DNA of 64,000 nt, taken from Flexilinea sp. (lineage in GTDB: Bacteria > Chloroflexota > Anaerolineae > Anaerolineales > Anaerolineaceae). Numbering within the stretch: position 1 is the first letter of the stretch; each line of letters opens with the position of its first letter. Below the pieces are notes generated by a model. The model was not told the origin of the DNA and searched no databases. It saw nothing but the letters and a program-made list of their open reading frames with translations. Made by a program: the position numbers and the translations under genes. The stretch spans positions 5,937 to 69,936 of the forward strand of contig JASBYO010000002.1 in NCBI GenBank assembly GCA_029983925.1, written 5' to 3'. Shown one piece after another: positions 1-64,000 of the stretch.

Positions 1-135
1 GCCCGGAACGGCGGACGGAGCCGGCTCCGCGTTTAGCCCGCCATATTTACTCTGTTGAGCCTGAACCGCCGCGAAGCTGGCGAACGCCGATAAAACGAGC
101 GCGAATACAACTAAAATTTTCATACCGGACCGCAT
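1..135 (-). CDS. Secreted protein, N-terminal fragment only (gene runs off the window start)
   Basis: Reverse-strand ATG at 133-135 is preceded by GGAGG with a 7-nt spacer. The frame stays open to position 1. Translation MRSGMKILVVFALVLSAFASFAAVQA/QQSKYGG looks like a signal peptide with an AxA site. Too short for the ORF track. Confidence 0.45.
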   Translation of the reverse strand, partial: MRSGMKILVVFALVLSAFASFAAVQAQQSKYGGLNAEPAPSAVPG

Positions 136-251
136 CCGAAAACCTCCTGGATAAATATTATGACTCAAAACAAAAGATAGCTACGACATCTAATTTTACA
201 CAAACTCGTAAAAAAATTCGAATTTTCATATCAAGGAATGAAATTCAAGCG

Positions 252-1979
252 CTATTCGGCGGACAGCTCCATGCTGACGATCGACTGCGGCGGGATATCG
301 AGGTTCACGCGATCCATCAGGCGGTAACGCTGCATGTCGAGCTCTTTCATCGTCGGCGGAGAAGCGGCGTTTTCAAAAAAACGGCGTACCGCACCGCCGG
401 TCCCGGCGCGGATAATTCGGGCTCTGACCGGGCGCAGATCCGGAAGATTAGCGAAATGGACGCGAGCGTAAAGCCGCTTTTTCGGATGACGGTTTTGCAG
501 AATAAGATAAACGCGCTTCCGATCCGTCGAGCGCGTCGCGCTCATCGCCGCGTCCGGGACGTCGAAAGCTTCGACCAGCCCGGGAATCCCTGCCGAACGC
601 GCCCCGGGCAGCGGTTCGTCGCGCACAACGCGCCAAGCGATTCGCGTCGCGCATTGCCGCGCCGTCAGGCGCAGCGACAGCGCGCCGATCCCTTCTTCAA
701 GCGCGCCGGCGGAATTCCGCCGCGTCAGCGCCGGCAGGTCCATCAGCTGAAGCCGGAAACTGGCGTCGCTATTCAACGCGTCCAGAACCGTCGCGTAATA
801 AAAACCGTCCGCCCGCCGATCGACCGTTTCATAACGCGCCGCATCATCCGAAGCGCGGAAATAACGCCATGACGTCAAGACGATCGGCTTGGTCAGCGGG
901 TCGGGAATATCCGAAAACAGCCGTCTCGCCAAGCGCTTCAAGCGCTCCGCACCGTAAGCGAAAATCGCCGCGCTGTCGACGTCCGACGCGTCCGTCGCCC
1001 ATCCTCCCGGCCCCGGGTAAAGCCACGAAACGCCGACATAATCAACCGCATGAACGGCAGTCGCCAACAGATTCTCAAAAAATAACATCGCTCGATCGTT
1101 CGACAACGCGCGAACGCCGTCGATCCCGCCGATCAGCGTTTTCCCGTTCCCGACCATGCGCCGGAAACGATCGGAGAGCGCCTGAATCCGTTCCGCCGCC
1201 TGATCGACTGACGCGCTGCCGCAGGATACGTCGGAAAATTCCCGGACGTCGATTTCAAGATAGACCGCCTCGAAGTCGCCCCGATCCAAACCCGGACGCA
1301 GCTTTTCGACCAGCCCGCCCAGGTCCGCGTCCGAAAAACGTTTCGCGTCAACGCGAAAATACGGGGCTGCGCCGACCGCCCGGCAGAGATCGAAATACGC
1401 CGCGGTCAACGCCTCGTTTCGCCCGATTTCGTAATCGAAGCGGAGCGTCTCGGGCTTCAACCGGCGCAGCGTCTCGACCAAACCCGAGACAGGCGTCATC
1501 CGGTTCGGATCGAGCCACGCCGGACGCTCCGGATCGGCATCGATCGACGCCAAATTAACGCCGAACCCAAGCTGCCCGCGCCGCGGCGCGGCCTCGTCGC
1601 CGTCTAACAGCAGATTGATCTCATACTCTTTACGTAAAAAATCGAAGAATGAGCGCGGACGGTCAAGCGCGGCCAGACGGTTCGGTTCCGTATCCGCGCC
1701 GATCGTGACCAGCCCCAATTCAGCCGTCCTCAGCCGGATCAGCATCCTGCCGTGAGTTCGAACCGCGCTTAGCGCCATATCGAAACTGAAAACGGCCGCT
1801 TCGTCGCGCCGCCAAGTAAACGGATAGCCTGAAGCGACGAACAATTCGCTCGTATCCGCCTCGAATTTAACCGTACCCGCAAGGACCGTCAAACGAAACA
1901 GCCGGTTGATCAGCGTCAATTCCGACGCATTCCCCGGCGCCGGTTCGTTTTTTACTTCAAAGAAATCCCCAAACTGCAA
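252..1979 (-). CDS. Hypothetical cytoplasmic protein, 575 aa (possibly glycoside-hydrolase-like; family not recognisable by eye)
   Basis: Long uninterrupted ORF. Overlapping ORFs on the other strand are Arg/Pro-rich shadows. No signal peptide and no motif I can name. Confidence 0.6.
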   Translation of the reverse strand: MQFGDFFEVKNEPAPGNASELTLINRLFRLTVLAGTVKFEADTSELFVASGYPFTWRRDEAAVFSFDMALSAVRTHGRMLIRLRTAELGLVTIGADTEPNRLAALDRPRSFFDFLRKEYEINLLLDGDEAAPRRGQLGFGVNLASIDADPERPAWLDPNRMTPVSGLVETLRRLKPETLRFDYEIGRNEALTAAYFDLCRAVGAAPYFRVDAKRFSDADLGGLVEKLRPGLDRGDFEAVYLEIDVREFSDVSCGSASVDQAAERIQALSDRFRRMVGNGKTLIGGIDGVRALSNDRAMLFFENLLATAVHAVDYVGVSWLYPGPGGWATDASDVDSAAIFAYGAERLKRLARRLFSDIPDPLTKPIVLTSWRYFRASDDAARYETVDRRADGFYYATVLDALNSDASFRLQLMDLPALTRRNSAGALEEGIGALSLRLTARQCATRIAWRVVRDEPLPGARSAGIPGLVEAFDVPDAAMSATRSTDRKRVYLILQNRHPKKRLYARVHFANLPDLRPVRARIIRAGTGGAVRRFFENAASPPTMKELDMQRYRLMDRVNLDIPPQSIVSMELSAE

Positions 1980-2067
1980 AGTTCAGCCGCCTTTCCGAAT
2001 ACTTAATTTTCCCAATTGTACTCTGACCGGGCGGCGAAAACGCGCACAAATCCTGAAGCGATGAAAG

Positions 2068-2098
2068 GGCGGGAATTTTTTTCAAAAAATCCCGCGCC
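2068..2098 (-). terminator. Candidate hairpin terminator downstream of hpf
   Basis: GCGGGA(A)TTTTTT / AAAAAATCCCGC inverted repeat between hpf and the next gene. The U-tract is weak. Confidence 0.3.
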
Positions 2099-2286
2099 TG
2101 ATCGGTTGAGAAAGAAACGAAAAAGGCGCGGCGATAAGATAAAGAAAAGAGGAGCCGCGCTCCCCTTTTCCAGGAAATCAGAACAAAAATTATTTAGAAC
2201 ATATATCGGCCAATTTTTCCGAAAAAAACCGATCTTCTTTCGAATTCGTTCGCGCTCAACCATCGCGCGCCAAGAAGATCCGGGCG

Positions 2287-2847
2287 TTACGCAATCTCCG
2301 TCTCGATCAGCCCGAACGTTCCGTCCATGCGTTTATACAGCACATTAACCGCCGCGGTATTCCCGTTATAGAAAACGAAGAAATCTTCATGCCCGAGCAG
2401 CTGCATCTGATCGAGCGCCTCCGCTTCCGTCATCGGGACCAACGCGAACTTCTTCCGCCGCACGATAACCGGTTCGTCGTCAACCGTCTCCGGTTCGATC
2501 TCCGGCGCAGCCGTATCGACAAAGACCTTTTCAAGGCGCATCCGGCCGCGCTTCCCCTTGAAACGTTCGATCTGACGCGTCATTTTATCAAACGACTTGT
2601 CGAACGCCGCCGATAATTCGTCGGCGCGCTCCTCCGTCCGAAGGATAAATCCCTTTCCGCGAATGGTAATTTGGGAAACGTAGCGATCGTCCGCATTCCG
2701 CGCCGTTTTCAAGTACGCTAAATCGATCCGAACTTCTTCGATATTCGTTAAAAATTTTTCAAATTTTTCGGTTTTGCGCGTAACATACGTTTCGATACGT
2801 TCCGAAATTTCCAAATTCTTACCGTAAATAACCGTTTTCGTTTCCAT
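2287..2847 (-). CDS. hpf: Ribosome hibernation promoting factor, long form
   Basis: 186 aa. N-terminal YfiA/HPF-like sequence (IYGKNLEISERIETYV...RIDL...) plus the C-terminal dimerisation extension (VRRKKFALVPMTEAEALDQMQLLGHEDFFVFYN) typical of long HPF. Confidence 0.9.
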   Translation of the reverse strand: METKTVIYGKNLEISERIETYVTRKTEKFEKFLTNIEEVRIDLAYLKTARNADDRYVSQITIRGKGFILRTEERADELSAAFDKSFDKMTRQIERFKGKRGRMRLEKVFVDTAAPEIEPETVDDEPVIVRRKKFALVPMTEAEALDQMQLLGHEDFFVFYNGNTAAVNVLYKRMDGTFGLIETEIA

Positions 2848-2874
2848 CCTTATCCTCCTGAAATTTAGTTTCGT

Positions 2875-3603
2875 TTAGACGCGATTTTTCGTCGCCGCGA
2901 TCGTCAGCCCGTAAACCGACCCCGCGCCCGCCTTTTTCAAAGCGCGCGCGCATTCGTTCATCGTCGTCCCGGTCGTTAAAACGTCGTCGACAACTAAAAT
3001 CGATTTTCCCTGAACCGTTATCCGCTCAGCTTCAAACGCGCCGTCGAGATTCCTCCGCCGTTCCGCCTCATTAAGCGACGATTGGCTTTCCGTCTCCCGA
3101 AGTTTCTGCAACCCGGTTGCGGAATAAGGCAACTCGGCCCGGATCGCAAACGTTCGGGCGACCCATTCCGTTTGGTTATATCCCCGCTCGTTCCGCCGTT
3201 CCCTCGAAATCGGCGTCGGAACGACCAAATCGATCGGCCATTTTTGAGTTAAGTATACAGAAAAAATTTCGTTTGCAAAGAGCAGCGACAATTCCAGTTT
3301 TCGCTTGAACTTGAACTGATGGATCGCCTCGCGGATTAAGTCTTCATAAGCGAAAGCCGAACGTACGCGCTCAAAATAAATTTTCTCAAGACGGGAACAG
3401 AGCGGGCAAACGTTATCCGCTCCAAGCGGCTTCCCGCAGCGCCGACAGACGAAGCCGGATATTCTCTCGGCGGCCGCGGCGCAATCCGCGCATAAATTCG
3501 CGCCGTGAATCCCGCAGCCCAAACAGCGCGGCGGAAAAAACCACGTCAACAGACGCCAGCCGAACGCAATCGCTTGATAAATCCTGCCGTCCGTCGTTTC
3601 CAT
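2875..3603 (-). CDS. comFC: ComF family protein (Cys-rich zinc finger plus phosphoribosyltransferase domain)
   Basis: N-terminal CxxC pairs (CLGCG, CADC, CRRCG, CPLC) and the PRTase motif VVDDVLTTGTT. The comF-hpf adjacency matches the known Bacillus arrangement. Confidence 0.85.
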   Translation of the reverse strand: METTDGRIYQAIAFGWRLLTWFFPPRCLGCGIHGANLCADCAAAAERISGFVCRRCGKPLGADNVCPLCSRLEKIYFERVRSAFAYEDLIREAIHQFKFKRKLELSLLFANEIFSVYLTQKWPIDLVVPTPISRERRNERGYNQTEWVARTFAIRAELPYSATGLQKLRETESQSSLNEAERRRNLDGAFEAERITVQGKSILVVDDVLTTGTTMNECARALKKAGAGSVYGLTIAATKNRV

Positions 3604-3617
3604 CCGTCCGCCGCAGC

Positions 3618-3767
3618 TTAAACCGGTGCGATCAAATCCTGAATGAATTTCATAATCGCCGGCCCTAAAAGCGTCAGCAGAACAAAAATCGTGACCCCGA
3701 CGATAATCAAAATCAAGACGTATTCGATAATACCCTGTCCGCGTTCCTTCGGTGAAAAAAGATCCAT
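3618..3767 (-). CDS. flp: Flp/Fap-type (type IVb, Tad) pilin precursor, 49 aa
   Basis: Translated by hand: MDLFSPKERGQGIIEYVLILIIVGVTIFVLLTLLGPAIMKFIQDLIAPV. It has the G/xxxxEY prepilin motif followed by a hydrophobic helix. GGAAAGGA RBS upstream. The stop lies 14 nt before the comFC start. Below the ORF-track cutoff. Confidence 0.6.
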   Translation of the reverse strand: MDLFSPKERGQGIIEYVLILIIVGVTIFVLLTLLGPAIMKFIQDLIAPV

Positions 3768-3976
3768 CAGCTGAAGAATTCCTTTCCGTTTGGGAAGTAG
3801 ACTTGACCGTCCCCGCGGAAGATCCGGCTTTCGCGTTTTTTCAATCCGGGAGACTGGTTAAATTGTAATAGCCTATCCGCCGATCCGCAATATTTTTCGA
3901 AAGGAAACGCGGAACGCCCGAAATAAGCCGGCATAAAAAAATCGTTATCCCGTTACAATTAATCCGGAGACGATTC

Positions 3977-4265
3977 ATGCGCGGAGAAGAATTGATTCGG
4001 GAGCGGAAAAAAGAAGAGGCCGTAGCGCGAATTGTCAGTTGGGATTTTTCGCATTTCGCCGGCAGATTCGCCGAAGAAACGGAGCGGCCTTGGGACTATC
4101 GAAGCGTCGCCGCCGGGAGCCTGACCGCGGACATGAAGCTTCTCGATATCGACACCCGGCGGCGGCGAATTTTTACGCACGTTGAGCCATCCGTCCGCGC
4201 TGACCGCCGCGACCGAAAGCCAGATTCATCGTCACCGGATCGCCGCAAGGAAAAGAACGCCATAA
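3977..4265 (+). pseudogene. Remnant of a class I SAM-dependent methyltransferase (frameshifted, 3'-truncated)
   Basis: Frame 1 gives ...WDFSHFAGRFAEETERPWDYRSVAAGSLTADMKLLDIDT. After a 1-nt slip in the C-run at 4155-4157, the next frame continues GGGEFLRTLSHPSALTAATE... (motif I LDxGxGGGE). It stops at 4265, about 95 codons in, just before gpx. Confidence 0.45.
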
Positions 4266-4306
4266 AATTCAACAACGCGGATTCAATAAAATAAGGAGAG
4301 AATGAA

Positions 4307-4852
4307 ATGAACATCTACGATTTTACCGTCCCCGCCGCAACCGGAGAAGATATCCCGCTCGAAACGTATCGCGGTAAAGTCATTCTCATTGTCAACACCG
4401 CCACCGGATGCGGATTTACGCCTCAATATCAAGCTTTAGAGGAAATGTACGAAGCGCTGCATGATAAGGGATTCGAAATCATCGATATTCCCTGCAACCA
4501 ATTCGGCGCTCAGACGCCGGGAACCGACGCCGAGATTCGGGAATTCTGCACATTGAAATATCATACGCGATTTGCGCAAATGAAAAAATCGGACGTCAAT
4601 GGGGACGACGAACTCCCGTTATATACCTTCCTTAAAGAGAAAAAAAGTTTCGAAGGATTCGGCTTTTCGCCCGCCGCGATCCTGATGAACGGTATGCTCG
4701 CCGTGTCGAGGCCGGATTATAAATCGACCGCGGATATTAAATGGAACTTTACTAAATTCGTCGTCGATCGGGAAGGCAACGTCGCCGCCCGTTTTGAACC
4801 CACCGCGGATATGCGGGAAGTCCGCAAACTCGTTGAGGAATTCGTCGGTTAA
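4307..4852 (+). CDS. gpx: Glutathione peroxidase (Cys-type)
   Basis: KVILIVNTATGCGFTPQY, CNQFG and WNFTKF motifs. The active-site residue is encoded by TGC (Cys), not TGA. AAGGAG RBS. Confidence 0.9.
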   Translation: MNIYDFTVPAATGEDIPLETYRGKVILIVNTATGCGFTPQYQALEEMYEALHDKGFEIIDIPCNQFGAQTPGTDAEIREFCTLKYHTRFAQMKKSDVNGDDELPLYTFLKEKKSFEGFGFSPAAILMNGMLAVSRPDYKSTADIKWNFTKFVVDREGNVAARFEPTADMREVRKLVEEFVG

Positions 4853-4992
4853 GCGAAGAACCGACGCGGGCGCAGCGTTTCTTCCTACCGGGAAACGACG
4901 GAAAACGAACGGCCTTTCCTAAATTTTAAATGATATAAACGCTTATCGAAATAAGGGTGATATACAGCCGCTTATTTATTGATTTTCTTCCA

Positions 4993-5020
4993 TTGTTTTT
5001 AATTATCTGAAGAATATAAT
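4993..5020 (+). promoter_or_regulatory. Candidate sigma-70 promoter for the 5095 gene
   Basis: TTGTTT (4993-4998), 16-nt spacer, perfect TATAAT (5015-5020), in an AT-rich intergenic region. Confidence 0.4.
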
Positions 5021-5094
5021 ATATCATATGGTTAATAGAAAAAGTCGCCGTCTGTATATTTACGATACGGACAATTCCCAGAAAGGATGACCAT

Positions 5095-7182
5095 ATGAAA
5101 CGAACTGTATTGATTGTCATTTTGATCGGCACGCTGATAGCCGCCGCCGCTGCCGTTTTCGCTTCGGCAAACCGCCAGGATCAAGACGACGGACGCCTCA
5201 TCCCTATTTCCGTTGACAAGGTTCCGCATGAATTTATTCAAGTCCTTGAAGAAGGAATCCTTTCCGGACGTATCTACCCGTCTTTGACGGGCAGTTATTA
5301 TTTCCGCGAGCGCTTCGAAGCGGAAACGAACGTCTTTGACCGGCAGGTTAAGCTCTTCCGCCTTTTCGATCCTGAAGTCTCCGCTCACGTCATTTTTGCA
5401 GACGTTACGTGGGAAAGCGCGGACGAAAACCCGTCGGAGCCTGACAGCAGCTGCGGATTCGTTTTTCGCGATAACGATCGCGAAGCCCACCCGAACGAAC
5501 CGGACAGCTTCATGATTTCGCAGATTGCCATGGACAGGAAAGATTACCTCTGGGGGGCGAATCGGGATACCCTCGTTAACTACGGACGGAAAGATTTTCC
5601 CGACCCAAACCCGGATCGGAAAACGCATAAACTCGCAGTTTTTGCCAACGGTTCCGATGTGTCCGTACTGTTGGACGGGGTTGAACTCCGACGTCATTTC
5701 GACGTATCCGTCGTCAATCCGGGCCAAATCTTCTACATGATCCAGTCCGGAACGAATACCGGTTTCGGCACGCGTTGCACATTCGAAAACGTCAACCTCT
5801 TCGTTCCGGATTTCCAGCCCGCACCCGTTGCAAATATTCCTCCGGGTCAACAGCTTCCGCCGATTGTGATTCCGCCGCCGGTTATCGTCGTTCCGCCGGA
5901 AGTCATTCCGACGCCCGCGCCGACAGCGACGCCGGAACCGGACGAGTGGACGCCGCCCTGGCATCAAGTCGCGACGATTTCGATCCCATGGGAAGAACTG
6001 CTCGCTACGCCGACGCCGGAACCAGACGATTGGACGCCGCCCTGGATCGAAACCGCGATCGTCGATATGCCGCCTTTCGGCGACCTGGTCAATCCGGATA
6101 TAAACTTTGACGACTTAATCTTCACGCCCACGCCGACCTGGCCTCAACTCGTCGGTCCGACGGAAACGCTCCCGCCCTTTATCTGGCCACAGTATCAATC
6201 AGGCTGGAATCCGGTTGAGAGGAGCTGTCCGGATGATCTGGAAGGAGCCTTGAAATGGGGTCACTTCGATGCGTCGGTCTGTAATTTTGCGGCGTATCCC
6301 CCGGATAAACAGGAAATCGTCGATTTCTACTGCTCGCGCACGGATGACTTTAGACAAGCCTGTTCGAAGGGAAACATCCCATACGATTTCCATAAATTCT
6401 GCATAGAGTGGGAACTGGCCGCAAAGGAAAACGGCATCCCGAACAGGGCGGAAGACTGCTTTAAGAAATTGAATTCGATGACTCATGCGCAAAATTTATA
6501 TTGCCTGATGTACGATCAGGCGTATGTTGCATGTTCATGGGACGACTCCTATCGAAATTCGAATTGTAAAAAAGTGCTTTTAGATCGGGAATCGTACGAC
6601 GGCAGCCCTGATCTGAGCATACAAACCATTTACGATCTCTGTCACGCCTGTGAACTCTATCTTGATCCGAAACAATGCTCCGCCCCTTGGTTGGATCCTC
6701 CTCCGGATTGTTACGACGTTTCGTCGCGCTGCGAGAACAATATCGACTATATGCTCTGCAATAACCTGGATATCCTAAAAATATCCGGAGCCACGGACGC
6801 TCTGATTGAAGAGATCGGAGCGTACTGTAAAGAGTATGATCTGATCAACCCGAGCGGCGGAACGACGTTGATGATGGGTCCGGGGGGAACGCAGGTTCCG
6901 AATACGGACAGTTCGAAACCCGTGCAGCCCAATCTGATGGAACCGACGCCGTACGTCTACCCGACGCCGATGCCATATCTCCCTGAACCGGTCATACCCA
7001 CTCCGTATATTCCGAGTGAGCCGAATATTCCGGACATTCCGGATATCCACTGGGATAACCCGGCTCCGACCGAAGCGCCGCCATCCGGACCCGGAGGGTT
7101 TATCGATCTCGGAGATTATATCAATCCCGGTTTCACAATTCCCGGATTCCTCTTCCCGACGTCAACGCCCGTAATAAAGTAA
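5095..7182 (+). CDS. Membrane-anchored extracellular protein: beta-sandwich-like domain, Pro-rich repeats, Cys-rich domain, Pro-rich tail
   Basis: N-terminal TM/signal anchor (LIVILIGTLIAAAAAVFASA). A duplicated TPEPD(E/D)WTPPW unit. About 22 Cys between residues ~370 and 590. C-terminal P/T/Y-rich tail. Followed by a terminator. Confidence 0.8.
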   Translation: MKRTVLIVILIGTLIAAAAAVFASANRQDQDDGRLIPISVDKVPHEFIQVLEEGILSGRIYPSLTGSYYFRERFEAETNVFDRQVKLFRLFDPEVSAHVIFADVTWESADENPSEPDSSCGFVFRDNDREAHPNEPDSFMISQIAMDRKDYLWGANRDTLVNYGRKDFPDPNPDRKTHKLAVFANGSDVSVLLDGVELRRHFDVSVVNPGQIFYMIQSGTNTGFGTRCTFENVNLFVPDFQPAPVANIPPGQQLPPIVIPPPVIVVPPEVIPTPAPTATPEPDEWTPPWHQVATISIPWEELLATPTPEPDDWTPPWIETAIVDMPPFGDLVNPDINFDDLIFTPTPTWPQLVGPTETLPPFIWPQYQSGWNPVERSCPDDLEGALKWGHFDASVCNFAAYPPDKQEIVDFYCSRTDDFRQACSKGNIPYDFHKFCIEWELAAKENGIPNRAEDCFKKLNSMTHAQNLYCLMYDQAYVACSWDDSYRNSNCKKVLLDRESYDGSPDLSIQTIYDLCHACELYLDPKQCSAPWLDPPPDCYDVSSRCENNIDYMLCNNLDILKISGATDALIEEIGAYCKEYDLINPSGGTTLMMGPGGTQVPNTDSSKPVQPNLMEPTPYVYPTPMPYLPEPVIPTPYIPSEPNIPDIPDIHWDNPAPTEAPPSGPGGFIDLGDYINPGFTIPGFLFPTSTPVIK
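5929..6045 (+). repeat. Two copies of a 33-nt unit, 84 nt apart, inside the 5095 CDS
   Basis: 5929-5961 acgccggaaccggacgagtggacgccgccctgg versus 6013-6045 acgccggaaccagacgattggacgccgccctgg (2 mismatches). Encodes TPEPDEWTPPW / TPEPDDWTPPW. Confidence 0.85.
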
Positions 7183-7213
7183 CGAGCCGCAAGGGAAGTT
7201 AATGTAACTCAAC

Positions 7214-7245
7214 AAAAAATCTTGCTAAAAGCAGGATTTTTTGTT
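7214..7245 (+). terminator. Rho-independent terminator of the 5095-7182 gene
   Basis: Stem ATCTTGC / GCAGGAT (one G-U pair), loop TAAAA, followed by a T-run. Confidence 0.6.
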
Positions 7246-7335
7246 ATTCGCGCGGAAGGCCGATTTACGTTTTGCCTCGCCCTCGCGGGTTTATCCTCGT
7301 CGGGGAATTCGAATCCATCCTCATATCTTTCGGCA

Positions 7336-7366
7336 TAATAAAAAGAAAACCCGAGATTGGGTTTTC
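7336..7366 (-). terminator. Rho-independent terminator downstream of tRNA-Ser
   Basis: Perfect 8-bp stem GAAAACCC / GGGTTTTC, followed on the minus strand by TTTTTATT. Confidence 0.7.
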
Positions 7367-7375
7367 TTTTTACTG

Positions 7376-7461
7376 CGGAGAGAGTGGGATTCGAACCCAC
7401 GATACCTTTCAGTATACGCGCTTTCCAGGCGCGCGCGTTAGGCCAACTACGCTATCTCTCC
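7376..7461 (-). tRNA. tRNA-Ser (anticodon GGA), class II with long variable arm
   Basis: Hand-folded cloverleaf. Acceptor GGAGAGA/TCTCTCC. Anticodon stem CGCGC/GCGCG with loop CTGGAAA. Variable arm TATACTGAAAGGTATC. T-arm GTGGG-TTCGAAT-CCCAC. CCA is not encoded. Confidence 0.9.
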
Positions 7462-7538
7462 TGAATCGACCAGTTCGATTATATCATAATCAATCCGAGG
7501 CGCAAAAAACCGCAGCGAAATCAAGGTTTCGATTCCTT

Positions 7539-7567
7539 GGGATCCGTTTTTTGCTGAAACGGATCCC
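7539..7567 (-). terminator. Strong hairpin downstream of the hydrolase gene (possible terminator)
   Basis: Perfect 11-bp stem GGGATCCGTTT / AAACGGATCCC with a 7-nt loop. No clear U-tract. Confidence 0.35.
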
Positions 7568-7637
7568 GGCGGCGAGCTTATTTAAGCATAACGATCCGGC
7601 GTCTTTTATCCGCATAAAGCCGTTACGAGCCTTTCCG

Positions 7638-9086
7638 TCAAAGGATCGGAGCGCCCTCATAATAGCGCCCGGTTTGAGGCGTAATATCCCCTCTGATCGC
7701 GAACAGTTTCGCATCGGCAAAACGGAAGACGAGACTGAAACCGGCATTCTCAAGAGAAGTCAGCGGACGCTTCCATTGAATACGCAGATATCCGTCTTCG
7801 GATGACGTAATCGCGCAATCTTCATATCCGAATCCTTCATAGGGCTCCGTCTTCCAATTTGGGCAGACGGCAGCGGTCAATTTACCGCCGCTCGCAATAT
7901 CCGCCAAAACTTCCACCGCGTCGCCATAGGCATTGAAAGTCTGCGTCGGCAGAACAGCCTCTTGTTTTTTATCCCGCGGCTCATACCAAGCGAAACGGTC
8001 TTTCGGCAGGAATGCCCGGCCAAATGACGTCTCACGGAAATTCGTATGATATCCGTTGCCTCCCATGTAATAGATCGCCAGACGGTCCCCTTCATCCAGC
8101 GGCGGAGCCGCGAAGACGCATCCGCAATCGAAAGCGCCGGTCGGATAGGTGCCCGCCCCCCGCGGGATCAGATACTGACCCGGAGCAATCCGGTCAAATC
8201 GGGCGCTCGTCGTTCCCAAAGTGAGTTCAAGATCGACGGTATCAAAATTCGAAGCGGAGCGGTCTCCTTCGTGGAACATGGAGGCCAACCCCAAATAGAT
8301 TCCATCATACCAAAAGACCGGCATGGAATAGACCTGCGATTCGAAGCCGCTGCCGCGGATAATCTCATGAGGAGCGCTCCAATTAATAAAGTCCGAACTG
8401 GAACAGACAGCAGAAACGCGCACGCCGTCTTTCCAAATACGCGTGATCACTTTAAACAAACCGTCTTGTTTATCCCGAAAAGGGAAATTATGGCAGTCCG
8501 CAGGCGGGTTCCAGCGCGGCCATTTGATCATTGCTCCCCAATGGATACCGTCTTCGGAGAAATTGACGGCCATATATTTTTTCCCGCCCGGGTATTCAAC
8601 TTTCGTCACCATTTTATAGCGTTTACGCGGATCGATCTCGGCTTCGTCAAGAAAAACGCCGGTACCGTGAGCATAGCGGAACAGCATATTATTATTCCGT
8701 TTTCCTTCAAACGCTACGATTCCGAGGTCAGGTTTGACCCAGCGTATGCCGTCGTCGCTCTCGGCATACGCTAAAGATGCGATCCGAGTAGGCATGGGAC
8801 GATAATCCCTCGCTGCGCGCTCCTCTTTAGAGGCAATTGCCGAGTCGTCATCTTTCGAGCAGAGCGTGTAATAACAGCGGTATTTTTTATATTTCGGATC
8901 GTAGATTACGTTCGGATAAGAATTGTCGTAACGAATCTCCCATTTTCGCGGGGGATCGCTGAAAAAATCCTCATGGAACAGCGGATTGTTGATTATATCC
9001 TTTTCCGCCTGCGCTAAAACGAGACGGATATTATCCATTCCCTGCGGTTGTAAATAACTTCGATTGAGTAATAAATATTTGCCCAT
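7638..9086 (-). CDS. Predicted beta-propeller glycoside hydrolase (GH32/43/68/130-like fold; family not assignable by eye), cytoplasmic
   Basis: The N-terminal pattern PRKWEIRYDNSYPNVIYDPKYKKYRCYYT and repeated W/aromatic-Gly blades are typical of uncharacterised propeller hydrolases. Start set at MGKYLL (AGGTGA RBS). The ORF extends to a TTG at 9125. Confidence 0.6.
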   Translation of the reverse strand: MGKYLLLNRSYLQPQGMDNIRLVLAQAEKDIINNPLFHEDFFSDPPRKWEIRYDNSYPNVIYDPKYKKYRCYYTLCSKDDDSAIASKEERAARDYRPMPTRIASLAYAESDDGIRWVKPDLGIVAFEGKRNNNMLFRYAHGTGVFLDEAEIDPRKRYKMVTKVEYPGGKKYMAVNFSEDGIHWGAMIKWPRWNPPADCHNFPFRDKQDGLFKVITRIWKDGVRVSAVCSSSDFINWSAPHEIIRGSGFESQVYSMPVFWYDGIYLGLASMFHEGDRSASNFDTVDLELTLGTTSARFDRIAPGQYLIPRGAGTYPTGAFDCGCVFAAPPLDEGDRLAIYYMGGNGYHTNFRETSFGRAFLPKDRFAWYEPRDKKQEAVLPTQTFNAYGDAVEVLADIASGGKLTAAVCPNWKTEPYEGFGYEDCAITSSEDGYLRIQWKRPLTSLENAGFSLVFRFADAKLFAIRGDITPQTGRYYEGAPIL

Positions 9087-9171
9087 GCCGTCACCTGCTG
9101 TATGAGAAATAAATATAAAATGCAAACAGAAGGCGGAAATGACCGTTCCCGCCTTCTCCGCAATAAAAATC

Positions 9172-10080
9172 TTACAAATATTTTAATTCAAGTTCTTTGA
9201 TACGCCTTGCGGCTTCTTCCACAATCGGCAAATCTTCCGGAACCAGATTCATCAGCGGAGCGCGCACGCCGCCGACATCAAGTTTATCATTGACGCGCAG
9301 AATACCTTTTAATACCGCGTACAGATTGCCCTGCGCGGAACACATCAACACGATCAAAGCTCGGCAGCTATCCTGGATCTGTCGCGCTTCCCGAATTTTC
9401 TGTTCCTGAACCAGACGGAATATCTTCAGATAAAGCTCCGGCATCACGCCATACGTTCCGCCGATACCTCCTGCGGCCCCGGCAGCTAAACCGGACAGCA
9501 GCTGCTCATCCGGCCCATTGAATACGACCACGCCTTCGTCGCGCCATTCATCGATATCCAATACCGGCATGGATGAATTTTTGACCCCGATAACATTCGG
9601 ATTTTGCAGCATGGTCCTGAGCAAAGAACGGCTCAGCGATACGCCGGCCAGCTGCGGAATGTTATAAATAATAAAATCCGTATTTGGAGCGGCGGCTGAG
9701 ATATCGTTCCAATATTTTGCGATCGCGCGATCCGGGAGTTTGAAATAGATCGGCGGAATCGCCGCGACAGCGTCCACGCCAAGACTCTCCGCATGCGCGG
9801 CCAACTCCATGCTGTCTGCGGTGTTGTTGCAGGCGACATGAGCGATGATAACAATGCGGCCGGCCGCCTGGGAAACCACATTCTCCAACACCAGCTTGCG
9901 TTCAGCGACAGAATGATAGATGCATTCGCCCGATGATCCGCCGACATACAATCCGGCGACGCCTTTTTGTATAAAATGTTCGGTCAGAGCTTTTACGCGT
10001 TCAGGGGAAATGTTTCCATGTTCGTCATAGCAAGCATAAAACGCAGGGAAAATTCCCTGATACTTGGTCAGGTCTTTCAT
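9172..10080 (-). CDS. DHDPS/N-acetylneuraminate-lyase family class I aldolase (NanA-like)
   Basis: GIFPAFYACYDEHGNIS..., GLYVGGSSGE and a Schiff-base Lys context (IGVKNSS), as in NAL/DapA-family enzymes. Start at MKDLTKYQG with an AAGGAG RBS. Confidence 0.75.
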   Translation of the reverse strand: MKDLTKYQGIFPAFYACYDEHGNISPERVKALTEHFIQKGVAGLYVGGSSGECIYHSVAERKLVLENVVSQAAGRIVIIAHVACNNTADSMELAAHAESLGVDAVAAIPPIYFKLPDRAIAKYWNDISAAAPNTDFIIYNIPQLAGVSLSRSLLRTMLQNPNVIGVKNSSMPVLDIDEWRDEGVVVFNGPDEQLLSGLAAGAAGGIGGTYGVMPELYLKIFRLVQEQKIREARQIQDSCRALIVLMCSAQGNLYAVLKGILRVNDKLDVGGVRAPLMNLVPEDLPIVEEAARRIKELELKYL

Positions 10081-10290
10081 AAAGGCTACTCTCCTTAGGC
10101 TATTCGTTTCTCCCAATTTCTCAGTATTTTAACAAGAATAAGTCATTTATGCAAGCGCTTCAGCCGTTAATGACCAGCGTTCGGGGATCATTTTTCCGCA
10201 ATGTCACTATCGTTCAGAGACATGCGGATTCCATGGTAGAATTTTTTTCCTTTTCAATACTAACCGGGCGAAAGGAGTTTGCATACCCGT

Positions 10291-11103
10291 ATGAAATATA
10301 AATTGATCGCTTTTGATGTCGATGGAACGCTTTGGGATTATCATGACAACTGTATTCAGCCTTCCACGCTGCAGGCTATAAATGAATTAAAGGAAAAAGG
10401 CGTTTATATCGCCTTGGCGACCGCGCGAACATATGCCGAGTTGAACCGTCCCTGCCAACAAGATGTGCGGGCGGATTATGTCATCGGGGCCAGCGGCCAC
10501 AGCATACTGGACGCCGAAAACCGTTCGATCTATACAGAACGCTTCACGTTGGAACAAACGCAGCGGGTCCTCGACCTCGCCCGCGAGTACGACGCCGGGC
10601 TGATCCTGAAGTTCAATAACGTTAAATGTATTTACAATCACATGAACACAATGCGCAAAGTTTTCGGCAATATCGGCATCAGCGCTTGCCCGACGGTAGA
10701 ATGCGAAATGATGGACTATCATTTGAAAAAATTGCCGATCGGTTTCACGATTCATACAGAGCACGAAATCCGAGAGAAGATGATCAAGGAACTGTCGCTT
10801 TACCCGACGGATTATCGCGTTGAACCTTATCATAACGGAACGACCGCCGATATTTTCCTTCCGAGCGTCAACAAACTTTTCGCCTTGCAGCATCTTTGCG
10901 TACGATTGGGGATTGACGCCGAAAATATCATGACTTTCGGAGACAGCGCAAACGACATCGCCATGACAAAATGGGCTGGATTTGGCGTCGCGATGGGCAA
11001 TGGTAACGACGAGTTGAAGGAGGTCGCCGATTATGTCTGCGAGACCGGATGGGAAGACGGGATCGCGAAAACGATCCGGAAATTTGCGATGAATTCAAAT
11101 TAA
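10291..11103 (+). CDS. Cof-type HAD-IIB phosphatase
   Basis: MKYKLIAFDVDGTL (motif I), ATAR (motif II) and FGDSANDIAM (motif IV). The ATG at 10291 is preferred over the TTG at 10279. Confidence 0.85.
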   Translation: MKYKLIAFDVDGTLWDYHDNCIQPSTLQAINELKEKGVYIALATARTYAELNRPCQQDVRADYVIGASGHSILDAENRSIYTERFTLEQTQRVLDLAREYDAGLILKFNNVKCIYNHMNTMRKVFGNIGISACPTVECEMMDYHLKKLPIGFTIHTEHEIREKMIKELSLYPTDYRVEPYHNGTTADIFLPSVNKLFALQHLCVRLGIDAENIMTFGDSANDIAMTKWAGFGVAMGNGNDELKEVADYVCETGWEDGIAKTIRKFAMNSN

Positions 11104-11133
11104 TACAAGTTAAAAAACAGGATACACTTCCCC

Positions 11134-11162
11134 TTGACAATATATATATACATATATATAAT
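11134..11162 (+). promoter_or_regulatory. Consensus sigma-70 promoter of the ABC importer operon
   Basis: TTGACA (11134-11139), 17-nt spacer made almost entirely of TA repeats, TATAAT (11157-11162). Confidence 0.6.
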
Positions 11163-11227
11163 CAGTTTTACTCGAATCTCTTCGGGAAACCGGCGTTTTT
11201 AAACCATATATCTCTGGAGGAACCTGT

Positions 11228-12808
11228 ATGAAGAAATTTATCGTCCTGTTTGTCATTTTCGCAATTTCGATGGCAAGCATCCTGCCTGCCTTTGCCGCAG
11301 ATAACGAGAAAGCTTTTCAACTGATCAGCGCGGGCAATGATAGCCTCGGGGATAAAATCGAATATCCCTGGATGAATATGTATATGCTCGGCGGTCTGAT
11401 GTGGCGAACGCTGTTCTTCGTAGAAACCGATATGGTCACGATCGGTCCCGACCTGGCAAGCAGCTATACAATTTCCGACGATGGTCTGACCTATACCATC
11501 GATTTCGTCGGCGGCAAGTGGTCCGACGGCGAAGATATCACACTTGATGATGTCGTCTTCTCAATTAAGGCCAACTTGAAAGCGGCCGCCTCCAACTCTA
11601 TCTATACCAGCGCTTTCACTAAGATCGAGGGCGCTGAAGCTTGGCGGGACGGCACGGCTGAAGATCTCCCCGGTTTGATCGTTGACGGCAATCAGCTGAC
11701 GATTAAGCTGACCAGCCCGCACAACATCCTGCCGAACGTTCTCTGCCAGTTCACCATCCTTCCGGAGCACATTCTTAAAGATGCGGATCTGCTGGAAATC
11801 GCCAACAACGATTTCTGGTCTCGCCCGATAACCAGCGGCATGTACAAACTGGATGAATTTGTCGCCGGTTCTTATTACACCCTGGTCCCCAACGAATATT
11901 ATGACGGTCCGCGGCCGAAAATCGAAAAGGTCACCGTCAACTTCGTCGCAGATGTCGTGACGGCGGCGCAGGCCGGTCTGGTCGACATGACCAACACCAA
12001 CAACCAGTCTGTGATTGCCGAACTGAATAAGCTCCCCGGCATGACCATGTTCCCGGTCGATATTCTGTTCTATCGCTATTTTCTGGCCAATATCGAAGGT
12101 GTCGACGGCAATACGAACCCGGTAATGGCTGATATCCGCGTCCGTAAGGCAATCCTGCACGCGATCGACCGCGAAACCCTTGCGGAATCCCTGTTCCCGG
12201 GTCTCGCTTATATCTCCAACAGCGGCGTAGCCGGCGACAACCCGGCTTCCATCGGCACGGAATATGCCTATGATCCGGATCTCGCGCGTCAGCTCCTGGT
12301 CGACGCCGGTTGGGATTTCGACTATGTGCTGCGTATTCTGCTGTATTACAAGGATCAAACGTCTTTGGACTTCATGGACGCGATCGTCTATTACCTTGGC
12401 GAAATCGGCATGAAAGCTGAATATACGGTAACGTCAAACGGCACGCAGGATCTGTTCCAGACCCGCAATCATGATATCGGTTACAAAGGCCTGTCCGCGT
12501 TCGATATCAGCGAATGGTACGGCGAATACAACTCAGCCAACGCGAACTTCCGTATGGTCTTCGGCGGCGACACGGCCTTTGACGAATATATCAACGAATA
12601 TGCGTCCGCGACAAACCAGGAGGATAAGGACGCCGCGCTTACGAAACTGCAGGAAGTTGAAGCCGAAAAGGTTTACAAACTCCCGCTTTACACCATCGGC
12701 AACAACGTTTTCATCAATACCGACCGCGTTCAGCTGCCCGAAGGCATTACCTTCGGCAACCCGTGGTACAAGACCAATGTCCACTTTGAGGATTGGGAAC
12801 TGAAATAA
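11228..12808 (+). CDS. ABC transporter substrate-binding protein, family 5 (Opp/Dpp/Nik type)
   Basis: Signal peptide (FVIFAISMASILPAFAADN). Family-5 SBP size and overall sequence pattern. First gene of a five-gene importer operon. Confidence 0.9.
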   Translation: MKKFIVLFVIFAISMASILPAFAADNEKAFQLISAGNDSLGDKIEYPWMNMYMLGGLMWRTLFFVETDMVTIGPDLASSYTISDDGLTYTIDFVGGKWSDGEDITLDDVVFSIKANLKAAASNSIYTSAFTKIEGAEAWRDGTAEDLPGLIVDGNQLTIKLTSPHNILPNVLCQFTILPEHILKDADLLEIANNDFWSRPITSGMYKLDEFVAGSYYTLVPNEYYDGPRPKIEKVTVNFVADVVTAAQAGLVDMTNTNNQSVIAELNKLPGMTMFPVDILFYRYFLANIEGVDGNTNPVMADIRVRKAILHAIDRETLAESLFPGLAYISNSGVAGDNPASIGTEYAYDPDLARQLLVDAGWDFDYVLRILLYYKDQTSLDFMDAIVYYLGEIGMKAEYTVTSNGTQDLFQTRNHDIGYKGLSAFDISEWYGEYNSANANFRMVFGGDTAFDEYINEYASATNQEDKDAALTKLQEVEAEKVYKLPLYTIGNNVFINTDRVQLPEGITFGNPWYKTNVHFEDWELK

Positions 12809-12828
12809 AGCAACGAGGTTTGATATGA

Positions 12829-12870
12829 GAATGAAGGGGATGCGCGATGTTCTGCATATCCCCTTCATTC
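12829..12870 (+). terminator. Intercistronic hairpin after the SBP gene (partial terminator or mRNA stabiliser)
   Basis: Perfect 13-bp stem GAATGAAGGGGAT / ATCCCCTTCATTC with a 16-nt loop, followed by an A/T-rich tract. Confidence 0.5.
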
Positions 12871-12901
12871 TTAATAAATAAAAGAAAGGAGCGGTAATCC
12901 A

Positions 12902-13849
12902 TTGCTGAAATTTATTCTCAAAAAACTCATCCAGATGATCCCGATGCTTTTGTTTATCAGCTTCCTGGTCTTCGGCGCGCTGCAGCTGACCGGTATCGAT
13001 CCCGTCAGCTATATCGCAACGCCCGACATGGCGGCAAATCAAGAGAATCTGGACCTGCTGCGTGAACGGCTGGGGCTGAATCAGCCTTTTTTGATCCGCT
13101 ATTTCAATTGGGTCGGCGATATCCTGCGCGGAAATTTTGGCTACAGCATTACGAACGGGACGCCCATCGGCGTATTGATCGCTCAGCGCCTTCCGGCGAC
13201 AATCGAATTGGCATTGATCTCCATGGTCGTATCGGCGGTTCTTGGCATCTCGATCGGGATCGTCTCGGCAATCTATCAGAACAGCCCGATCGATTACCTT
13301 GGCCGCTTTTTTGCTGTCCTCGGGCAGGCGATCCCGCAGTTCTTTTTCGGGATATGCCTGATCCAGATATTTTCGATCAAGCTTGGGTGGCTTCCGTCCA
13401 GCGGCCGATATTCAACCTATGCGACGCCGCTCCGGCATTTTATCCTGCCGTGTCTGACCCTGACGCTGTCGCTGACTTCGGTTCTGATGCGCTACTCCCG
13501 CAACAACATGCTCGGCGTTCTGAACAGCGACTATATCAAGACCGCCCGCATGAAGGGCATCTCCGAAACCAAGGTCTACGTCAAGCACGCCTTCCGCAAC
13601 GCCATGCGGCCGGTGCTGGTGATCCTTTGTTTCCGTCTGCCGATGCTGATCAGCGGTTCGGTCGTTATCGAGTCCGTGTATAACTGGCCGGGTATCGGTT
13701 CCGTCATTACGGACGCCGTCATCGCCGGAGATTATCCGGTTGTTATGGTGACGACGCTGATGGTAGCGGCTTCCATTCTGATCGCGAGCTTCCTGGTAGA
13801 TGTCCTGACGGCGCTGTTGGATCCCCGCGTTCGCCTGGGCGAAGAATAA
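12902..13849 (+). CDS. ABC transporter permease (OppB/DppB type)
   Basis: TTG start giving MLKFILKKLIQMIPMLLF, the typical DppB N-terminus. Multiple TM segments. Confidence 0.9.
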   Translation: MLKFILKKLIQMIPMLLFISFLVFGALQLTGIDPVSYIATPDMAANQENLDLLRERLGLNQPFLIRYFNWVGDILRGNFGYSITNGTPIGVLIAQRLPATIELALISMVVSAVLGISIGIVSAIYQNSPIDYLGRFFAVLGQAIPQFFFGICLIQIFSIKLGWLPSSGRYSTYATPLRHFILPCLTLTLSLTSVLMRYSRNNMLGVLNSDYIKTARMKGISETKVYVKHAFRNAMRPVLVILCFRLPMLISGSVVIESVYNWPGIGSVITDAVIAGDYPVVMVTTLMVAASILIASFLVDVLTALLDPRVRLGEE

Positions 13850-13867
13850 GAAAAGGAGGTAAGACAG

Positions 13868-14734
13868 ATGGAACTGAACAAATCTCATGCGTCGAACATG
13901 TTCCAGAAAAATGTTCGGAAGTTCCTGCGCAACAAGTTGGCGATGATCGGCATGGTCGTGATGCTTATCATTCTGCTGATGTGCGTGTTCGCGCCGGTCT
14001 TTACTTCCTATCGCGCGGACCAGCCGGATTTTTCGGCGAGGACACAGCCGCCTAATCTCCCGCATATCTTAGGCACGGATAAACTTGGGAGAGACGTGTT
14101 TTCGCGCATCCTCTACGGCGGACGTTACTCGATCCTGATCGGCGTGACCGGAGCATTCTTCGGTTCGCTGATCGGCGTGATCCTCGGAGCGATCGCCGGA
14201 TATTTCGGGAAGCTGATTGATTCCGCGATCGTACGCCTCTCCGAGATATTCCAGACCGTTCCGAATATGATCCTGATTTTGATTTTGGGAGCGGTATTCG
14301 GAAGAAGCATCGGGAACTTGCTGTTCATCTTCGCGATAACAGGCTGGATGACGACCTTCCGCATCGTTCGCAACGAATTCATCGCGCTGAAAGGAGAGAC
14401 CTACGTGCAGGTCTGCGAAGCCTTCGGCATGTCGAAGATCGATATCATGTTCAAGCAGATCCTGCCGAACGTCATGTCTCCGGTCATCGTGGCGACAACG
14501 GTCAACGTGGCGCATTTCATCCTGTCTGAAGCCGGATTGAGCTTTATCGGCGTCGGCGTTCCTTCAGCTACGCCGACCTGGGGCAACATTCTGAATGCGG
14601 CGAAATCCCTGGACGTAATCTCGAATTACTGGTGGCTGTGGGTCGTTCCCGGCGTAGTCATCACTGTATTTGTGTTGGCCGTCAACTTCTTCGGCGACGG
14701 GCTGCGCGATGTGCTTGACCCGAAACAGCAGTAA
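13868..14734 (+). CDS. ABC transporter permease (OppC/DppC type)
   Basis: N-terminal KLAMIGMVVMLIILL, then HILGTDKLGRDVFSRILYG, typical of DppC-type permeases. Confidence 0.9.
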   Translation: MELNKSHASNMFQKNVRKFLRNKLAMIGMVVMLIILLMCVFAPVFTSYRADQPDFSARTQPPNLPHILGTDKLGRDVFSRILYGGRYSILIGVTGAFFGSLIGVILGAIAGYFGKLIDSAIVRLSEIFQTVPNMILILILGAVFGRSIGNLLFIFAITGWMTTFRIVRNEFIALKGETYVQVCEAFGMSKIDIMFKQILPNVMSPVIVATTVNVAHFILSEAGLSFIGVGVPSATPTWGNILNAAKSLDVISNYWWLWVVPGVVITVFVLAVNFFGDGLRDVLDPKQQ

Positions 14735-14747
14735 GGAGGCAGGATTG

Positions 14748-15779
14748 ATGGAACAAAAAGATATCGTATTGGATGTCCGGAAGCTGAACACCAGTTTTAT
14801 TTCAGACGGGGCAACCGTTCACATCGTCAAGGACGTTTCTTTCCAGCTGGAGCGGGGCAAAACGCTGGCGATCGTGGGCGAATCCGGCTGCGGAAAGAGC
14901 GTAACGGTCCATTCGATCGTCAAGCTGCTTCCGCAAAACGCCCGTTTCACTGCGGAGCAGGTGCTGTACCGCCGGCTGGATGAAAAAACGGGCGGCATTA
15001 CAGAATTCGACCTCGCGAAAATGGATCCGAAAGGGAAAGAGATGCGCTCGATGCGCGGAGCTGACCTTGGGATGGTTTTCCAGGATCCGATGTCCTCTCT
15101 GAACCCGGTGTATAGAGTCGGCGACCAGGTAGCCGAAGCGCTCATGGAACACAATAGAGGGATGAAAAAATCGGAGGCCCGGGAGAAGGTCCTCCAGATG
15201 TTCCGCAATCTGGGCATCCCCGATCCCGAAAGGCGGATCATGGATTATCCGCATCAATTTTCCGGCGGGATGAAGCAGCGCGTCGTGATCGCTATCGCGA
15301 TGATTAATAACCCTGAGATCATCATTGCCGACGAACCGACGACAGCGCTCGACGTAACAATCCAAGCGCAGATCATGGAACTCATGAAGGAGCTGCAGCT
15401 GAATATGGGCAAATCCATTATCCTGATTACCCATAATATCGGGCTGGTAGCGGAACAGGCGGAGGATGTTTGCGTGATGTACATGGGACGCATCGTGGAA
15501 TTCGGCTCGCTGGAGCAAATCTTCGAAAACCCTTTGCATCCCTATACCAAAGCGCTGCTGCGCAGCGTGCCTGTACTCGGGCTCGCAGATGACCAGAAAC
15601 TGGAAACGATTCCCGGAGCGACGCCGAACCCAGCCAGCCTGGGCGTCGGCTGCGAATTTGCCGACCGCTGCCCGGAACGCAGCGAAGCTTGCAGCGCGAA
15701 GAACGTTCCCGCTTATGAAGTTGAGCCGAGGCACCGGGTACGCTGTATAAAGTTCAGCCAGTTTAAGGAGGTGGATTAA
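14748..15779 (+). CDS. ABC transporter ATP-binding protein (OppD/DppD type)
   Basis: Walker A GESGCGKS, signature FSGGMKQR, Walker B IIIADEPTTALD, C-terminal oligopeptide-type extension. The ATG at 14748 follows an AAGGAGG RBS. Confidence 0.9.
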   Translation: MEQKDIVLDVRKLNTSFISDGATVHIVKDVSFQLERGKTLAIVGESGCGKSVTVHSIVKLLPQNARFTAEQVLYRRLDEKTGGITEFDLAKMDPKGKEMRSMRGADLGMVFQDPMSSLNPVYRVGDQVAEALMEHNRGMKKSEAREKVLQMFRNLGIPDPERRIMDYPHQFSGGMKQRVVIAIAMINNPEIIIADEPTTALDVTIQAQIMELMKELQLNMGKSIILITHNIGLVAEQAEDVCVMYMGRIVEFGSLEQIFENPLHPYTKALLRSVPVLGLADDQKLETIPGATPNPASLGVGCEFADRCPERSEACSAKNVPAYEVEPRHRVRCIKFSQFKEVD

Positions 15780-15781
15780 CC

Positions 15782-16792
15782 ATGCCGAATGAAAAAGAAT
15801 TGATCTTTAGCGTTCAGGGGCTGCGAAAGTGGTTCCCGATCCAAAAAGGCATGTTCAAACGTACCGTCGGACATGTTAAAGCTGTCGACGACGTGAGCCT
15901 GAACGTTTACAAGGGAGAAACCCTTGGGATCGTGGGCGAATCCGGCTGCGGTAAATCCACGCTCGGCAAAACCATGATGATGCTGCAAAGGCCGACCGGC
16001 GGGGCCGTCCTTTATAACTATGGGGACGGGAACTTCAAGGATATTACGAAATTTAACGGGAAGGAAATGCATGATTTCCGCAAGCAGGTGCAGATGGTCT
16101 TCCAGGATCCGTACTCCGCGCTGAATCCGCTGAAAAAGATCTATACTTCCTTTGAAGAACCGCTGAAGATCCATGGAATCAACGCCAAAGCGGAACGGGA
16201 AAAAATGATGGACGCCGTGCTGAAAATGGTCAACATCCAACCGGATTATTTGCTGCGCTACCCGCATGAATTTTCCGGCGGCCAGCGGCAGCGCCTCTGC
16301 ATCGCCCGCGCGCTGGAAATCAAACCGAGAGTGTTAATCTGTGACGAACCGGTCAGCGCGCTGGACGTTTCCATACAGGCGCAGGTACTGAACCTGATGA
16401 AGGAAATCCAGAAGGAACTGAACCTGACCTACCTGTTCATCGCGCACGACCTGTCTGTCGTTCAGTATATGAGCGACCGGATCGTCGTCATGTATCTCGG
16501 GAAAATTGTAGAGATCGCCGGGAAACGTTCGCTTTATAATAACCCGGCTCATCCGTATACCCAGGCGCTGCTCTCGGCAATCCCGGTGCCTGTGATTCGC
16601 AGGGAGAAGAAACGTCAGGTGCTGCGGGGGGAAGTTCCCAGCCCGATCAATAAACCGTCCGGCTGCGCGTTCCATACGCGCTGTCCGCACCGAACGGAAA
16701 TTTGCGAACGGGAAGAACCCCGGCTTATTCCGGATCAGACGGATCCGGAACACCTGTGCGCATGCCATCTTTACAATAAAACGGCGGCGTAA
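15782..16792 (+). CDS. ABC transporter ATP-binding protein (OppF/DppF type)
   Basis: Walker A GESGCGKST, signature FSGGQRQR, Walker B VLICDEPVSALD. Confidence 0.9.
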   Translation: MPNEKELIFSVQGLRKWFPIQKGMFKRTVGHVKAVDDVSLNVYKGETLGIVGESGCGKSTLGKTMMMLQRPTGGAVLYNYGDGNFKDITKFNGKEMHDFRKQVQMVFQDPYSALNPLKKIYTSFEEPLKIHGINAKAEREKMMDAVLKMVNIQPDYLLRYPHEFSGGQRQRLCIARALEIKPRVLICDEPVSALDVSIQAQVLNLMKEIQKELNLTYLFIAHDLSVVQYMSDRIVVMYLGKIVEIAGKRSLYNNPAHPYTQALLSAIPVPVIRREKKRQVLRGEVPSPINKPSGCAFHTRCPHRTEICEREEPRLIPDQTDPEHLCACHLYNKTAA

Positions 16793-16862
16793 ACGATAAA
16801 TTCGGAAATCGCGGCCATCGCGCATTTAGAGAATGATCGTTGCCCGCGACAATACGGGAATA

Positions 16863-16894
16863 GAATCGGAGAAACGGCGTCGTTTCTCCGATTC
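16863..16894 (+). terminator. Strong hairpin after the ABC operon
   Basis: Perfect 14-bp stem GAATCGGAGAAACG / CGTTTCTCCGATTC with loop GCGT. Poor U-tract. Confidence 0.5.
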
Positions 16895-16928
16895 TGCGTT
16901 CCGTCCGCCGGAATAACCGGAGAGGACC

Positions 16929-17663
16929 TTGGAGTTTACTCAATTCATTCAAGGATCGCGTCTTTTAATCGGCGGACGCCGCGGCCATTTATCGGCGACA
17001 AGAGAAAATACGATCGCTAATTTTAAAGAGCTCCTGTTTTTAGGGATCGAATACATCGAGATTGACGTTCAACTGAGCCGGGATGACGAAGCGGTCATTT
17101 TCCACGACAGCGAGCTATCGCATCAAACGTCGCTGAACGGACGGGTCCGCGATCATTCCGTATCGGAAATGAAAAACGCTTTCGACCTATGTACGCTGGA
17201 TGAGGCGCTCAGTTGGTGCAAGGGCAGCAAAATGTTTGCGCTCCTCGAAATAAAAAGCAGGGATTATGATGAAACCGAACGCTCCGTTTTGGCGCAAAAG
17301 ATAATCGCAGCGGTCGGCCGGAATCCATTTCAGGATCGTTGTATCCCGTTACGTATTGACAGCGCCATTCTAAGGCTGATCAAGAAATCAATCCCCGCTA
17401 TTCATCTCGCGTTGATCGTCCCCAAAAAACCGGCGGATTCGATCGGCTTGATGAAAACGATGCAGGCGTCGATATATCTAAGTTATTTGGAAGATTTGGA
17501 CAAGCGGCTGGTCGATCTCCTCCATGCGGCAGGATATGCGGTCGGCGGAAGCGTCGTCAATACGGAAGCAGGTCTCGATCTGGCAATATCTTTGGGCGTT
17601 GATATGATCGAAAGCGATTACCCCGCAGAGATGCTTGAACTGTTGCGAAAGAGAAATGTTTAA
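16929..17663 (+). CDS. Glycerophosphodiester phosphodiesterase family protein
   Basis: GGRRGH...ENT...IEIDVQLSRDDEAVIFHD is the GDPD catalytic pattern. TTG start. Confidence 0.75.
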   Translation: MEFTQFIQGSRLLIGGRRGHLSATRENTIANFKELLFLGIEYIEIDVQLSRDDEAVIFHDSELSHQTSLNGRVRDHSVSEMKNAFDLCTLDEALSWCKGSKMFALLEIKSRDYDETERSVLAQKIIAAVGRNPFQDRCIPLRIDSAILRLIKKSIPAIHLALIVPKKPADSIGLMKTMQASIYLSYLEDLDKRLVDLLHAAGYAVGGSVVNTEAGLDLAISLGVDMIESDYPAEMLELLRKRNV

Positions 17664-17940
17664 ATGCGCAAATATGACCGAAAACCGTCGGTCTTTCCGC
17701 GCTTTGAACAAGATTGGTCTCATCGCGAAAGGCGCGCAGGAAAATTGATCGGCCTGTTGAATGATTCGATCGCGTCCGGCGCTCAAAGACGCAGCCGCAA
17801 ACCGTAATTCCCGCGCAAGCCGCCATGCGTCCCGCATATTCAAAGGCGCGAAGAACCGACGCCGTACGCGGGACGATTTCAGCAAAAAAGACCGCGGCTC
17901 AGACAGATCGGCGAGAATCGTCTTCCAAACGGGACAACGT

Positions 17941-19056
17941 TCAAGACGGCGAGAAACCGATCCCCATAAAGTGCGGCCCATCCGCAGCCAGGAGATCGTT
18001 TTCGGGCAGCGTGAAGCGCCGGATGCGCAGCCGGTTCAGACAGCTGCCCCGATCCGCTTCCGTTCCCGCACAGTAGGCAAGCAGCACGCAGTCTTCCATC
18101 GGCAGGATAGCGGTATAGCAGTAGCCGGCATTCGGATCATCCTCAACAGCAGTCGGTTCGGTCCAGACGGCGCCGTTGTCGCGGCTGAGCGCGTAGACGA
18201 GCGGGGTCCGATTGCCGGTCGCTTTATTTTCCTTCACGATATTATTCAGCGGCACAGGGTTCCAAATCGCAAAGAGCCGCCCATCGCCGAGTCGTTTCAT
18301 AGACAGGGGAGAAAGCGGAGACGTAAACCGGGACGGTATCGGCTGCGTCCAATGAATTCCGTTATCTTCGGAACAGAATTCATACTGACGCCCCAAATCC
18401 GTGCGTGCCCAGCCGTATAGCTTCCCGTTATCTAATTCAAGAACGCCGGGCTCCTGCAGCCCGGAACGGCAGGATGCATAATCGACAGACAACTCGGTTT
18501 CCGATTCGAACCATGTGTAACCGTCGTCATCGGAATAGAAGAAAGTCGTTACCGCGGGCGCAAGGATTACCGTCCCGTCTTCTTTGACTTTATTTCTATG
18601 TTCCGCCGCGGGAATAATGATCCGGGAAGAAGCGAGCCGGGTCACCCGGTCATTGTTGATTACAAAATATCCTTCGCGAACCGAACATCGTACCGGCTTG
18701 CTCCAGGTAACGCCGCCGTCCCCGGATCGTTGAAGGACAATATGCATATCTAACCAGTTCATCCTGACAAGATAAAAAATGCCGATGTCCCCGTTTTCCA
18801 TCCGCAGCAAGGATACGCTCATCACGTTCATCGCCTGAAAATCATCCGCCGCGACGACTGTCGACGGTGAATCCCATGTTACTCCGCCATCGCGGGAGCG
18901 GATCGTTTTGATATCGGCGTTCGTGAAATCCCGCGCTTTCTGACCGGAGAACGCCGTATAAGCGAATAGGATTTCATCTTTCGCATCTAAAGATAAAAAT
19001 GAACCCTCGCTGTTGCGGGGATTGCCGTTCCCGATTGGTAAATCCGTGTATGTCAT
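17941..19056 (-). CDS. BNR/Asp-box repeat beta-propeller protein (sialidase-like), cytoplasmic
   Basis: Five Asp boxes: SRDGGVTW, SGDGGVTW, SDDDGYTW, SEDNGIHW, SRDNGAVW. No signal peptide. The canonical FRIP motif is not seen (PRNSEG near the N-terminus instead). Confidence 0.8.
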   Translation of the reverse strand: MTYTDLPIGNGNPRNSEGSFLSLDAKDEILFAYTAFSGQKARDFTNADIKTIRSRDGGVTWDSPSTVVAADDFQAMNVMSVSLLRMENGDIGIFYLVRMNWLDMHIVLQRSGDGGVTWSKPVRCSVREGYFVINNDRVTRLASSRIIIPAAEHRNKVKEDGTVILAPAVTTFFYSDDDGYTWFESETELSVDYASCRSGLQEPGVLELDNGKLYGWARTDLGRQYEFCSEDNGIHWTQPIPSRFTSPLSPLSMKRLGDGRLFAIWNPVPLNNIVKENKATGNRTPLVYALSRDNGAVWTEPTAVEDDPNAGYCYTAILPMEDCVLLAYCAGTEADRGSCLNRLRIRRFTLPENDLLAADGPHFMGIGFSPS

Positions 19057-19104
19057 GAGAAACCCTCAGTATTTGAATATGGAATTATTATAACATAAAT
19101 CAAA

Positions 19105-19170
19105 CTTACGATGAAAGCCCGTCTCTATACCTCTTGGAATAACCGCAAGGCACGTCGCTTTCATCGTAAG
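19105..19170. promoter_or_regulatory. 14-bp perfect inverted repeat upstream of the BNR gene
   Basis: CTTACGATGAAAGC (19105-19118) and GCTTTCATCGTAAG (19157-19170), 38 nt apart. It lies 50-115 nt upstream of the 19056 start, next to a minus-strand TATAAT. Confidence 0.4.
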
Positions 19171-19388
19171 GACCATCGGAACTGTCAGGCAGTTCGCCGT
19201 TTCCATTCATCAGAGGGTTTTACAAAACAAACGCAGATTCATAATCTCCGGATAACACAATTTTCCCACCCGTCTGCTAAAACGGCTTTTTTTTACCGCA
19301 GTTTTTTAAGATTCACGCTTCTAAACTGCAACGCGCCGTTGACCGGCGACGACAGCGCCATGAAATCGGGACGCTCCGACCCGCAGGC

Positions 19389-20417
19389 TCACGCTTCGCT
19401 CAAAATCGGCTTGATCACATCGTCGATCATCTCCCGCAGGATCCCCGCGCTGCGGTCGAACTTTTCCTGATCCGCCCGGCTCAGCGGCAGCCGAATATTC
19501 TCGCGGACGCCCTCATGATTGATCAGCGTCGGCACGCCGATAAATAAATCCTGATGACCATACTCGCCGTTCTGCAGCACCGACAGCGTCAGCAGCGTAT
19601 TTTCGTTATTCAGAACGGCCTGAACGAGACGGTTCAACGACAGCCCGATCCCGTAATAGGTCGATTTTTTGCGGTTGATAATTTCGTATGCGGCCTGTTG
19701 GACCTGGCGATAAATCGTTTCGAGTTCAGTCAAATCGCGCCCCGACTCCGCGATGTATTCAAGTAATTTTTTCGCGCCGATATACGCATGCTCCCAGGGA
19801 ACAAAACTCGAATCGCCGTGTTCGCCCATCACCAACGCATGAATATTCGTCGGCGAAATCTCTAAATACTCGCTCATCAGATAACGCAGCCGCGCCGTGT
19901 CCAAGATCGTTCCCGACCCGATAACCTTATGCGCCGGCAGGCCGGAAACACGGTATGCGGCATAGGACATGACGTCGACCGGATTCGACGCGACGATCAG
20001 GATGCCGTCAAATCCGGATTTCATGATATTTTCGCAAACCGATTTCATAATCCTGGCGTTTGTCGCGGTCATATCCAGGCGCGATTGGCCCGGTTTCTGG
20101 GCTGTTCCGGCCGTAATCACGACAATTTCCGCGTCTTCGCACTCCTCATACCCGCCCGCCTTGATATTCATATGATTCCGAGAATAAGGGAGTCCATGCT
20201 GAAGATCCATCGCTTCGCCGATCGCTTTTTCCCGATCAACGTCAATAAGGACCAGCTCGTCGACGCCGCCGGTCGTCAAAAAAGTATACGCCATACTCAT
20301 ACCGACGAATCCGGTTCCAACCAAGCAAACCTTCCGATCTTTCTTTCCGCTGCAAGGCGGTAACGGCCCAAATTCCTTTTTATCCGGGCGGCTCATTTTT
20401 TTCCCAATCGTTTCCAT
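19389..20417 (-). CDS. ldh: L-lactate dehydrogenase
   Basis: KVCLVGTGFVGMSMAY (Rossmann), LIDVDREKAIGEAMDLQHG, GEHGDS. The ~25-aa N-terminal extension makes the exact start uncertain (alternative ATG at 20396). Confidence 0.9.
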   Translation of the reverse strand: METIGKKMSRPDKKEFGPLPPCSGKKDRKVCLVGTGFVGMSMAYTFLTTGGVDELVLIDVDREKAIGEAMDLQHGLPYSRNHMNIKAGGYEECEDAEIVVITAGTAQKPGQSRLDMTATNARIMKSVCENIMKSGFDGILIVASNPVDVMSYAAYRVSGLPAHKVIGSGTILDTARLRYLMSEYLEISPTNIHALVMGEHGDSSFVPWEHAYIGAKKLLEYIAESGRDLTELETIYRQVQQAAYEIINRKKSTYYGIGLSLNRLVQAVLNNENTLLTLSVLQNGEYGHQDLFIGVPTLINHEGVRENIRLPLSRADQEKFDRSAGILREMIDDVIKPILSEA

Positions 20418-20677
20418 AAATAGATTCCAATCTTTCCAAATTCCGCTGCGATGAAAATCTCGCGGCGGGTTAAATTTTCCGGCGCCAGAAGCGGATTCCG
20501 ATTCGTCCGTTCCGGCTTACCGCAATCGTACCTGACAAGCGGGCCTTTTTCCGTTTTATTTCCAACGGGAATCCTGTTTTCTGCGATTATAATCAAACCC
20601 GCCGTTAGATAATTCTAACTCATGGACGTCAAGTCATAAAGAAAACGCCGGCCAAAGCGCCGGCCGAAAGGAAAACA

Positions 20678-21904
20678 ATGAACAAATATTTCAAGCTGAC
20701 CGAAAAAGTATTCGACATAACCGAACGCTATCCGCAGCTTCTCGACCTGTTCGTTGCGAAAGGCTTCGAAAACCTGCGCAATGAAACGCTGCGAAAGACG
20801 CTAGGGAAAACGATCAGCGTTGAAAACGCTCTCAAAATGAAGAAAATCGATCCCGAACTTTTTGAGAAAGAGATGATCGAACGGATCGAAAACCGGAGAT
20901 GGAATTTCGGGGACGGATTAACTGAAGCCAAGATTGAAAGCGAGACGGCGATCGGATCGATCGAGGGCGTCCTGCCCTGCCCGGTCAAGCTTCAGCTTTT
21001 AGAAAAGTTTGAGAATTTTCTCGAATCTCAAAAAATTGACCTTAACGTCGATTTACGCTCAGCCAGTTTGGGCCTCGAGCATATCGCCGAAAAAGTCCGT
21101 AACAGCGAAAGCGAAGACGATCTCGCCGATATCTACATGTCGGCCGGATTCAACCTCTTTTTCGACAAAAAGTTGATCGGAAAATACATGGAACAGGACG
21201 TTTTCCGCGACATGTCCGGATTCGAACACATCAACCCCGATTTCGAAAACGCGGCGATCGATCTCCGAGATCCGCTCAGGCGTTATTCAATTATCGCAGT
21301 CATTCCCGCCGTTCTGATCGTCAATAAAACGCTGCTCGGCGGCCGGCCGTATCCAAAGAGTTGGGCCGATATCTTGAAACCTGAATTCAGGAACAGCGTC
21401 TCGCTGCCGGTTAAAGATCTCGACATGTTTAACGCCGTCATGCTCGGGATTTACAAGCTCTACGGCTTCGAGGGGATCCGCAAATTAGGCCGGAACCTGT
21501 TGGAAGGAATGCATCCGGCGCAGATGGTCAAAGGCGCGAAATCAAGCCGGGGAACCGCCCCGGCCGTCAGCGTCGTTCCGTATTTCTTTGCACAGATGGC
21601 GAAAGAAGGCGGATCGCTCGAGATCGTCTGGCCGGAAGAAGGAGCGATAATCAGTCCGATTTTCCTGATTGCGAAAGCCGGCGCGCGCGAACGCATGAAA
21701 CCGATCCTCGATTTCCTGTATTCGAAGGAAATCGGCGAAACGATCCATGTCGGCGGGAAATTCCCCTCGACGCTCCCCTTCCTCGATAATCGCCTTGGGA
21801 AAGAGCAAAAATTCGTCTGGATCGGCTGGGACACGATTCATTCGCAAGACATCGGCCGATTGCTTCGCGACGCTGAAGAAGCCTTTTCGGATAAGCCAAG
21901 ATAA
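20678..21904 (+). CDS. Cytoplasmic protein: DUF1858-like N-terminal helical module fused to a periplasmic-binding-protein (class II SBP) fold
   Basis: No signal peptide. N-terminus: KLTEKVFDITERYPQLLDLFVAKGFENL. The C-terminal 300 aa resemble FbpA/PotD-type binding proteins (WADILKPEF..., VSVVPYFFAQMAKEGGSLEIVWPEEGAIISPIF). Confidence 0.75.
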   Translation: MNKYFKLTEKVFDITERYPQLLDLFVAKGFENLRNETLRKTLGKTISVENALKMKKIDPELFEKEMIERIENRRWNFGDGLTEAKIESETAIGSIEGVLPCPVKLQLLEKFENFLESQKIDLNVDLRSASLGLEHIAEKVRNSESEDDLADIYMSAGFNLFFDKKLIGKYMEQDVFRDMSGFEHINPDFENAAIDLRDPLRRYSIIAVIPAVLIVNKTLLGGRPYPKSWADILKPEFRNSVSLPVKDLDMFNAVMLGIYKLYGFEGIRKLGRNLLEGMHPAQMVKGAKSSRGTAPAVSVVPYFFAQMAKEGGSLEIVWPEEGAIISPIFLIAKAGARERMKPILDFLYSKEIGETIHVGGKFPSTLPFLDNRLGKEQKFVWIGWDTIHSQDIGRLLRDAEEAFSDKPR

Positions 21905-21920
21905 ACCGCGGGGATTCGGA

Positions 21921-22610
21921 ATGAATTTAACAATTTTTTCAGGTCCGCCGTCGTCAGGGAAAACGTCCGTTATCCTGAAAACGATCGACGCTTTCCGAAA
22001 GCAGGGGAAAAAAGTCGGCGTCGTCAAGTTCGACTGCTTATACACCGACGACGACCTTTTATACGAGAAAGCGGGCGTCCCGGTCAAAAAAGGGCTCTCA
22101 GGGGGACTCTGCCCCGACCATTTTTTCGCTTCAAATATCGAAGGCGTCGTAAAATGGGGCGTCCGCGAAGGCGTCGACCTGCTCGTCAGCGAATCAGCCG
22201 GGCTGTGCAACCGCTGCTCGCCTTATCTCGCCGACGTTAAGGGCGTCTGCGTCATTGACAACCTCTCCGGGATTAATACGCCGAAGAAGATCGGACCGAT
22301 GTTGAAATCCGCCGATATCGTCGTCATTACCAAAGGCGATATCGTTTCCCAGGCCGAACGCGAAGTCTTCGCCGCGCGCGTCAGCGCCGTCAATCCGCGC
22401 GCGCTGGTGATGCATGTCAACGGACTGAGCGGCCAGGGCGCTTACGAACTCAGCACGCTTATCTACCGCGGCGACAGCGATATTCAGTCGGTTCAAGGCA
22501 TGAAACTGCGCTTTCCGATGCCGGCGGCGATGTGTTCTTACTGCCTGGGCGAAACGCGGATCGGCGAATCGTATCAACTCGGCAATTCAAAGAAGATGAA
22601 TTGGGAATAG
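21921..22610 (+). CDS. G3E-family P-loop GTPase (UreG/HypB-like metallochaperone candidate)
   Basis: Walker A GPPSSGKTS, GGLCPDH (CPH-type metal motif as in UreG), ESAGLCNRC (switch/Walker B region), TKGD (NKxD variant), C-terminal CSYC. Confidence 0.75.
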   Translation: MNLTIFSGPPSSGKTSVILKTIDAFRKQGKKVGVVKFDCLYTDDDLLYEKAGVPVKKGLSGGLCPDHFFASNIEGVVKWGVREGVDLLVSESAGLCNRCSPYLADVKGVCVIDNLSGINTPKKIGPMLKSADIVVITKGDIVSQAEREVFAARVSAVNPRALVMHVNGLSGQGAYELSTLIYRGDSDIQSVQGMKLRFPMPAAMCSYCLGETRIGESYQLGNSKKMNWE

Positions 22611-22652
22611 AAATGAAGAAGCTTTTAAAGCAAAAGAAAAGGGATTTTTTAC

Positions 22653-23699
22653 ATGATTGACCGGCTGACGATCGCGCAGGTTTTAGAATCGTACCCGTTC
22701 GCGCGGGATTTTCTCGACCAGAACCGCCTTAACGTCAGCGGAAGCGAACATCTCACTTTCGCCGAATTCCTCAAAAGAATCGACGCGGACGAAATCGAAG
22801 ACCAGGCGCTTAGAATCGAGACGCTCCAAGACGATCTCAACCGCTACATCGAACAAATCCTCGATTTTCTGGGCGTCGAGGAAAGCGGCGCCGTCCGTTC
22901 GTTAACGATCCTTCCGGGACATGATAAAGATAAGACGCCGGAAACTTTCGAGCGTCTCGATATTTACCGATCCCAAATCGTATCGATCGTCGGGCCGACC
23001 GGCTCGGGGAAAAGCCGGCTCCTCGCCGATATCGAATGGGCGGCGCAGCGCGACACGCCGACCGGACGGGCGATCTTGATCAACGGAGAGAACCCCGACC
23101 CCAAATGGCGTTACTCATCCAACAACAAGTTAGTCGCTCAATTATCACAGAATATGAATTTCGTCATGGATCTCAGCGTAGGAGAATTTATCGAAATGCA
23201 CGCCGAAAGCCGGATGATCGGGAACCGCGCGGAAATCAAAGCAAAAATTCTCGCCGAAGCGAACCGCTTAGCCGGAGAATCGTTTTTAGCCTCGGCGCCG
23301 GTCACCAGCCTGAGCGGCGGTCAATCGCGCGCCCTGATGATCGCCGACACGGCCATTTTAAGCGCCTCTCCGATCGTCCTTATCGACGAAATCGAAAACG
23401 CCGGAATCGACCGCAGGAAAGCGCTCGATCTCCTCGTCTCTCAGGATAAGATCGTCCTGATGGCGACGCACGACCCGCTGCTGGCGTTGCTGGCGGACCG
23501 GCGTATCGTGATTCAAAACGGCGGGATTCGTAAAGTCGTCGAAACCCGCGCGGAAGAGAAAGCGCTCCTGCTGGAATTCAATCAAATCGACGCCGTCATG
23601 CAGGAAGCGCGCCGCAAACTCCGCGCCGGGGAACGGCTGGGCGAAGTCGACGGTAAAATCGGGCTTAGATTCCCCGCCGACGACCGCCGCTTCGCTTAA
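22653..23699 (+). CDS. Soluble ABC-type ATPase with DUF1858-like N-terminal module (no cognate permease nearby)
   Basis: N-terminus: RLTIAQVLESYPFARDFLDQNRL. Walker A GPTGSGKS, signature LSGGQSRAL, Walker B IVLIDEIENAGID. Confidence 0.8.
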   Translation: MIDRLTIAQVLESYPFARDFLDQNRLNVSGSEHLTFAEFLKRIDADEIEDQALRIETLQDDLNRYIEQILDFLGVEESGAVRSLTILPGHDKDKTPETFERLDIYRSQIVSIVGPTGSGKSRLLADIEWAAQRDTPTGRAILINGENPDPKWRYSSNNKLVAQLSQNMNFVMDLSVGEFIEMHAESRMIGNRAEIKAKILAEANRLAGESFLASAPVTSLSGGQSRALMIADTAILSASPIVLIDEIENAGIDRRKALDLLVSQDKIVLMATHDPLLALLADRRIVIQNGGIRKVVETRAEEKALLLEFNQIDAVMQEARRKLRAGERLGEVDGKIGLRFPADDRRFA

Positions 23700-24164
23700 A
23701 TAAATTCAGGGGAACGGCTATCGGCGAATCCGGCCCGGAGGATTCCGATCGTTTGAACTTTTCTTCCGATTTCGGTTCGTCCCTATCGCTCGTTTCCGCG
23801 TCAGGCAGCGCGGAAGCAAACGCGTCGAAATTTAAAAAGATCGGACCGCGAATCCATGATATTTCGCGCATTTCCCGCGCATCGCGGCCCGATCGCCCGC
23901 TTCCGCCACATCTGCCGCTCCGGCAGGCTTGAATCCTGAAAATATGGCGGATTTTGCCATACCCGCGTTGCGTTCGAATCCCGTCTCCGTAGGGCTCGGA
24001 TATAAGGCGGTTCCCGTAACGCCGGATTTCAGTCAGCTCTTGCGTAAAAGCCGTTGAAAACGGCAGAACGAACCTCTTTGAAGCGTAATACAGGGACATA
24101 CATATACGGCCCGGCAGAAAACGCGGCGGCGGAAGATAAATTGACGGGCCGCTCTCCGCATCTT

Positions 24165-24207
24165 AAAAAAGCATCCCGACGCCGGTATGACAGTCGGGAT
24201 GTTTTTT
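24165..24207 (-). terminator. Rho-independent (bidirectional) terminator downstream of ygeW
   Basis: 9-bp stem CATCCCGAC / GTCGGGATG flanked by A-run and T-run. On the minus strand it is followed by CTTTTTT. Confidence 0.75.
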
Positions 24208-24223
24208 CTATATGGATTAATTT

Positions 24224-25417
24224 TTAGCCGAGGAAGCGAAGCGGCTTCTTGTTGAGCATGTCTTCCAAAACCGCGGCCGGGTTCTTGACCTTGCTGAGGA
24301 AGATCATCGCCGCGATGATATACGGCTTGTAGCTGGCTTCTTTATAAAGCGGGACGCGATAGCGATCGAATACCGACGCTTCGACTTCGCCCTTCTTGCA
24401 GCTGACGCCGGTAATATCCGCCGGGAGACAGTGCATATACAGCGCCTTGCCGTCTTTCGTCGTCTTCATCAAATCTTCCGTGCATTCCCAATCGGTATGT
24501 TCGGCGTTCTGGGCCAGGAGAACTTTCTCGAGCGCTTTAATACCGTCGGTATCGCCTTCGCCGTACAGGTTCGTCCGTTTTTCCATCGCTGCAAACGGCG
24601 CCCAGCTCTTCGGGTAAACGATATCGGCGTCAACGAAAGCTTCCGCCATCGAGTTGGTTTTCGAGAATTTTCCGCCCGCGGCCGCCGCGTTCTTCGCCGC
24701 GCCAGCTTCAACTTCCGGCAGAACCTCGTAGCCCTTCGGATGCGCCAGGACAACGTCCATTCCGAAGCGCGTCATCAAACCGATAACGCCCTGCGGAACC
24801 GAGAGCGGCTTCCCGTAAGAAGGCGAATAAGCCCAGGTCATGGCGATTTTCTTGCCCTTGAGTTTATCGACGCCGCCGAAATGGTTAATAATGTGGAGCA
24901 TGTCCGACATAGACTGCGTCGGATGATCGATATCGCACTGCAAGTTAACGAGCGTCGGGCGCTGTTCAAGGACGCCTTCTTCGTTGCCTTCCTTGACGTA
25001 CTGGCTAAACTCGCGCATGTAGGCGTTGCCCTTGCCGATATACATATCGTCGCGAATACCGACAACGTCCGCCATGAACGAAATCATGTTCGCCGTTTCG
25101 CGGACAGTTTCGCCGTGCGCGACCTGCGATTTGCCTTCCTCAAAATCCTGAACTTCCAAACCGAGGAGGTTCGCGGCGCTGGCGAAGCTGAAGCGCGTAC
25201 GCGTCGAATTATCGCGGAAGAGCGAAATCGCCAATCCGGAATCGAAGATGCGCGAGGAGATATTCTTTTCGCGCAAGCCGCGTAAAATATCGGCGACCGC
25301 AAACGTCGCGCGGATTTCGTCGTCGTTCTTTTCCCAAGTCAGCAGGAAATCGTCGTTGAACATCTTCGAGCAGTCGAGGCTCTTCAATTGCTGAATTAAG
25401 GCTTTCGTATTTTCCAT
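24224..25417 (-). CDS. ygeW: YgeW-type knotted carbamoyltransferase
   Basis: Near-colinear with E. coli YgeW as I recall it: FLLTWE, SLFRDNSTRTRFSFASA, GKSQVAHGETVRETANMISF, NLQCDIDHPTQSM, HCLPADITGVSC. Confidence 0.85.
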   Translation of the reverse strand: MENTKALIQQLKSLDCSKMFNDDFLLTWEKNDDEIRATFAVADILRGLREKNISSRIFDSGLAISLFRDNSTRTRFSFASAANLLGLEVQDFEEGKSQVAHGETVRETANMISFMADVVGIRDDMYIGKGNAYMREFSQYVKEGNEEGVLEQRPTLVNLQCDIDHPTQSMSDMLHIINHFGGVDKLKGKKIAMTWAYSPSYGKPLSVPQGVIGLMTRFGMDVVLAHPKGYEVLPEVEAGAAKNAAAAGGKFSKTNSMAEAFVDADIVYPKSWAPFAAMEKRTNLYGEGDTDGIKALEKVLLAQNAEHTDWECTEDLMKTTKDGKALYMHCLPADITGVSCKKGEVEASVFDRYRVPLYKEASYKPYIIAAMIFLSKVKNPAAVLEDMLNKKPLRFLG

Positions 25418-25451
25418 AGCTACCCTTTTATACTAATCCTATCTGAATTTA

Positions 25452-26663
25452 TTATTTCAATTTTTCAACATAGACGGACGGAACGGCGGCGTACATCGCG
25501 GCGGCTGTAACCAAATGGCTCGTCCAGGTCTTTTCGTTCGGGGCGTGCGCCTGTTCTTCCGCGCCGGGACCGAAACCGATACAGGGGATCCCATATCGTC
25601 CCATAATCGAAACGCCGTTTGTCGAGAACGTCCATTTATCGATAACCGGCTTTGAATCGAAGAGCGATTCATACGCGGTCGCCAGCGTCTGGGTCGCGAC
25701 ATGATCTTCCGGAATAACCCAGGTCGGGAAGTAGCATTCGGTCGGATATACCAAATCGGTATACGACGGGCGTTCATACGTATACATCGAAACTTCCGCT
25801 TTCGCTTCCTTGACGGACGGCAAATTGCGGATTTCCTGCAGCGCGCTTTCCCAGGTTTCGCCGTCAGTTAAGCGGCGGTCCAGCGAAATCGTACAGCTGT
25901 CGGCGACAGCGCAGCGAGACGGCGACGTGAAGAAAATTTCCGAAATCGTAACCGTACCTTTACCGAGGAACGGATCATAGTGCAGATTTTCGTTCAGCGC
26001 GCGGATTTCGTTGATAATCGGCGCCATCTTATAGATCGCGTTATCGCCGCGTTCCGGCGCGGAACCGTGGCAGCTGATACCCGGCGTATGGACCTTAATT
26101 TCCATGCGTCCGCGATGACCGCGATAAATTCGTAACGAAGTCGGTTCGGTAATCAGGACGAATTCCGGCTTGATTTTGTCTTCGTTGATAATATACTGCC
26201 AGCAGAGACCGTCGCAGTCCTCTTCCTGAACCGAGCCGACGACCAGCAGCGTATAGTCGTCTTCGAGATGAAGATCCTTAATGATCTTACCGGCGTAGAC
26301 CATGGAAACCATACCGCCTTCCTGATCCGAGCCGCCGCGACCGTAAATTTCGTCGCCGATAACTTTCGGTTCGAACGGGCCGGTAACCGTCCAGTTGGCG
26401 ATTTCGCCGACGCCGACGTTGTCAATATGCGCGTCCATGGCGATCAGGTGCTTGCCATGACCGATCCATCCGAGAATGTTGCCCATCGGATCGATTTCGA
26501 TTTTGTCGAAACCGACTTTTTCCATTTCTTCTTTGATGCGCTGGACGGTCGGGCCTTCCTGGCAGGATTCCCCAGGGATCGCGATCAAATCGCACATGAA
26601 CTTCGTCATATCGTCCGCGTAACTTTCAGCTTTCGCCTTGATTGCTTTGAAATCAATTGCCAA
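25452..26663 (-). CDS. ygeY: YgeY-family M20 peptidase/hydrolase (selenium-metabolism-linked family)
   Basis: M20 metal-ligand pattern ([24 protein letters not shown]). The N-terminus ([12 protein letters not shown]) is typical of YgeY. Directly upstream of ygeW. Confidence 0.8.
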
Positions 26664-26725
26664 AATATACCTCCATTGTTTGTTTAAAATATTTCAATTT
26701 TTTGTACGGCGTTTTTGTAACGACC

Positions 26726-26753
26726 GTTGTCGGGAAGTTAATTGTCCGACAAC
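26726..26753. promoter_or_regulatory. Inverted repeat upstream of ygeY (candidate operator)
   Basis: GTTGTCGG-N12-CCGACAAC, 63-90 nt upstream of the ygeY start codon. Confidence 0.3.
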
Positions 26754-26845
26754 TTCAATTAACTCAATTTTACGCTTTTTTCAAAAATCGAAAAGGTGAC
26801 TAATGACCCTATTCTGATATGATGGTCAACTATGAGAACATCTCA

Positions 26846-26891
26846 AAAACCCGGGGGGCGAAATTTCCCGAGAAATTACCCCCGTTTTTTT
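26846..26891 (-). terminator. Bidirectional rho-independent terminator after the small membrane protein gene
   Basis: Composite hairpin CGGGGG..AAATTTC-CCGA-GAAATT..CCCCCG, flanked by an A-run and a T7 run. Confidence 0.7.
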
Positions 26892-27064
26892 CAATTCTGA
26901 CGGGATTCAACCTTCAAACCGACTTGCCGCGGCGGCGGCCCGATCCGAATACACCGCGCAACGGATTCCGACGACAACGGCTTAAACATCCGATTTACGA
27001 AGAGTTGTTGACGGACGAACGGAATAAACCCGGAGATTTCCGAACGCGCGTTAAGACTTTAGAC

Positions 27065-27358
27065 TTAATAAATAATATCTTTTCCCATCATCACAATCGG
27101 TAAAAGCAAGATCAATCCGACGACCCATGCGACCGTCTCCAGCCTTACGCCCCCGACCGTATGTTCCGCCCCGCTGCGATTAAGATGTTTCGCAAGGCAA
27201 AAATTCACCAGCGTAACCATAACATGAAAAACAACGATCGCTATATATTGTTGTTTATCTGTTTTAAAAATCCGGGGCGCATACTTGCTCAACAAAGCCA
27301 GACCGCCGAAATAATCCGCTACGACGATCAGCAATCCGTATCCTCTAAAACTTATCAT
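27065..27358 (-). CDS. Small integral membrane protein, 97 aa
   Basis: Three hydrophobic segments (GLLIVVADYFGGLALL, IAIVVFHVMVTLVNFCLA, VAWVVGLILLLPIVMM). Followed by a terminator. No recognisable family. Confidence 0.5.
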   Translation of the reverse strand: MISFRGYGLLIVVADYFGGLALLSKYAPRIFKTDKQQYIAIVVFHVMVTLVNFCLAKHLNRSGAEHTVGGVRLETVAWVVGLILLLPIVMMGKDIIY

Positions 27359-27649
27359 CGCCTACCGCTTCAACACATTGTTAATCATTTCAGTATATAC
27401 CGGTATTGTACCAACGAATTCTTTAGATTCTTCGCGTTCTGCCCGGTAATTCCGATAAATCGCTTTATACCGCAGCGATCCGCCGAAAATCTGCCCTCGC
27501 TCAATTCGGAAATACGCAAAACCGCGAAAAAAAAGCCCGGCGCCGATCGCAGGATTCCGGCCTTGCCCCGCCCGTCCGAGAAATATGATTTTTCGCAAAA
27601 TACGCCCGGATACCAACGCCTGCAAAATATTCGTTGGTATAATTTTCTC

Positions 27650-28657
27650 ATGATCATCCGTAACGCTCAGCCGCCGCAACCGATTCTCGCCATCTCGCCG
27701 CCGAGTCTCGATTTTGGGCTCGTCAACTACGCCGCCGAGCCGACGGAAGGACATGGCATTGCCACGCTGACCGTCACGAACGACGGCGACCGCATGCTCG
27801 TGGGAAGAATCGCGATTCAGGTATCCTGGGTCAGCGTTTATCCCCCCGATTTTCGCTTAAGCCCGGGTGAAAGCAGCGACCATCTTTTCACCGTCCGCCG
27901 CGTCAACCAGCTCACCTGGAATTCGGGGCATAAACTCGGCTCCGAATTCGTCGCGTTGATCAACAGCAACGGCGGATCCGAAACGATCGGCGGTTATTAC
28001 TATATCGACAATAAAGAAATCGAAAAGAAAAAATCCCCCTTTACGCGGCGTATACTCGGCGTCGTCGCGTTGGCCGTCCTGATTACGGCGGCGATTCTCT
28101 ATTTCGTCCTCTATTCAGACCGCCAGATCCTCGAAATGCGCGGCACGGAAAACGTTTCCGCGCTTTATACGCAGCTGGCGGAAACAATCCTTTCGGATAT
28201 CGCGCTGAACGAACCGACGCCGTCGCGAACCGCACCGGGAATCGTCCTCCCGATCGCGAATATCCCCGGCGGCGCTCCCAGCGGCGAAGAAGCAACCTTT
28301 ACGCCCTGGCCGCAGGCGGACTATCCGGACCCGGAATCATTCGTTCGCTCCTACTATGATACGCTGAACGCCCGGAATTATTCCCTCGCGTGGTGGATGC
28401 TGTCAGAGAAGGTCCAAATCGCCTGCTGTTACAATAAGGGCGTCAATCCCATCGATTATTTTACGACCGTTTGGAGCGAGATTTCCGATATCGAAGTCGT
28501 CTACGCCTATCTCCAGAATCCCGGAGAAAATCCTGCCGTTCTCAATATCGCTATCAATTATACGAATGAGGACGGGACAAAATCGCAATACGATTTACGC
28601 GTTGAAGTTATTTCTTCCTCAACTCAAGGAACGCTCCTGATCGACTTGATCCAGTAA
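27650..28657 (+). CDS. Single-pass membrane protein with an N-terminal Ig-like domain and a C-terminal NTF2-like domain (hypothetical)
   Basis: Start moved to the ATG at 27650, because the upstream part of the track ORF overlaps the 27065-27358 gene and looks non-coding. TM segment ILGVVALAVLITAAILYFVLY. Confidence 0.55.
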   Translation: MIIRNAQPPQPILAISPPSLDFGLVNYAAEPTEGHGIATLTVTNDGDRMLVGRIAIQVSWVSVYPPDFRLSPGESSDHLFTVRRVNQLTWNSGHKLGSEFVALINSNGGSETIGGYYYIDNKEIEKKKSPFTRRILGVVALAVLITAAILYFVLYSDRQILEMRGTENVSALYTQLAETILSDIALNEPTPSRTAPGIVLPIANIPGGAPSGEEATFTPWPQADYPDPESFVRSYYDTLNARNYSLAWWMLSEKVQIACCYNKGVNPIDYFTTVWSEISDIEVVYAYLQNPGENPAVLNIAINYTNEDGTKSQYDLRVEVISSSTQGTLLIDLIQ

Positions 28658-28730
28658 CGACGCCGCTTTCCAACGTTCAAGTCATGATAAAATCGAACTT
28701 GGAAGCTGTTAATTTTAGGAGAAAATTCAA

Positions 28731-28961
28731 ATGAAAGTCACTTTTGAAGAAGTCAAAAAAGTCGTTGTCGATGTTCTAAAAATCGACGGATCGGAAATTA
28801 CCCCCGAAACCGAGTTCATCAAGGATCTGAAAGCCGATTCAATGGATCAGTTCTTCCTAATCGACGGTTTTTCCGAAGCGTTTAATATTACGATCCCCGA
28901 TGATCAGGCGAAAGAAATCCGCTCGGTTCAGGATGTGATCGACGTTCTTGAGAAAATGTAA
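28731..28961 (+). CDS. Acyl carrier protein (orphan, not in a fab cluster)
   Basis: 76 aa, acidic, with phosphopantetheine attachment motif DLKADSMD. AGGAG RBS. Confidence 0.8.
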   Translation: MKVTFEEVKKVVVDVLKIDGSEITPETEFIKDLKADSMDQFFLIDGFSEAFNITIPDDQAKEIRSVQDVIDVLEKM

Positions 28962-28976
28962 AAAAGTCGCGAAGAA

Positions 28977-29016
28977 AAAACGGTACGCCGCGGCTTGTCC
29001 GTCCGGTACCGTTTTT
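28977..29016. terminator. Bidirectional terminator between the ACP gene and the sucD-like gene
   Basis: Stem AAAACGGTAC / GTACCGTTTT flanked by A and T runs on both strands. Confidence 0.6.
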
Positions 29017-29148
29017 GATTTTAAGTTTGGGCGTAGAAACGTTTCAAAACAACCGCGCAGCCGCAAGGCACAGACGATTATTAAATCAATCGACACACCG
29101 GCCAAAATTTACCCAAACGAAAAACGATATCCCTAAATTCTATTTCCT

Positions 29149-30027
29149 CTACGAATAACTCTCCAAAACTCGCGGAAGGTCGCGCAGCTGCCGCACGGTT
29201 CGGACGCCCATCTGTTGAAAGACAGTTTCCTTTCGCGCGACATCGCCAATCCCGCCGTCGATAAAAGCGCCCGACAAACCGAACGTCCGGCCTTTCGGAA
29301 ATTGACGCCCGGCGAAATAGGCGACGACCGGCGTCGACATCGAGAACATCACCTGCGAGGCGGCGCGTTCTTCTTCCTGTCCGCCGACGCCGCCGATTAA
29401 AACAATTTTCTTCGTATAAACGTCGGCGTCCAGCAGGGACAAAGCGTCGGCAACCGTCGTCCCCTGCAGCGTATCTCCGCCGATCCCGATACACGAACTG
29501 ACGCCGATCCCGGCATTTTTCAGCGTCTCCAGAACCGCATAGCTCAGCGTCCCGGAACGGGAGACGACGCCGACGTCCCCCGGAATCGCGCAATCAGCCG
29601 GATAAACGCCCAGAAGCGCGCTGCCCGGATTAAAAATCCCCGGGCTGTTCGGGCCGATAAAACGGGTCCCGCGCGCGTCGAAGGTGCGGCAAACCTTCGA
29701 AACGTCATGAATCGGGATCCCCTTCGTTACGCAAACGACGAGCGAAAAACTTCCCGCGTCGGCGGCTTCATAAAGCGCATCCAACGCCTGGGGCGCGGGA
29801 ACGAAAACGATCGAGGCTTTCGCCGTCGGAAAAATTTCCAGCGCCGTCTCAACGGAATCGAAGACGGGGACTTTTCCGTCCATAACCCACGTGCCGTCTG
29901 CGGTCGGAGAAACTCCGGCGACGATATTCATCCCGAATTCATACATCAAGCGCGCGTAATATTCGCCCGCCCGGCCGGTAATTCCCTGGACGATAATATC
30001 CATTTCACGATTGATCAGAATACTCAT
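29149..30027 (-). CDS. Succinyl-CoA synthetase alpha-subunit homolog lacking the catalytic histidine
   Basis: CoA-binding N-terminus MSILINREMDIIVQGITGRAG, and SRSGTLSY, GIGGD. The phospho-His motif GKRMGHAGA is replaced by GRTFGLSGA (Leu251, codon TTG at 29275-29277). Confidence 0.85.
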   Translation of the reverse strand: MSILINREMDIIVQGITGRAGEYYARLMYEFGMNIVAGVSPTADGTWVMDGKVPVFDSVETALEIFPTAKASIVFVPAPQALDALYEAADAGSFSLVVCVTKGIPIHDVSKVCRTFDARGTRFIGPNSPGIFNPGSALLGVYPADCAIPGDVGVVSRSGTLSYAVLETLKNAGIGVSSCIGIGGDTLQGTTVADALSLLDADVYTKKIVLIGGVGGQEEERAASQVMFSMSTPVVAYFAGRQFPKGRTFGLSGAFIDGGIGDVARKETVFQQMGVRTVRQLRDLPRVLESYS

Positions 30028-31172
30028 CCGGTCATCTCCTTCGTTTGCGCGACAGCGGAATTTACCGCATCCTCCAACGACGAACAGACGATAATCCCGC
30101 TGTTCTGCAGCAGGCTGTTGGCCTCCATCTTACCGTATCCGTCAAAATTGACGAAAACGGGAACGCGCCGGTCGGCTTCTTCCCATGCGCTCAACAGCCG
30201 CTTCGCGATTTCGCCGCAGGACGTCATACAGCCGTAGATATTGACAACGACCGCCTGAATCTTCTCGTCGCGGAGAAGAATCGTAAGCGCCCGGTTGGAA
30301 TGATCCGTTAGCGTCCGAGCGCCGACATCGACTAAATCGCTAACCGTTCCGCCCGCTTCAACGACGTAATCCATCGTCGCCAACGTTAACCCGGCGCCAT
30401 TCGCTAAGCAGGCGATCGACTTTTCATTTCCGAAATCAAGATAAACGAAGCCTTGCTTGAACGCTTCGAGCTCGTTTTCGCTGACGAGAATATAATTGGC
30501 GTGATCGGCGATGAACGACTGCCGAAAGAGCGCGCAGCGATCCAAAGCAATTTTCCCGTCGAGCGCGATGACGCGCTGATGCTCGGTAATTACGAGCGGG
30601 CTGAGCGCGACGTAACGCGCGTCAACCTGCGTAAAAAGCGACCACATTTGTAAACAAATATTGGTAAAGACCGATAACAGCGCCGGCGGAAATCCGGCCT
30701 GACGCGCCAAATTCCGGATCTGGTACCGCTGCAGCCCGATCAGCGGATCGATCGAAACGCTGATATCCTTTTCGTCGATCGCGTTCGCCGCCGCTTCAAT
30801 CCGTTTCTGGGCATCGGTATAAAGAATAAGCGCCGGATAGCGGGTCGCGCGGTCGATCGTCAGAACAACGAAATACTCATCCTGAATCGCGAGCGCCTCG
30901 TCGACTTGAACTTTATGGACCGGGAAACCGTCGATCCGCCCCGCCATCATCTCTGAAGAAATCGTCTCGGCCTCGACCGCAGACCGCGCGACGCGGATCC
31001 CGCCTTTCTCGCCTCGGCCTATAACCGGGATCTGCGCTTTAATAACGACCGGTTTTCCGATCTCCTCCGCGATATTTTTTACTTCGCGAGCCGACGAAGC
31101 GACTTTCCCGACCGGAACCGGTATCCCGTAACGGCGAAAAAGATTTTTAACCTGATATTCAAGCAGTTTCAC
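30024..31172 (-). CDS. Succinyl-CoA synthetase beta-subunit homolog (ATP-grasp)
   Basis: MKLLEYQVKNLFRRYGIPVP, VVIKAQIPVIGRGEKGGI, ANGAGLTLATMD. Overlaps the alpha gene by 4 nt. Confidence 0.85.
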   Translation of the reverse strand: MKLLEYQVKNLFRRYGIPVPVGKVASSAREVKNIAEEIGKPVVIKAQIPVIGRGEKGGIRVARSAVEAETISSEMMAGRIDGFPVHKVQVDEALAIQDEYFVVLTIDRATRYPALILYTDAQKRIEAAANAIDEKDISVSIDPLIGLQRYQIRNLARQAGFPPALLSVFTNICLQMWSLFTQVDARYVALSPLVITEHQRVIALDGKIALDRCALFRQSFIADHANYILVSENELEAFKQGFVYLDFGNEKSIACLANGAGLTLATMDYVVEAGGTVSDLVDVGARTLTDHSNRALTILLRDEKIQAVVVNIYGCMTSCGEIAKRLLSAWEEADRRVPVFVNFDGYGKMEANSLLQNSGIIVCSSLEDAVNSAVAQTKEMTG

Positions 31173-31297
31173 GCTCGTTCAGCCCCCTCCCTTTGAATGT
31201 AAATCCCGCTGAAAAAAAAAGTTTTACGCGATCGGAAGAATAACGGCGTCCGATCCGAAAAAACGTCCGCCGTTATTCCGCCGCGAAAATAATTTTA

Positions 31298-32362
31298 CTA
31301 ACCGTTCAGGAACGCCTCGACCGCCTCGCCGCTAATCCGGTAAGCGCTGCCAATTTTCCGCGCTTTAAGGTCGCCGGCGTTAATCGCCGCGATAATATCC
31401 TCCTCGGAAACTTTTAGGAGTTGGGCGACCTCGGCCGGAGTCATCACGGACTTAATCCCCGCTTCCGCGCCGGCGGCCGCTGACGCCGATGCCGGAGCGG
31501 GCGCCGGCTGCTGCGGCGCCGGCGGTTGAGCGAACGATTGGGTCATGAAATTTCCGAGTCCCATACCCGCGCCGATGCCCGCCGTTAATCCCGCGCCGCC
31601 GCTTGGATTTTTCGCGGCGTCGCGCAACGCGTCCGCCGCCTGAAGCTGCGTATACACGCTCATATCGAGCATACCCATCGCGCGTAATTCTTCAGCCGAT
31701 TTTTCCGACGGTTTCAAGCTGGCGATATAAAACGATTTTAGCGTCAACCCGATAGCGGCGAAATCGTCCTGAGCGCTGGCGCGGACCGCCGTCCCGATTT
31801 CCTCGACCAGGCTGATCAGTTCGAAAACGTTCTTATTCGCGGTCAGGGTACCCAAGACATCCTGAATCTTCGAAAGGAGCATCGTCCGCAAACGCGTTTC
31901 AATCGCGTCCAGCGTATAAGACGAACGCGATCCGACGATCTGGGTAATAAACTGCTGCGGATCGGCGACCTGGAAGCTGTACGTGCCGAAGCCCTGAAGG
32001 AGACTGACGCCGAGACCGACGCCGGTATTTCGGACGATAATCGGCTGGGACGTACCCCATTTCACATCAGCGAACTCACGCATCGAGACATAATATACTT
32101 CGGCCGTAAACGGCGTCCGTCCGTTAAACGCCAATCCGAGCGCGCCGGATAAAAGCGGGAAATTCGCGGTCGAAATCGTATGCCGGCCCGGGCCTAAAAC
32201 GTCCAGCGCGCGCCCGTCACGGAAAAAGACCGCTTTCTGGGACTCCCGGACAATAACCTGACTTCCAAAACGCAAATCGGCGACGCCCGTTTCCGGGAAA
32301 TGGTACGCCAATACGTTATGCATCTCATTCGGGTACTCAACTACATCAAAAATCCGTGCCAT
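31298..32362 (-). CDS. SPFH/Band-7 (COG4260, YdjI-like) domain protein fused to a C-terminal excisionase-type HTH
   Basis: N-terminus: FDVVEYPNEM...LAYHFPE...GSQVIVRESQKAVFFRDG, typical of the virion-core-like SPFH family. Then an Ala/Pro/Gly linker. C-terminus: MTPAEVAQLLKVSEEDIIAAINAGDLKARKIGSAYRI. Confidence 0.8.
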   Translation of the reverse strand: MARIFDVVEYPNEMHNVLAYHFPETGVADLRFGSQVIVRESQKAVFFRDGRALDVLGPGRHTISTANFPLLSGALGLAFNGRTPFTAEVYYVSMREFADVKWGTSQPIIVRNTGVGLGVSLLQGFGTYSFQVADPQQFITQIVGSRSSYTLDAIETRLRTMLLSKIQDVLGTLTANKNVFELISLVEEIGTAVRASAQDDFAAIGLTLKSFYIASLKPSEKSAEELRAMGMLDMSVYTQLQAADALRDAAKNPSGGAGLTAGIGAGMGLGNFMTQSFAQPPAPQQPAPAPASASAAAGAEAGIKSVMTPAEVAQLLKVSEEDIIAAINAGDLKARKIGSAYRISGEAVEAFLNG

Positions 32363-32413
32363 ATCTCTGCCTTTCTAACGCTCCCGCCGACGGGAGTTTT
32401 TATTTGTATCCGA

Positions 32414-32938
32414 TCAGGAATTGACAGTTCCCTGAATTACTTCGGAACGGCGGTTAAACGCGGTTACCAGCTCCGTCGCGACCGTCGTCAATTCGCGGAT
32501 TGCCTGATCGAGCTCGGTTTCCGCGCCGCCGGCCTCGATCGTATCTAACCGCTTCGCGACCTCGTCAACCAATCCATACAAATACAAATCATAGTCATAC
32601 AGCTGGTTCAGCGCAACTTCGTCAACCTTGATCGCGTCCATTAACCCGGCGTAACCGTACGACGCCGTCCTGATCCGATCGATAAACTGGCGAATTTTCA
32701 GCGCTGGCGATTCGAGATCGCCCATCGGTCCCAACGCGCCCGCTTTCAGGAGCTGACGCTGAACGCTGCTGATTCGCGCCCATTGATCCTCTAAACGTTT
32801 GGCGATCGTTTCGCGAACAATTTTATCCGTCGTCCGACGATCTTCTTTTTCTTTATATCCTTTTACGCCCGGGATTTTTTCGATGAATTTTTCGAATCCG
32901 CCCTTGCCCGCCGAAACGATGTCATTCAGGTTTTCCAT
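32414..32938 (-). CDS. Hypothetical helical protein, 174 aa, likely co-transcribed with the SPFH-HTH gene
   Basis: ORF 51 nt upstream of the SPFH gene on the same strand. Charged, heptad-like composition. No family recognised. Confidence 0.6.
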   Translation of the reverse strand: MENLNDIVSAGKGGFEKFIEKIPGVKGYKEKEDRRTTDKIVRETIAKRLEDQWARISSVQRQLLKAGALGPMGDLESPALKIRQFIDRIRTASYGYAGLMDAIKVDEVALNQLYDYDLYLYGLVDEVAKRLDTIEAGGAETELDQAIRELTTVATELVTAFNRRSEVIQGTVNS

Positions 32939-33065
32939 GCTTTCTCCTTGAAGGTTAACTCGTCGGAAACCGACGCTTTCATACCGTAAATTCTACCGTA
33001 TTTCCAAACAATTTCGCTCGATTCGCTCCAATCGGGCAAAGATCGCTCCGCTTCGGGTTTCCGCT

Positions 33066-34289
33066 CTAACCGTCGGGGGCTTTCCCGTCCCGAACCGTCA
33101 AGCGCAAATTCAGAATCTGGCCGAAATCGAGTCCGTCCGGCGCGCTGAGGCGGAACTGCGCCGCGTAAGATCCGGGCGTTTCAGGCGCCGTAAACGGCAG
33201 CGAAACGGTCGTTACCGCGCCCGGCCCGACTTCTTCTAACGGAACGATTGAAAAAGCCGGCGCGTCAGTTATCGGGACGAGGACCGTTCCGTTTGTCCAT
33301 GCGCAGCTCCCGATATTCATCAAACGCCAACGTTTTTCCAACGCCGCGCCGGGATCGACTTCATCCGCGCCCTCCGTCAGCGTTTCATCGCCTAAAAAAC
33401 GCGCCGCATAAGCGCAGTCGCGGCTCCGGTAAACGTCGCTCAACGGTACCGCGCGCGAAAAATCCTGGGGCAACGCGGCGAAGCGCGCCTCCCGCAGCTG
33501 CGCGTCGGCGATTTTCTGCGCCGTTCCGTCGGAGCTCATCAGCGTTAGGATCCGGTTTATTTCCGGAATAAGCGTCGAACCTTTCCGCGCCGCGAACGCG
33601 AAACGGACGTTCAGCCAGTCGGACTGAATCCAGAGATACGCGCCGCTCAGCTCATAACGCCGCTTATAAATATTTTCCGTCGTCAAGAAATAATCGATCT
33701 CGCCCCAATTCAGCGCCTCGACCGCTTCTTCCCGGCTGTCAAAATAACAGACCTGGTCCGGCGCTATCCTTCCCGAACCGATCCAGTATGAACGGACAAA
33801 CTGCTCCGGGACTGTTCCGCGCTGAACGCCGAGCCGGATCCAGCTTAGATCTTCAAAACGGAAAGCCGTACCGTCCAGCCCGCCCGGGAGCCCCATCAGA
33901 CCGAATTCACCTTGATAATAAACCGTCGAATAATCCAAGATTTCCGTCAAACCGGCTTCAACCGGGAGCGCGCCGCCGATCAGGTCGACCTGACCCGCAA
34001 GAAGCGAATCGACCAGCCCGGCGTAAGCGATCTCGACGATCTCGACCGACGTACCGATCCCGTCCGCGAACGCTTCCGCCAGCTCGATATCGATCCCTTG
34101 CGCCGTTCCGTCGCTTCCGGGATAAGCGAACGGCGAAAAATTCGATGCAACGCCGACGTAGAGAATCTGATTCTGGCGGACGTTGCGAAGATGATCCGCG
34201 AAAACCGGCCGAACGGGAAGAAAAAACGCTATGAACGAAAACGCAATACAGATAACGCCGAGACCGAAACGTCCGAAAAGCCGAATCAT
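33066..34289 (-). CDS. Membrane-anchored family-3 solute-binding domain fused to an NBR1/FW-like Ig domain
   Basis: N-terminal anchor. SBP_bac_3 pattern (ILYVGVASNFSPFAY...GIDIELAEAFA...AGQVDLIGGAL). C-terminus: RWRLMNIGSCAWTNGTVLVPI...GSYAAQFRL. Confidence 0.75.
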   Translation of the reverse strand: MIRLFGRFGLGVICIAFSFIAFFLPVRPVFADHLRNVRQNQILYVGVASNFSPFAYPGSDGTAQGIDIELAEAFADGIGTSVEIVEIAYAGLVDSLLAGQVDLIGGALPVEAGLTEILDYSTVYYQGEFGLMGLPGGLDGTAFRFEDLSWIRLGVQRGTVPEQFVRSYWIGSGRIAPDQVCYFDSREEAVEALNWGEIDYFLTTENIYKRRYELSGAYLWIQSDWLNVRFAFAARKGSTLIPEINRILTLMSSDGTAQKIADAQLREARFAALPQDFSRAVPLSDVYRSRDCAYAARFLGDETLTEGADEVDPGAALEKRWRLMNIGSCAWTNGTVLVPITDAPAFSIVPLEEVGPGAVTTVSLPFTAPETPGSYAAQFRLSAPDGLDFGQILNLRLTVRDGKAPDG

Positions 34290-34456
34290 GCGGATTTCCC
34301 CCTTTCCACCGGAAATTTCTATTTTAAAAAATTATATCAGATCGCCGGGAGGTTTTATCCTTCCGCCGCCGTCCGTAAAACGCGTCCGGAAGCTGCCGAC
34401 GCGATGATAGAATTAGGTTCAAACAGACGGAGCCGATCCGTCTCACGGGAGGAAAT

Positions 34457-34951
34457 ATGACCAAGACGCCTATACCCGCCGGAGCCGAACCCGACTTTCG
34501 GTCAACCCAAGCAGGCGTATTAAAAGAAGCGGGCGGCTGCGTCGAGCTCAGCGCCAATATCGACGACCAGCCCGCCGAAACGCTGGCGTTCGCGCTGAGC
34601 CGCGCCCTCGACGCCGGCGCGCTCGACGCCTGGTTTACGCCGATCCAAATGAAAAAGAACCGCCCCGCCGTGACGTTTACCGTCCTGGCGCGGAAGGAAG
34701 ACGAGACGCGTCTCGCCGAATTGATCTTGCGCGAAACGTCGACGCTCGGCGTCCGCGTAAAGGAATGCGTTCGATACGTCGCCGGCCGCGACTGCGTCCG
34801 CCGGGAGACGCGCTTCGGTACGGTCCGGTTCAAGCGAAAAATCCTGAACGGGAAAATCGTCTCGGAACGTCCCGAATACGACGATCTCGAACGGATCGCG
34901 CGCGAAACCGGGCTTTCGATCGGCGAAATCCTGAACGAATTAACGGAATAA
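34457..34951 (+). CDS. Stand-alone LarC C-terminal domain (LarC2-like, DUF111 C-terminal part)
   Basis: VELSANIDDQPAETLAFALSRALDAGALDAWFTPIQMKKNRPAVTFTVL...ETSTLGVRV...PEYDDLERIA matches the C-terminal third of the nickel-insertion protein LarC. GGGAGGA RBS. No LarC N-terminal coding sequence upstream. Confidence 0.7.
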   Translation: MTKTPIPAGAEPDFRSTQAGVLKEAGGCVELSANIDDQPAETLAFALSRALDAGALDAWFTPIQMKKNRPAVTFTVLARKEDETRLAELILRETSTLGVRVKECVRYVAGRDCVRRETRFGTVRFKRKILNGKIVSERPEYDDLERIARETGLSIGEILNELTE

Positions 34952-35004
34952 CGCGGCGCTATCGGCAGCCATTCAGAGCGTTAAATACGGAATGCGCCGA
35001 GGCA

Positions 35005-35453
35005 ATGTTTGAAATAAAAGTACGTCTGGCCGAAGGTATAAAACGGGAAAATACAGAAGCAGTCTGTCATCGGACGAATCAACGCGGAGCAGCTTTCCTC
35101 CGACAATAGGCGGGACCGGCATTAGCGCTTCTGTTGACAGCGCGCGAATTAGACGGACAAAACCATATCCGTTCCATTTTTGCGGGGGATGAATTTATCG
35201 GTTTAATTCGGAAAATCAGGATCGAAAAAGATAACGTTGATATCGGCAGATTTTTAATCAATCCGGATCGTACCGGCCGCGGTTTCGGCGGATATGCTTC
35301 GTCCGAATTTATTAAACGATCTTTCCAGATTTGAGCGTCGATCGTATTTCTCTCAGCGTATCTTCGAACAATAACAAAGCCCGGAAGCGATATGAAAAGC
35401 ACGGATTTAAAATATATAAAATTATAGACGATCGCCGGAAAAATATCGAATAA
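35005..35453 (+). pseudogene. GNAT family N-acetyltransferase pseudogene (in-frame TAG plus frameshift)
   Basis: MFEIKVRLAE...AAFLRQ-TAG(35107)-AGPALALLLTARELDGQ...IGRFLINPDRTGRGFGGYASSEFIKRSFQ, then a frame change near 35325-35335 into DLSVDRISLSVSSNNNKARKRYEKHGFKIYKI (GNAT motifs A and B). The length is not a multiple of 3. Confidence 0.6.
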
Positions 35454-35604
35454 AAAACGCGGGATTAACATTTTCCGTTTTACCCGGCCGAACAATCGGC
35501 ACAGAATACGATCGACGCGACGGCCTCGGGAAATTTTTCCGAAAGAATCCGTTATAATAGAAACAGTTACATAAAAAAACAGCACGTTACAAAACCCGTT
35601 CAGC

Positions 35605-35846
35605 AAGGTGACCCGATGCCCGGATGTCAGGGCTTAAAAGGTGTAAGTCGGTGAAAGTCCGACGCTGTGCCGCAACTGTAACGGACGATCTTCGTCCGAA
35701 GCCAGGGAACCTGCCTTGCGATATGATTCGCCGTCCTTCTCGAGCAAGAGGGGTAGGGGAACGAAAGGAACCGACGTTACACAGCCGGCAGCGTTCCTTT
35801 CAAAACCGACCTCCGACTCGAGAACAGAAAAACGTAGGAGGTTAAT
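35605..35846 (+). promoter_or_regulatory. Cobalamin (B12) riboswitch with SD-sequestering expression platform
   Basis: GGTGAAAGTCCGAC, GCTGTGCCGCAACTGTAA and B12 box AAGCCAGGGAACCTGCC. Downstream ACCTCC (35809-35814) is complementary to the GGAGGT Shine-Dalgarno of cbiM. Confidence 0.8.
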
Positions 35847-36599
35847 ATGAACCGTATCAAATCCCGTTTCAATCTTAAGTCGTTTCTTCTCCTTGTCCTC
35901 GCCCTGCTGCTGGGCTATGGAATCCGTCCTGTCCGCGCGATGCATATCATGGAGGGATTCTTACCGAAAGGCTGGGCGATCTTCTGGTTCGCCGTTTCGG
36001 TTCCGTTCTGGATTATCGGTTTTATCCAAATCCGGAAAATCGTCGCCGAAAAACCGGAAAGCCGGCTGCTGCTTGGTTTTTCCGGCGCGTTCAGTTTCGT
36101 CCTCAGCGCGTTAAAAATCCCTTCCGTGACCGGCTCCTGCAGCCACCCGACCGGCACAGGTTTCGGCGCGCTCCTCTTCGGCCCGTTCCCGATGGCGATT
36201 ATTGGCACGATCGTGCTGCTCTTCCAGTCGCTCCTGCTGGCGCACGGCGGATTAACGACGCTCGGCGCGAACGCGTTCAGCATGGCGATCGCCGGACCGC
36301 TGATCGCCTGGGCCGTTTGGAAAGCGCTAAAAGATAAACTTCCGCAATCCTGGGTCATTTTCCTTGCCGCCGCGCTGGCAGATTTGCTGACATACGTCGT
36401 AACGTCCGTTCAGTTAGCGTTGGCGCATCCGGATCCGGTCGGCGGATTCGCCGTCTCTTTCGCGAAATTCGGAAGTATTTTCGCGATTACCCAAATTCCG
36501 CTCGCAATCAGCGAAGGGATCCTGACCGTCCTGATCTTCAACGCGTTAAAGAAAAACGCGCCTGCCGAATTGAAATCCTTGGGAATCGAGGGAGTTTAA
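35847..36599 (+). CDS. cbiM: Cobalt ECF transporter substrate-capture component CbiM (with N-terminal leader)
   Basis: A 31-aa signal-like leader ending VRA, then MHIMEGFLP, the conserved metal-binding N-terminus. Multiple TM segments. Confidence 0.9.
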
Positions 36600-36601
36600 A
36601 G

Positions 36602-36901
36602 ATGAAAAATAATACCTGGCTGCTGATCCTGATCGTTATTGTTTTGGCGCTGCTGCCGATTTTTCTGACGAAAGGCGCCGAATTCGAAGGCGCGGACGTT
36701 ATCGCCGAAAACGCGATCGGAGAGATCAACCCTGATTACGAACCCTGGGCGGAATCGCTTTGGGAACCGCCGTCCGGCGAAATCGAAAGCCTTCTCTTCG
36801 CGCTTCAGGCCGCGCTCGGCGCCGGTTTTATCGGCTATTATCTCGGAAATAAAAGCGGTCAAAATAAAAACGCCGGTTCCAAAAAACCGAAATCGTCATA
36901 A
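36602..36901 (+). CDS. cbiN: Cobalt transport protein CbiN
   Basis: 99 aa, two TM segments flanking FEGADVIAE...PWAESLWEPPSGEIESLLFALQAALGAG. Confidence 0.9.
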   Translation: MKNNTWLLILIVIVLALLPIFLTKGAEFEGADVIAENAIGEINPDYEPWAESLWEPPSGEIESLLFALQAALGAGFIGYYLGNKSGQNKNAGSKKPKSS

Positions 36902-37660
36902 ATGCGTTGGATCGACCGCTTCGCGTATAACAATCGTATCCGCAGGTTGGATCCGGCCGTCAAAGCCGGATTCAGCCTGATCATGATCCTGGTCTGCCTC
37001 GGTTTCGACAGGCCGTATGTCAGCGCCGCCGCGCTTTTGCTGATCCTTATTCTTTCCGTTTCGCTCGCCGGACTTCCGCTCCGATCTTTCCTGAAAATCC
37101 TCGCCGGAGAAGCCGCGTTCCTGATATTAAGCGTCGTCCCGATCGCGGTCAGTATCGTCCGGCCGTCCGCGGCGGAACCGGTTCCGGTTTTTCCGCTGAA
37201 GCTGCTGATAACGCGCGATTCGGCGCTGAACGCGCTGAATCTTCTGACGCGGACGCTAGCCTGTATCAGCGCGATGAATTTTTTGTCGATGACGACGCCG
37301 GTTGTCGATCTGATCGACTTGGCCGGACGGCCGCGCGTTCCGGAAATAATGATTGATTTGATGACGCTGATTTATCGCTTCATATTCACTTTATTCGACT
37401 GTTTGGAACGGATGACCGCCGCGAAAGAATCCCGTCTCGGATTCCGTTCACTCCGAACCGCATTCCGCAGCGCCGGCGAAATCGCCGCTAATTTATTCCT
37501 CGAAACCTATCGGAGAAGCCGGAAGCTTCAAGTTTCACTGGAAAGCCGCTGTTGGGACGGGGCGTTTCGCGTCATTCCGCAAACGTACGACCCGATCCGT
37601 TCCCTTTGGGAAAGAGCCCCTTCCCGAAATCAGCCCGTACAAAATCGGGAAACGCTATGA
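36902..37660 (+). CDS. cbiQ: ECF transporter transmembrane (T) component CbiQ
   Basis: Position after cbiN. The DPAVKAGF start and polytopic profile are typical of CbiQ/EcfT. Confidence 0.85.
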   Translation: MRWIDRFAYNNRIRRLDPAVKAGFSLIMILVCLGFDRPYVSAAALLLILILSVSLAGLPLRSFLKILAGEAAFLILSVVPIAVSIVRPSAAEPVPVFPLKLLITRDSALNALNLLTRTLACISAMNFLSMTTPVVDLIDLAGRPRVPEIMIDLMTLIYRFIFTLFDCLERMTAAKESRLGFRSLRTAFRSAGEIAANLFLETYRRSRKLQVSLESRCWDGAFRVIPQTYDPIRSLWERAPSRNQPVQNRETL

Positions 37661-38382
37661 CCGAATTATTCTTTGACGATATCGTTTATACGTATCCCGG
37701 CGTTAACGCCCCGGCGCTGAACGGCCTTTCGCTGCGAATCGGATCAGGGAAACGAATCGCCCTGATCGGGCGGAACGGCGGGGGAAAATCGACGCTGATC
37801 CTGGTCGCGAACGGAATTATCAGGCCGGATCGGGGAACGCTCCGTATCGACGGCGCGCCGGTCGATTATAAGAAAAAAGGAATTTACCGACTGCGGGAAC
37901 GCGTCGGCGTCGTTTTCCAGAACCCGGAAGACCAGCTTTTCAGCGCCAACGTTTATCAGGATATCAGCTCAGGACCGCTGAATCTCGGACTTTCGATCGG
38001 CGAAGCGCGCGAACGCGTCGAAGAAGTCGCCGAACGCTGCGGGCTGACGGCGCTTCTCGACCGCCCGACCCATGCGCTCAGCGGCGGAGAAAAAACCCGC
38101 GCCGCCCTGGCCGGAATTCTCGCGATGCGCCCCGAATTCCTTTTCGCCGACGAAGTGACCAACGCGTTAGACCCGTGGATCCGGATCCAGGTCCTGAACA
38201 TCCTGGACAGCTGGGCGGCGGAAAATCACACCGTCGTCCTCTCGACGCACGACTGGGATTTAGCGGCGAACTGGGCGGACGAGATCGTCTGGCTCGAAAA
38301 GGGAAAAATTTACCGCCAGGGAAAACCCGAAGAAATATTTCCTGGCGGGACCCAACCGGAAAGGTACCGACGCGATGGCTGA
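37657..38382 (+). CDS. cbiO: Cobalt ECF transporter ATPase CbiO
   Basis: ATGA overlap with the cbiQ stop. Walker A GRNGGGKST, signature LSGGEKTR, Walker B FLFADEVTNALD. Confidence 0.9.
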   Translation: MTELFFDDIVYTYPGVNAPALNGLSLRIGSGKRIALIGRNGGGKSTLILVANGIIRPDRGTLRIDGAPVDYKKKGIYRLRERVGVVFQNPEDQLFSANVYQDISSGPLNLGLSIGEARERVEEVAERCGLTALLDRPTHALSGGEKTRAALAGILAMRPEFLFADEVTNALDPWIRIQVLNILDSWAAENHTVVLSTHDWDLAANWADEIVWLEKGKIYRQGKPEEIFPGGTQPERYRRDG

Positions 38383-38920
38383 AATAAACAAACAAACCGC
38401 AAAAGGATTGATCGTCGTTTTTACCGGCAACGGGAAAGGGAAAACGTCCGCCGCAATGGGCGTCATGACCCGCGCCGCCGGTCACGGATTTAACGTTTCC
38501 GTCATTCAATTTTTGAAAAATCCGGGGCGCGTTTACGGCGAAGCCGTTTCCGCGCAAAAATTAGGCGTGCCGTTTGAAAGCCTCGGAACCGGATTCGTTT
38601 TCAAAAAGGATCAAAACGGAGAAGATTATCAGGCGGCGATAGCGGCCTGGGAGAAAGCGAAGGAGCGGATTCAATCCCAACCCGAAGGCGTCATTATCCT
38701 CGACGAAATCACCTATCCGCTCAATTTCGGCTGGATCGATCCGGACGAACTGATCGGTTGGCTCAAGATCAACAAGCCGCCGCAGCTTCACCTGGTTCTG
38801 ACCGGACGGAACGCGCCGGAGAAACTGATCGAATTTGCCGACATGGTCACCGAAATGAAAGAAATCAAACATCCGTATCGGCTTCAAAATATTCCGGCGC
38901 AAAAAGGCATCGATTTTTAG
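38375..38920 (+). CDS. cobO: Cob(I)yrinic acid a,c-diamide adenosyltransferase (CobO/BtuR type)
   Basis: GLIVVFTGNGKGKTSAAMG P-loop, ILDEITY, and KHPY near the C-terminus. Confidence 0.9.
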   Translation: MAEINKQTAKGLIVVFTGNGKGKTSAAMGVMTRAAGHGFNVSVIQFLKNPGRVYGEAVSAQKLGVPFESLGTGFVFKKDQNGEDYQAAIAAWEKAKERIQSQPEGVIILDEITYPLNFGWIDPDELIGWLKINKPPQLHLVLTGRNAPEKLIEFADMVTEMKEIKHPYRLQNIPAQKGIDF

Positions 38921-38932
38921 GAGTTATGCATC

Positions 38933-39736
38933 ATGAAAACGACTCAGCAGCAAAAAGCGTTATTGGCCGTCAGTTTCGGGACCAGTTTCACGGACGCGCG
39001 CAAGCGGGCGATCGAGGCGGTCGAAGCCGAGTTAGCCGCCGCGTTCCCCGATTTTACGCTGAGGCGCGCGATCACGTCCCATCAGCTGTCAAGCGTGAAA
39101 AGCGCCGCGCCGCGGGCGGGACGTTTTGTCTCCGAAGCGTTTAAAGAACTGCGGGACGACGGCTTCCGCGAAATTCTGATTCAGCCGTTTCATATTATTC
39201 CCGGGTTCGAATTCGAAAAAATAAAGCGCGAAGCCGGCCGTCATGCCGGATATTTCGAACGCGTCTTCGTCGGGAAACCGCTTCTCTCCGATGACGCCGA
39301 CTTTAAAGCGGTCGCCGAAGCGCTCCGCCCGCTCTTCTTATCGTTGAAAAAAGCCGAGGCGCTGCTGTTCATGGGCCACGGTTCAAAACATGCCGCGAAC
39401 GATGCCTATCTTCGGATCGACGCCGAATTCCGGAACGCCGGTTTTCGCTCCGTATACGTAGCGACCGTCGAAGGGGAGCCCGGATTGGCGCCGTTGATTC
39501 CGGCGCTTAAATCCGCCGGGATCCGAAAGCTGATCCTCCAGCCTTTCATGCTCGTCGCCGGAGATCACGCCCACAACGACATGGCGGGCGGCGATCCGGA
39601 CAGCTGGAATTCAGTCCTCAGCGCCGAGGGTTTTGAAGTCGAGCCGCGATTGATCGGCCTTGGCGAATACGAAGCGATTCGGAAAATTTACGTCAGACAC
39701 GCGCTCGACGCGTTAAGCGCGGGGAACGATGGCTGA
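38933..39736 (+). CDS. cbiK: Sirohydrochlorin cobaltochelatase, anaerobic type
   Basis: LLAVSFGTS, IQPFHIIPGFEF, FMGHGSKH and QPFMLVAGDHAHNDMAG match CbiK. Confidence 0.85.
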   Translation: MKTTQQQKALLAVSFGTSFTDARKRAIEAVEAELAAAFPDFTLRRAITSHQLSSVKSAAPRAGRFVSEAFKELRDDGFREILIQPFHIIPGFEFEKIKREAGRHAGYFERVFVGKPLLSDDADFKAVAEALRPLFLSLKKAEALLFMGHGSKHAANDAYLRIDAEFRNAGFRSVYVATVEGEPGLAPLIPALKSAGIRKLILQPFMLVAGDHAHNDMAGGDPDSWNSVLSAEGFEVEPRLIGLGEYEAIRKIYVRHALDALSAGNDG

Positions 39737-41576
39737 AATCGCGCCGGGAAAAGTCTATTTCATCGGCGCCGGTCCCGGAGACCCGGAACTGATCACGATC
39801 AAAGGCGAAAAACGGATCGCCGCAGCCGGCCTGATCCTCTACGCCGGATCGCTCGTTCCGAAAGAAATTTTGCGCGCCGCGCGATCAAACGCTGAAATTC
39901 ACGATACTGTCCGGATGCCGCTGGATCGGCAGATCGACCTCATGGCAAACGCAGCTTGGGAAGGGAAAGCCGTCGCGCGCGTTCATACCGGCGACCCGTC
40001 GATTTTCGGCGCGATCCATGAGCAGATGCGCGGATTACGCGCCCGAAACGTCGCGTTCGAGGTCGTTCCCGGCGTAAGCTCGGTTTTCGCCGCCGCGGCC
40101 GCCTTAAACCTTGAATTTACGCTGCCCGAATTAACCCAAACGCTGATCCTGACGCGCGTTTCGGGACGGACGCGCGTCCCCGAAAAAGAACGACTGCGCG
40201 ACCTGGCGCGTCATCGCGCCAGTCTGGCGATTTTTCTCAGCGCGTCCCTCCTGCCGCAGGTCGTCAGCGAACTCGCCGAGGCCGGATACGCCGCCGATAC
40301 GGCCGTCGCGGTCGTTTACCGCGCCAGCTGGCCGGACCAGATCGCCGTCCGCGCGACGCTCGGAACGATCGAAGCCGAAGCGGGCCGCGCCGGATTAACA
40401 AATCAGAGCCTGATCATCGTCAGTCCGGGATTGGATAAACAGCCCGCTCCGACTGTTTCGCATCTTTACGGCGCGTACCAGGACCGGGAACGGACCCGCT
40501 CCGGTCACGCGATTTTCGCGATGACCGAACCGGCGATCGCGTTCGCGCGGAGGCTGCTGAACGAACTCCCGAACGCGGCTTTATTCGTTCCGGAAACGCT
40601 GATCAAAGACGATTCGGACGCGGAAAAAATGATCGCGATCCGGAACGGCGTCCGCGACGCGCTTCAAAACGAATTCCTGCGCGCGGAAAGTCTGATCTGC
40701 ATCATGGCGTCGGGGATCGTCGTCCGTTCGATCGCGCCGCTGCTGACGAACAAACATCGCGATCCGGCGGTCATCGTCAGCGATCCGCAAGGAAAATTTA
40801 TCGTCAGCCTGCTCGGCGGTCACGAAGGCGGCGCCAACGCGCTCGCTCAGCGTATCGCGCGGTTCAGCGGCGGGCAAGCCGTCGTTACCACAGCCAGCGA
40901 TAACCGGAATATCCCCGCGCTCGACGTTTTAGCTCAGGACCATCGTTGGACGATTCATCCGCAAAGCGATTTGGCCGCCGTCATGGCGGCGCTCGTCAAC
41001 GAAACGCCGGCAACGCTGCTGCATGATCCGGATCTCGAACCGCCCGACGCGCTGCGGACAATCGGTTGGGAAACGGTCCGTCCGCTTTCGGAATCGGACC
41101 GCGATCTCAAAACTCCGGCGGTTATTTTCACGTACCGCGCGTTCGGCTCCCTGCGAATCGAGAATATGAAAAGAATCGCCGTGATCCGCCCGCGAATTCT
41201 CTGCGTCGGCGTCGGCTGCAACCGCGGAACGGCCGCCGCTGAAATTCTGGACGCGATTTCGGAAGTTTTCAACGATGAAAAACTCTCGTTCGAATCCATC
41301 CGCGAAATCGCCAGTATCGAAGCGAAAGCCGACGAAAAAGGATTGATTGAATTAGCGCGGTCGCGCGACTGGAAGATTCGCTTTTTCAATCGAACGGAAA
41401 TCGAATCCGTTTCGAATCTGATTCAGCCTTCGGCGGCGGCATTAAAAGCGCTCGGGGTCAGCGGCGTCGCCGAACCTTCAGCGCTTCTCTCGGCGCAGAG
41501 CCGGAAATTACGCGTCCGGAAACGGAAATTCGCGAACGTTACCGTCGCCGTCGCGGTATATCAGGAAAAATCATGA
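39729..41576 (+). CDS. cbiFG: Fusion: cobalt-precorrin-4 C11-methyltransferase (CbiF) plus cobalt-precorrin-5A hydrolase (CbiG)
   Basis: N-terminus: VYFIGAGPGDPELITIKG...YAGSLV (CbiF). C-terminal 360 aa contain ICIMASGIVVRSIAPLLTNKHRDPAVIVSDPQGKFIVSLLGGHEGGAN (CbiG). Confidence 0.85.
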   Translation: MAEIAPGKVYFIGAGPGDPELITIKGEKRIAAAGLILYAGSLVPKEILRAARSNAEIHDTVRMPLDRQIDLMANAAWEGKAVARVHTGDPSIFGAIHEQMRGLRARNVAFEVVPGVSSVFAAAAALNLEFTLPELTQTLILTRVSGRTRVPEKERLRDLARHRASLAIFLSASLLPQVVSELAEAGYAADTAVAVVYRASWPDQIAVRATLGTIEAEAGRAGLTNQSLIIVSPGLDKQPAPTVSHLYGAYQDRERTRSGHAIFAMTEPAIAFARRLLNELPNAALFVPETLIKDDSDAEKMIAIRNGVRDALQNEFLRAESLICIMASGIVVRSIAPLLTNKHRDPAVIVSDPQGKFIVSLLGGHEGGANALAQRIARFSGGQAVVTTASDNRNIPALDVLAQDHRWTIHPQSDLAAVMAALVNETPATLLHDPDLEPPDALRTIGWETVRPLSESDRDLKTPAVIFTYRAFGSLRIENMKRIAVIRPRILCVGVGCNRGTAAAEILDAISEVFNDEKLSFESIREIASIEAKADEKGLIELARSRDWKIRFFNRTEIESVSNLIQPSAAALKALGVSGVAEPSALLSAQSRKLRVRKRKFANVTVAVAVYQEKS

Positions 41577-42328
41577 GCGGATCCATTCGAATCATCGGCA
41601 CCGGGCCTGGCAATCTATCCTGGTGCGCCCCCGGCGCAATCTCCGCACTCGAAAAATCGACGGTGATTGTCGGCTATCAGACCTACCTGGACCAAATCGC
41701 GGAACTCTGCCCGCAGACGCCGCGTTACGGGAACGGGATGCGCCGGGAAGTCGAACGGGCGAAAAAAGCGATCGCTTTCGCCCGCGAGGGTCATCAAGTC
41801 GCCGTCGTCTCCGGAGGCGACGCCGGCATCTACGGCATGGCGGGGCTGGTACTGGAACTCCTCTGTCTGGATGATACAGCGATCGAGGTCGAAGTCCTGC
41901 CCGGGATCACGGCGCTGACCGCCGCGGCCGCGCTGCTCGGCGCGCCGTTGATGAGCGATTTCGCCGCGATCAGCCTGAGCGACTACCTCGTCCCGAGCGA
42001 AACGATTTTCCGAAGGCTCAGAGCCGCCGCCTTAGCCGATTTCGCGATCTGCTTATATAATCCGACCTCGGCGAGACGGCGCGGCATTTTTGAAACGGCG
42101 TGTTCGATCCTGATCGAAACGCTCGGCGAAGCGCGCCCGGTCGGGCTTGTGCGCGCAGCTTTCCGCCCGGCTCAGTCGGTCCAAATCGGTCTGCTGAGCG
42201 AGCTGAGCCGGATGGAACTGGGGATGGATTCGATCGTGATCGTCGGAAACAGCGCGACGAAAATCGCGCGCGGCCGCATGATCAGTTCGCGCGGGTACCG
42301 CCTGACGGAGAATTCGGCGAATTTTTAA
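41573..42328 (+). CDS. cbiH: Cobalt-precorrin-3B C17-methyltransferase
   Basis: IRIIGTGPGN...VIVGYQTYLDQI...VVSGGDAGIYGMAG. Confidence 0.85.
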   Translation: MSGSIRIIGTGPGNLSWCAPGAISALEKSTVIVGYQTYLDQIAELCPQTPRYGNGMRREVERAKKAIAFAREGHQVAVVSGGDAGIYGMAGLVLELLCLDDTAIEVEVLPGITALTAAAALLGAPLMSDFAAISLSDYLVPSETIFRRLRAAALADFAICLYNPTSARRRGIFETACSILIETLGEARPVGLVRAAFRPAQSVQIGLLSELSRMELGMDSIVIVGNSATKIARGRMISSRGYRLTENSANF

Positions 42329-42349
42329 CGGACTGGAGAAAACTGCGAT

Positions 42350-42970
42350 ATGAAACCGGAGGAAATTGAAAAGGAAAGTTTCCGGATCATCCTGAACGAG
42401 ATAGGGCCTCATTCGTTCAGCGAACGGGAACTCCCCATCGTTCAGCGCGTTATTCACGCTACCGCTGATTTTGAATATCGGGAGCTGATCCGTTTTTCGC
42501 CGAACGCGATCGATGCGGCGATCCGCGCGATCCGTTCCGGCTGCCGCGTATATTCGGACGTGCGCATGATCGAAGCCGGAATCGGCCGCCCGCTGATGGA
42601 ATCGTTCGGCTGCGTTTCCGGCTGCTACGTGAACGACGCGAACGTCGCCGAAACGGCCAAACGCAACGGGAAAACACGTTCAGAAACGGCGATGCGCCTA
42701 ATCGGAGCGGATTTGGAAAACGCCGCCGTCCTGATCGGAAACGCGCCGACAGCGCTTTTTGAAGTCCTCCGTCTTTACGCGGAAGAGAGGATCCGGCCGG
42801 CGTTCGTCGTCGGCGTTCCGGTCGGTTTCGTCAACGCCGCCGAATCGAAGCTGGCGCTAACCGAAAGCGGACTCGATTTCATCAGCGTCAGCGGACGGAA
42901 AGGCGGTTCAACCGTCGCCGTCGCGATCTTCAACGCGCTGCTGAGGCTGGCGAAACGGAGCTGCGAATGA
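42350..42970 (+). CDS. cbiC: Cobalt-precorrin-8 methylmutase
   Basis: IEKESFRII..., VIHATADFEY, GNAPTALFE. Confidence 0.9.
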   Translation: MKPEEIEKESFRIILNEIGPHSFSERELPIVQRVIHATADFEYRELIRFSPNAIDAAIRAIRSGCRVYSDVRMIEAGIGRPLMESFGCVSGCYVNDANVAETAKRNGKTRSETAMRLIGADLENAAVLIGNAPTALFEVLRLYAEERIRPAFVVGVPVGFVNAAESKLALTESGLDFISVSGRKGGSTVAVAIFNALLRLAKRSCE

Positions 42971-44109
42971 GAACCGGTTTCTCGACCAGCGCCTGCGCCG
43001 CGGCGGCGTCCGCCCCGGTGTCGTCCACCGCGGCCCCGGCCCCCTTACCCGCCCCCCCCGCGCCCGCCGCCGCGCTGCGCGCGCTGATCAGCGGCGAAAC
43101 CGTTACGGACGTCGTAATCAACCTGCCGACGCGTCGCGACGTTCCGTTTCAAATCGCGCGCTGCGAATTTCTGAACGGCGGCGCGCGCTGCGGCGTCATT
43201 AAAGACTCGGGCGACGACCCCGACGTGACCAACGGAATCGAAATTCAATCGATCGTCAGCCGCGGTCACAGCGGTACGATCGAGATTCGCGGCGGCGTCG
43301 GCGTCGGCGTCGTGACGCTCCCCGGACTTCCGGTCGCCGTCGGCGAAGCCGCGATCAACCCCGGACCGCGCCGCCTGATATTGCAGACGCTGCGCGCCGA
43401 ACTCGCGCATCTCGGCGTCGAGGAGGGAACCGGATTTATCGCGACGATCTGCGTCCCGGACGGCGAACGCGTCGCGCTTGAAACGATGAACCCGAAATTA
43501 GGGGTCGTCGGCGGGATTTCGATTTTAGGAACCGACGGGCTGGTTCATCCGTATTCGCTGCCTGCGTTCCGAACGAGTATCTTTTACGAACTGCGCGTCG
43601 CGAAAGAAAACGGCTGCCGAACGGTCGGGCTGGCGACCGGGAAACGCTCTGCGCAATACTTGAAAAACGCCTTGAACGAAACGAACGACTTAGCGATCGT
43701 CAACGTCGGCGACGAAATCGGCTTTCCGATCGACCGCGCGATCCGGCTCAAATTCTCCGGAATCGAGATCGGCGGAATGATCGGGAAATTATCGAAACTG
43801 GCTCAGGGGCGTTTCCAGACCCACGTTCAGGAAGGAGAAGTCGATTTCGACTTCTTAGCCGCTCTCGCCCGCCGGGCCGGCGCGCCGAATGACGTCTGCG
43901 AGAAAATTCGAACCTGCCGAACGGCGCGCGCCGTTCAAAACCAGCTCGAAACGCAGGGTATCCGTCTCGAACCGGTTTTAGCCGAGCTTGCCGCCGGTCA
44001 CGTTTGGAACCGCTGCGGCGGGAAAATAAACGTCGGCGTTTGGCTTTTTAACCTGAACGGCGAATTGTTAGCCGCGGCGGCGAAAGGAGCGGCGATTGAA
44101 CCCGAATAA
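42967..44109 (+). CDS. cbiD: Cobalt-precorrin-5B C1-methyltransferase (with Ala/Pro-rich N-terminal insertion)
   Basis: MRTGFSTSACAAAAS..., DSGDDPDVTNG, INPGPRR, GGISILGTDGLVHPYS. Confidence 0.85.
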   Translation: MRTGFSTSACAAAASAPVSSTAAPAPLPAPPAPAAALRALISGETVTDVVINLPTRRDVPFQIARCEFLNGGARCGVIKDSGDDPDVTNGIEIQSIVSRGHSGTIEIRGGVGVGVVTLPGLPVAVGEAAINPGPRRLILQTLRAELAHLGVEEGTGFIATICVPDGERVALETMNPKLGVVGGISILGTDGLVHPYSLPAFRTSIFYELRVAKENGCRTVGLATGKRSAQYLKNALNETNDLAIVNVGDEIGFPIDRAIRLKFSGIEIGGMIGKLSKLAQGRFQTHVQEGEVDFDFLAALARRAGAPNDVCEKIRTCRTARAVQNQLETQGIRLEPVLAELAAGHVWNRCGGKINVGVWLFNLNGELLAAAAKGAAIEPE

Positions 44110-45328
44110 AATAGACGTTATCGGCGTCGGCGTTGACGGCCGCGCCGGATTAAGCGCGGCGGCGCGGGAAGCGATCCTGAACGCGGATCAACTTTGGGGG
44201 ACGGAACGTTTCTTACGCGAGTGGGACGATTTCGGCGGAACGAGCGTCCCGTTTGAAAATCCGCTCAAAGCGCAGCTTCGGCGGCTCGCCGATCGCGGGA
44301 ACGCGCGAATCGCCATCCTCGCTTCCGGCGACCCCGGTTTCTTCGGGATCGCCGCGACGCTGCTGGAGATTCTCCCGGCGGAAGAGTTAGCGATTCATCC
44401 GAACGTTTCAAGCCTTCAAGCCGCTTTCGCCCGCGCCAAAATCCCCTGGCAGGAAGCCGTCTTTACCAGTCTCCACGCGCGCCCGTTCATGGAAGTCATC
44501 GGGCTGATCCGGCGCAGCGCGACGGTCGGGATGCTGACCGATCCGCGCGAACGCCCGAACCGAATCGCCGAACGGCTGCTCGAAGCCGGCGTTGCCGACT
44601 GTGAAGCGATCGTCTGCGAAAACCTGGGAACGGCCGGGGAAAAGCTGACGAAAGGAACGCTGGCGGAACTGACGAAGATAACGTTCGCGCCCCTGAACGT
44701 CATGATTCTGCGTCAGGGTCATGACTTTAAGCCGTACAGCGTCGGCGTCCCGCGCGACGATTCCGCCTATCTCCATCGCTCCGGCATGATTACCAAACGC
44801 GATATCCGCCTGCTCACGCTCGATCGGCTTTCGCTCCGGGCTGACGATACCGTCTGGGACATCGGCGCCGGAAGCGGCGCCCTATCGATCGAAATCGCCG
44901 AGCGCTCCTGGCGCGGGCGCGTTTACGCGATCGAAAAGGACCCGGCCGCGCTCGATCATCTCCGTCAAAACGTCGGCAATCACGGCGCGCTTAACGTCGA
45001 AATCGTCTCGGGCCGCGCGCCCGAAGCGCTCCTGCCGCTACCCGCGCCGACGGCCGTTTTTATCGGCGGAAGCGGCGGGGAACTCGAAGCGATTTTATCA
45101 ACCGTGTTCGAACGCGTTGAAGAACGCTGCCGCCTGGCCGCGAATTTCACGCTCCTCGAAAACCTCGTCCGGACGTTAAAGCTGCTGCGCGACCGCGGCC
45201 TCGAACCGCAGCTCAGCGCGGCCGGCTTTTCCTACGCGAAACGGATCGGATCGGGAACGCGTTTCGAACCGAACAATCCGATTTATATCCTTAGCTGCGA
45301 AATCGGAGGCGCGTCCCATGCGGCCTAA
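44096..45328 (+). CDS. cbiET: Cobalt-precorrin-6B/7 methyltransferase-decarboxylase fusion CbiE-CbiT
   Basis: N-terminus: IDVIGVGVDG...ILASGDPGFFGI (CbiE). C-terminus: MITKRDIRLLTL...VWDIGAGSGALSIE (CbiT). Confidence 0.85.
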   Translation: MNPNKIDVIGVGVDGRAGLSAAAREAILNADQLWGTERFLREWDDFGGTSVPFENPLKAQLRRLADRGNARIAILASGDPGFFGIAATLLEILPAEELAIHPNVSSLQAAFARAKIPWQEAVFTSLHARPFMEVIGLIRRSATVGMLTDPRERPNRIAERLLEAGVADCEAIVCENLGTAGEKLTKGTLAELTKITFAPLNVMILRQGHDFKPYSVGVPRDDSAYLHRSGMITKRDIRLLTLDRLSLRADDTVWDIGAGSGALSIEIAERSWRGRVYAIEKDPAALDHLRQNVGNHGALNVEIVSGRAPEALLPLPAPTAVFIGGSGGELEAILSTVFERVEERCRLAANFTLLENLVRTLKLLRDRGLEPQLSAAGFSYAKRIGSGTRFEPNNPIYILSCEIGGASHAA

Positions 45329-46040
45329 ACTGATTGCCGTCGGCGTCGGACCGGGCGCGCCGGACTTGCTGACGCTCCGGGCCGTTGAAAAAATCCGTTC
45401 GGCGCGAGCGATCGCGTATACGGCGAACCGGCGCGGCGAAAGTTACGCGCGAACGACAGCGTCGGGCTGGATCAGCCCGGAAGCGGTCGAAATCCCGCTG
45501 CCGTTCTCCATGTCCCCCGATCGGGCGGCGCGGCTCCAGGCGCGTCGGGAGGCGGCGCGGCGGATCCGGAGCGCGCTCGCGCTCTACGGAGAAATCGTTT
45601 TTCTTACTGAGGGCGACCCGCTCTTGTACAGCACCTGGCAGCACCTGCTGCCGGCAGTCGCGCGCAATTGTGAAATCGAGATTTGCCCCGGGATCAGCGC
45701 CATGAGCGCGGCCGCCTGCGCTTCTGAATTTCCGTTGGCGATCGAAGAGGAAACGCTTATCGTCGCCTCCGCCGCTTCGGCGCTGCCGCGGCTAAGCGAC
45801 TGGCTCGCGCAAGGGGAAACGGTCGTCCTTTACAAAGCCGCCAAAAGACTGGGCGAGATCAGCTCGATCCTCGACGCGGCCGAAACCCCGATCCGAGCCA
45901 TACTGGTCGAACGCTGTTCCGATTCGAGCCAGAGAATCCTGACGGATCCGAAAAGCTGGAACGACAGCGAACGCGCCTACTTTACGATCGTATTCCTGAA
46001 AGCGGAGCGGCCGGAAAAGGAGACAGCGCATGAAAATTAA
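45318..46040 (+). CDS. cbiL: Cobalt-precorrin-2 C20-methyltransferase
   Basis: KLIAVGVGPGAPDLLTLRA..., LTEGDPLLYSTW. Confidence 0.85.
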   Translation: MRPKLIAVGVGPGAPDLLTLRAVEKIRSARAIAYTANRRGESYARTTASGWISPEAVEIPLPFSMSPDRAARLQARREAARRIRSALALYGEIVFLTEGDPLLYSTWQHLLPAVARNCEIEICPGISAMSAAACASEFPLAIEEETLIVASAASALPRLSDWLAQGETVVLYKAAKRLGEISSILDAAETPIRAILVERCSDSSQRILTDPKSWNDSERAYFTIVFLKAERPEKETAHEN

Positions 46041-47418
46041 CCGAATTCTTATCGCCGCGCCCGCGAGCGGATCCGGAAAAAGCGTGCTCAGCGCCGGGAT
46101 CATGGCGCATTTTGCCGACGAGCTGCCGGTTCAAGGGTTTAAGATCGGTCCCGATTATATCGACCCGATGGTTCATGCCGCCGCGACCGGCCGTCCCGCG
46201 CGTAATTTGGACGGGTGGATGCTGAACGATTCGGCGAATCGGCGCATCTTTTTCGACGCGGCAAAATCGGCGGAATTATCCGTCGTCGAAGGCGTGATGG
46301 GCCTTTTCGACGGTTACGGCGCCGACCCGTTTAATGGCAGCACGGCGGCGGCGGCCATGCTGTTGGCCTGCCCTGTCGTTTTGGTTCTCGACTGCGCGAA
46401 GCTTTCGGGGACCGCCGCCGCGATCGTAAAAGGCCTTGATTCGTTCGATCCGCGGCTGCGGATTGCCGGAGTCATTTGCAACCGCGTCGGGAGCGCGAAT
46501 CACGCCGCCTGGCTTAAAGAAGTCATCGAACGGTACGCGAACGTCCCGGTACTCGGCTGCGTCCCCAAATCGGAAGCGCTCAAACTTCCCGAGCGGCATC
46601 TCGGACTCGTCACCGTCGTCGAAGATCCCGCCCGCGCGCAGCGATTCATCGCCGAAACCGCGTGTCTTCTGCGCAAATATCTCGATTTTACGCGCATGAT
46701 GGAAATCGCCGCCGCCGCGCCGGATTTTCCCGAACCGAAAGAGCGGACCGCGGAAAAAAGCGCGCCGGCCGTCCGAATCGGCGTAGCGGACGATCAAGCG
46801 TTTTGTTTCTATTATGCCGATAATCTGGACGCGCTGAGCCGCGCCGGCGCGGAAATCGTCCCGTTCAGCCCGCTGAGGGATCGCCGCCTTCCCGACAGGA
46901 TGGACGGTCTCTATTTCGGCGGCGGTTATCCCGAACTATACGCGAAACGCTTAGCCGCGAATCAGCCGCTCCTGAACGAAATCCGCGCGCTGCGTCGGAA
47001 AGACCTGCCGATATACGGCGAATGCGGCGGGTTGGTTTACCTGAGCGAAGGGCTGGAGACGGCCGACGCCTTTTATCCGCTGGCGGGCGTCGTCCCCGGC
47101 CGCTGCCGGATGAGCGCCCGGCGCGCGATGGGTTACCGAACGGTACGCGTTTTAAAAAGCAATCTGCTGTGCGAAGCCGGCCGGACGCTGCGCGGCCACG
47201 AGTTCCATTATTCCGAATGGGAGCGCGGGAACGGAAACGCCGCGCCGGCCTATGAGATCCGACCGCGCAGCGATAACGCGCCGCCGGGAACGGACGGCTG
47301 GACGGACGGGAATCTGTTAGCCGCGTATATCCATCTGCACTTCGCGCAAAATCCGCAGCTTGCCAAAAATTTTGTACAAACTTGTTTGAAATGGAGTCAA
47401 AAGAAAAACGAATTATGA
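46030..47418 (+). CDS. cbiA: Cobyrinate a,c-diamide synthase
   Basis: ILIAAPASGSGKS, GPDYIDP, GVMGLFDG, and the C-terminal glutamine amidotransferase motif YGECGG. Confidence 0.9.
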   Translation: MKINRILIAAPASGSGKSVLSAGIMAHFADELPVQGFKIGPDYIDPMVHAAATGRPARNLDGWMLNDSANRRIFFDAAKSAELSVVEGVMGLFDGYGADPFNGSTAAAAMLLACPVVLVLDCAKLSGTAAAIVKGLDSFDPRLRIAGVICNRVGSANHAAWLKEVIERYANVPVLGCVPKSEALKLPERHLGLVTVVEDPARAQRFIAETACLLRKYLDFTRMMEIAAAAPDFPEPKERTAEKSAPAVRIGVADDQAFCFYYADNLDALSRAGAEIVPFSPLRDRRLPDRMDGLYFGGGYPELYAKRLAANQPLLNEIRALRRKDLPIYGECGGLVYLSEGLETADAFYPLAGVVPGRCRMSARRAMGYRTVRVLKSNLLCEAGRTLRGHEFHYSEWERGNGNAAPAYEIRPRSDNAPPGTDGWTDGNLLAAYIHLHFAQNPQLAKNFVQTCLKWSQKKNEL

Positions 47419-48569
47419 AACGAACCGCTTATACAATCCGATTTATCCTGGCGATCCTTTTTTCGGCGCTGATCTTCTCCGCGCGGCCCGCCGCCGCGCA
47501 AACCGAAACCACGGCCGAAATCAAGTACGCGAAAGCGTTCACGATCGAGAACCGCGACGGCTATAAAATTTTAACGGTCGTCCGCCCATGGCGAAATGCG
47601 GACCGGGAATTCCAATACCTGATCGTTCCGAAAGGGAAGCCTATCCCGGACGGATATCTAAACGCGCAGATCATCCAGGTTCCGATCGAAAAAATCGCCG
47701 TTTTGGCCGCGACCCATTTCGCTTATCTGAACCGATTGGGAATGAACGAAAAACTGATCGCCGTCGCCAACCCGGAATATATCTATTCCGAACAGGTTCA
47801 TAACGGCGTAGACAGCGGAACGATCGCCGCCGTCGGGAACGGCCCGGATATCAATTTGGAAAAACTGCTCAGCGCCGAACCCGAACTGACGACGACGTTC
47901 GCGATGGGGAAATCGACGAAAGACGATTATCAGCAGCTGATTGACAAAGGCATCCCGACCGTGGTTTTCTCGGATTATATGGAAGAATCGCCGTTAGGAA
48001 GAGCGGAATGGCTTAAGGTCATGGCGCTTTTCTTCGGACAGGAAGAAGAAGCCGATCGAATTTTCGCCGATATCGAACGCCGCTACACCGAATTAGTCGA
48101 ACTGACGCGCGATTTGGACAAAAAACCGAAAGTCCTGATGGGGTTCCACATGAACGGGAAATGGAACGTTCCGGGCGGGAAGAGCGTCCAGGCGGCGTAC
48201 GTCCGCGACGCCGGCGGCGATTACCTTTGGGCGGACGACGAAACGTCGGGGCGGTTCCCGCTCAGTTTCGAAGCCGTCTTAGAAAAAGGCGCGTCCGCCG
48301 ATTTCTGGTTCGACCTCTCGCTGTCCTGGACCGGAATTGACGACCTGATAAATTCGGATCCGCGTTACGCGTCGATTCAGGCGTACGCTGACCGACGCGT
48401 CTTCAACAACAACCTGCAGCTCAGCCCATGGGGTGCGAACGCGTTCAACGAAACCGGACTCGTCAACCCCGACATTGTCCTCTCCGACCTGATCCGCCTG
48501 ATGCATCCGGACCTGCTCCCCGATCACGAACCGGTTTACTATCGCAATTTGAGCGCCGATGGCTTCTAA
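47415..48569 (+). CDS. Cluster-A periplasmic binding protein (BtuF/FecB-like; corrinoid or siderophore uptake)
   Basis: ATGA overlap with the cbiA stop. Signal peptide FILAILFSALIFSARPAAAQ. Followed by FecCD permease and ATPase genes. Confidence 0.8.
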   Translation: MKRTAYTIRFILAILFSALIFSARPAAAQTETTAEIKYAKAFTIENRDGYKILTVVRPWRNADREFQYLIVPKGKPIPDGYLNAQIIQVPIEKIAVLAATHFAYLNRLGMNEKLIAVANPEYIYSEQVHNGVDSGTIAAVGNGPDINLEKLLSAEPELTTTFAMGKSTKDDYQQLIDKGIPTVVFSDYMEESPLGRAEWLKVMALFFGQEEEADRIFADIERRYTELVELTRDLDKKPKVLMGFHMNGKWNVPGGKSVQAAYVRDAGGDYLWADDETSGRFPLSFEAVLEKGASADFWFDLSLSWTGIDDLINSDPRYASIQAYADRRVFNNNLQLSPWGANAFNETGLVNPDIVLSDLIRLMHPDLLPDHEPVYYRNLSADGF

Positions 48570-49629
48570 TCGGGACGATTCTCGATCTTTGCAGTATCCG
48601 CGCCGATGGGTTTGGATCGTACTGGGCGCCGCGTTGGTCCTCTGTTGGCTCGCCGATTTATTCCTCGGCTCGGTTCGAATCCCTTTCCAGGACGTCATCC
48701 GGGCGCTGAGCGGCGCAGAAGGGCTGTCGAATAATTGGGGCGTGATTATCCGGGATTACCGCCTGCCGAAATCGATCGCCGCGATGTTTTCCGGCGCGGC
48801 GCTTTCCGTCGCCGGGCTGCAGATGCAAACACTGTTCCGAAACTCGTTGGCCGATCCGTTTATCTTGGGAATTTCGTCCGGCGGGAACCTCGGCGCGGCG
48901 ATCGTAATCCTCGTCGGCGCGGGCGGAAGCTTCCAATTTCTCGGGAAATTCAGCGCCATCGGGAACCTCAACCTGATTGCGGCGGCGTCTCTCGGCGCGT
49001 CCGCCGTTTTTATCCTCGTGATGACGCTTTCGCGACGCGTCCACGCCACAACGCTCCTGATCACCGGCGTTCTCGTCAGCTACATCGTGAACGCTTTCGT
49101 ACGCGTCCTCGTTCAGTACGCCTCGCCCGACGCGGTTCAAGCGTATCTGTCCTGGACGTTCGGAAGCTTCGCCGGCGTGACCCGAGAGCGGCTGACCGTT
49201 TTTGTCCCGGTCGTCAGTCTTGCGCTGCTGCTGTCGGCGCTGACGATCAAACCGCTCAACGCGCTCCTCTTAGGCGAACTCCACGCGCGCAGCGTCGGCA
49301 TCGATCCGAGCCGGTCCCGGCGGCTGATCATCCTTGTCGCGTCGATTTTAACCGGCGCCGTTACCGCTTACTGCGGGATTATCGGATTCATCGGTATCGC
49401 CGTTCCGCACCTCTGCCGCAGTCTTTTCGCGGATTCGGATCACATGGTTCTGTTGCCGGGTTGTATTCTCGTCGGCGCTTGCGTCGCGCTGATCGCGGAC
49501 ATGATTTCACAAGTTTTCGGCGGCGCTTTCCTGCTGCCGCTGAACAGCGTTACCGCCCTGATCGGCGGACCGGTGATCCTGTTCGTGATCCTGAAAAAAC
49601 GGAACCTCAGCCGGGAATTCGACGCATGA
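48559..49629 (+). CDS. FecCD-family ABC permease (BtuC-like)
   Basis: Polytopic. Contains the typical ADPFILGISSG and GIIGFIGIAVPHL motifs. Confidence 0.9.
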   Translation: MASNRDDSRSLQYPRRWVWIVLGAALVLCWLADLFLGSVRIPFQDVIRALSGAEGLSNNWGVIIRDYRLPKSIAAMFSGAALSVAGLQMQTLFRNSLADPFILGISSGGNLGAAIVILVGAGGSFQFLGKFSAIGNLNLIAAASLGASAVFILVMTLSRRVHATTLLITGVLVSYIVNAFVRVLVQYASPDAVQAYLSWTFGSFAGVTRERLTVFVPVVSLALLLSALTIKPLNALLLGELHARSVGIDPSRSRRLIILVASILTGAVTAYCGIIGFIGIAVPHLCRSLFADSDHMVLLPGCILVGACVALIADMISQVFGGAFLLPLNSVTALIGGPVILFVILKKRNLSREFDA

Positions 49630-50396
49630 ACGGCGCCGCGCTCAACACGACCGACCTAAGCGTCGGATATCACGGACGGAAGCGGACCGCGCTGCTGCGC
49701 GGACTGAACCTGAACTTGCGGCCGCGCCGCCTGACCTGCCTGATCGGGCAGAACGGCGTCGGGAAATCGACGCTGATCCGAACGCTGGCCGGATTACAGA
49801 AGCCGGTCGGCGGCGCCGTTTCGATTCACGGCGCGGACTTGGAACTCGTTCCGCCGGCGGAGCGCGCTCGTCTGGTCAGTATCGTTTTACCCGGCGCGGA
49901 TCACTACGGCAATTTAAAATGCGAACAAATCGTTCAGCTCGGCCGGCTCCCATACGCAAACTGGCTCGGACAATTGAGCCTGCATGACCGTAAAATCGCC
50001 GCGGATTCCTTAGAGAAAATCGGCGCGTCCGCCTTCGTCGGACGCCGGTTCGCCGAACTCAGCGACGGCGAACGTCAAAAAATTCTTGTCGCCCGCGCGT
50101 TGGCGCAGCAGACGCCGATCCTGATCCTCGACGAGCCGACGGCGTTTCTGGATTGGACGAACCGGCTCGAAATGCTGATATTATTAAAAGAAATCGCCTT
50201 CAGGGAGGAAAAATCGATTCTGCTCTCGTCGCATGATCTTGATTTAGTTATGCGCTTCGCGGACGATCTCTGGGTTATCGACGACGATCGCGCCGTTTTC
50301 AGCGGAACGAAAACGGAGGTCCTCGAAAGCGGCGTCCTGAAAAACGCGTTTTCAGGAAAATATCTGCGCTATCTTGAAGATAGCCGGGCAAGTTGA
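49626..50396 (+). CDS. ABC ATPase (BtuD/FepC-like)
   Basis: ATGA overlap with the permease stop. Walker A GQNGVGKST, signature LSDGERQK, Walker B ILILDEPTAFLD. The upstream part of the 553-aa track ORF is an out-of-frame overlap. Confidence 0.9.
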   Translation: MNGAALNTTDLSVGYHGRKRTALLRGLNLNLRPRRLTCLIGQNGVGKSTLIRTLAGLQKPVGGAVSIHGADLELVPPAERARLVSIVLPGADHYGNLKCEQIVQLGRLPYANWLGQLSLHDRKIAADSLEKIGASAFVGRRFAELSDGERQKILVARALAQQTPILILDEPTAFLDWTNRLEMLILLKEIAFREEKSILLSSHDLDLVMRFADDLWVIDDDRAVFSGTKTEVLESGVLKNAFSGKYLRYLEDSRAS

Positions 50397-50432
50397 TCGC
50401 GGCCAATACGCGAAGCGAAAGGATGGATAGGA

Positions 50433-51908
50433 ATGAAAAACGGCGTCATGCTCCAGGCGTTTGAATGGAACACGGAAGGCGGCGGGACGTTTTACCGGCG
50501 GATCGGCGAGAAAGCCGCCCGTCTCGCCGAAGCCGGGATCACGGCTCTCTGGCTCCCGCCGGCCTTTAAGGGTCAAACCTCTCTCGACGTCGGTTATGGA
50601 ACCTACGATCTTTACGATCTCGGCGAATTTAATCAGAAGGAAGAAACCCGAACGAAATACGGAACGAAACAGGAATACCTCGACTGCATCCGAATATTGA
50701 AAGATCATGGCCTGGAAGTTTACGCCGACGTCGTCCTGAACCATAAAGCCGGCGCGGACGGGAAAGAGCTCTTCAAAGTCGTCGAAGTCAACCCCATGAA
50801 CCGCAGCGAAGAAATCAGAGGGCCGTTCGACATCGAGGGTTGGACAAAGTTTACGTTTCCCGGGCGCGGGACCCGCTATTCCGATTTCCAATGGAACTTC
50901 AATCATTTCAGCGGCGTCGATTACGACGATCTCGCGAAGCGCAACGGGATTTTCAAAATCCTCGGAGATAATAAAGACTGGTCGAAGGACGTATCCGGCG
51001 AAATGGGAAATTTCGATTACCTGATGTTCGCGGACGTCAACACGGAACACCCCGACGTCCGCGACGAGCTGAAACGCTGGAGCGACTGGTATATCGCCGA
51101 AACCGGCGTCGACGGGTTCCGGATGGACGCCGTCAAGCATATCAGCGCTGATTTCATGCGCGATTTCGTCAATTACGTCAAAAGCCGCCAGGGCGATCAA
51201 TTCTATTTCGTCGGCGAATACTGGAAAACCGACGACAGCGAAACCGACCGTTACCTTTATCAAACCGACTACGACATCGATATTTTCGACGTCAAGCTAC
51301 ATTTTCACCTGATGGAAGCCAGCCAGCGCGGCGCTGATTACGACCTGCGCCGGATTTTCGACAATACCGTCGTTCAGGAACATCCCGGATTGGCCGTCAC
51401 TTTCGTCGATAATCACGACAGCCAACCGGGTCAATCGCTCGAATCCTGGGTCGGCGAATGGTTCAAGCCGTTGGCATACGCGTTGATCCTGCTGCGGAAA
51501 GACGGTTATCCCTGCGTTTTCGCCGGCGATTATTGGGGAATTAACGGCGATCCGAACCGTCCCGGATTTCAGGCCGAGATCGAAAAACTGATCCGAATCC
51601 GCCGCCATTTCGTTTTCGGAGATCAGGAAGAACGCTTCGACGATCCGAACCTGATCGGCTGGATTCATCACGGGACGGAAGACAACCCCGGAAAACTGGC
51701 GACGCTGATCTGCACGGCCGACGAAGATCGGACGATGCGCATTGAACTGGGCGCTGATTGGGCGGGAAAGAAGTTCGCCGATTTCAGCGGCAACCGGGAC
51801 GACAAAATCATCCTCGATGAAAACGGCGGCGGCGATTTCCCGGTCTCCGCCCGCTCGTACAGCGCCTGGGCGGAAGACGGCCACCCGCTGCAGCTGCGGG
51901 ATGAATAA
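50433..51908 (+). CDS. Cytoplasmic GH13 alpha-amylase (Bacillus liquefying-amylase type)
   Basis: GVMLQAFEWN, GITALWLPPA, YGTYDLYDLGEF, DVVLNHK, GFRMDAVKHI, EYW and FVDNHD conserved regions. No signal peptide. Confidence 0.9.
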   Translation: MKNGVMLQAFEWNTEGGGTFYRRIGEKAARLAEAGITALWLPPAFKGQTSLDVGYGTYDLYDLGEFNQKEETRTKYGTKQEYLDCIRILKDHGLEVYADVVLNHKAGADGKELFKVVEVNPMNRSEEIRGPFDIEGWTKFTFPGRGTRYSDFQWNFNHFSGVDYDDLAKRNGIFKILGDNKDWSKDVSGEMGNFDYLMFADVNTEHPDVRDELKRWSDWYIAETGVDGFRMDAVKHISADFMRDFVNYVKSRQGDQFYFVGEYWKTDDSETDRYLYQTDYDIDIFDVKLHFHLMEASQRGADYDLRRIFDNTVVQEHPGLAVTFVDNHDSQPGQSLESWVGEWFKPLAYALILLRKDGYPCVFAGDYWGINGDPNRPGFQAEIEKLIRIRRHFVFGDQEERFDDPNLIGWIHHGTEDNPGKLATLICTADEDRTMRIELGADWAGKKFADFSGNRDDKIILDENGGGDFPVSARSYSAWAEDGHPLQLRDE

Positions 51909-51963
51909 GGACATCCGATCCGCAAGCGAATCCGTATTCCGGAATTGACGCGAGTTATTTTAG

Positions 51964-51994
51964 CCGTTCGAAAATTTCGAACGGACGTTTTTTT
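51964..51994 (+). terminator. Rho-independent terminator after the amylase gene
   Basis: Palindrome CCGTTCGAAA-A-TTTCGAACGG, followed by ACGTTTTTTT. Confidence 0.75.
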
Positions 51995-52048
51995 GCCGTC
52001 AGCGGCCGAAATTCGGAGAAAATCGGAAGTTTACGCGGTAAATCCGAT

Positions 52049-52372
52049 ATGAAAGATTATATCGAGCTGAATAAAGCCAGATGGAACAATGCCGCCGGGG
52101 AAAAAGGAAATCCCTATACGGTTCCGACAGATCATGACGAGATAACCGAAGCCGAGCGCAAACCGATTGCGGGATCGCTTACAGTCGGAGAAACGGTCCC
52201 GGCCGAATGATTTGACAAAGCCGAAGGAAACAAAATATTAGGATTAGCTTGCGGAGGCGGTCAGTTAAAAGCCGGATTTGTTATGATTGACTTTTATGAA
52301 TCGCATGATCCTCGCAACAGACTTACAAAATTCGGCAAAAATTATATCGCTAATCTTTGCGCGAAGTTATAA
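52049..52372 (+). pseudogene. Class I SAM-dependent methyltransferase pseudogene (in-frame TGA plus large internal deletion)
   Basis: MKDYIELNKARWNNAA...VGETVPAE-TGA(52208-52210)-FDKAEGNKILGLACGGGQ, joined directly to a C-terminal-like LKAGFVMIDFYESHD...YIANLCAKL. Only 107 codons, versus ~240 expected for this family. Confidence 0.55.
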
Positions 52373-52534
52373 GAATAATCAAGCGGAATCGTTTCAAATT
52401 TGACGCTCAGGCCGACCGCCCGATACGATCGCAGGAATCATCCGAAAAATTTTACTCGTCAAAATCTGTCTAAACTTTTATCCGTTCTGATTCGTAAAAC
52501 CGCGCGGAATCGAGTAAAATAAAATCAGTCTAAG

Positions 52535-52552
52535 TTGAGAATTATTTCACAC
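52535..52552. promoter_or_regulatory. Candidate Rex (redox repressor) operator upstream of NADH oxidase
   Basis: TTGAGAATTATTTCACAC versus consensus TTGTGAA-N4-TTCACAA (2 mismatches in 14 specified positions), 22 nt upstream of the nox ATG. Confidence 0.4.
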
Positions 52553-52573
52553 AGAGATTCATCGGAGGAAGCA

Positions 52574-53911
52574 ATGAGCAAAATTATCGTCGTCGGCGCG
52601 AATCACGCCGGTACAGCCGCGATTAATACGATCCTGGATCAATATCCCGAAAACGAAGTCGTCGTTTACGACCGCAACAGCAATATCAGTTTTTTAGGCT
52701 GCGGCATGGCGCTCTGGATCGGCAAGCAGATTCCGGACGGAGACGGACTGTTTTATTGCAGCAAGGACGTTTTCGAAAGCAAGGGCGCGAAAGTCTTCAT
52801 GGAAACCGAAGTTACCGCGATCGATTTCGATAAAAAGACGCTGACGGTAAAATCCGGCGCGAAGGAATGGCAGGATACATACGACAAGCTCATCCTCGCG
52901 ACCGGATCCAAACCGATTTTTCTTCCCGTTCCCGGCGCGGATCTCAAGAACATCCAATTCGTCAAGCTTTATCAGAACGCGAAAGAAGTCGTCGAAAAAC
53001 TCGAAAGCGATTCGTCCTTTAAATCGATCGCGGTCGTCGGCGCCGGGTATATCGGCGTCGAACTCGCCGAAGCTTTCCGGCGGATCGGAAAAGATGTCGC
53101 GCTGATCGATTTGGTTCCGACCGTTCTCGGCCAATATTACGACGCGCCGTTCCGCGACTTAATGGCTCGGAACCTGGAAGATCACGGCATCCGCCTGGCG
53201 CTTGGCGAAAAAGTCCTCTCGTTCACCGGGAAAGACGGAAAAGTCAGCGGCGTCGTAACCGACAAGCGTGAAATCGCCGCCGATATGGTAATTCAGTGCG
53301 TCGGGTTCAAACCGAACGCGCCTTTCGAAAACCCGAAATTAACGCGCCATGCCAGCGGAGCTTACCTCGTCGATAAGCGTCAGCAGACCTCGATTCCGGA
53401 CGTTTACGCGATCGGCGACTGCGCCACCGTTTTCGATACCGCGACGCGGAAAGACCAATACATCGCGCTTGCGACCAACGCCGTCCGCAGCGGGATCGTC
53501 GCTGCACACAACGCCGCCGGGACCGCGCTCGAACATATCGGCGTGCAAGGTTCGAACGGCATTAATATCTATAACCTGAAGATGGTCTCGACCGGGCTGA
53601 CCGTCGAACGCGCCTCCGCGCTGGGGATCCCGGTGGATTTCAGCGAATACGAAGACACCCAGAAACCGGCGTTTATACAAAGCGAAAACCCGCCGGTCAA
53701 GCTGCGCATCGTTTACCGGAAAGACACGCGCGAGATTATCGGCGCGCAGATGGCGTCCGAATACGATATGCACATGGGCATCCACATGTTCTCGCTGGCG
53801 ATTGAAGAACGCGTCACGATCGACAAGCTGAAGCTGATGGATATCTTTTTCCTTCCGCATTTCAACCAGCCGTACAATTACATCACCATGGCGGCGCTTT
53901 CCGCGAAGTAA
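52574..53911 (+). CDS. nox: NADH oxidase (pyridine nucleotide-disulfide oxidoreductase, Nox/CoADR family)
   Basis: [16 protein letters not shown], redox Cys in [10 protein letters not shown], second Rossmann fold [13 protein letters not shown], and GDCA. GGAGGA RBS. Confidence 0.9.
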
Positions 53912-53943
53912 TTCGGATAAACAATCAAGAGGAGGTTTCGGAC

Positions 53944-54231
53944 ATGATCCATATCATAGCTTCTTTCGCCATTCCCGCCGAAAATCAAGCCGCTTTCGTC
54001 AAGCTGGCAAAAGAACTCGTCGCTGAAACGCTGAAAGAAGCCGGCAATATCAGCTACGAATTCGTTCAAGGCGCCGACGATCCGACCCGGTTCGCCTTCA
54101 TTGAAAAATGGCGCGATCAGGCGGCGATCGACGCTCATAACGCCTCGCCGCATTTCACAAAACTGATCCCCGAAATGGTAAAGCTCGGCTCGGCCGCGCC
54201 GACGATCAGCCTGATGAAAACTGTTTTCTAA
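53944..54231 (+). CDS. ABM-domain (antibiotic biosynthesis monooxygenase-like) protein
   Basis: 95 aa. The MIHIIASF...NISYEF...FAFIEKWRDQAAIDAHNASPHF pattern is typical of ABM / quinol monooxygenase-like proteins. Confidence 0.8.
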   Translation: MIHIIASFAIPAENQAAFVKLAKELVAETLKEAGNISYEFVQGADDPTRFAFIEKWRDQAAIDAHNASPHFTKLIPEMVKLGSAAPTISLMKTVF

Positions 54232-54270
54232 AACTGAAAACCCAAGGAAACATCGGGGAAAACGAAGGTT

Positions 54271-54311
54271 CCGGGAGAAAGCGGTCCGCCTCTTTCTCCC
54301 GGATTTTATTT
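54271..54311. terminator. Bidirectional terminator between the ABM gene and gnd
   Basis: Perfect 11-bp stem CCGGGAGAAAG / CTTTCTCCCGG, followed by ATTTTATTT on the plus strand. Confidence 0.7.
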
Positions 54312-54319
54312 AATCTAAA

Positions 54320-55771
54320 TCAGACGACATACATCGACGCCGACGTCGACCCGCCTTCGCCCGTCCAATTGGTATGGAAGAACTCTCCGCGCGGGCGGTC
54401 CGTCCGCTCGTAGGAATGAGCGCCGAAGTAATCCCGCTGCGCCTGAATCATGTTCGCCGGCAGGTCCGCGCTGCGATAGCCGTCGTAGTAAGCCAGCGCC
54501 GCCGACAGAGCCGGAACCGGCAGCCCGTTCAGAACCGCCGCCGCCACGACGCGCCGCCAGCTCTGCTGCGCGTTTTCGATCGCGGTCCTGAAATAATCGT
54601 CGAGAAGCAGGTTTTGAAGCCCGGGGTTCTTATCGAAAGCGCGCTTGATATCGCCGAGGAAAACCGATCGGATAATACAGCCGCCGCGCCACATCAGCGC
54701 GATATCGCCGAATTTCAAATCCCAGCCGTACGTCCGCGCCGCCGCGCGCATCAGGGCGTAGCCCTGCGCGTATGAAACGATCTTCGAAGCGAAAAGCGCT
54801 TTCCGCAAATCCTCAATCATCGCCGCCTTATCGCCGTCGAACGCGGCGGCGTCCGGACCATGGAGCAGCTCGGCGGCGGCGGCGCGCTCTTCCTTAATCG
54901 CGCTCAAACAGCGCGCGAAAACGGCTTCCGCGATCAGCGTCAGCGAAATTCCTTCGTCGAGCGCCGCGATCGCCGTCCATTTTCCGGTACCTTTCTGACC
55001 GGCGGCGTCAAGGATTTTATCGATAACTTCCTCGCCCGCTTCGTCTTTATAAGCGAGAATTTTTCCCGATATTTCGATCAGATAACTGTCCAGCTCGGTT
55101 TGGTTCCAATCCGTAAACACCGCCGCCATCTCGTCGTTCGTCATCTTCAGCGCGCCGCGCATGAAATGATACGCTTCGGAAATCAGCTGCATATCGCCGT
55201 ATTCGATCCCGTTGTGGACCATCTTGACGAAATGACCCGCGCCGCCGCTCCCGACCCATTCGCAGCACGGCGCGCCGTCCTCAACTTTAGCGCAGATACC
55301 CTGGAAAATCGGTTTGACGAGTTCCCATGCCGCCGGAGAACCGCCCGGCATCATCGACGGACCGCGCAAAGCCCCCTCCTCGCCGCCGGAAACGCCGCAC
55401 CCGATATACCGCAGCCCCTTTGATTCGACATATTTCGCGCGCCGTTCCGTATCGGGAAAATGGGAATTGCCGCCGTCGATAATTACGTCGCCGGGTTCCA
55501 GCAACGGAATCAGTTTTTCAATAAACTCGTCGACCGGCTTCCCCGCCTTAACCATCATCATCACCTTGCGCGGTTTCTTCAACTGCGAAACGAGTTCTTC
55601 CAACGAGTACGCGCCCCGGATCAGCTTCCCTTTCGCCCGGCCTTCGATAAATTTCGCGACTTTTTCCGTCGAACGGTTATAAACCGAAACGCCGAACCCT
55701 TTGCTTTCCATGTTGATCACGAGATTCTCGCCCATGACCGCCAAGCCGATCAATCCGATATCCGATTTCAT
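54320..55771 (-). CDS. gnd: 6-phosphogluconate dehydrogenase, decarboxylating
   Basis: DIGLIGLAVMGENL, IIDGGNS, GVSGGEEGA, MVHNGIEYGDMQLI. Start at MKSDIG (the ORF extends 10 codons further, to 55801). Confidence 0.9.
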   Translation of the reverse strand: MKSDIGLIGLAVMGENLVINMESKGFGVSVYNRSTEKVAKFIEGRAKGKLIRGAYSLEELVSQLKKPRKVMMMVKAGKPVDEFIEKLIPLLEPGDVIIDGGNSHFPDTERRAKYVESKGLRYIGCGVSGGEEGALRGPSMMPGGSPAAWELVKPIFQGICAKVEDGAPCCEWVGSGGAGHFVKMVHNGIEYGDMQLISEAYHFMRGALKMTNDEMAAVFTDWNQTELDSYLIEISGKILAYKDEAGEEVIDKILDAAGQKGTGKWTAIAALDEGISLTLIAEAVFARCLSAIKEERAAAAELLHGPDAAAFDGDKAAMIEDLRKALFASKIVSYAQGYALMRAAARTYGWDLKFGDIALMWRGGCIIRSVFLGDIKRAFDKNPGLQNLLLDDYFRTAIENAQQSWRRVVAAAVLNGLPVPALSAALAYYDGYRSADLPANMIQAQRDYFGAHSYERTDRPRGEFFHTNWTGEGGSTSASMYVV

Positions 55772-55831
55772 TGTCCGCGTTAATCCTTCCTTTAGTTTCA
55801 TCCGGTTCCCGTTTTCTTCCTGAGCCGGTTT

Positions 55832-56905
55832 TCAGCGCTGAACGCGCGCGTTTCCGGCGTAAATCGCCCAGACCTGATCTTCGTCTATCGGCTGGGCGTA
55901 ATCGGTCAGGCAGGTCGCCGCCATCGCGCCGGTCGCCCATCCGAACCGGAGCCATTTTTCCGGCGTCCAATTTTTCAGGATTCCGTATAAAAGACCGCCG
56001 ACGAAACCGTCGCCCCCGCCGATCCGATCCAAAACCGGGATCGCCCGCGGCTCGACGACTTCCCACCCCGCGTCCGTATACAGCAGCGCGCCCCAAAGAT
56101 GTTCATTCGCGCTGATTACTTCCCGCAGCGTATTCGCAAACACTTGCGCATGCGGATAAGCCTCCTTAACGCGGGAAATCATCTCCTTAAAACCGTCGAT
56201 CTTCGCGCCGATTTCCTTACCGCCCGCGTCCGGCCCCGTCACGCCTAACGCCAGCTGAAAATCTTCTTCATTCCCGATCAGAATATCCGCCAGCGACGCA
56301 ATTTCATGGAATATCCCGCGCAGCTCCTCTTCGCGGTTCTTCCAGAACGACGCGCGATGATTCAGATCGAACGAGACCAGCGTCCCGTTCGCGGCGGCGG
56401 CGCGCGCGACTTCCAGGCAGAACTCGCCCGTTTCCGGCGATAACGCCGCGATCAGTCCGGATAAATGCACGATCGCCGCGCCTTCCCTGACGAAAATACG
56501 CTCGACGTCGAAATCCCGGATATTCAGCGCCCGCCCGACTTCGCCCGAACGGTCGTTCCAAACGCGCGGACCGCGCAGCCCGTAACCGCTGTCGGCAAGG
56601 TTGAATTGGTGACGGTACCCCCAAGGGCCGCCCTGATCGACTTCCGGACCTTCATAAGAGATGTTGCGCTTGCGGAGCTCGCCTTTGATAAACTCGGCGA
56701 TCGGGCTGTCCTTGACGAACGTCGTCAGCAGCTTCACGTTTTCGCCCAGCGCGGCCGAAATATTCGCGACGTTCGATTCCGCGCTCGTCGAATGCATGAC
56801 GAACAGATCCGACGTATGAACCGGCTGCCGATCGACGGGCGTCAGCCGGACGCCCATGCTGGTCGGAGTCACCAATCCGTATTTATAATTTTCTCTCAAT
56901 CGCAT
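55832..56905 (-). CDS. PfkB-family sugar-acid kinase (KdgK-like; substrate uncertain)
   Basis: MGVRLTP...STSAESNVANISAALG N-terminal pattern, and DRIGGGDGFVGGLLYG (the PfkB ATP/anion-hole motif). Confidence 0.8.
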   Translation of the reverse strand: MRLRENYKYGLVTPTSMGVRLTPVDRQPVHTSDLFVMHSTSAESNVANISAALGENVKLLTTFVKDSPIAEFIKGELRKRNISYEGPEVDQGGPWGYRHQFNLADSGYGLRGPRVWNDRSGEVGRALNIRDFDVERIFVREGAAIVHLSGLIAALSPETGEFCLEVARAAAANGTLVSFDLNHRASFWKNREEELRGIFHEIASLADILIGNEEDFQLALGVTGPDAGGKEIGAKIDGFKEMISRVKEAYPHAQVFANTLREVISANEHLWGALLYTDAGWEVVEPRAIPVLDRIGGGDGFVGGLLYGILKNWTPEKWLRFGWATGAMAATCLTDYAQPIDEDQVWAIYAGNARVQR

Positions 56906-56935
56906 CTGAAAATATCCTTTCTGTCGTTCATCTGC

Positions 56936-57754
56936 TCAGACCCCGGAAAAAGCGGAGAAACCGCCGTCGATCGGAACGACGATCCCGGTAACGAAGTTTG
57001 ACGCCGGCGAAATCAGGTACAGCGTCGCGCCCAATAGTTCGTCGAATTCGCCGAAACGCCCCATCGGCGTATGCCCGACGATCTGCTGCCCGCGCGGCGT
57101 CAAATTCGTCGTGCCTTTTTCGTAGAGGAGGTCGTGATTCTGATTGCCGACGAAAAAACCGGGCGCGATCGCGTTGACGCGAATCCGTTTCGAAAAATTA
57201 AGCGCCAAATCGACCGCTAACCATTGGGTAAAATTATTAATCGCCGCTTTCGCCGTCGAATACGCCGGAACGCGCGTTAGCGGCTGAATCGCGCTCATGC
57301 TCGAAATATTCAAGATAACGCCCTCCCCGCGCTCAGCCATCGCTTTTCCGAAGACCTGGCTCGGCAACACCGTCCCGAGCAAATTCAGATTCAAGACCCA
57401 TTGAAACGCGTCGGCGGGAATATCGAAAAAATTCCGATCCGCGTTCGTCGTCGCCGCCGGTTTATTCCCGCCCGCGCCGTTAATCAGGATGTCGACCTGT
57501 CCCCAACGCGCCGTTACCGCCGCGCAGGCGGCTTCGATAGCGCTTTTTTCCAACACATCGCATCCGAACGCCTGCGCCTCGCCGCCGCTTCCGCGAATCT
57601 CCGCCGCTACGCGTTCCGCGACTTCAGGGAACAAATCTAAGATAGCAACTTTCGCGCCCAACTCGGCGCACATTTTTGCCTGCGCGCCGCAGATAACCCC
57701 GCCGCCGCCGGTCACGACGACAACTTTCCCCTGAATATCAAAACTCGGTACCAT
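56936..57754 (-). CDS. SDR-family oxidoreductase, D-mannonate/fructuronate reductase-like
   Basis: KVVVVTGGGGVICG, NGAGGNKPAATT, and catalytic SS...YSTAK. A long-loop SDR subtype commonly encoded with uxaC. Confidence 0.75.
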   Translation of the reverse strand: MVPSFDIQGKVVVVTGGGGVICGAQAKMCAELGAKVAILDLFPEVAERVAAEIRGSGGEAQAFGCDVLEKSAIEAACAAVTARWGQVDILINGAGGNKPAATTNADRNFFDIPADAFQWVLNLNLLGTVLPSQVFGKAMAERGEGVILNISSMSAIQPLTRVPAYSTAKAAINNFTQWLAVDLALNFSKRIRVNAIAPGFFVGNQNHDLLYEKGTTNLTPRGQQIVGHTPMGRFGEFDELLGATLYLISPASNFVTGIVVPIDGGFSAFSGV

Positions 57755-57806
57755 GAATAAATTCGCTCCCTTTCAAAAGAATAAAACCCGACGATCCGCC
57801 GACGGG

Positions 57807-59093
57807 CTAAAATTCGCCGCGTTCGCTCTCGAGACGGTACAGCGTTTCGCCGGCATACGGAACAACCAAAATCCCCTCGTCTTCGCGATTCATCAAAGCG
57901 TCGATATCGAGCGCGTCGGGATCGCGATAACCGAGCGCCAGCGCCGCGCAGCGTTCCGCCGGGATCGCCGTCGCCAGAACGACGCTGATCCGTTTCTTTT
58001 CAACGCCGTTTTCCATCGTTCCCAAACCGGCAACATGGCTCGAATGGGCGATGACGCCCCAGGGTTCGTTCCGATATTTATCCCAGTCGGCGAGGAAATA
58101 ATCGCGGCAGTGATAACCGATCTTGTTCAAATAACGGTCATGCGTCAGCGAAATATCGCGAATATGCTTTCCGTAGATGATCAGCTCGCCGCCGTCCTCG
58201 ACGACCGGCTCCAACTTATACATTCCCTTTCCCGCGGTCCAAATCTCGTCGTACAGATGGGGCATACAGGCGACGACCAACCGATAACGGCGCGATTTAT
58301 AAACGACGTTGACCTTCTTCGAGAGCGCGACCGCCGCTTCCCAACTCGGGAGCGGATCGCCGCCGAAAAACCCGTAAACGCCTTCCTTCCGATTCACGGT
58401 GCAAAGATACAGTTTCGGCGTCGGGATCAGCGCCGCCGCGCGTTCGATCAGGCGGCGCTGCGGCGTATCCTGTTTCCCGATCGTCGAAAAACAGGTTTGC
58501 ATCGCGCCGATCCAATGCGTCGTGTTGGTAAAATCGGCGCCGCTGATCCCCGGGAAGAAATATTTCGTCCCGCCGGAATAACCCATGACCTCATGCGGGA
58601 AAACCGGCCCCAAGACAACGATCAGGTCATAATCCAGGACCAGCTTATTGATCTCAATCTTGACGTCGCGATCGATCGTTCCGTGCGTCAGCGGAATTAA
58701 TTCATCTTTTCCGACCGTTCCGATCCGAACGAAGGTAGCAGGATCTTGCCAATCATGGTTCATAACCTTCATTCCTGCGTACGTTCCGTTCAGCTCCGCA
58801 ACGCTGACGCCCAGATGGGCCGCGATCAATTCCTCGCTCATCGGCTGATGCGTTCCCAGCGCGATCAGGAAGTCCAGCTTCCGCGTTTTCGGATACACGA
58901 TTTCATGAAAAAACCGAAAGAACATCGGCAGCGGCATCGTTCGCGTATGATCCGGGATCAGCGCCAAAACGCGTTTTCCGCCGATCGGATTCGCCTCGAA
59001 AATTTCCGTAAAAATCGCGCGGATTTCCGCTTCGTTTAGCAGATTATCCGCCGTCTCGCGCCCGTACCCAAAGACTTTTCCAGCGACTTTCAT
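57807..59093 (-). CDS. LarA-family (nickel-pincer-nucleotide dependent) 2-hydroxyacid racemase/epimerase homolog
   Basis: LIPDHTR, ALGTHQP, PHEVMGYSGGTKYFFPGISG and TTHW correspond to the LarA His/His/Lys/His constellation. Start set at MKVAGK. The track ORF extends to 59258, overlapping uxaC. Confidence 0.75.
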   Translation of the reverse strand: MKVAGKVFGYGRETADNLLNEAEIRAIFTEIFEANPIGGKRVLALIPDHTRTMPLPMFFRFFHEIVYPKTRKLDFLIALGTHQPMSEELIAAHLGVSVAELNGTYAGMKVMNHDWQDPATFVRIGTVGKDELIPLTHGTIDRDVKIEINKLVLDYDLIVVLGPVFPHEVMGYSGGTKYFFPGISGADFTNTTHWIGAMQTCFSTIGKQDTPQRRLIERAAALIPTPKLYLCTVNRKEGVYGFFGGDPLPSWEAAVALSKKVNVVYKSRRYRLVVACMPHLYDEIWTAGKGMYKLEPVVEDGGELIIYGKHIRDISLTHDRYLNKIGYHCRDYFLADWDKYRNEPWGVIAHSSHVAGLGTMENGVEKKRISVVLATAIPAERCAALALGYRDPDALDIDALMNREDEGILVVPYAGETLYRLESERGEF

Positions 59094-59152
59094 CAAAATA
59101 TCACGCGCCTTTCCGTCAAGCGTTAAATCCCGAACCGAAACCGTCCGAACGA

Positions 59153-60577
59153 CTAAAGCCCATAGATCGCTTTCGGCTGGTCGTACGCCAACAGCCGCGC
59201 CAAACCATGAGCATCTTCCATACCGAAGAAGCTGCGAACGACCATCTTCGCCAGCCAATTCGACAGCGCGCGCCGGAAGACGTCGTGCCGGGCCGGAATC
59301 GACGGAAACGCGCGCGTATCGTCGATAAACCCGCTCAGGTTATACAGCCCCGCCGTTTCGACGACGGAATCAAAAAAGCGGTTGATGCCGTTCCAACTGT
59401 CGTTAAACCACCACGGCGGACCGAGCCGCAGCGCCGGATAATGGCCCGCCAAAGGCGCCAACTCGCGCGAATACACCGTTTCGTCAAGCGTGAATAAAAC
59501 GAGTTTGAAATTCGGATGATTCCCGAATTCGTTTAATAACGGCCGTAAATTCCGGGTAAATTCGGTCCGGACCGGAATATCGCAGCCTTTGTCGGCGCCA
59601 AAGCGGTCGAAAATCTGCCGGTTATGGTTGCGGAAAACGCCCGGATGAAGCTGCATGACGAAACCGTCTTTCAGGCTCATTTCAGCGAATTCCATGAGCA
59701 TATGACCGCAGAATTTCTTCTCGTCGGATTTATCCGCGCCGCCGTTCATCGCGCGCGCGAAAATCGCTTCCAATTTCCGCTTCGGAAGCCGTTTCGGCGC
59801 CGGTTTATAAACGCCGTGATCCGTCGAAACGGCGCCCATCGTCTTGAAAAATTCGCGCCTCCGGACCAGCGCGGCGCGAAAATCGTCGAACGTCGTAATT
59901 TCGATCCCGGAAGCGTTCGATAAACGTTCGATCTCCAATCGAAATCCCGCCGACCGCAGCGCCATGACGCTGTCCGGGCGGAAAGTCGGACGAACGCGAT
60001 CGGTCCAGCCGCCGGCGCGAATCGCCTGATGGGCCGAGAGCGAATCGGCCGCGCCGTCCGTCGTACAAATCGTTTCAATATTAAAACGATCCATCAGCGC
60101 GCGCGGACGGAACTCCGGCGACGCTAATTTTTCAACCAGTTCATCGTAGAGCCGGTCAGCGTTCTCGCGGTCGGGAATCTCGTCAATACCGAAAACAAAC
60201 TTAAATTCATGCCCCAGCCAATTATACGAAGCGGTCCCGACCAGAAGATGAAAATTTTCGCAGAAAAGCCGCCAAATTTTACGATGATCCGTTTCAACCG
60301 TTTCGGAGCTGTCCGAACGGAGCGGAATCCCGAAATCGGCTAAATCCAGCCCCTGCGAATAAAAAACGCGGAAGACATAATGATCCGGGAGAACCAACAT
60401 CTCGGCCGGATCGCCGAAACCCGCGGCCGGATCGGCGAATAAATTCGCATCGACATGTCCATGAGGACTAACGATCGGGAGGGCGCGGATCCGTTCATAA
60501 ATTTCGAGCGCCGTTTTTTTCTGCAACGGGTCAGGATCAAAAAACCGGTCATCCGGGAAAAGCCATTTCTTAGGCAT
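59153..60577 (-). CDS. uxaC: Glucuronate isomerase
   Basis: FLFPDDRFFDPDP...LPIVSPHGHVD, and ~470 aa length as in UxaC. Confidence 0.9.
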   Translation of the reverse strand: MPKKWLFPDDRFFDPDPLQKKTALEIYERIRALPIVSPHGHVDANLFADPAAGFGDPAEMLVLPDHYVFRVFYSQGLDLADFGIPLRSDSSETVETDHRKIWRLFCENFHLLVGTASYNWLGHEFKFVFGIDEIPDRENADRLYDELVEKLASPEFRPRALMDRFNIETICTTDGAADSLSAHQAIRAGGWTDRVRPTFRPDSVMALRSAGFRLEIERLSNASGIEITTFDDFRAALVRRREFFKTMGAVSTDHGVYKPAPKRLPKRKLEAIFARAMNGGADKSDEKKFCGHMLMEFAEMSLKDGFVMQLHPGVFRNHNRQIFDRFGADKGCDIPVRTEFTRNLRPLLNEFGNHPNFKLVLFTLDETVYSRELAPLAGHYPALRLGPPWWFNDSWNGINRFFDSVVETAGLYNLSGFIDDTRAFPSIPARHDVFRRALSNWLAKMVVRSFFGMEDAHGLARLLAYDQPKAIYGL

Positions 60578-60865
60578 GGAGTCTCCTATACGAATGAATT
60601 ATGCCGCTAAGACCGTAACGGACAGCCAACGTAATATCACGCCGCAGGATACGATCGCTCAGCGCGAAGGAATATCACCAGTCTGAATTTATTATAAGCC
60701 AAATTGAAAATAAAGCGCAGGCGGGAACGTTTTCCCTGATAATGAATGACGTTTCTTTCAGATATCGGGGAGATTTACGCGACGGATACAGAGCGGGACC
60801 CTTAGGATATGAAATAATTTCTGAAAATACAGAGACATTTCAAGGCTCCGGATCAAGCGCGAATC

Positions 60866-60899
60866 AAAAAAAGAGAGCGGGAAATACCGACCCGCTCTC
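60866..60899 (-). terminator. Rho-independent terminator of the methyltransferase gene
   Basis: Perfect 9-bp stem GAGAGCGGG / CCCGCTCTC, followed on the minus strand by TTTTTTT. Confidence 0.75.
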
Positions 60900-60919
60900 C
60901 GAGAAAAAAGGGACGCTTG

Positions 60920-61537
60920 TTACTTGATCCCGCTGACCGCGGCCCAATCGCCTTTTATTTTCGCTTCAACTTCCCTGAAGCCCGCCGCTTTCATCGCTTC
61001 TACCTGCTCATCCGGCGTATAGATCGTCATGCCGGCGCAATGATCCGTCCAAATCTTTCCTCGGACAGGGTCGTTTGATTCAACGATCAGCAGCGCCCTC
61101 CCGCCGGGTTTCAAAACCCGATAAACTTCCTTCAGCCCGCCGATGAAATCCGGCCAGAAATAAATCGTCTCGCAAGCCGTCACGCCGCCATACGACGAAT
61201 CCGCAAACGGGAGCGACATAACGTTGCCTTCTTCAATCCGGCAATTTTCACCCAATCTCCCTGCATGCAGCTTACGGCTGACGCGAACGCTGTCCGGCGA
61301 AAAATCAACGCCGTCCACCGCGCTCTTCGGATACATTTCGAACAGATTGAGAATATTCTTTCCTCCGCCGCAGCCGACATCCAAAATCCGATCGCCGTCA
61401 TGAAAACGGAAACTCTCCAGCGCCCATATCGCGACCTGTTGATGGCCAGAGCCCATACTTTTCGCAAAGAGCCGGCCGAAGAATCCTTCCGGCTTCCGCG
61501 CCTGTTTCACCAATAAACGAATCAGTCCTCCAAACAT
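60920..61537 (-). CDS. Class I SAM-dependent methyltransferase
   Basis: Motif I ILDVGCGGGKN, post-I DGVDFS, and LKPGGRALL. Confidence 0.85.
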   Translation of the reverse strand: MFGGLIRLLVKQARKPEGFFGRLFAKSMGSGHQQVAIWALESFRFHDGDRILDVGCGGGKNILNLFEMYPKSAVDGVDFSPDSVRVSRKLHAGRLGENCRIEEGNVMSLPFADSSYGGVTACETIYFWPDFIGGLKEVYRVLKPGGRALLIVESNDPVRGKIWTDHCAGMTIYTPDEQVEAMKAAGFREVEAKIKGDWAAVSGIK

Positions 61538-61627
61538 TCAAAACCTCCTGCCGCTAATCCCGGCCATGACAATAATATTAGTCAAGTATAACTCAAACCG
61601 CGTATCGAACGCAGCCAAGTCCTGAGA

Positions 61628-61657
61628 TTGACAGAATTAGGAACAGCAAACTATAAT
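61628..61657 (+). promoter_or_regulatory. Consensus sigma-70 promoter of the TetR/ECF operon
   Basis: TTGACA (61628-61633), 18-nt spacer, TATAAT (61652-61657). Confidence 0.6.
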
Positions 61658-61684
61658 ATACCGACGGTATAAACCGCCGGTATA
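61657..61684. promoter_or_regulatory. Tandem palindromic operator candidates overlapping the transcription start
   Basis: Perfect 15-bp palindrome TATACCGACGGTATA (61657-61671), followed by the related AACCGCCGGTATA (61672-61684). Confidence 0.55.
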
Positions 61685-61699
61685 TTTGAGAGGAACCTG

Positions 61700-62314
61700 A
61701 TGAAACGCACAGAAACGCAAAAAAAGATTATCCGCGTCGCCAAACGCGAATTCCTCGCAAAGGGATTTAAAGACGCCTCGCTGAGCGGAATCGTCAAGGA
61801 AGCCGGCTATACCAAGGGCGCTTTTTATGGATACTATGCGAATAAAGCCGCGCTATTTGAGGATATCGTTGGCGAAGCCGTTGACGGGCTGACAGCCCGC
61901 TTCAAGAAAGCGCAAAAAGCTCATTTCGAGTTGATTCAAGCGAACCGCGCCGCCGAAAGCCTATCGCTTTCGGCCGACTATTTACGCGCGTTCATCAGTT
62001 ATATCTACGACCATTTCGACGAATTTAAACTGACGCTCTGCTGCGCCGAGGGAACAAAATACGCCGATTACGTTCATGAACTGGTCAGGATGGAAGTCGA
62101 GGGAGCCGAACGATACTTTGAAATATTAAGGGAGAAAGGAAAACTTTCCGGATCGATCAGCCGAGATCTCCATCACATGATCGCCAGCGCGTATTTTGCC
62201 GCGGTATTCGAAACCGTCGTTCATGATATGACGCGCGAACAGGCGGTTGCGTACGGAAACGAATTAATCGTATTTTTCGATGCGGGAATGAAAGGAATCT
62301 TGAAATTCTTTTAG
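61700..62314 (+). CDS. TetR/AcrR family transcriptional regulator
   Basis: N-terminal HTH KKIIRVAKREFLAKGFKDASLSGIVKEAGYTKGAFYGYYANK. Confidence 0.9.
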   Translation: MKRTETQKKIIRVAKREFLAKGFKDASLSGIVKEAGYTKGAFYGYYANKAALFEDIVGEAVDGLTARFKKAQKAHFELIQANRAAESLSLSADYLRAFISYIYDHFDEFKLTLCCAEGTKYADYVHELVRMEVEGAERYFEILREKGKLSGSISRDLHHMIASAYFAAVFETVVHDMTREQAVAYGNELIVFFDAGMKGILKFF

Positions 62315-62380
62315 TTTTTCGATTTGCGGCTAATTTTTTTCAACCGAATCTTCCCAAGCTTCAAAAAAAACGGCCGCTTT

Positions 62381-63025
62381 ATGACGCATAAAAAGAGCGT
62401 TCAAAAGAAAGAGGGACCCGTGAAAATAAAAACTGACATCCAGAAAATAATGCGGCGTAGTCGCCTTGTGGGCGCTTATGAAGATCTGAATGACGCCGGC
62501 TTGAAAAAAGAAATCGTTAGCCGTTTGGAAACGCTTTTAGCGGAAAATGATTTGAACGACAAAATGCTTGCGGGACATTTGAAAAGATCTATTTTGCCCG
62601 CGATCGCGTTTCACAGCGCGCTGACCGGACATGGCTACGAAAAAAAAGACAGCGCGGAACGAATCCGTTCTTCCGTTATTAACGACGCGAAATCGTCGGC
62701 GTCCTTTTTCCAGGTTCTTGGGAAAATTCCGTTCTTTTTCAGTCTGATGCGGGTAATGGTCAAAAAAGGCATCCAACTGAACTACGGAAAATCCGGATGG
62801 GATTTCGTTTGGAAACGGGATGATCCCGAAGCGATCGTGTGGGACTGCCGCCGCTGCTTCTACGCCGACGTATTCCAAAAATACGGCATGCCGGAGCTGA
62901 CCGAAATATTTTGCGAATCCGACGACGTCGTTTACGGAAATATTCCCGGCGTTCGCTGGGGACGGACGAAAACGATCGGGAAAGGGGACGCGGTCTGCGA
63001 CTTCAGCTTATTTAAAGAAAAATAA
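62381..63025 (+). CDS. L-2-amino-thiazoline-4-carboxylic acid hydrolase-like family protein
   Basis: The C-terminal signature CRRCFYADVFQKYGMPELTEIFCESDDVVYG...GKGDAVCDF resembles the ATC-hydrolase family. Start uncertain (TTG at 62324 or ATG at 62381; weak RBS). Confidence 0.6.
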   Translation: MTHKKSVQKKEGPVKIKTDIQKIMRRSRLVGAYEDLNDAGLKKEIVSRLETLLAENDLNDKMLAGHLKRSILPAIAFHSALTGHGYEKKDSAERIRSSVINDAKSSASFFQVLGKIPFFFSLMRVMVKKGIQLNYGKSGWDFVWKRDDPEAIVWDCRRCFYADVFQKYGMPELTEIFCESDDVVYGNIPGVRWGRTKTIGKGDAVCDFSLFKEK

Positions 63026-63045
63026 AATATCCGGAGGTTTTTATC

Positions 63046-63651
63046 ATGAATCAACAACTTAAAAAATGGACCATACGGGACGTCATCACCACCGTACTTC
63101 TCAGTATGCTGCTGATCGCGATTCAACTGATCGTCAATCTGATCTGCATGGCGAACGATTTCGTGAGTATGGTCCTATCGATCGGTTTTACGATGTTTAT
63201 CTGCGCGCCGATTTATTTCCTGATGATCAGCCGAATCAACAAGCGCTTCGTCACCATGATTTATATGATGATCCTGGGAATCGTCTTTCTGCTGATGGGG
63301 AATTGGTATTTGCTTCCGTATTTTATTCTAACCGGGCTGATTTGCGAATGGATTCTCTGGAAACCCGGCTCGACAGAAGACCCGAAACGGCTGACAATCG
63401 TCTGGACGCTCGTCAGCCTGCTTTACAATGGCGTAAATCTGCTGCCGATTTGGTTTTTCTGGGATACGTATTACGCTTTCGCAAAATCCAGCGGGATGCA
63501 GCAGAGTTACATCGACGCTTACGTCCGCTACTATACCGCGCCCGGATGGATTCTTTTCATCCTGATATTTACAAGCGCCGCCGGATTGCTGGGAAGCTTT
63601 ATGGGCCGCCGCCTGATCCGGAAACATTTCAAAAAAGCGGGCGTTCTCTAA
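63046..63651 (+). CDS. MptD-family putative ECF transporter S component
   Basis: KKWTIRDVITTVLLSMLLIAIQ... and six hydrophobic segments. GGAGG RBS. Followed by an EcfT-like gene. Confidence 0.7.
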   Translation: MNQQLKKWTIRDVITTVLLSMLLIAIQLIVNLICMANDFVSMVLSIGFTMFICAPIYFLMISRINKRFVTMIYMMILGIVFLLMGNWYLLPYFILTGLICEWILWKPGSTEDPKRLTIVWTLVSLLYNGVNLLPIWFFWDTYYAFAKSSGMQQSYIDAYVRYYTAPGWILFILIFTSAAGLLGSFMGRRLIRKHFKKAGVL

Positions 63652-64000
63652 ATGCGGCTTGAGCCGTTCGCCGTTCCGGTCAAGTTATGGGCGTTTTGCT
63701 GCGTTCTGATCGCCGTGTTGCTGACAAGGAACGGGATCCTGACCTGGACGCTGACCTTATTTGCGCTCGCTTACACCGCGATGCAGCGGCGCTGGAGCAT
63801 CGTTTTATCCTACGGAAGTTTTTACGCGCTGTTGGGCTGCCTGCTCTACGCGATCCGCTTTCATCAACTAAAGATGGCCCTCTTTTCAGAATTTCACCTG
63901 ATCCTTTTCTGGACGCTTTCGCCGATCGCGGTCGTTTCATGGGATTTAATCAAAACGCCGCCAGGTGAACTTTCCGCGTTCCTGAGCCGAATGAAGACTC
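63652..64000 (+). CDS. ECF transporter T component (EcfT/CbiQ family), 5' part only (runs off the window end)
   Basis: The ATG at 63652 is 1 nt after the MptD stop. Hand translation MRLEPFAVPVKLWAFCCVLIAVLL...DLIKTPPGELSAFLSRMK stays open to the window end. Not in the ORF track because it has no stop. Confidence 0.6.
   Translation, partial: MRLEPFAVPVKLWAFCCVLIAVLLTRNGILTWTLTLFALAYTAMQRRWSIVLSYGSFYALLGCLLYAIRFHQLKMALFSEFHLILFWTLSPIAVVSWDLIKTPPGELSAFLSRMKT

Follow-up and report, generated by a model that had tools for sequence, protein, structure and literature searches.

The locus described here raises the question of what a protein with a binding-protein fold, a G3E-class GTPase and an ABC ATPase are doing side by side. 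The three genes are co-directional and lie on the forward strand of the 64-kb stretch of DNA that was analysed (the window). Gene 1 (g1; 20678..21904, + strand), defined by ORF and Pfam search, encodes 408 aa with DUF1858 and SBP_bac_6 domains; gene 2 (g2; 21921..22610, + strand) encodes a HypB/UreG-like G3E-class P-loop GTPase of 229 aa; and gene 3 (g3; 22653..23699, + strand) encodes a soluble ABC ATPase of 348 aa with a divergent DUF1858-like N-domain. The gaps are 16 nt (g1-g2) and 42 nt (g2-g3), and a purine-rich RBS precedes each start. The true start of g2 is at 21921; the longest ORF opens upstream, at 21747, and overlaps g1. The flanking genes, all on the opposite strand, are ldh and those for a BNR-repeat protein, a YgeW-like carbamoyltransferase and an M20 peptidase, and no permease gene was found adjoining the triad in the window. 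Elsewhere, the window holds an Opp-type transporter at 11-17 kb, with two ATPases of its own, and a cbi cluster 13 kb from the triad. A sequence-only reading of this stretch had listed three tightly spaced co-directional genes with these gaps and no permease nearby, and had quoted the motifs GPPSSGKTS, GGLCPDH, ESAGLCNRC, TKGD and CSYC along with Walker A, LSGGQ and Walker B. All of this held: the ORFs are exactly as it gave them, and every motif was found and is invariant in the orthologues. Its structural premises also held: that the SBP fold is cytoplasmic, that the G3E GTPase is closest to HypB/UreG, that the ABC ATPase is an orphan and that a DUF1858-type module is common to two of the proteins, although the module of g3 is only moderately supported.

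Pfam assigns g2 to the cobW/HypB/UreG domain (PF02492) at 8.6e-13. The protein carries a Walker A motif (8-15), C64-P-D-H67, E91-S-A-G-L-C96-N-R-C99, C110, T137-K-G-D140 and C205-S-Y-C208; seven Cys and H67 are invariant across 48 g2 sequences, and six Cys and the His are retained down to 35% identity. Identity across phyla is 72-92%. Since synonymous sites are saturated and GC3 follows each host, we attribute the 72-88% protein identity to purifying selection and not to recent transfer. The best Foldseek matches are HypB (2hf8, 1e-9) and UreG (4hi0), and in the alignment with UreG, CPDH lines up with the Ni-binding CPH motif and TKGD with NKxD. Against the curated NCBIfam cut-offs for HypB, UreG, MeaB and ZigA, g2 scores far too low, and it represents a distinct, extremely conserved subfamily of G3E-class P-loop GTPases. 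In the predicted structure, pLDDT is low at the CPDH loop and the C-terminal tail, as would be expected of segments ordered by a metal; metal binding itself is an inference. Some public annotation labels the protein ‘cobalamin synthesis protein P47K’.

The product of g1 consists of an N-terminal four-helix DUF1858 module (residues 7-62, 2.5e-16), a linker and a class-II binding-protein (Venus-flytrap) body at aa ~93-405, in which Pfam detects SBP_bac_6 (residues 147-389, 1.7e-74). The family profile matches the DUF1858 structure 2fi0 at 1.5e-7, and the AF2 model (mean pLDDT 86.5) shows the helical domain folded right from the start (pLDDT 84-90). No signal peptide, hydrophobic leader or lipobox was found in any of 65 aligned members. 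The best Foldseek matches of the body are P5PA, AfuA, FutA/FbpA and PotD (4e-14 to 1e-10, TM about 0.65; Pfam family SBP_bac_6). The invariant residues include L99-P-C101-P, S155/G157/F161-F162-D163, D247-L-D249, H279-P, P301/F303-F304 and W318-P; the Tyr/Tyr/His/Glu iron set of FbpA was not found among the conserved residues, and the ligand residues of PotD are not kept. These differences count against the iron-centre reading favoured below, in which any cargo of g1 is conjectural. One Foldseek match (6lkg) is a two-component-system binding protein. In public annotation, g1 appears as ‘ABC transporter substrate-binding protein’ or ‘ABC-type Fe3+ transport system substrate-binding protein’.

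The ATPase encoded by g3 is complete, with ABC_tran at residues 102-246 (1.7e-14), Walker A GPTGSGKS, a Q-loop, LSGGQ, Walker B IVLIDE and the H-switch ATHD, and it has no transmembrane partner. Its best solved relative is a generic NBD (5xu1, 9e-10), and all of its NCBIfam matches, every transporter-ATPase model included, fall far below the curated cut-offs. Public annotation calls it ‘ATP-binding cassette domain-containing protein’. The divergent DUF1858-like domain occupies the first ~75-100 aa. That g3 opens with a helical module similar to that of g1 had been claimed before, and the claim held in part. The window's own g3 does not reach E<=1 against PF08984, but 21 of 39 orthologues do (best 1.1e-4), any other family being matched by at most three, and when the g3 and g1 N-domains are compared profile to profile, E is 1.1e-4 (probability 56%) with the YP motifs in register.

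Is the association of the three genes fixed? The order g1-g2-g3 is identical in all 85 loci examined, which span at least five phyla, Chloroflexota, Bacillota (several classes), Fusobacteriota and Spirochaetota among them, and relatives are present in some 500 species-level genomes. A few gene calls join g2 to g3, or g1 to g2, in a single protein; these apparent fusions are possible gene-calling artefacts, as g2 and g3 often overlap by 4 nt. The literature searched yielded no publication on the triad, which is thus a widely conserved and, as far as that search went, apparently unstudied unit.

All-vs-all clustering of 1435 neighbour ORFs from the 85 neighbourhoods showed only two families recurring across lineages: the hybrid cluster protein Hcp (29 loci; 874 bits against the Hcp equivalog model, cut-off 367) and a Crp/Fnr regulator (21 loci), identified as the hcp regulator HcpR. 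Both always lie downstream of the triad on the same strand, and Hcp is downstream in 22 of the 63 loci with at least 5 kb of downstream sequence. The association has limits: hcp adjoins the triad in only about one third of loci, and neither hcp nor hcpR was found within the 64-kb window. Other neighbours include hemerythrins, a flavodiiron protein, a nitroreductase and a hemerythrin-PAS-DUF1858 protein under an HcpR box of its own. No permease family recurs in the 85 neighbourhoods, and no hydrogenase, urease or CODH gene recurs near the triad. Two of the outcomes that the sequence-only reading had said would refute it, a triad not conserved as a unit and a g1 with an export signal and a permease partner, are therefore not borne out; its statement that g1 lacks a signal peptide and lipobox held.

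The promoters suggest a link between the triad and hcp also where the genes are apart. In the window, a degenerate HcpR-type box, GTTTTATTTCCAAC (20553..20566, + strand), of the Clostridium thermocellum type GTTG-N6-CAAC, is centred 28 nt before a candidate -10 hexamer, TATAAT (20588..20593, + strand), which was read from the sequence and is invariant in a three-way Anaerolineae alignment. The box is kept in the three Anaerolineae promoters, those of the window, oral taxon 439 (GTTTGATTTCCAAC) and Flexilinea (GTTTGAAATCCAAC). As a flanked 16-mer, it shares 13/16 bases with the published C. thermocellum frdX-hcp HcpR site TGTTGTATTTCCAACA and 12/16 with the Lacrimispora triad box. It is an imperfect variant without binding data, and we regard it as no more than suggestive of an HcpR site. 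A generic promoter scan of the window did not call the TATAAT at 20588, for want of a -35 match, which a promoter under class II activation would be expected to lack.

Across related loci the signal is stronger. Perfect copies of GTAACnnnnGTTAC, the HcpR2 consensus of Rodionov et al. 2005 (PMC1274295), occur 57 times in 1.42 Mb, 33 upstream of g1, 23 upstream of hcp and one elsewhere; perfect TGTTG-N6-CAACA boxes, the C. thermocellum HcpR profile (PMC1274295), lie upstream of g1 in 11 of 14 cases. Altogether, a published HcpR-type box (GTAAC-N4-GTTAC or GTTG-N6-CAAC) precedes g1 in 68 of 75 loci. A -10-like hexamer opens 29 nt past the box centre at both g1 and hcp promoters, from which the boxes are predicted to be centred at about -41.5, the class II activator position. 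The Fusobacterium vincentii triad lies 1.1 Mb from hcp, and each of the two has an identical GTAACATTTGTTAC about 100 bp upstream. All of these boxes are predictions from a 2005 comparative-genomics motif, with no binding data in triad organisms, and on that footing the triad belongs to the predicted HcpR (nitrosative-stress) regulon; anaerobes appear to express it in concert with hcp, whose product detoxifies NO. A second, unidentified regulator may also act here. Just downstream of the -10 hexamer lies a perfect palindrome, GTTAGATAATTCTAAC (20604..20619, + strand), a candidate operator and the sole copy in the window. The motif GTTAG-N6-CTAAC has 19 copies in the 1.42 Mb of related loci against about 1.5 expected, five of them upstream of g1 and others upstream of sufCBD, an FecCD iron ABC operon and a sod-dps pair.

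We favour, with moderate confidence, the explanation that the triad is a soluble NTP-driven machine that assembles or repairs iron or Fe-S centres under nitrosative stress, with Hcp, an NO reductase that carries a [4Fe-2S-2O] cluster, as its likeliest client or partner. The domain identities, the extreme conservation, the fixed gene association, the co-localisation with hcp and hcpR and the presence of HcpR-type operators at the activator position are shown. Hcp is proposed because the triad lies in the predicted HcpR regulon and is the commonest neighbour of hcp. The earlier inference, that an NTP-driven system handles a metal or metallocofactor for an unknown client, is thereby upheld and sharpened by a candidate. 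Metal chemistry is supported by the kinship of g2 with HypB and UreG and by its retained Cys and His. An iron or Fe-S role is supported by the hemerythrins, flavodiiron protein and nitroreductase among the neighbours, by a deep relative next to suf and ferritin genes and by the second operator motif at suf, iron-uptake and sod-dps promoters; the place that RIC takes beside hcp in other bacteria, described below, fits this reading as well.

In the proposed mechanism, HcpR, an NO-responsive CRP/FNR activator, would switch on the triad operon along with hcp. The g2 GTPase would dimerise on GTP, and Fe, or else a small Fe-S unit, would sit where the two subunits meet, bound by the CPDH loop, the CxxC next to it and the flexible CxxC at the C terminus. 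This would mirror the way HypB and UreG hold Ni, and GTP hydrolysis would release the cargo. As in SufC of SufBC2D, ATP-driven dimerisation of g3 would provide a power stroke that opens or remodels the complex or the client. The g1 protein would clamp a cargo or partner in its cleft; by analogy with FbpA, AfuA and P5PA, the folds closest to it, the cargo could be iron together with an anion, or else a ligand that is anionic or phosphorylated. The DUF1858 modules of g1 and g3 would dock both subunits to the same partner. The identity of the metal, the physical complex and the client are inferred without any experiment, as are nucleotide specificity and metal binding.

A referee might object that Hcp does not depend on such a machine everywhere. 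E. coli and Desulfovibrio make active Hcp, and these taxa are absent among those found to carry the triad; the triad would therefore not be universally required for hybrid-cluster assembly. Deep relatives also point to a role wider than Hcp alone. At 44-49% identity, the three core domains stay together but are permuted (GTPase-ABC-SBP), lack DUF1858 and sit beside a divergent Crp/Fnr gene, adjoining a NifH/NifDK-like (nitrogenase-like) cluster with a BtuF/FecCD-type transporter; another such context is a radical SAM gene. Some deep relatives keep the GTPase+ABC pair without the SBP, and in one (L097) this pair is directly upstream of an FeS-domain protein, sufB-sufC-sufD and ferritin, a context that speaks for iron or Fe-S chemistry.

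The rival that survives best, and remains possible, is that the triad is a general iron-centre repair or iron-salvage system, a functional analogue of RIC/YtfE, that rescues many NO-damaged Fe-S or di-iron proteins or recycles iron from nitrosylated clusters, Hcp being only a co-regulated NO sink. In its favour, the triad fills the slot of RIC in other NO regulons: the HcpR2 regulon of B. fragilis comprises hcp and dnrN (ytfE/RIC) (PMC1274295), and ric adjoins hcp in Pelobacter propionicus. Two thirds of loci carry an HcpR box without an adjacent hcp, hemerythrins (including the hemerythrin-PAS-DUF1858 protein) are neighbours, one deep relative lies beside sufBCD and ferritin, and the second operator motif is common to suf, iron-uptake and sod-dps promoters. 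Against it, Hcp is by far the commonest specific neighbour, and none of the three proteins has a di-iron hemerythrin domain. Homology between DUF1858 and the YtfE N-domain was also undetected: the RIC N-domain (ScdA_N) is classed with DUF1858, and the sequence-only reading had placed such modules on iron-centre repair proteins, but this was not reproduced for the E. coli YtfE N-domain, whose relationship to the triad modules is not significant (hhalign E 0.06-0.1).

It is unlikely that the triad is a chaperone system that serves a client other than Hcp with a different metal or cofactor (Ni, Co, Zn or a tetrapyrrole/corrinoid). The G3E GTPases that have been characterised all act on Ni, Co, Zn or B12 (reviewed in PMC9164220), a Leptotrichia locus (L046) has a tetrapyrrole methylase and CobU after the triad, the cbi cluster is 13 kb off in the window, the permuted relatives adjoin the nitrogenase-like cluster and its transporter, and in Tissierellia g3 is followed by a small protein that weakly matches a HypA-like zinc ribbon. 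However, each such context is limited to one lineage, whereas hcp and HcpR recur across phyla; even in L046 an HcpR box precedes g1; genes for hydrogenase, urease or CODH do not recur around the triad; and g2 falls far short of the HypB, UreG, MeaB and ZigA cut-offs and lacks the COG0523 CxCC.

We likewise doubt that the triad is a ligand-sensing or regulatory device in which g1 senses a small molecule (e.g. a nitrogen oxyanion or phosphorylated metabolite) and the two NTPases relay this to a target such as HcpR or Hcp. Cytoplasmic Venus-flytrap domains often serve as sensors, the nearest g1 folds bind small anionic ligands (P5PA, AfuA), 6lkg belongs to a two-component system, and a Crp/Fnr gene is adjacent even in deep relatives; but the triad has no output domain (DNA-binding, kinase or cyclase), the seven invariant Cys and UreG-type metal motif of g2 favour metal chemistry, and some relatives have the GTPase+ABC pair but no SBP. 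An ordinary ABC importer with its permease encoded elsewhere, as the public names of g1 and g3 suggest, is very unlikely, given the folded DUF1858 in place of any export signal in the 65 g1 members, the absence of a recurring permease in 85 neighbourhoods, the GTPase gene between g1 and g3 everywhere, and a g3 with an extra N-domain that falls far below every transporter-ATPase cut-off.

The iron-centre machine that we prefer resembles several known systems in part. HypB and UreG, which deliver Ni to [NiFe]-hydrogenase and urease, share with g2 the fold (Foldseek 1e-9 to 9e-8, TM about 0.6), the P-loop, the ExxG Walker B and the segment aligned to UreG ‘IDVAEGEKIPRKGGPGI’; the CPH metal site of UreG is occupied by the Cys-Pro-(Asp)-His loop, and g2 has a Cys directly after Walker B, a position at which HypB carries a metal ligand. 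Identity is only 21-24%, however, and g2 reaches 48.6 and 30.1 bits where the cut-offs are 121 and 204. It has CPDH in place of CPH, TKGD in place of NKxD, and an additional CxxC after Walker B, C39, C110 and C-terminal CxxC tail; its partners are an ABC ATPase and an SBP-like protein rather than HypA or UreE/F/D, and it is regulated with hcp rather than hydrogenase or urease. COG0523 (CobW/ZigA/YeiR/ZNG1) belongs to the same Pfam family (PF02492) and G3E class, but g2 lacks the CxCC motif and the COG0523 C-terminal domain, scores 14 bits against a ZigA cut-off of 600 and shows no Zur-type context. In its body, g1 shares the cluster-D Venus-flytrap fold of FbpA/FutA (Fe3+), AfuA (sugar phosphates), P5PA (pyridoxal phosphate) and PotD, yet unlike these periplasmic proteins, it is cytoplasmic, fused to DUF1858 and without a permease, and its invariant set centres on L-P-C-P, FFD, DLD, H-P and PYFF.

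RIC/YtfE/DnrN/ScdA, a di-iron repair protein, shares with hcp its control by an NO-responsive regulator, which is NsrR in enterobacteria and HcpR2 in B. fragilis, as is predicted for the triad, but it has a hemerythrin domain, whereas the triad has none, is NTP-driven and comprises three subunits. SufC in SufBC2D is, like g3, a soluble ABC ATPase without a membrane domain, in a cytoplasmic metallocluster assembly system, a role that for g3 is inferred. The two are not orthologous (no SufC model is among the 25 best NCBIfam matches shown), and SufC partners SufB/SufD, while g3 partners a GTPase and an SBP fold and bears the DUF1858-like N-domain. Finally, the Ni-CODH maturation proteins CooC/CooT/CooJ include neither an ABC ATPase nor an SBP, CooC is a MinD-type ATPase where g2 is a G3E GTPase, and their metal is Ni, for which no link is seen in the triad; but, like the proposed triad, they carry out NTPase-dependent metal insertion into a complex Fe-S-based cluster of the CODH/HCP superfamily, and Ni-CODH is a structural relative of Hcp (PMC6006190).

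The triad occupies three ORFs on the forward strand of the window, namely g1 at 20678-21904 (408 aa), g2 at 21921-22610 (229 aa) and g3 at 22653-23699 (348 aa), with intergenic gaps of 16 and 42 nt that each contain a purine-rich ribosome-binding site. The longest ORF for g2 begins at 21747, within g1; we use the ATG at 21921 (MNLTIFSGPPSSGKTS), the start that agrees with all orthologues. The flanking genes are on the other strand and unrelated (L-lactate dehydrogenase, BNR-repeat protein, YgeW-like carbamoyltransferase and M20 peptidase), and no permease adjoins the triad in the window. The window shares synteny with the Anaerolineaceae bacterium of oral taxon 439, where ldh, the triad, the carbamoyltransferase, M20 and the genes onward follow in the same way, and we conclude from this that its source is a Chloroflexota relative. 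Neither a riboswitch nor an sRNA turned up in an Rfam scan of 20300-24300, and a generic promoter and terminator scan gave nothing exceeding shuffle expectation.

Scanning one genome per species, we found relatives of g2 in at least 511 genomes. We analysed the best 80 triad loci together with five others, and the order g1-g2-g3 is identical in all 85; none of these neighbourhoods reveals a recurrent permease family. The carriers belong to Chloroflexota (Flexilinea), Lachnospiraceae, Oscillospiraceae, Tissierellia, Peptostreptococcaceae, Negativicutes (Pectinatus, Pelosinus), Fusobacteriota (Leptotrichia) and Spirochaetota (Treponema), and one is a MAG labelled Paenibacillaceae. Compared with the window, the proteins have median identities of 50% (g1), 63% (g3) and 80% (g2, minimum 76%); the Fusobacterium g2 is 72% identical, and across phyla g2 identity is 72-92%, a degree of conservation usually reserved for core housekeeping proteins. 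Third positions of codons for identical residues are just 26-51% identical, and the GC3 of the triad genes tracks the host (0.10-0.59, versus 0.69 in the window). Because the third positions have diverged and GC3 is host-like, we regard the genes as old residents and the protein identity as the product of very strong purifying selection.

Three called proteins (P0362, P0363 and P0421) read as fusions, of 509 and 613 aa for g2-g3 and 350 aa for g1-g2, the last joining the C-terminal part of the binding protein to the GTPase; these could be genuine, or they could be read-through or calling artefacts at 4-nt gene overlaps. Separately, the g3 ORF of Fusobacterium vincentii SB055 is shorter, at 283 aa after a 260-nt gap, pointing to either a frameshift or a different start site.

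The g1 protein combines two Pfam domains, DUF1858 (PF08984) at residues 7-62 (2.5e-16; 59.9 bits, over the gathering score of 32.2) and SBP_bac_6 at 147-389 (1.7e-74), an architecture seen in 978 database clusters. A profile of its N-domain finds the DUF1858 structure 2fi0 (1.5e-7), and in the structure model (mean pLDDT 86.5) a helical domain at the N-terminus is joined, through a short linker of low confidence, to a binding-protein body of two lobes. No leader peptide, hydrophobic leader or lipobox was present in any of 65 aligned members. Invariant positions comprise L99-P-C101-P, S155/G157/F161-F162-D163, D247-L-D249, H279-P, P301/F303-F304 and W318-P. Among solved structures, the closest in fold are the pyridoxal phosphate protein P5PA, the sugar phosphate protein AfuA, the ferric iron proteins FutA/FbpA, and PotD. 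We dropped an attempt to infer the ligand from PDB alignments; the PotD ligand residues are not conserved, and the FbpA-type Tyr/Tyr/His/Glu set was not evident in the alignments obtained.

The g2 protein matches the CobW/HypB/UreG domain (PF02492) over residues 3-163 (8.6e-13). Its Walker A, G8-PPSSGKT-S16, is invariant and fits the GxxxxGK[ST] of G3E GTPases; the ExxG 'G3E' signature, E91-S-A-G94, is also invariant and aligns with the UreG Walker B ESGG. The T137-K-G-D140 motif aligns with the NKxD of UreG (NKTD/NKID), with Lys and Asp retained and Asn replaced by Thr, and deep relatives have SKVD, TKID or TRAE at this position. On Walker A, ExxG and fold, g2 belongs to the G3E P-loop GTPases (SIMIBI class), its preference for guanine being unmeasured. 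The top six Foldseek matches to the g2 model (mean pLDDT 72.5) are HypB and UreG structures. In profile alignment, G-L-C64-P-D-H67 falls on the Ni-binding G-C-P-H of UreG and the IDNLSGINTPKKIGP segment on UreG IDVAEGEKIPRKGGP. Seven cysteines (39, 64, 96, 99, 110, 205 and 208) and His67 are invariant. The sole low-confidence parts of the model are the CPDH loop (60-68) and the C-terminal CxxC tail (202-229), and we infer that these could be segments that become ordered upon metal binding or dimerisation.

The g3 protein is a member of the ABC ATPase superfamily with a complete motif set. ABC_tran (PF00005) matches at 102-246 (1.7e-14), and GPTGSGKS, SQN (Q-loop), LSGGQ, IVLIDE (Walker B) and ATHD (H-switch) are all at least 97% conserved; NCBIfam transporter-ATPase models all score far under cut-off. 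There is moderate support for the first ~100 residues being a divergent DUF1858-like domain. The N-domain of the window sequence itself has no PF08984 match at E<=1, and support comes from 21 of 39 orthologues, in which PF08984 matches (best 1.1e-4) and other families match at most three each, and from an hhalign comparison of the g3 and g1 N-domain profiles (E=1.1e-4, probability 56%, 63 columns, Y-P motifs in register). An NCBIfam search of both N-domains for TIGR03980, which we take to be the TIGRFAM 'hybrid cluster protein-associated redox disulfide domain', gave no match. In the literature searched, DUF1858 is mentioned only in passing: a Bradyrhizobium DUF1858 gene is NnrR-dependent (29-fold lower in an nnrR mutant), the domain forms part of DrpB in Thermus nitrate respiration, and it also occurs as a SufT fusion. 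These three mentions are consistent with an NO and Fe-S theme.

The sequence-only reading of this stretch fared well in its structural claims. It had described three tightly spaced co-directional genes, a g1 without signal peptide or lipobox, a g2 with the motif set of the G3E metallochaperones plus extra Cys, and no permease nearby, and all of these held: ORFs and gaps are exactly so, 65 members of g1 lack an export signal and have a folded DUF1858 at the N-terminus, the motifs, fold and seven invariant cysteines of g2 bear it out, and a permease is neither adjacent in the window nor recurrent in the 85 loci. The conservation check it proposed was passed, with the triad kept as a unit in all 85. 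Its claim that g3 starts with a DUF1858-like module similar to that of g1 held in part, on the evidence of orthologues and hhalign, with the window sequence alone silent.

More than 6000 database sequences match g2. In a 50%-identity clustered library of 1.84 billion representatives, g2 matches 64 clusters at E<=1e-30 and 471 at E<=1e-3, counts from which we conclude that the family is compact and well separated from other G3E branches. Clusters of 35-49% identity retain CPDH, GLCxRC, the CV Cys and the C-terminal CxxC, and always adjoin an ABC ATPase that is ~45% identical to the g3 core and lacks the N-domain. Two relative loci (L092 792-3199 and L093 1510-3795) carry GTPase-ABC-SBP_bac_6 with no DUF1858, beside a divergent Crp/Fnr gene; a third (L097 1001-7725) has ABC-GTPase without the binding protein, directly upstream of a 198-aa Cys-rich protein followed by an FeS-domain (PF04060) protein, SufB-SufC-SufD and ferritin; and a fourth (L095 3806-7233) has cobW-like, radical SAM, GTPase and ABC genes, again without the binding protein. 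Since the deep relatives keep only the pair constantly, we conclude that GTPase plus ABC ATPase is the ancient core, and the binding-protein and DUF1858 modules later additions. As a separate observation, the minimal permuted triad of L092 and L093 is convergent to NifH-like and two Oxidored_nitro (NifH/NifDK-like) genes with a BtuF/FecCD/ATPase transporter.

To look at neighbours we clustered 1435 ORFs from the triad loci all against all. Besides the triad, only two families recur across lineages: a ~550-aa protein (29 loci) and a Crp/Fnr regulator (21 loci). The former is the hybrid cluster protein Hcp, an NO reductase (NF003658, 874 bits versus a cut-off of 367), and among the 63 loci with at least 5 kb of downstream sequence, 22 have it downstream of the triad and on the same strand. 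Where the genes are linked, the commonest arrangement is triad-hcpR-hcp, HcpR being the NO-responsive CRP/FNR activator. Other neighbours are lineage-specific, several of them redox or iron in flavour: a hypothetical protein with a hemerythrin (L013, L016 and L036), a flavodiiron protein (L082), a nitroreductase with an ArsR regulator (L014) and a C_GCAxxG_C_C redox protein (L028).

Rodionov et al. 2005 (PMC1274295) worked out two HcpR profiles, an HcpR2 operator, GTAACnnnnGTTAC, based on hcp promoters in clostridia, Treponema, Fusobacterium, Thermotogales and Bacteroides, and another, TGTTGnAnnTnCAACA, for C. thermocellum. According to that paper, hcp is the only member of the regulon in F. 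nucleatum and in T. denticola, and the triad genes are in none of its tables. Of 57 perfect GTAAC-type boxes (GTAAC-N4-GTTAC) in 1.42 Mb of loci, 33 are upstream of g1 and 23 upstream of hcp; the one elsewhere directly follows the small Cys-rich gene, where a short contig ends. Seventeen loci have a GTAAC box upstream of g1 and no hcp in view. Perfect TGTTG-N6-CAACA boxes are upstream of g1 in 11 of 14 cases (Lacrimispora, Anaerocolumna, C. minihomine and others). One box type is present in 68 of the 75 loci with enough upstream sequence, and the two are never found together. A -10-like hexamer starts 29 nt past the box centre at 16 g1 and 17 hcp sites of the GTAAC type and at all 11 g1 sites of the TGTTG type, which therefore places the box at about -41.5, the class II position of CRP/FNR activators.

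The cleanest single case of an unlinked triad and hcp sharing a box is F. vincentii SB055, a 2.1-Mb replicon with the triad at 2.086 Mb, hcp at 0.952 Mb and an identical GTAACATTTGTTAC about 100 bp upstream of each. (PLSDB lists this sequence, NZ_CP084075.1, our L099/L100, as 'Fusobacterium vincentii SB055 plasmid pSB055A'; at 2.1 Mb it is evidently the chromosome.) We conclude that the triad is in the predicted HcpR regulon across many genomes; the boxes at the activator position are observed, and HcpR binding and induction by NO or nitrite are inferred from them.

The window itself has no perfect HcpR box of either type, and neither hcp nor hcpR occurs within its 64 kb. A TATAAT at 20588-20593 is common to three Anaerolineae triad promoters, and 28 nt before it is centred an imperfect GTTT-N6-CAAC variant, GTTTTATTTCCAAC (20553-20566, + strand), with the equivalents GTTTGATTTCCAAC in oral taxon 439 and GTTTGAAATCCAAC in Flexilinea. 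With its flanks, it agrees at 13 of 16 bases with the published C. thermocellum frdX-hcp site and at 12 of 16 with the Lacrimispora triad box. That this is a diverged HcpR-type site is no more than a suggestion.

Just downstream of the -10 is a perfect palindrome, GTTAGATAATTCTAAC (20604-20619, + strand), unique in the window. Its motif, GTTAG-N6-CTAAC, has 19 copies in the 1.42 Mb of loci against ~1.5 expected from composition (a rough estimate); many copies are orthologous in Lacrimispora, leaving ~11 independent cases. Sites include L011 8729, L014 240, L016 8729, L036 8583, L063 15652, L023 18282, L054 7375, and L042 7570 and 19219. Five copies are upstream of g1, and the remainder precede sufCBD (Lacrimispora), a FecCD iron-uptake operon (Lachnoanaerobaculum), AraC-linked genes and the sod-dps pair preceding the triad in Oscillibacter. 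It looks like the operator of an unidentified regulator, and we infer from the target set that its control concerns iron, Fe-S and oxidative stress.

Several other features of these loci deserve recording. In Tissierellia, an 80-aa protein with two CxxC pairs (MHDGCTG...CIECG...CPHC) sits between g3 and hcp (L039 2887-3129, L030 11718-11957, L050 11796-12038 and 8 more loci); its zinc-ribbon/HypA-like matches are weak (E about 1e-3, under cut-off), and it is possibly a fourth triad subunit there. Downstream of the Muricomes triad (L036 11714-15612) are a divergent Crp/Fnr gene, a perfect TGTTGCAAATGCAACA box and a 502-aa hemerythrin-PAS_10-DUF1858 protein, after which come the hypothetical protein and hemerythrin; this pair, CAC0759-COG3945 in Rodionov 2005, is also found after hcp or after the triad in L013 and L016. 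The window also holds, at 36902-49629, a co-directional anaerobic cobalamin biosynthesis cluster of higher GC (0.57-0.62), with CbiQ, CbiK, a CbiG fusion, TP_methylases, CbiD and a CbiA-like amidase, then a BtuF-like binding protein and FecCD permease; in Leptotrichia (L046), TP_methylase and CobU come directly after the triad. A 498-aa ORF at 27161-28657 has no Pfam match and a hydrophobic stretch (RRILGVVALAVLITAAILYFVLY) in its C-terminal half, and its long N-terminal part may be over-called. Finally, we rejected the 'ABC transporter genes' beside clade B CODHs (PMC13592312) as triads; they encode whole importers, which include a permease and a lipid-anchored binding protein of the NMT1 type.

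Taken together, the evidence converges on the triad being a soluble system with two NTPases that acts on a metal centre and is brought into play alongside Hcp, which detoxifies NO; metal binding is inferred. The earlier proposal of a metal or metallocofactor handling system of unknown client is thus supported, and Hcp is now a candidate client, again by inference. We favour iron or Fe-S as the cargo because of the sufBCD and ferritin context, the hemerythrin and flavodiiron company, and the second operator at suf and iron-uptake promoters. By analogy to HypB and UreG, g2 would bind metal at a dimer interface gated by GTP, and by analogy to SufC, g3 would supply the power stroke; g1 as cargo clamp and DUF1858 as docking module are likewise analogies rather than results.

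B. fragilis HcpR2 controls hcp together with dnrN, which encodes the RIC (YtfE/DnrN) repair protein (PMC1274295), and in Pelobacter ric adjoins hcp; these cases suggest that the triad fills the 'repair or maturation' slot of NO regulons. The main rival to an Hcp-specific role in that slot is general repair of the RIC kind; we favour Hcp-specific maturation or repair, hcp being the one neighbour that is both specific and recurrent. A strict maturase role is weakened, since E. coli and Desulfovibrio, which make active Hcp, are not among the carriers found. An ordinary ABC importer, as the binding-protein and ATPase folds might imply, is made very unlikely by the lack of an exported or lipid-anchored g1 (65 members) and of a recurrent permease (85 loci).

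There is also a bolder reading, in three parts that we advance jointly and consider rather more likely to fail than to stand: that in the triad the hybrid [4Fe-2S-2O] cluster of Hcp has its first dedicated accessory machinery; that g2 founds a fifth G3E branch, handling iron or an Fe-S fragment and not Ni, Co or Zn; and that g2 works together with a SufC-like ABC motor and a cytoplasmic binding-protein scaffold, DUF1858 being the docking module of the NO-stress regulon. The G3E metallochaperone branches are HypB, UreG, MeaB and COG0523, and no G3E GTPase is known to traffic anything but Ni, Co, Zn or B12. The triad is a concrete, testable candidate for how the hybrid cluster is built or kept under NO attack; if this is true, the G3E GTPases would gain an iron- or Fe-S-handling branch, SufC would be joined by a second soluble ABC ATPase assembly motor, and DUF1858 would be assigned a role. 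Many carriers are oral or gut anaerobes (Fusobacterium, Leptotrichia, Treponema, Lachnospiraceae), and because these face host-derived NO, the system may have some relevance to colonisation and inflammation biology.

Database names for the three proteins are generic: 'ABC transporter substrate-binding protein' for g1, 'GTP-binding protein' or 'cobalamin synthesis protein P47K' for g2, and 'ATP-binding cassette domain-containing protein' for g3, with cluster annotations likewise generic. Full-text searches that paired hybrid cluster protein with cobW, G3E, GTPase or DUF1858 returned nothing on the triad, and a 2026 survey (bioRxiv 10.1101/2025.09.14.676152), which covered 1476 hcp neighbourhoods, reported that no informative pattern emerged.

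Set against known systems, g2 fails the tests for membership of UreG, HypB and COG0523/CobW on score, motif or context. Its best NCBIfam models are HypB TIGR00073 (48.6 bits, below the equivalog cut-off of 121.2) and UreG TIGR00101 (30.1 bits, below 204.2). Unlike the Cys-Pro-His Ni site of UreG, its CPDH motif has an inserted Asp, and no urease genes were found near the triad, nor any hyp or hydrogenase genes in the 85 neighbourhoods. It lacks the CxCC and any CobW_C match of COG0523/CobW, and scores 14 bits with ZigA against a cut-off of 600. The RIC/YtfE family has ScdA_N plus a di-iron hemerythrin domain, whereas Pfam finds no hemerythrin domain in g1-g3; we do not claim homology for the g1 and g3 profiles, whose hhalign matches to E. 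coli YtfE (E 0.06-0.1) are not significant. The component families of the triad are known, and what is new is their combination, their place in the regulon and, by inference, their likely client.

Follow-up and report, generated by a model that had tools for sequence, protein, structure and literature searches.

The window, that is, the whole stretch of 64,000 nucleotides that was analysed, carries on its minus strand two adjacent genes encoding homologs of the beta (SucC) and alpha (SucD) chains that make up succinyl-CoA synthetase (SCS). An earlier, sequence-only reading had described them as overlapping ATP-grasp and CoA-binding SCS homologs, and both ORFs, their 4-nt overlap and their Pfam domains agree with that description. 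The pair and its surroundings comprise the following features:

32414-32938, minus strand: 174-aa helical protein without Pfam match, a conserved upstream neighbour at the ancestral sucCD locus
31298-32362, minus strand: SPFH/Band_7_1 protein with a C-terminal HTH_17 domain, also a conserved upstream neighbour at the ancestral sucCD locus
31183-31191, minus strand: Shine-Dalgarno-like GGGAGGGGG, 10 nt 5' of the beta GTG start, read from the sequence
30024-31172, minus strand: SucC-like beta subunit, 382 aa, GTG start, Pfam ATP-grasp_2 and Ligase_CoA
30024-30027, minus strand: ATGA overlap of 4 nt joining the beta stop to the alpha start (translational coupling)
29149-30027, minus strand: SucD-like alpha subunit, 292 aa, Pfam CoA_binding and Ligase_CoA/Succ_CoA_lig
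28731-28961, plus strand: acyl carrier protein (ACP) gene, 76 aa, convergent to the pair and part of the ancestral synteny

The domain set of SCS is present on the two adjacent genes, with every Pfam domain above its cut-off, and the identical ATGA overlap also occurs in the loci L004, L027 and L029. Identity to known SCS is 40-45% for alpha and about 33-35% for beta; the best phmmer match of alpha among PDB SCS alpha chains is 2yv2_A (E 1.4e-66). Neither subunit reaches the curated NCBIfam cut-offs for SCS equivalogs, with alpha scoring 298.1 bits against NF004230 (cut-off 336) and 292.9 bits against TIGR01019 (cut-off 353.2), and beta scoring 299.8 bits against NF001913 (cut-off 370) and 283.0 bits against TIGR01016 (cut-off 375.6). 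A consensus scan for promoters and terminators returned counts no higher than the shuffled expectation.

Both predicted folds are intact and are those of SCS. The AF2 models have a pLDDT of 90.6 (alpha) and 88.4 (beta); in Foldseek the alpha model superposes on E. coli SCS alpha 2nu6_A with a TM score of 0.95 and an rmsd of 1.4 A, and the top match of the beta model is SCS beta 3ufx_E (E 5.8e-39). The coupled two-gene layout, the domains and the predicted fold are the same as in the SucCD enzymes of E. coli (1SCU/2SCU), Thermus (3UFX) and archaea (2YV1/2YV2). Other NDP-forming acyl-CoA synthetases, namely citryl-CoA synthetase (6HXQ), ATP-citrate lyase, malate-CoA ligase, archaeal ACD and FdrA, share the superfamily and its domains with the pair, but the similarity is far weaker: the MtkA and ACD models score far under their cut-offs (226 bits against 604 for the MtkA-type NF010647). 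An affinity to FdrA was rejected as marginal (40.9 bits, cut-off 433).

The gene order identifies the pair as the positional ortholog of the ordinary Anaerolineae sucCD. The block formed by the 174-aa protein, the SPFH/HTH protein, beta, alpha and the convergent ACP gene is common to the canonical Anaerolineae loci and to the intermediate loci described below, so that the same conserved neighbours also adjoin active enzymes. It is not an extra SucCD-like paralog, since it occupies the ancestral sucCD locus itself. A second sucCD was not found in the window when E. coli SucC and SucD were searched with phmmer against all six-frame ORFs. Two proposed functional links were rejected on genomic context. 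In at least 10 other loci of Anaerolineae the ACP gene adjoins a sucCD that is canonical and has the histidine, and its proximity therefore lends nothing to the idea of holo-ACP as an alternative acceptor. The other link, a carbamoyl-type, FdrA-like idea, was to the YgeW/YgeY pair, which lies 2.5 kb away with two genes of the other strand in between, is adjacent in Flexilinea-type loci only, and is absent from L002 and L027-L029.

Across the whole superfamily, a histidine on a swinging loop takes up phosphate at the ATP-grasp site and delivers it to the CoA site (PMC13018889). In the alpha subunit of the window this primary histidine is missing. The loop ...GRTFGLSGAFIDGG... pairs without a gap to the SCS motif ...(K/E)KRMGHAGAII... 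in phmmer alignments to PDB alpha chains, and in a MAFFT alignment that combines the query with E. coli SucD and the 120 database homologs that matched best, the corresponding column holds 118 His, 3 Leu and 1 Thr, with Leu251 falling in it. The swinging loop therefore has a leucine where SCS has the phosphorylatable His246. The active-site positions that differ from SCS are listed here (a and b denote alpha and beta in E. coli numbering):

29275-29277, minus strand: alpha Leu251, codon TTG, at the His246a position (HMMER and MAFFT alignments)
29389-29391, minus strand: alpha Gly213, at the position of Glu208a, the site-I partner of the phospho-histidine (alignment)
29722-29724, minus strand: alpha Lys102, at the Glu97a position of the ITEGIP motif, Lys in 8/8 clade members
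29899-29901, minus strand: alpha Ala43, at the Lys42a position (alignment)
30606-30608, minus strand: beta Ala189, at the position of Glu197b, the site-II partner of the phospho-histidine (alignment)
30600-30602, minus strand: beta Ser191, at the Asn199b position (alignment)
31008-31022, minus strand: beta I51-G52-R53-G54-E55, a degenerate GGRGK phosphate loop with Glu for Lys56b
30300-30323, minus strand: beta G284-A285-R286...H291, the DxGGGA loop remade as DxGAR..(D/N)HS (alignment)
30225-30230, minus strand: beta Cys315-Met316, at the Gly321-Ile322 positions of the NIFGGI loop; Gly321 is C/G/N within the clade

The sequence-only reading had assigned Leu251 and its TTG codon to these very coordinates and had called the alignment locally unambiguous. 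Both points hold: the gapless HMMER alignment agrees with two MAFFT alignments, and the substitution stands out against the 118 of 122 sequences with His. No local indel can restore a histidine, since the only one in alpha, H107, is far from the loop. An ordinary SCS in which Leu251 is the product of faulty sequencing or assembly, or of local misalignment, can be dismissed with near certainty. The exact 292-aa alpha occurs on 21-22 contigs, which come from different samples and assemblers by way of NCBI, ENA and Logan; contigs with the identical alpha carry 0-5 nucleotide differences, too few to inform on strain-level polymorphism. The TTG codon shares no base at any of its three positions with CAT, the codon in the nearest ortholog that has His, and more than 10 further catalytic or invariant positions have changed as well. 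Nothing was found in favour of an artefact, and this explanation is refuted. Two further lineages also have orthologs lacking His, with Leu (TTG) in L001 and L007 and Thr (ACT) in L003 and L006. Hence no His aligns at the catalytic position, assembly error is excluded, and His is not retained by every ortholog.

The histidine is only one of the elements missing. Relative to SCS SucCD, the window pair lacks His246a, Glu208a, Glu97a, Lys42a, Glu197b, Asn199b and Lys56b together with the GGG and FGGI loops of beta. Among canonical positions conserved at 95% or more, alpha has 53 of its 126 changed in the clade and beta 30 of its 64. We take Lys42a to be the contact to the CoA 3'-phosphate and Asn199b to be the Mg2+ ligand of the ATP-grasp site; Glu97a presumably corresponds to human Glu105a, by arithmetic on residue numbers, and the PDB titles of 7msr and 7mst describe an E105Qa mutant with succinyl-phosphate. 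Of the GGRGK loop and the Mg2+ ligands Asn199 and Asp213, Asp213 is kept, while the loop reads IGRGE and Asn199 is replaced by Ser. Glu208a and Glu197b, which aid phosphorylation and dephosphorylation of the histidine (PMC10342173), are replaced by Gly213 and Ala189.

The beta replacement has a laboratory counterpart in the E. coli E197betaA mutant (PDB 1JLL), whose chain 1JLL_B is one of the best matches, by sequence and by structure, of the window beta, where Ala occurs naturally. In work of Fraser et al. in 2002 that mutant was reportedly no longer phosphorylated by ATP. The mutant is otherwise wild type, whereas the window protein has many further losses. By the established mechanism, the three partial reactions of an NDP-forming ligase cannot be coupled here, because the carrier histidine and its partner residues are gone. 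The proposal that the canonical phospho-histidine route is closed to the pair is accordingly strengthened by losses in both subunits beyond His246a, and NDP-forming ligase activity has, judging from these residues, presumably been lost.

Other parts of the machinery are retained. The CoA Rossmann residues G14, T16, G17, P40, F71, P73, T96, N122 and P124 are kept, as are the phosphate-cradle motifs SRSGT and NGAG, and the complex probably still binds CoA or an anion. In beta, the ATP-grasp residues K46b, R54b, E107b and D213b persist, and on these residues nucleotide binding, and even some chemistry, may still be possible. The altered positions behave in two ways. Some hold one and the same new residue throughout the clade (aK102, bE55, bS191, bR286 and bH291), with beta Arg286 and His291 invariant in 8/8 members where the canonical enzyme has Gly and Lys. 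Others vary inside the clade, including the His246 (L/T) and Glu208 (G/E) positions of alpha and, in beta, positions 52 and 53 of the phosphate loop (G/Q/R at Gly53) and Gly321 (C/G/N).

The intermediate Anaerolineaceae SucCD-like proteins (P0005-P0011, P0150-P0163, P0519 and MBQ4511595.1) are same-locus orthologs of the window pair, and P0519 comes from 'Flexilinea sp.' GCA_035425425.1. They share with it the change of beta Glu197 to Ala and the loss of Lys56b but, unlike it, they retain His246a, Glu208a, Glu97a and Asn199b and, for the most part, Lys42a, while position 52 of their beta subunit is a conserved Glu. They bear the NCBI name succinate--CoA ligase and may still be enzymes. A neighbour-joining tree of concatenated alpha and beta has the topology (intermediates (L002 with His (His-less))), each nested clade with 100% bootstrap, and root-to-tip distances are 1.26-1.31 for the clade vs 0.68-0.76 for canonical proteins. 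The relatives show a stepwise decay. Beta Glu197 and Lys56 were lost first, across a wider group of Anaerolineaceae; beta then lost Asn199 and the GGG loop, and alpha lost Glu97 and Lys42; alpha His246 disappeared last, together with Glu208 in some lineages. After this burst of change, both genes returned to purifying selection of the strength seen in the active enzyme.

Purifying selection on the His-less pair is indeed close to that on the active enzyme. In simple pairwise NG86 estimates on stop-to-stop ORFs, where dS is saturated in deeper pairs, close pairs within the His-less clade gave dN/dS of 0.038-0.094 for alpha and 0.047-0.074 for beta. The neighbours gave 0.03-0.05 (Band7) and 0.03-0.04 (YgeY); canonical Anaerolineae SucD mostly fell at 0.02-0.07, with 0.14 for the low-divergence pair L012-L014, and canonical SucC at 0.02-0.06. 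These values bear on the view that the genes are leftovers of a TCA-cycle enzyme, decaying neutrally in a fermenter and not yet disrupted. The hosts are strict fermenters, many without a full TCA cycle (PMC5481317, PMC11653643), evolution of the lineage is accelerated 2- to 4-fold, and on one ENA contig the alpha gene is split (79 + 211 aa), all of which would suit such decay. Yet three independent His-less lineages show dN/dS of 0.04-0.09, like that of active SucCD and of housekeeping neighbours; both ORFs are full length in 7/7 His-less loci despite divergence to 69-78% identity; the Shine-Dalgarno sequence and translational coupling are kept; and the AF2 folds are confident. Neutral decay is largely refuted by the selection data, and we consider it very improbable.

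The pair is probably kept for a different job. We consider it likely that the Flexilinea-type SucCD is a selected pseudoenzyme, a heterodimer repurposed as a non-ligase. Orthology to an active enzyme, loss of essential residues and intact ORFs under purifying selection are all found together here, as expected of a pseudoenzyme, and that it is a selected one is read from the kept folds, the coupling, the CoA Rossmann core, the phosphate-cradling helix N-termini and the renewed selection. A SucCD ortholog of strictly anaerobic Flexilinea-type Anaerolineaceae would have been converted into a non-ligase alpha-beta complex by losing the His246a carrier, the Glu208a and Glu197b that load and unload it, Glu97a of the CoA/acyl-phosphate site, the Mg2+ ligand Asn199b, Lys56b of the phosphate loop and, in the C-terminal domain of beta, two glycine loops. 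The heterodimer would have been kept for binding CoA, acyl-CoA or an anion, or in a scaffold or regulatory role, and no longer for the reaction of succinate, CoA and NTP. Flexilinea flocculi is a strict fermenter (PMC5481317), and this ecology fits the pseudoenzyme reading. Of the roles suggested from the sequence alone, a pseudoenzyme or a binding or regulatory complex fits best, because selection is strong while the formerly catalytic positions vary freely; the suggested holo-ACP acceptor gained no support from the comparison of loci.

The same clade-fixed replacements would also fit a new catalytic site. An enzyme that has acquired a new activity or mechanism without the swinging histidine could, for instance, hydrolyse or transfer acyl groups from CoA at a remodelled site I, or perform phosphoryl chemistry via beta His291 and Arg286 with alpha Lys102. 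The burst of substitutions on the stem branches, followed by constraint equal to that of the active enzyme, points in this direction, as do the many canonical invariants fixed to a new residue in 8/8 members, with reversals of charge around the active site (aE97K, bK56E, bG->R286 and bK->H291) among them, and the retention of the Rossmann core for CoA, the two phosphate-cradle helices and the ATP-grasp residues K46, R54, E107 and D213. However, the sites of the usual chemistry (H246, E208, bG52/G53 and bG321) vary in the clade, which is unexpected for an active site in use, and throughout the superfamily the ATP and CoA sites are too distant to communicate without the His loop (PMC13018889). 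Full-text literature searches turned up neither a report of a His-less SCS nor one on SCS in Flexilinea, and no precedent for such an enzyme. We regard a new enzymatic activity as unlikely.

A broader proposal, which we hold only tentatively, is that the His-less SucCD has been rebuilt as a new functional module, either a sensor or carrier of CoA, acyl-CoA or anions, or a ligase or transferase that bypasses the phospho-histidine. Its former succinate/phosphate pocket would putatively be re-lined by alpha Lys102 and beta Arg286 and His291, with the CoA Rossmann core kept. If true, the window pair would be one case among wider, unrecognised His-less SucD-like families in metagenomes.

Few enzymes of central metabolism are as well conserved as SCS, whose phospho-histidine shuttle belongs to textbook chemistry. 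In this natural lineage, both subunits have jointly come to lack every element of that shuttle while remaining under enzyme-grade selection. The series from canonical pairs through Glu197b-less and His-bearing but otherwise degenerate pairs to His-less ones allows one to study step by step how a heteromeric metabolic enzyme becomes a pseudoenzyme or gains a new role, and it suggests that the SCS scaffold has a second function, which active enzymes may have too. Annotation by domains or orthology would still name the pair sucC and sucD, so that metabolic reconstructions of Flexilinea-type organisms from digesters and guts would wrongly credit them with a step of the TCA cycle and of substrate-level phosphorylation.

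Loss of the histidine seems to recur elsewhere: a profile search of metagenomes recovered at least 12 other distant His-less SucD-like clusters, which carry, for example, Tyr (P0360/P0380), Leu (P0372) or Arg (P0329) at this position. P0291, P0297, P0334, P0345, P0411 and P0428 are further clusters of this kind. They are full-length SucD-like proteins in which Glu208 and Glu97 are often replaced too. Their identity to the window alpha and to one another is just 30-45%, so they apparently represent independent lineages. P0372 sits as an orphan on a contig of 2.4 kb.

The SucC-like (beta) and SucD-like (alpha) genes had been read from the sequence alone as homologues of succinyl-CoA synthetase (SCS) overlapping by 4 nt, and the ORFs (overlap ATGA), Pfam domains and phmmer searches bear this out.

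30024-31172, minus strand: beta gene, 382 aa, GTG start; ATP-grasp_2 and Ligase_CoA (Pfam)
29149-30027, minus strand: alpha gene, 292 aa; CoA_binding and Ligase_CoA/Succ_CoA_lig (Pfam)
10 nt upstream of the beta GTG, minus strand: GGGAGGGGG, read from the sequence

In phmmer searches of all PDB chains, alpha matched SCS alpha chains best (2yv2_A, E 1.4e-66), and beta matched SCS beta chains best (3ufx_B, E 7.3e-61). Both subunits miss the NCBI curated SCS cut-offs: alpha scores 298 bits where 336 are required, and beta 300 where 370 are. AlphaFold2, given input alignments of 40 sequences, produced confident models of alpha (pLDDT 90.6, pTM 0.89) and beta (pLDDT 88.4). By Foldseek, the alpha model superposes on E. 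coli SCS alpha with a TM of 0.95 and an rmsd of 1.4 A, while the beta model retrieves SCS beta chains (E 5.8e-39) at a TM of 0.64-0.72, because the inter-domain angle is free in an isolated beta chain. Confidence in the alpha model is lowest at the former phospho-histidine loop, residues ~241-260.

That loop lacks the catalytic histidine. HMMER aligns it without gaps, GRTFGLSGAFIDGG in the window against KRMGHAGAII, and when the window alpha and E. coli SucD were aligned by MAFFT with the best 120 matches from a 5.8-billion-protein search, this column had 118 His, three Leu (the window alpha, P0001 and P0003) and one Thr (P0002). The sequence-only reading, which had placed Leu251 (TTG, 29275-29277, minus strand) at the position of E. 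coli His246, is thus correct in all its details; the sole histidine left in the window alpha is His107. Scanning a single genome for each GTDB species returned three close relatives, followed by ordinary Anaerolineae SucD at 46-50% identity. These were Flexilinea sp. O2D_20 (98% identity), an uncultured Anaerolineaceae MAG (79%, with Thr in the His column) and Flexilinea sp. O15_7 (76%, with Leu), so that orthologs share the loss rather than all retaining His. A sequencing or assembly error is ruled out as the source of Leu: NCBI, ENA and Logan assemblies of differing samples together give 21-22 contigs with the identical 292-aa protein, and relative to the CAT codon of the closest His-bearing ortholog, Leu TTG differs at three bases and Thr ACT at two. 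Among cluster members, the sole disrupted alpha copy seen was P0125/P0126, split into 79-aa and 211-aa pieces on a 2758-bp ENA contig, through a frameshift in that allele or else a fault of assembly.

Flexilinea belongs to the Anaerolineaceae (Chloroflexota), and its type species is a strict fermenter producing acetate, lactate, succinate, propionate, formate and H2 (PMC5481317). The same gene order, namely a 174-aa helical protein, an SPFH/Band_7_1 protein with a C-terminal HTH_17, beta, alpha and a convergent ACP, is found in the His-less loci, their His-bearing sister L002, four loci of an Anaerolineaceae group with alpha His and no beta Glu197 (intermediates, L027-L030) and canonical loci (L008-L010, L022, L024, L026). 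Since all four groups share it, the window pair is by position an ortholog of sucCD, not an added paralog; the 64-kb window contains no further SucC or SucD gene. The block at 28731-32938 is kept across Anaerolineae whether SCS is active or putatively dead, including L008-L010, L022-L024 and L026-L031. Its 174-aa protein has a weak LIMLP_15305-family match, and the HTH_17 is of excisionase type. L023, L024 and L026 form a divergent Anaerolineaceae SucCD subgroup that keeps His, with the motifs SRPGSL, GIGSDPVKC and GHLGA in alpha and IEIKPL (Asn199 to Lys) in beta.

Motif tables, a census of canonical-invariant columns and a ligand-site table revealed changes far beyond His246a in both subunits (a and b denote E. 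coli alpha and beta numbering). In alpha, Glu208 is replaced by Gly213 (four His-less loci have Gly, three keep Glu), Glu97 of ITEGIP by Lys102 in 8/8 members of the clade formed by the His-less loci and L002, Lys42 by Ala43 and Cys123 by Ser. In beta, Glu197 becomes Ala189, Asn199 becomes Ser191, GGRGKAGG reads IGRGEKGG, DxGGGA reads DVGART, NIFGGI reads NIYGCM, and the STEGG motif is lost. Of the positions conserved to 95% or more among canonical sequences, the clade alters 53/126 in alpha and 30/64 in beta. By arithmetic on residue numbers, Glu97a corresponds to human Glu105a; Asn199b has an Mg2+ role and Lys42a contacts CoA. The PDB titles of 7msr and 7mst name an E105Qa mutant trapping succinyl-phosphate. 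The roles of His246a, Glu208a and Glu197b in SCS have been summarised (PMC10342173), and the swinging His is required across the whole superfamily (PMC13018889).

Without this His, no carrier would link the ATP-grasp and CoA sites; loss of Glu197b, Asn199b and Lys56b would cripple the nucleotide half-reaction, and loss of Glu208a and Glu97a those at the CoA site. From the established mechanism, we therefore infer that the complex cannot act as an NDP-forming acyl-CoA synthetase. This supports the earlier proposal that the pair cannot use the canonical mechanism, and extends it to many further catalytic residues.

The losses can be ordered. Of the best 120 beta homologs, 19 lack Glu197 and the same 19 lack Lys56, the other 101 having both; these 19 comprise the window clade and the intermediates. 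Intermediates (L027-L031, P0150-P0163 and P0519) retain His246, Glu208 and Glu97 in alpha and Asn199 in beta, and all 15/15 members seen combine beta Glu197 to Ala with a conserved change of Gly52 to Glu in the phosphate loop. Glu52 may be a catalytic Glu that has moved, or these enzymes may already be impaired. NCBI names the intermediates succinate--CoA ligase, and one comes from a "Flexilinea sp." at the same locus. A bootstrapped NJ tree of concatenated alpha and beta gave 100% support to each nested grouping: intermediates with the clade, L002 with the His-less loci, and the His-less loci. L002 already carries beta Ser199, GAR, Glu56 and His291 and alpha Lys97, and keeps His246 and Glu208. 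The nesting and the state of L002 therefore make His loss a late step and a single event, after which the site drifted from Leu TTG to Thr ACT. In this tree, root-to-tip lengths rise from 0.68-0.76 (canonical sequences) through 0.98-1.10 (intermediates) to 1.26-1.31 (the clade). Measured against the adjacent SPFH gene, divergence of the pair ran at about twice the canonical rate.

Pairwise dN/dS of close pairs inside the His-less clade (Nei-Gojobori, stop-to-stop ORFs; dS is saturated in deeper pairs)
window and L004: alpha 0.094, beta 0.067
window and L005: alpha 0.080, beta 0.047
L003 and L006: alpha 0.039, beta 0.074
L001 and L007: alpha 0.038, beta 0.051

For comparison, the neighbours SPFH, YgeY and YgeW gave 0.03-0.05, 0.03-0.04 and 0.02-0.07 in these pairs, and canonical Anaerolineae mostly 0.02-0.07 for alpha (0.14 in the low-divergence pair L012-L014) and 0.02-0.06 for beta. 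At a matched dS of ~0.75, the His-less L001-L007 (0.038, 0.051) is indistinguishable from the canonical L011-L018 (0.041, 0.038). These values point to a burst of substitutions, after which constraint returned at a strength typical of the active enzyme. Neutral relics would be decaying leftovers; here both genes are unbroken, their translation is coupled, and strong purifying selection acts on them in each of three lineages, so they are not relics.

Within the clade, former catalytic sites still vary (His246 L/T; Glu208 G/E; beta 52 I, M, S, E, A; 53 G, Q, R; 321 C/G/N), and the ligand-site table shows no variation in the CoA Rossmann residues or at the helix N-termini SRSGT and NGAG. Newly fixed are alpha Lys102 and beta Glu55, Ser191, Arg286 and His291. 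The main rival reading, in which the Lys, Arg and His fixed across the clade serve a new catalytic function, appears unlikely to us. Best supported is a selected pseudoenzyme, its heterodimer kept for binding or scaffolding; such a complex plausibly still binds CoA or acyl-CoA, and its former phosphate cradle an anion. The pair would then be a natural, selection-maintained, catalytically disabled SCS ortholog with a traceable stepwise origin.

Loss of His in SucD-like proteins is apparently recurrent. When a clade profile was run against 1.84 billion representatives clustered at 50% identity, at least 12 of the best 150 matches were full-length SucD-like proteins without the His (P0291, P0297, P0329, P0334, P0345, P0360, P0372, P0380, P0411, P0414, P0428 and P0429). 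These 12 are metagenomic and mutually 30-50% identical, with Tyr in six and Leu, Arg, Pro or another residue in the remainder; substitutions of Glu208 and Glu97 are common as well. P0372, an orphan on a 2.4-kb contig, has Leu at the His and Lys at the Glu97 position, as in the window alpha. A few additional His-less matches are obvious frameshift products. A full-text literature search found no account of His loss in SucD-like proteins.

Other features of the window are as follows.

24224-26663, minus strand: stand-alone pair of YgeW knotted carbamoyltransferase (TIGR03316, 761 bits) and YgeY (TIGR03526, 681 bits), a selenium-metabolism-linked M20 hydrolase
27161-28657, plus strand: 498-aa ORF with a central transmembrane helix and no Pfam match, just upstream of ACP on the same strand
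34457-34951, plus strand: short 164-aa Ni_insertion (LarC-family) ORF
~35847-48569, plus strand: cobalt-transport and cobalamin-biosynthesis cluster (CbiM/N/Q/O, CbiK, CobA, CbiG and others, CobQ at 46030-47418, a Peripla_BP_2 protein)
57807-59258, minus strand: LarA-like protein with a Lar_N domain

Considered as functional clues, the neighbouring ACP and YgeW/YgeY pair lend no specific support to any function; the remaining ygeW-X-Y/hyuA/xdh purine-catabolic cluster is absent from the vicinity of the latter. The 498-aa ORF is kept in Flexilinea-type loci and L029, and related contigs call the gene at ~335-364 aa. The cobalamin cluster fits a B12-dependent metabolism, for instance the route from succinate to propionate that has been reported for Flexilinea. 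The LarC-family copy may be truncated, since related loci carry full-length LarC-like genes (389-403 aa) at the equivalent position.

Follow-up and report, generated by a model that had tools for sequence, protein, structure and literature searches.

What pathway is encoded by an operon in which uxaC is joined by a LarA homolog and gnd? The question is raised by five intact, co-directional genes at positions 54320-60577 (minus strand) of the window, by which we mean the whole 64-kb stretch of DNA that was analysed. We consider it likely, with a probability of roughly 75%, that this operon encodes a redox-neutral bypass from D-glucuronate to pentose phosphate which replaces the UxuA/KdgK/Eda route.

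The operon and its boundaries

The ORFs and their Pfam and NCBIfam matches agree with the five genes of the initial annotation in position and identity. Alignments to the respective families span the full length of all five, so that none has the look of a pseudogene. Three of the families score above curated cut-offs, and no equivalog model matches the LarA homolog or the kinase.

60578-60919, minus strand: upstream intergenic region, 342 nt, with the hairpin of the upstream gene, a promoter-like site and the uxaC leader (sequence reading and promoter scan)
59153-60577, minus strand: uxaC, glucuronate/galacturonate isomerase, 474 aa (PF02614, E 2e-79; NF002794, 503 bits vs cut-off 387)
57807-59093, minus strand: LarA homolog, 428 aa, GntE branch, assigned by sequence to Desguin group 19 (GntE1-like) (Pfam Lar_N)
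56936-57754, minus strand: SDR, 272 aa, predicted fructuronate reductase / D-mannonate oxidoreductase (PRK08277, 368 bits vs cut-off 281)
55832-56905, minus strand: PfkB-family sugar-acid kinase, 357 aa, of a non-KdgK clade (PF00294)
54320-55801, minus strand: gnd, decarboxylating NADP-dependent 6-phosphogluconate dehydrogenase, 493 aa (TIGR00873, 762 bits vs cut-off 427; Pfam 6PGD and NAD_binding_2)
54270-54303, no strand: GC-rich hairpin of 12 bp separating gnd from the convergent ABM-domain gene (folding)

The intergenic gaps are 59, 52, 30 and 30 nt, within the 30-60 nt noted initially. If gnd is taken to start at its second ATG (55771), as called on contig L002, which is 99% identical to the window, the protein has 483 aa and the kinase-gnd gap becomes 60 nt. 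The hairpin just beyond the gnd stop is likely a bidirectional terminator: a folding energy of -29.3 kcal/mol (z = -2.05) was calculated for an 88-nt stretch, and a weak T-tract is found on the gnd side (AACCUUCGUUUUCC). It had been annotated as a terminator at this place, with an extent of 54271-54311. A promoter region of 340 nt had been assigned to what is indeed a spacer of 342 nt, which begins with a terminator-like hairpin and T-run (about 60866-60899) of the methyltransferase gene that lies upstream in the same orientation. The promoter scan returned a weak sigma-70-like match at 60843-60814 (TTGAAA-18-AATTAT, 9/12 match), which is weak evidence because such sites are no more numerous than in shuffled sequence. 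No Rfam family was found in the uxaC leader. Two features were counted against the bypass: the operon itself has no uronate transporter or regulator, and gnd could be the housekeeping copy of the organism.

The lack of a uxuA-type dehydratase and of a KDPG/KDG aldolase, initially noted for the operon, extends to the whole 64 kb. In tblastn searches of the window, with one reference protein each as query, E <= 1e-12 and a coverage of 50% or more, no relatives of UxuA, Eda, canonical KdgK, FGGY kinase or UxaE were detected. Neither Aldolase (PF01081) nor UxuA families occur in the Pfam annotation of the L002 flanks, nor did they appear when 20 more ORFs of the window were scanned against Pfam. 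The classical Ashwell pathway (UxaC-UxuB-UxuA-KdgK-Eda) resembles the operon in the UxaC and fructuronate reductase steps and in a KdgK-like kinase fold. However, mannonate dehydratase and KDPG aldolase are missing, with a LarA homolog and Gnd present instead, and a classical operon was rejected for the window since no UxuA or Eda was found within 64 kb by tblastn or in the Pfam annotation of the neighbours.

The LarA homolog and the proposed route

The LarA homolog is a member of the LarA superfamily (Lar_N, PF09861, E 2e-21). It matches PDB entries 4NAR, 6D6Z, 2YJG and 5HUQ, the best being 4NAR (GntE2, E 1e-53). Every catalytic and NPN-binding residue is kept: D48, R51, H82, H167, K177, H193 and K289 are equivalent to D72, R75, H108, H174, K184, H200 and K298 of LarA (L. 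plantarum numbering), where His108 and His174 are catalytic, Lys184 tethers the NPN and His200 is a Ni ligand. All seven are invariant across the 14 homologs aligned. The protein carries the signature of groups 18-20 (D-R-H-H-E-V-K-H-W-T-x-K). In the GntE branch, the second catalytic His is followed by Glu-Val/Ser, helix alpha-11 has a Trp and alpha-14 a small residue; in the window protein this signature is found as H-E-V and W-T-A-G-K.

When placed among the characterised clades, as had been suggested, the protein falls by sequence into Desguin group 19. Identity to the six group-19 proteins compared is 40-47% (40% to GntE1, 43-47% to the others), vs 33% to GntE2 (group 20) and 26-31% to group 18. 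Its substrate-pocket pattern is G-I-A-S-S-H-A vs G-L/I-A-S-T-H-x in group 19. Membership in group 18 (NF052594, 'putative hexonate epimerase') was rejected at 159 bits vs a cut-off of 500; true group-18 proteins reach 685 bits (locus L087) and 639 bits (locus L086). The protein is predicted to be an NPN-dependent enzyme that epimerizes D-mannonate/D-gluconate, or the 6-phosphates of these, at C2.

D-mannonate/D-gluconate epimerase activity has been demonstrated only for GntE1, GntE2 and LarAH15, and GntE2 and GntE1 are NPN-dependent gluconate 2-epimerases in vitro (Desguin 2020, PMC7583248). GntE1 (LarAH19) of Corynebacterium glutamicum, which has the same signature residues as the window protein, interconverts D-mannonate and D-gluconate with NPN (PMC7583248). 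Its physiological role is unsettled, as the Km for D-mannonate is 120 mM and the authors doubted that mannonate is the native substrate (PMC7583248). This high Km of the closest tested relative was counted against the bypass. The same was done for larB, larC and larE, which are required for NPN cofactor synthesis and were found neither in the L002 Pfam annotation nor in the Pfam scans of 20 window ORFs. The search for uxuA, eda and larBCE, suggested initially for the full genome, thus came out empty for the 64-kb window.

From the observed family assignments and gene linkage we infer which substrates the SDR, the epimerase and the kinase act on, and the route would run as follows. UxaC would convert glucuronate to D-fructuronate, which the SDR, predicted from its sequence to be a fructuronate reductase / D-mannonate oxidoreductase, would reduce to D-mannonate. 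Inversion at C2 by the LarA homolog, a GntE1-group enzyme predicted to use the nickel-pincer nucleotide, and phosphorylation at C6 by the PfkB kinase would together yield 6-phosphogluconate. Its oxidative decarboxylation by Gnd would give ribulose-5-phosphate and return the reducing equivalent used by the SDR. A route via mannonate, a LarA-type epimerase, a kinase and Gnd was already inferred in the initial annotation. It has gained from the placement of the LarA homolog in the characterised gluconate 2-epimerase branch, from the linkage of LarAH, SDR, Gnd and a kinase across phyla, and from a kinase clade apart from KdgK; judged by such comparative evidence, the route is well supported.

The logic of this bypass is not new. 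Contrary to the initial assumption that the wiring had not been described as an operon, it has been proposed for the Thermotoga maritima operon aldH-pelB-gnd-uxaRED-gntEK (Rodionova 2012, as far as that work is described in PMC3750489, PMC6978723 and PMC7583248). That operon is regulated by UxaR, and the activity of its epimerase GntE2 (TM0442, PDB 4NAR) was shown by Desguin et al. 2020 (PMC7583248). Both systems have a front end that makes mannonate from hexuronate, followed by a LarA-family NPN epimerase, a kinase and Gnd leading to ribulose-5-P, and the five functions (isomerase, reductase, LarA-family enzyme, kinase, 6PGDH) appear from the sequence to be encoded by adjacent genes in the window. 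They differ in that the window epimerase falls into group 19 instead of group 20, and in that the window operon contains uxaC but neither uxaE nor a regulator. The SDR, of the PRK08277 type, is from another subfamily than the Thermotoga reductase TM0441, which is presumably the protein of PDB entry 1VL8; this entry is absent from the PDB matches of the window SDR at E <= 1e-30. What sets the window operon apart from the published bypass is the kinase family, which is PfkB in the window but FGGY for T. maritima GntK (TM0443, as we assume). FGGY kinases fill this position in other loci.

Within the bypass, the two middle steps may occur in either order, and both orders share the overall probability given above. 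Epimerization followed by a gluconate kinase, initially taken as fixed, is given a little less than even odds. Phosphorylation of mannonate followed by a 6-phosphomannonate 2-epimerase is possible but rather doubtful. We list this sub-case apart since both enzymes change their identity, the PfkB protein to a D-mannonate 6-kinase and the LarA homolog to a 6-phosphomannonate/6-phosphogluconate 2-epimerase. It has a precedent in the hybrid isomerase/phosphoketolase pathway of Lactobacillus suebicus (Valk et al. 2020), which likewise leads from mannonate to 6-phosphogluconate with decarboxylation by 6PGDH, and is redox-neutral from uronate to ribulose-5-P. Phosphorylation comes first in that pathway, and the candidate kinases are GntK-like, not PfkB (PMC6978723). 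Extracts of L. suebicus did not turn free mannonate into gluconate but, when supplied with ATP, formed 6-phosphomannonate and then 6-phosphogluconate, the genes being unidentified (PMC6978723). The tested GntE-branch enzymes have high Km values for free mannonate (120, 17 and 9.4 mM), and phosphorylated substrates go unmentioned in either LarAH paper. Nevertheless, three of these enzymes epimerize free mannonate in vitro with a kcat of 59-197 per second, GntE is paired with a gluconate kinase in the Thermotoga model, and no phosphate-binding site could be identified from the sequences. Group-18 loci most often show the order SDR-PfkB-LarAH-Gnd, which matches the reaction order with phosphorylation first, but gene order is weak evidence. 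Locus L086, where an FGGY kinase occurs together with a PfkB kinase of the window type, also fits phosphorylation first.

The kinase and the loci that carry it

The kinase has a PfkB match only (PF00294, E 7e-21) and carries the motifs DRIGGGDGF (GxGD catalytic type) and GNEEDF (NxxE type). In the absence of FGGY_N and FGGY_C matches, it was rejected as an FGGY-type GntK. Among solved structures it is closest to T. maritima KdgK (2AFB, E 7e-31), its top NCBIfam matches are KDG-kinase models, and annotation pipelines label its orthologs '2-dehydro-3-deoxygluconokinase'. This might suggest an ordinary KdgK in a mosaic of the classical pathway, with uxuA and eda encoded elsewhere and the LarA homolog and gnd being passengers or serving gluconate metabolism. 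We consider this unlikely. The KDG-kinase equivalog scores are far below their cut-offs (NF041332, 90 vs 440 bits; NF040938, 51 vs 400; NF052444, 22 vs 400), so that KdgK identity was rejected. While the KdgKs of T. maritima and Geofilum are 52% identical to each other, the window kinase is 26-30% identical to either (and 28% to TM0067). Where KdgK has the GG motif GGAEANVA, the window kinase reads TSAESNVA, and its clade is marked by a specific insertion. Orthologs from several phyla are 65-73% identical and form a tightly conserved PfkB clade which, by sequence, is separate from KdgK; we predict from this comparison a hexonate 6-kinase with D-gluconate or D-mannonate as substrate.

The genomic context of the window-type kinase was surveyed in 26 well-flanked metagenome loci. 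Group-18 LarAH (21 loci), Gnd (20), SDR (19) and UxaC (12) are frequent, a separate KdgK is present in 10 loci and Eda in 8. The occurrence of KdgK, Eda and UxuA beside the window-type kinase in some loci could be taken in favor of a classical mosaic, but it is the other kinase that adjoins Eda, the neighbours of the window-type kinase being LarAH and Gnd, and we conclude that both branches can coexist. An example is Geofilum rhodophaeum with the order UxaC-KdgK-Eda-SDR-PfkB(window type)-LarAH-Gnd. As such group-18 loci (NF052594) have the kinase clade, the SDR subfamily and Gnd in common with the window, they form the same four-gene module, although their epimerase is from another LarAH group. 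On the contig of a relative, the kinase ortholog (82% identity) is flanked by a long-chain mannonate dehydrogenase homolog and gnd.

Neighbourhoods of group-19 relatives

The co-occurrence of operon genes, which the initial annotation proposed to count, was surveyed in 82 genome loci with a group-19 relative at 44-56% identity. Within 8 kb, an SDR of the same cluster is found in 51 loci, Gnd in 26, UxaE in 18 and UxaC in 9. The kinases come from three unrelated families (PFK-like 14, FGGY 8, PfkB 4), and UxuA, Eda or KdgK occur within 8 kb in none of the 82 loci. In the subset with flanks of 5 kb or more on each side (40 loci), SDR is present in 31 and Gnd in 16. About 17 of these 40 have neither a nearby gnd nor a kinase, and therefore the LarAH family may serve further roles too. 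Among 83 group-19 loci, the combination with the window-type kinase is restricted to the window and its 99% identical twin.

It is very unlikely that the LarA homolog acts on another sugar acid (for example an aldarate or a different pair of hexonate epimers) without any link from mannonate to 6-phosphogluconate: the Km of GntE1, for which its authors proposed glucarate/mannarate (PMC7583248), the many group-19 loci devoid of gnd and kinase, and unrelated neighbours in some of them (molybdopterin oxidoreductase, PdxB-like dehydrogenase, HAD-like protein) point in this direction, but the top neighbours (mannonate-oxidoreductase-type SDR, Gnd, UxaE, UxaC) fit mannonate and 6-phosphogluconate, not aldarates, and no aldarate dehydratase or uronate dehydrogenase cluster is among the recurrent neighbours.

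The neighbourhoods that accompany the proposed bypass differ from the published context of the GntE1 group, which consists of LarE, LarB and LacI and was labelled 'uronic acid metabolism', whereas SDR, Gnd, UxaE/UxaC and kinases are found in the window and the 82 loci. An SDR, 6PGDH, a ribokinase-family kinase and UxaC have been listed as neighbours of one LarAH group (Desguin 2020, Table S1, PMC7583248).

A five-gene uronate operon and its predicted route

The initial annotation had described five co-directional genes with short gaps at 54320-60577. This arrangement could be confirmed, all five ORFs being intact and on the minus strand, with the qualification that promoter and terminator scans gave no enrichment over shuffled sequence.

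Genes of the operon and adjoining hairpin.
59153-60577, minus strand: uxaC (Pfam UxaC; NCBIfam equivalog NF002794, 503 bits versus a cut-off of 387)
57807-59093, minus strand: LarA homolog (Pfam Lar_N; start at the ATG at 59093)
56936-57754, minus strand: SDR (NCBIfam subfamily PRK08277 "D-mannonate oxidoreductase", 368 bits versus 281)
55832-56905, minus strand: PfkB-family kinase
54320-55801, minus strand: gnd (TIGR00873, 762 bits versus a cut-off of 427)
54270-54303: 12-bp hairpin directly past gnd

The intergenic gaps are 59, 52, 30 and 30 nt, the last one widening to 60 nt when the second ATG of gnd is taken as start, as called on L002, the 99% identical twin of the window. SRR33398681 contains a near-identical contig of 82 kb. 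An alternative upstream TTG start of the LarA homolog would overlap uxaC. The 342-nt spacer upstream of uxaC begins with a hairpin and T-run, which terminate the upstream methyltransferase gene, and contains a weak promoter-like match; an Rfam search of the operon leader revealed no riboswitch.

UxaC would convert glucuronate to fructuronate, which the SDR would reduce to D-mannonate. By C2 epimerisation and C6 phosphorylation, D-mannonate would become 6-phosphogluconate, from which Gnd would produce ribulose-5-P, CO2 and NADPH. We infer the whole route from known family chemistry, given the family assignments, the catalytic residues being intact and the linkage being conserved, and on this evidence the initial annotation appears to have read the path from uronate via mannonate and 6-phosphogluconate to ribulose-5-P correctly. 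As no uxaE is found in the window, the operon is probably for glucuronate, not galacturonate. For the SDR, a PDB search matched only a structural-genomics entry and 7-alpha-HSDHs, which gives no indication of its substrate.

That the operon lacks a dehydratase and an aldolase was also borne out, and this could be extended to the 64-kb window. References for UxuA, Eda, canonical KdgK, FGGY kinase, PFK-like protein, UxaE and long-chain UxuB were taken from Pfam-annotated loci, and a tblastn search of the whole window with them matched the five operon genes only. When 20 further ORFs of the window were scanned against Pfam, no UxuA, Aldolase or LarB/C/E family was revealed, nor do these families occur in the Pfam annotation for L002, which covers about 10 kb to either side.

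The wiring had initially been considered undescribed, which does not hold: the bypass is already in the literature. As far as the proposal is set out in PMC3750489, PMC6978723 and PMC7583248, Rodionova et al. (2012) had GntE, GntK and Gnd link the hexuronate isomerase pathway to the pentose phosphate/phosphoketolase pathway, based on the T. maritima operon aldH-pelB-gnd-uxaRED-gntEK. Table S1 of Desguin et al. lists SDR, 6PGDH, a ribokinase-family kinase and UxaC as neighbours of LarA homologs of their group 18 (PMC7583248), and a variant of the bypass was proven biochemically by Valk et al. 2020 (PMC6978723). Three points appear to be undescribed in the literature searched: a PfkB clade as pathway kinase distinct from KdgK, the uronate/6-phosphogluconate context of the GntE1 group (group 19), for which the authors had proposed aldarates (PMC7583248), and the pairing of a group-19 epimerase with a PfkB kinase of the window type. 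Up to ribulose-5-P, the bypass would permit redox-neutral uronate catabolism, a property stressed for the fermentation of pectin- or glucuronoxylan-rich biomass to ethanol or lactate (Valk et al., PMC6978723).

The LarA homolog and its genomic context

The solved structure closest to the LarA homolog is 4NAR (E 1e-53), well above malate and lactate racemases. It represents T. maritima TM0442, which is GntE2 (LarAH20; PMC7583248), an NPN-dependent D-gluconate 2-epimerase with a Km for mannonate of 17 mM and a kcat of 197 per second (Desguin et al., PMC7583248). Among the sequences of Dataset S2 of the same study (PMC7583248), identity to the LarA homolog is 40% for GntE1 (LarAH19) from C. glutamicum, 43-47% for other members of group 19 (Roseiflexus, Nostoc, Truepera, Planctomyces), 33% for GntE2 and 26-31% for group 18. 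The equivalents of LarA D72, R75, H108, H174, K184, H200 and K298 are all kept and are invariant across 14 homologs, and the markers of groups 18-20, the E-V loop and the Trp of helix alpha-11, are present. Group 18 provided the best NCBIfam match and was rejected with 159 bits versus a cut-off of 500; genuine group-18 proteins pass this model. Because the identities are highest to group 19, the residues and markers are kept and the group-18 model is failed, we assign the LarA homolog on sequence grounds to group 19 (GntE1-type). GntE1, the single tested group-19 member, epimerises mannonate with a Km of 120 mM, and the authors doubted that this is the native substrate (PMC7583248). The best named relative of the window protein is found in a Flexilinea sp. 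MAG (56% identity), with the gene order uxaC-uxaE-LarAH-SDR-gnd.

Group-19 relatives occur in at least 590 genomes in a scan with one genome per species, and the best 80 of these loci are from Chloroflexota, Acidobacteriota, Verrucomicrobiota, Planctomycetota and other phyla. Neighbours were named by clustering all ORFs, removing antisense artefacts, assigning Pfam names to representatives and re-scoring by tblastn; they were counted with single reference sequences and a reach of 8 kb, for the 80 best loci of each scan.

Neighbours within 8 kb of group-19 LarA homologs (82 loci, among the best matches listed).
SDR: 51/82
Gnd: 26/82
UxaE: 18/82
PFK-family protein: 14/82
HAD-like protein: 14/82
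UxaC: 9/82
FGGY kinase: 8/82
PdxB-like dehydrogenase: 7/82
Second PfkB clade: 4/82
UxuA, Eda or KdgK: 0/82

When only those of the best matches are considered that are flanked by 5 kb or more on each side, the SDR is found in 31 of 40 loci and Gnd in 16 of 40. As Gnd is a single-copy gene, its presence within 8 kb in 40% of the loci corresponds, by our own rough estimate, to a hundred-fold enrichment. The kinase slot is occupied by unrelated families in different lineages, as would be expected for a pathway step and not for a chance neighbour. The survey provides the poorly understood GntE1 group with a concrete physiological context.

A variant operon was observed at eight loci (L038, L039, L044, L062, L034, L049, L052, L054; LarAH at about 10001-11250 of full-length loci). 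It consists of SDR, a HAD-like protein (297 aa, DSDGCAFD motif, without Pfam match), a PdxB-like 2-hydroxyacid dehydrogenase with DUF3410, a group-19 LarAH, a PFK-family protein (PPi-PFK subfamily NF010675, 375 bits) and Gnd. A PFK-like gene is present in 12 of the 40 well-flanked group-19 loci among the best matches listed; it could encode a third, unrelated hexonate kinase or be the marker of a different pathway with phosphorylated 2-hydroxyacids. At five acidobacterial loci (L008, L014, L016, L030, L032; L030 carries the label Heliobacteriaceae), genes for a molybdopterin oxidoreductase and for a membrane protein of the fatty-acid-hydroxylase family come after LarAH.

The PfkB kinase and the order of steps

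The top PDB match of the kinase is KdgK from T. maritima (2AFB, E 7e-31) and its top NCBIfam matches are KDG-kinase models, every score being far under the cut-off. KdgK was rejected as main reading, as the kinase represents a separate clade which coexists with true KdgK. The coexistence is evident in Geofilum rhodophaeum, with the order UxaC-PfkB(345 aa)-Aldolase-SDR-PfkB(359 aa, window type)-LarAH-Gnd-DctPQM-LacI-UxaE. Its 345-aa kinase shares 52% identity with TM0067 and reaches 514 bits on an aldolase/kinase fusion model; the window-type kinase is only 26-30% identical to both KdgKs, scores 162 bits, has TSAESNVA in place of the GGAEANVA motif and carries a clade-specific insertion.

All of the 120 best database matches are at least 69% identical to the kinase, named homologs being from Oscillospiraceae, Marinilabilia, Geofilum, Pirellulaceae and Capillibacterium. 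The clade occurs in at least 579 metagenome stretches, and its identity is 65-73% over contigs that are Chloroflexota-like or from Bacteroidota, Firmicutes and Planctomycetota. Of the best 80 loci, with kinases in this identity range, 26 are flanked by 4 kb or more on each side. These 26 among the best matches listed contain group-18 LarAH (21), Gnd (20), SDR (19), UxaC (12), UxaE (11), a separate KdgK (10), Eda (8) and UxuA (3). GCA_016841445.1 has the order FGGY-Gnd-SDR-LarAH-PfkB. Due to its low identity to KdgK, the changed motif, the LarAH and Gnd neighbours and the separate KdgK alongside, we assign the kinase to the LarAH/Gnd branch, and the survey singles out this clade, now mis-annotated as KDG kinase, as the probable pathway kinase. 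Being that widespread, the LarAH-SDR-Gnd-kinase module is no peculiarity of Thermotoga. All that sets the window apart is that the partner of the kinase is a group-19 rather than a group-18 epimerase, a combination found only in the window and its twin among 83 group-19 loci (best matches listed).

On a 46.8-kb contig of a close relative (ERR14964773_7382, surveyed as L003 and L085; LarAH 72% and kinase 82% identical to the window), uxaC-LarAH-SDR is followed by genes for a GH3 glycosidase and an ABC sugar transporter that has two binding proteins. The kinase ortholog is encoded about 10 kb downstream, with gnd on one side and a UxuB-type gene of the Mannitol_dh family on the other. The window operon resembles a condensed form of this arrangement, minus transporter, glycosidase and second reductase. 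In L087 (Geofilum rhodophaeum), L090, L109, L110, L118, L153, L160 and L164, the bypass genes (SDR, PfkB, group-18 LarAH, Gnd) adjoin those of the classical pathway (UxaC, KdgK, Eda and in some cases UxuA) in one locus; thus, these organisms would have two fates for mannonate, which would be a branch point.

Epimerisation may precede phosphorylation, an order favoured by the Thermotoga model and by the action of GntE1, GntE2 and LarAH15 on free mannonate in vitro. The reversed order, which we consider the less probable one, is that of L. suebicus, extracts of which show both mannonate 6-kinase activity and that of a 6-phosphomannonate 2-epimerase, with genes not assigned (Valk et al. 2020, PMC6978723). 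It would be consistent with the millimolar Km values for free mannonate and with SDR-kinase-LarAH-Gnd being a common gene order, and the two LarAH papers do not mention phosphorylated substrates. We tentatively raise the possibility, judging from sequence, that window-type PfkB proteins are D-mannonate 6-kinases and the adjoining group-18/19 LarA homologs 6-phosphomannonate 2-epimerases. If true, the Km values would reflect a non-native substrate and these would be the first NPN enzymes with phosphorylated sugar acids as substrates. In the literature searched, neither a gluconokinase of the PfkB family nor any cloned mannonate kinase came up beyond Valk 2020.

Valk et al. name the Thermotoga epimerase gene "TM0042" and liken it to aldose 1-epimerase (PMC6978723, Discussion); TM0442 encodes a LarA homolog. 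The protein that they tracked in L. suebicus as its "homolog" (A0A0R1W1H9) may therefore not be LarA-family, and a wrong protein may have been the starting point in the search for the gene of the 6-phosphomannonate epimerase.

Other features of the window

A cobalamin riboswitch (35589-35732, +, 57.7 bits) heads the region 35589-47418 (+), which includes anaerobic cobalamin biosynthesis genes (BtuR/CobO, CbiK, a methylase-CbiG fusion, CbiC, CbiD, CbiA). Past the riboswitch and ahead of the biosynthesis genes, translations point to a probable cbiMNQO-type transporter, probably for cobalt; the LarA homolog requires nickel. A corrinoid/iron-type ABC importer is found at 47391-50396.

Two ORFs, 252-1778 (-, 508 aa) and 7638-9086 (-, 482 aa), have no Pfam match at E <= 1e-4; the latter has as neighbours a lyase of the DHDPS/NanA family (9172-10080) and an ABC transporter of the peptide type. 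The sole tRNA of the window is tRNA-Ser (GGA) at 7375-7461 (-). The regions 24224-26609 (-) and 29149-30950 (-) contain an adjacent carbamoyltransferase-like gene (OTCace domains) and M20 peptidase, reminiscent of ygeW/ygeY, and, nearby, a pair of succinyl-CoA-ligase-like subunits, the match of the beta-like subunit to the ATP-grasp_2 model being confined to the C-terminal part of the model.
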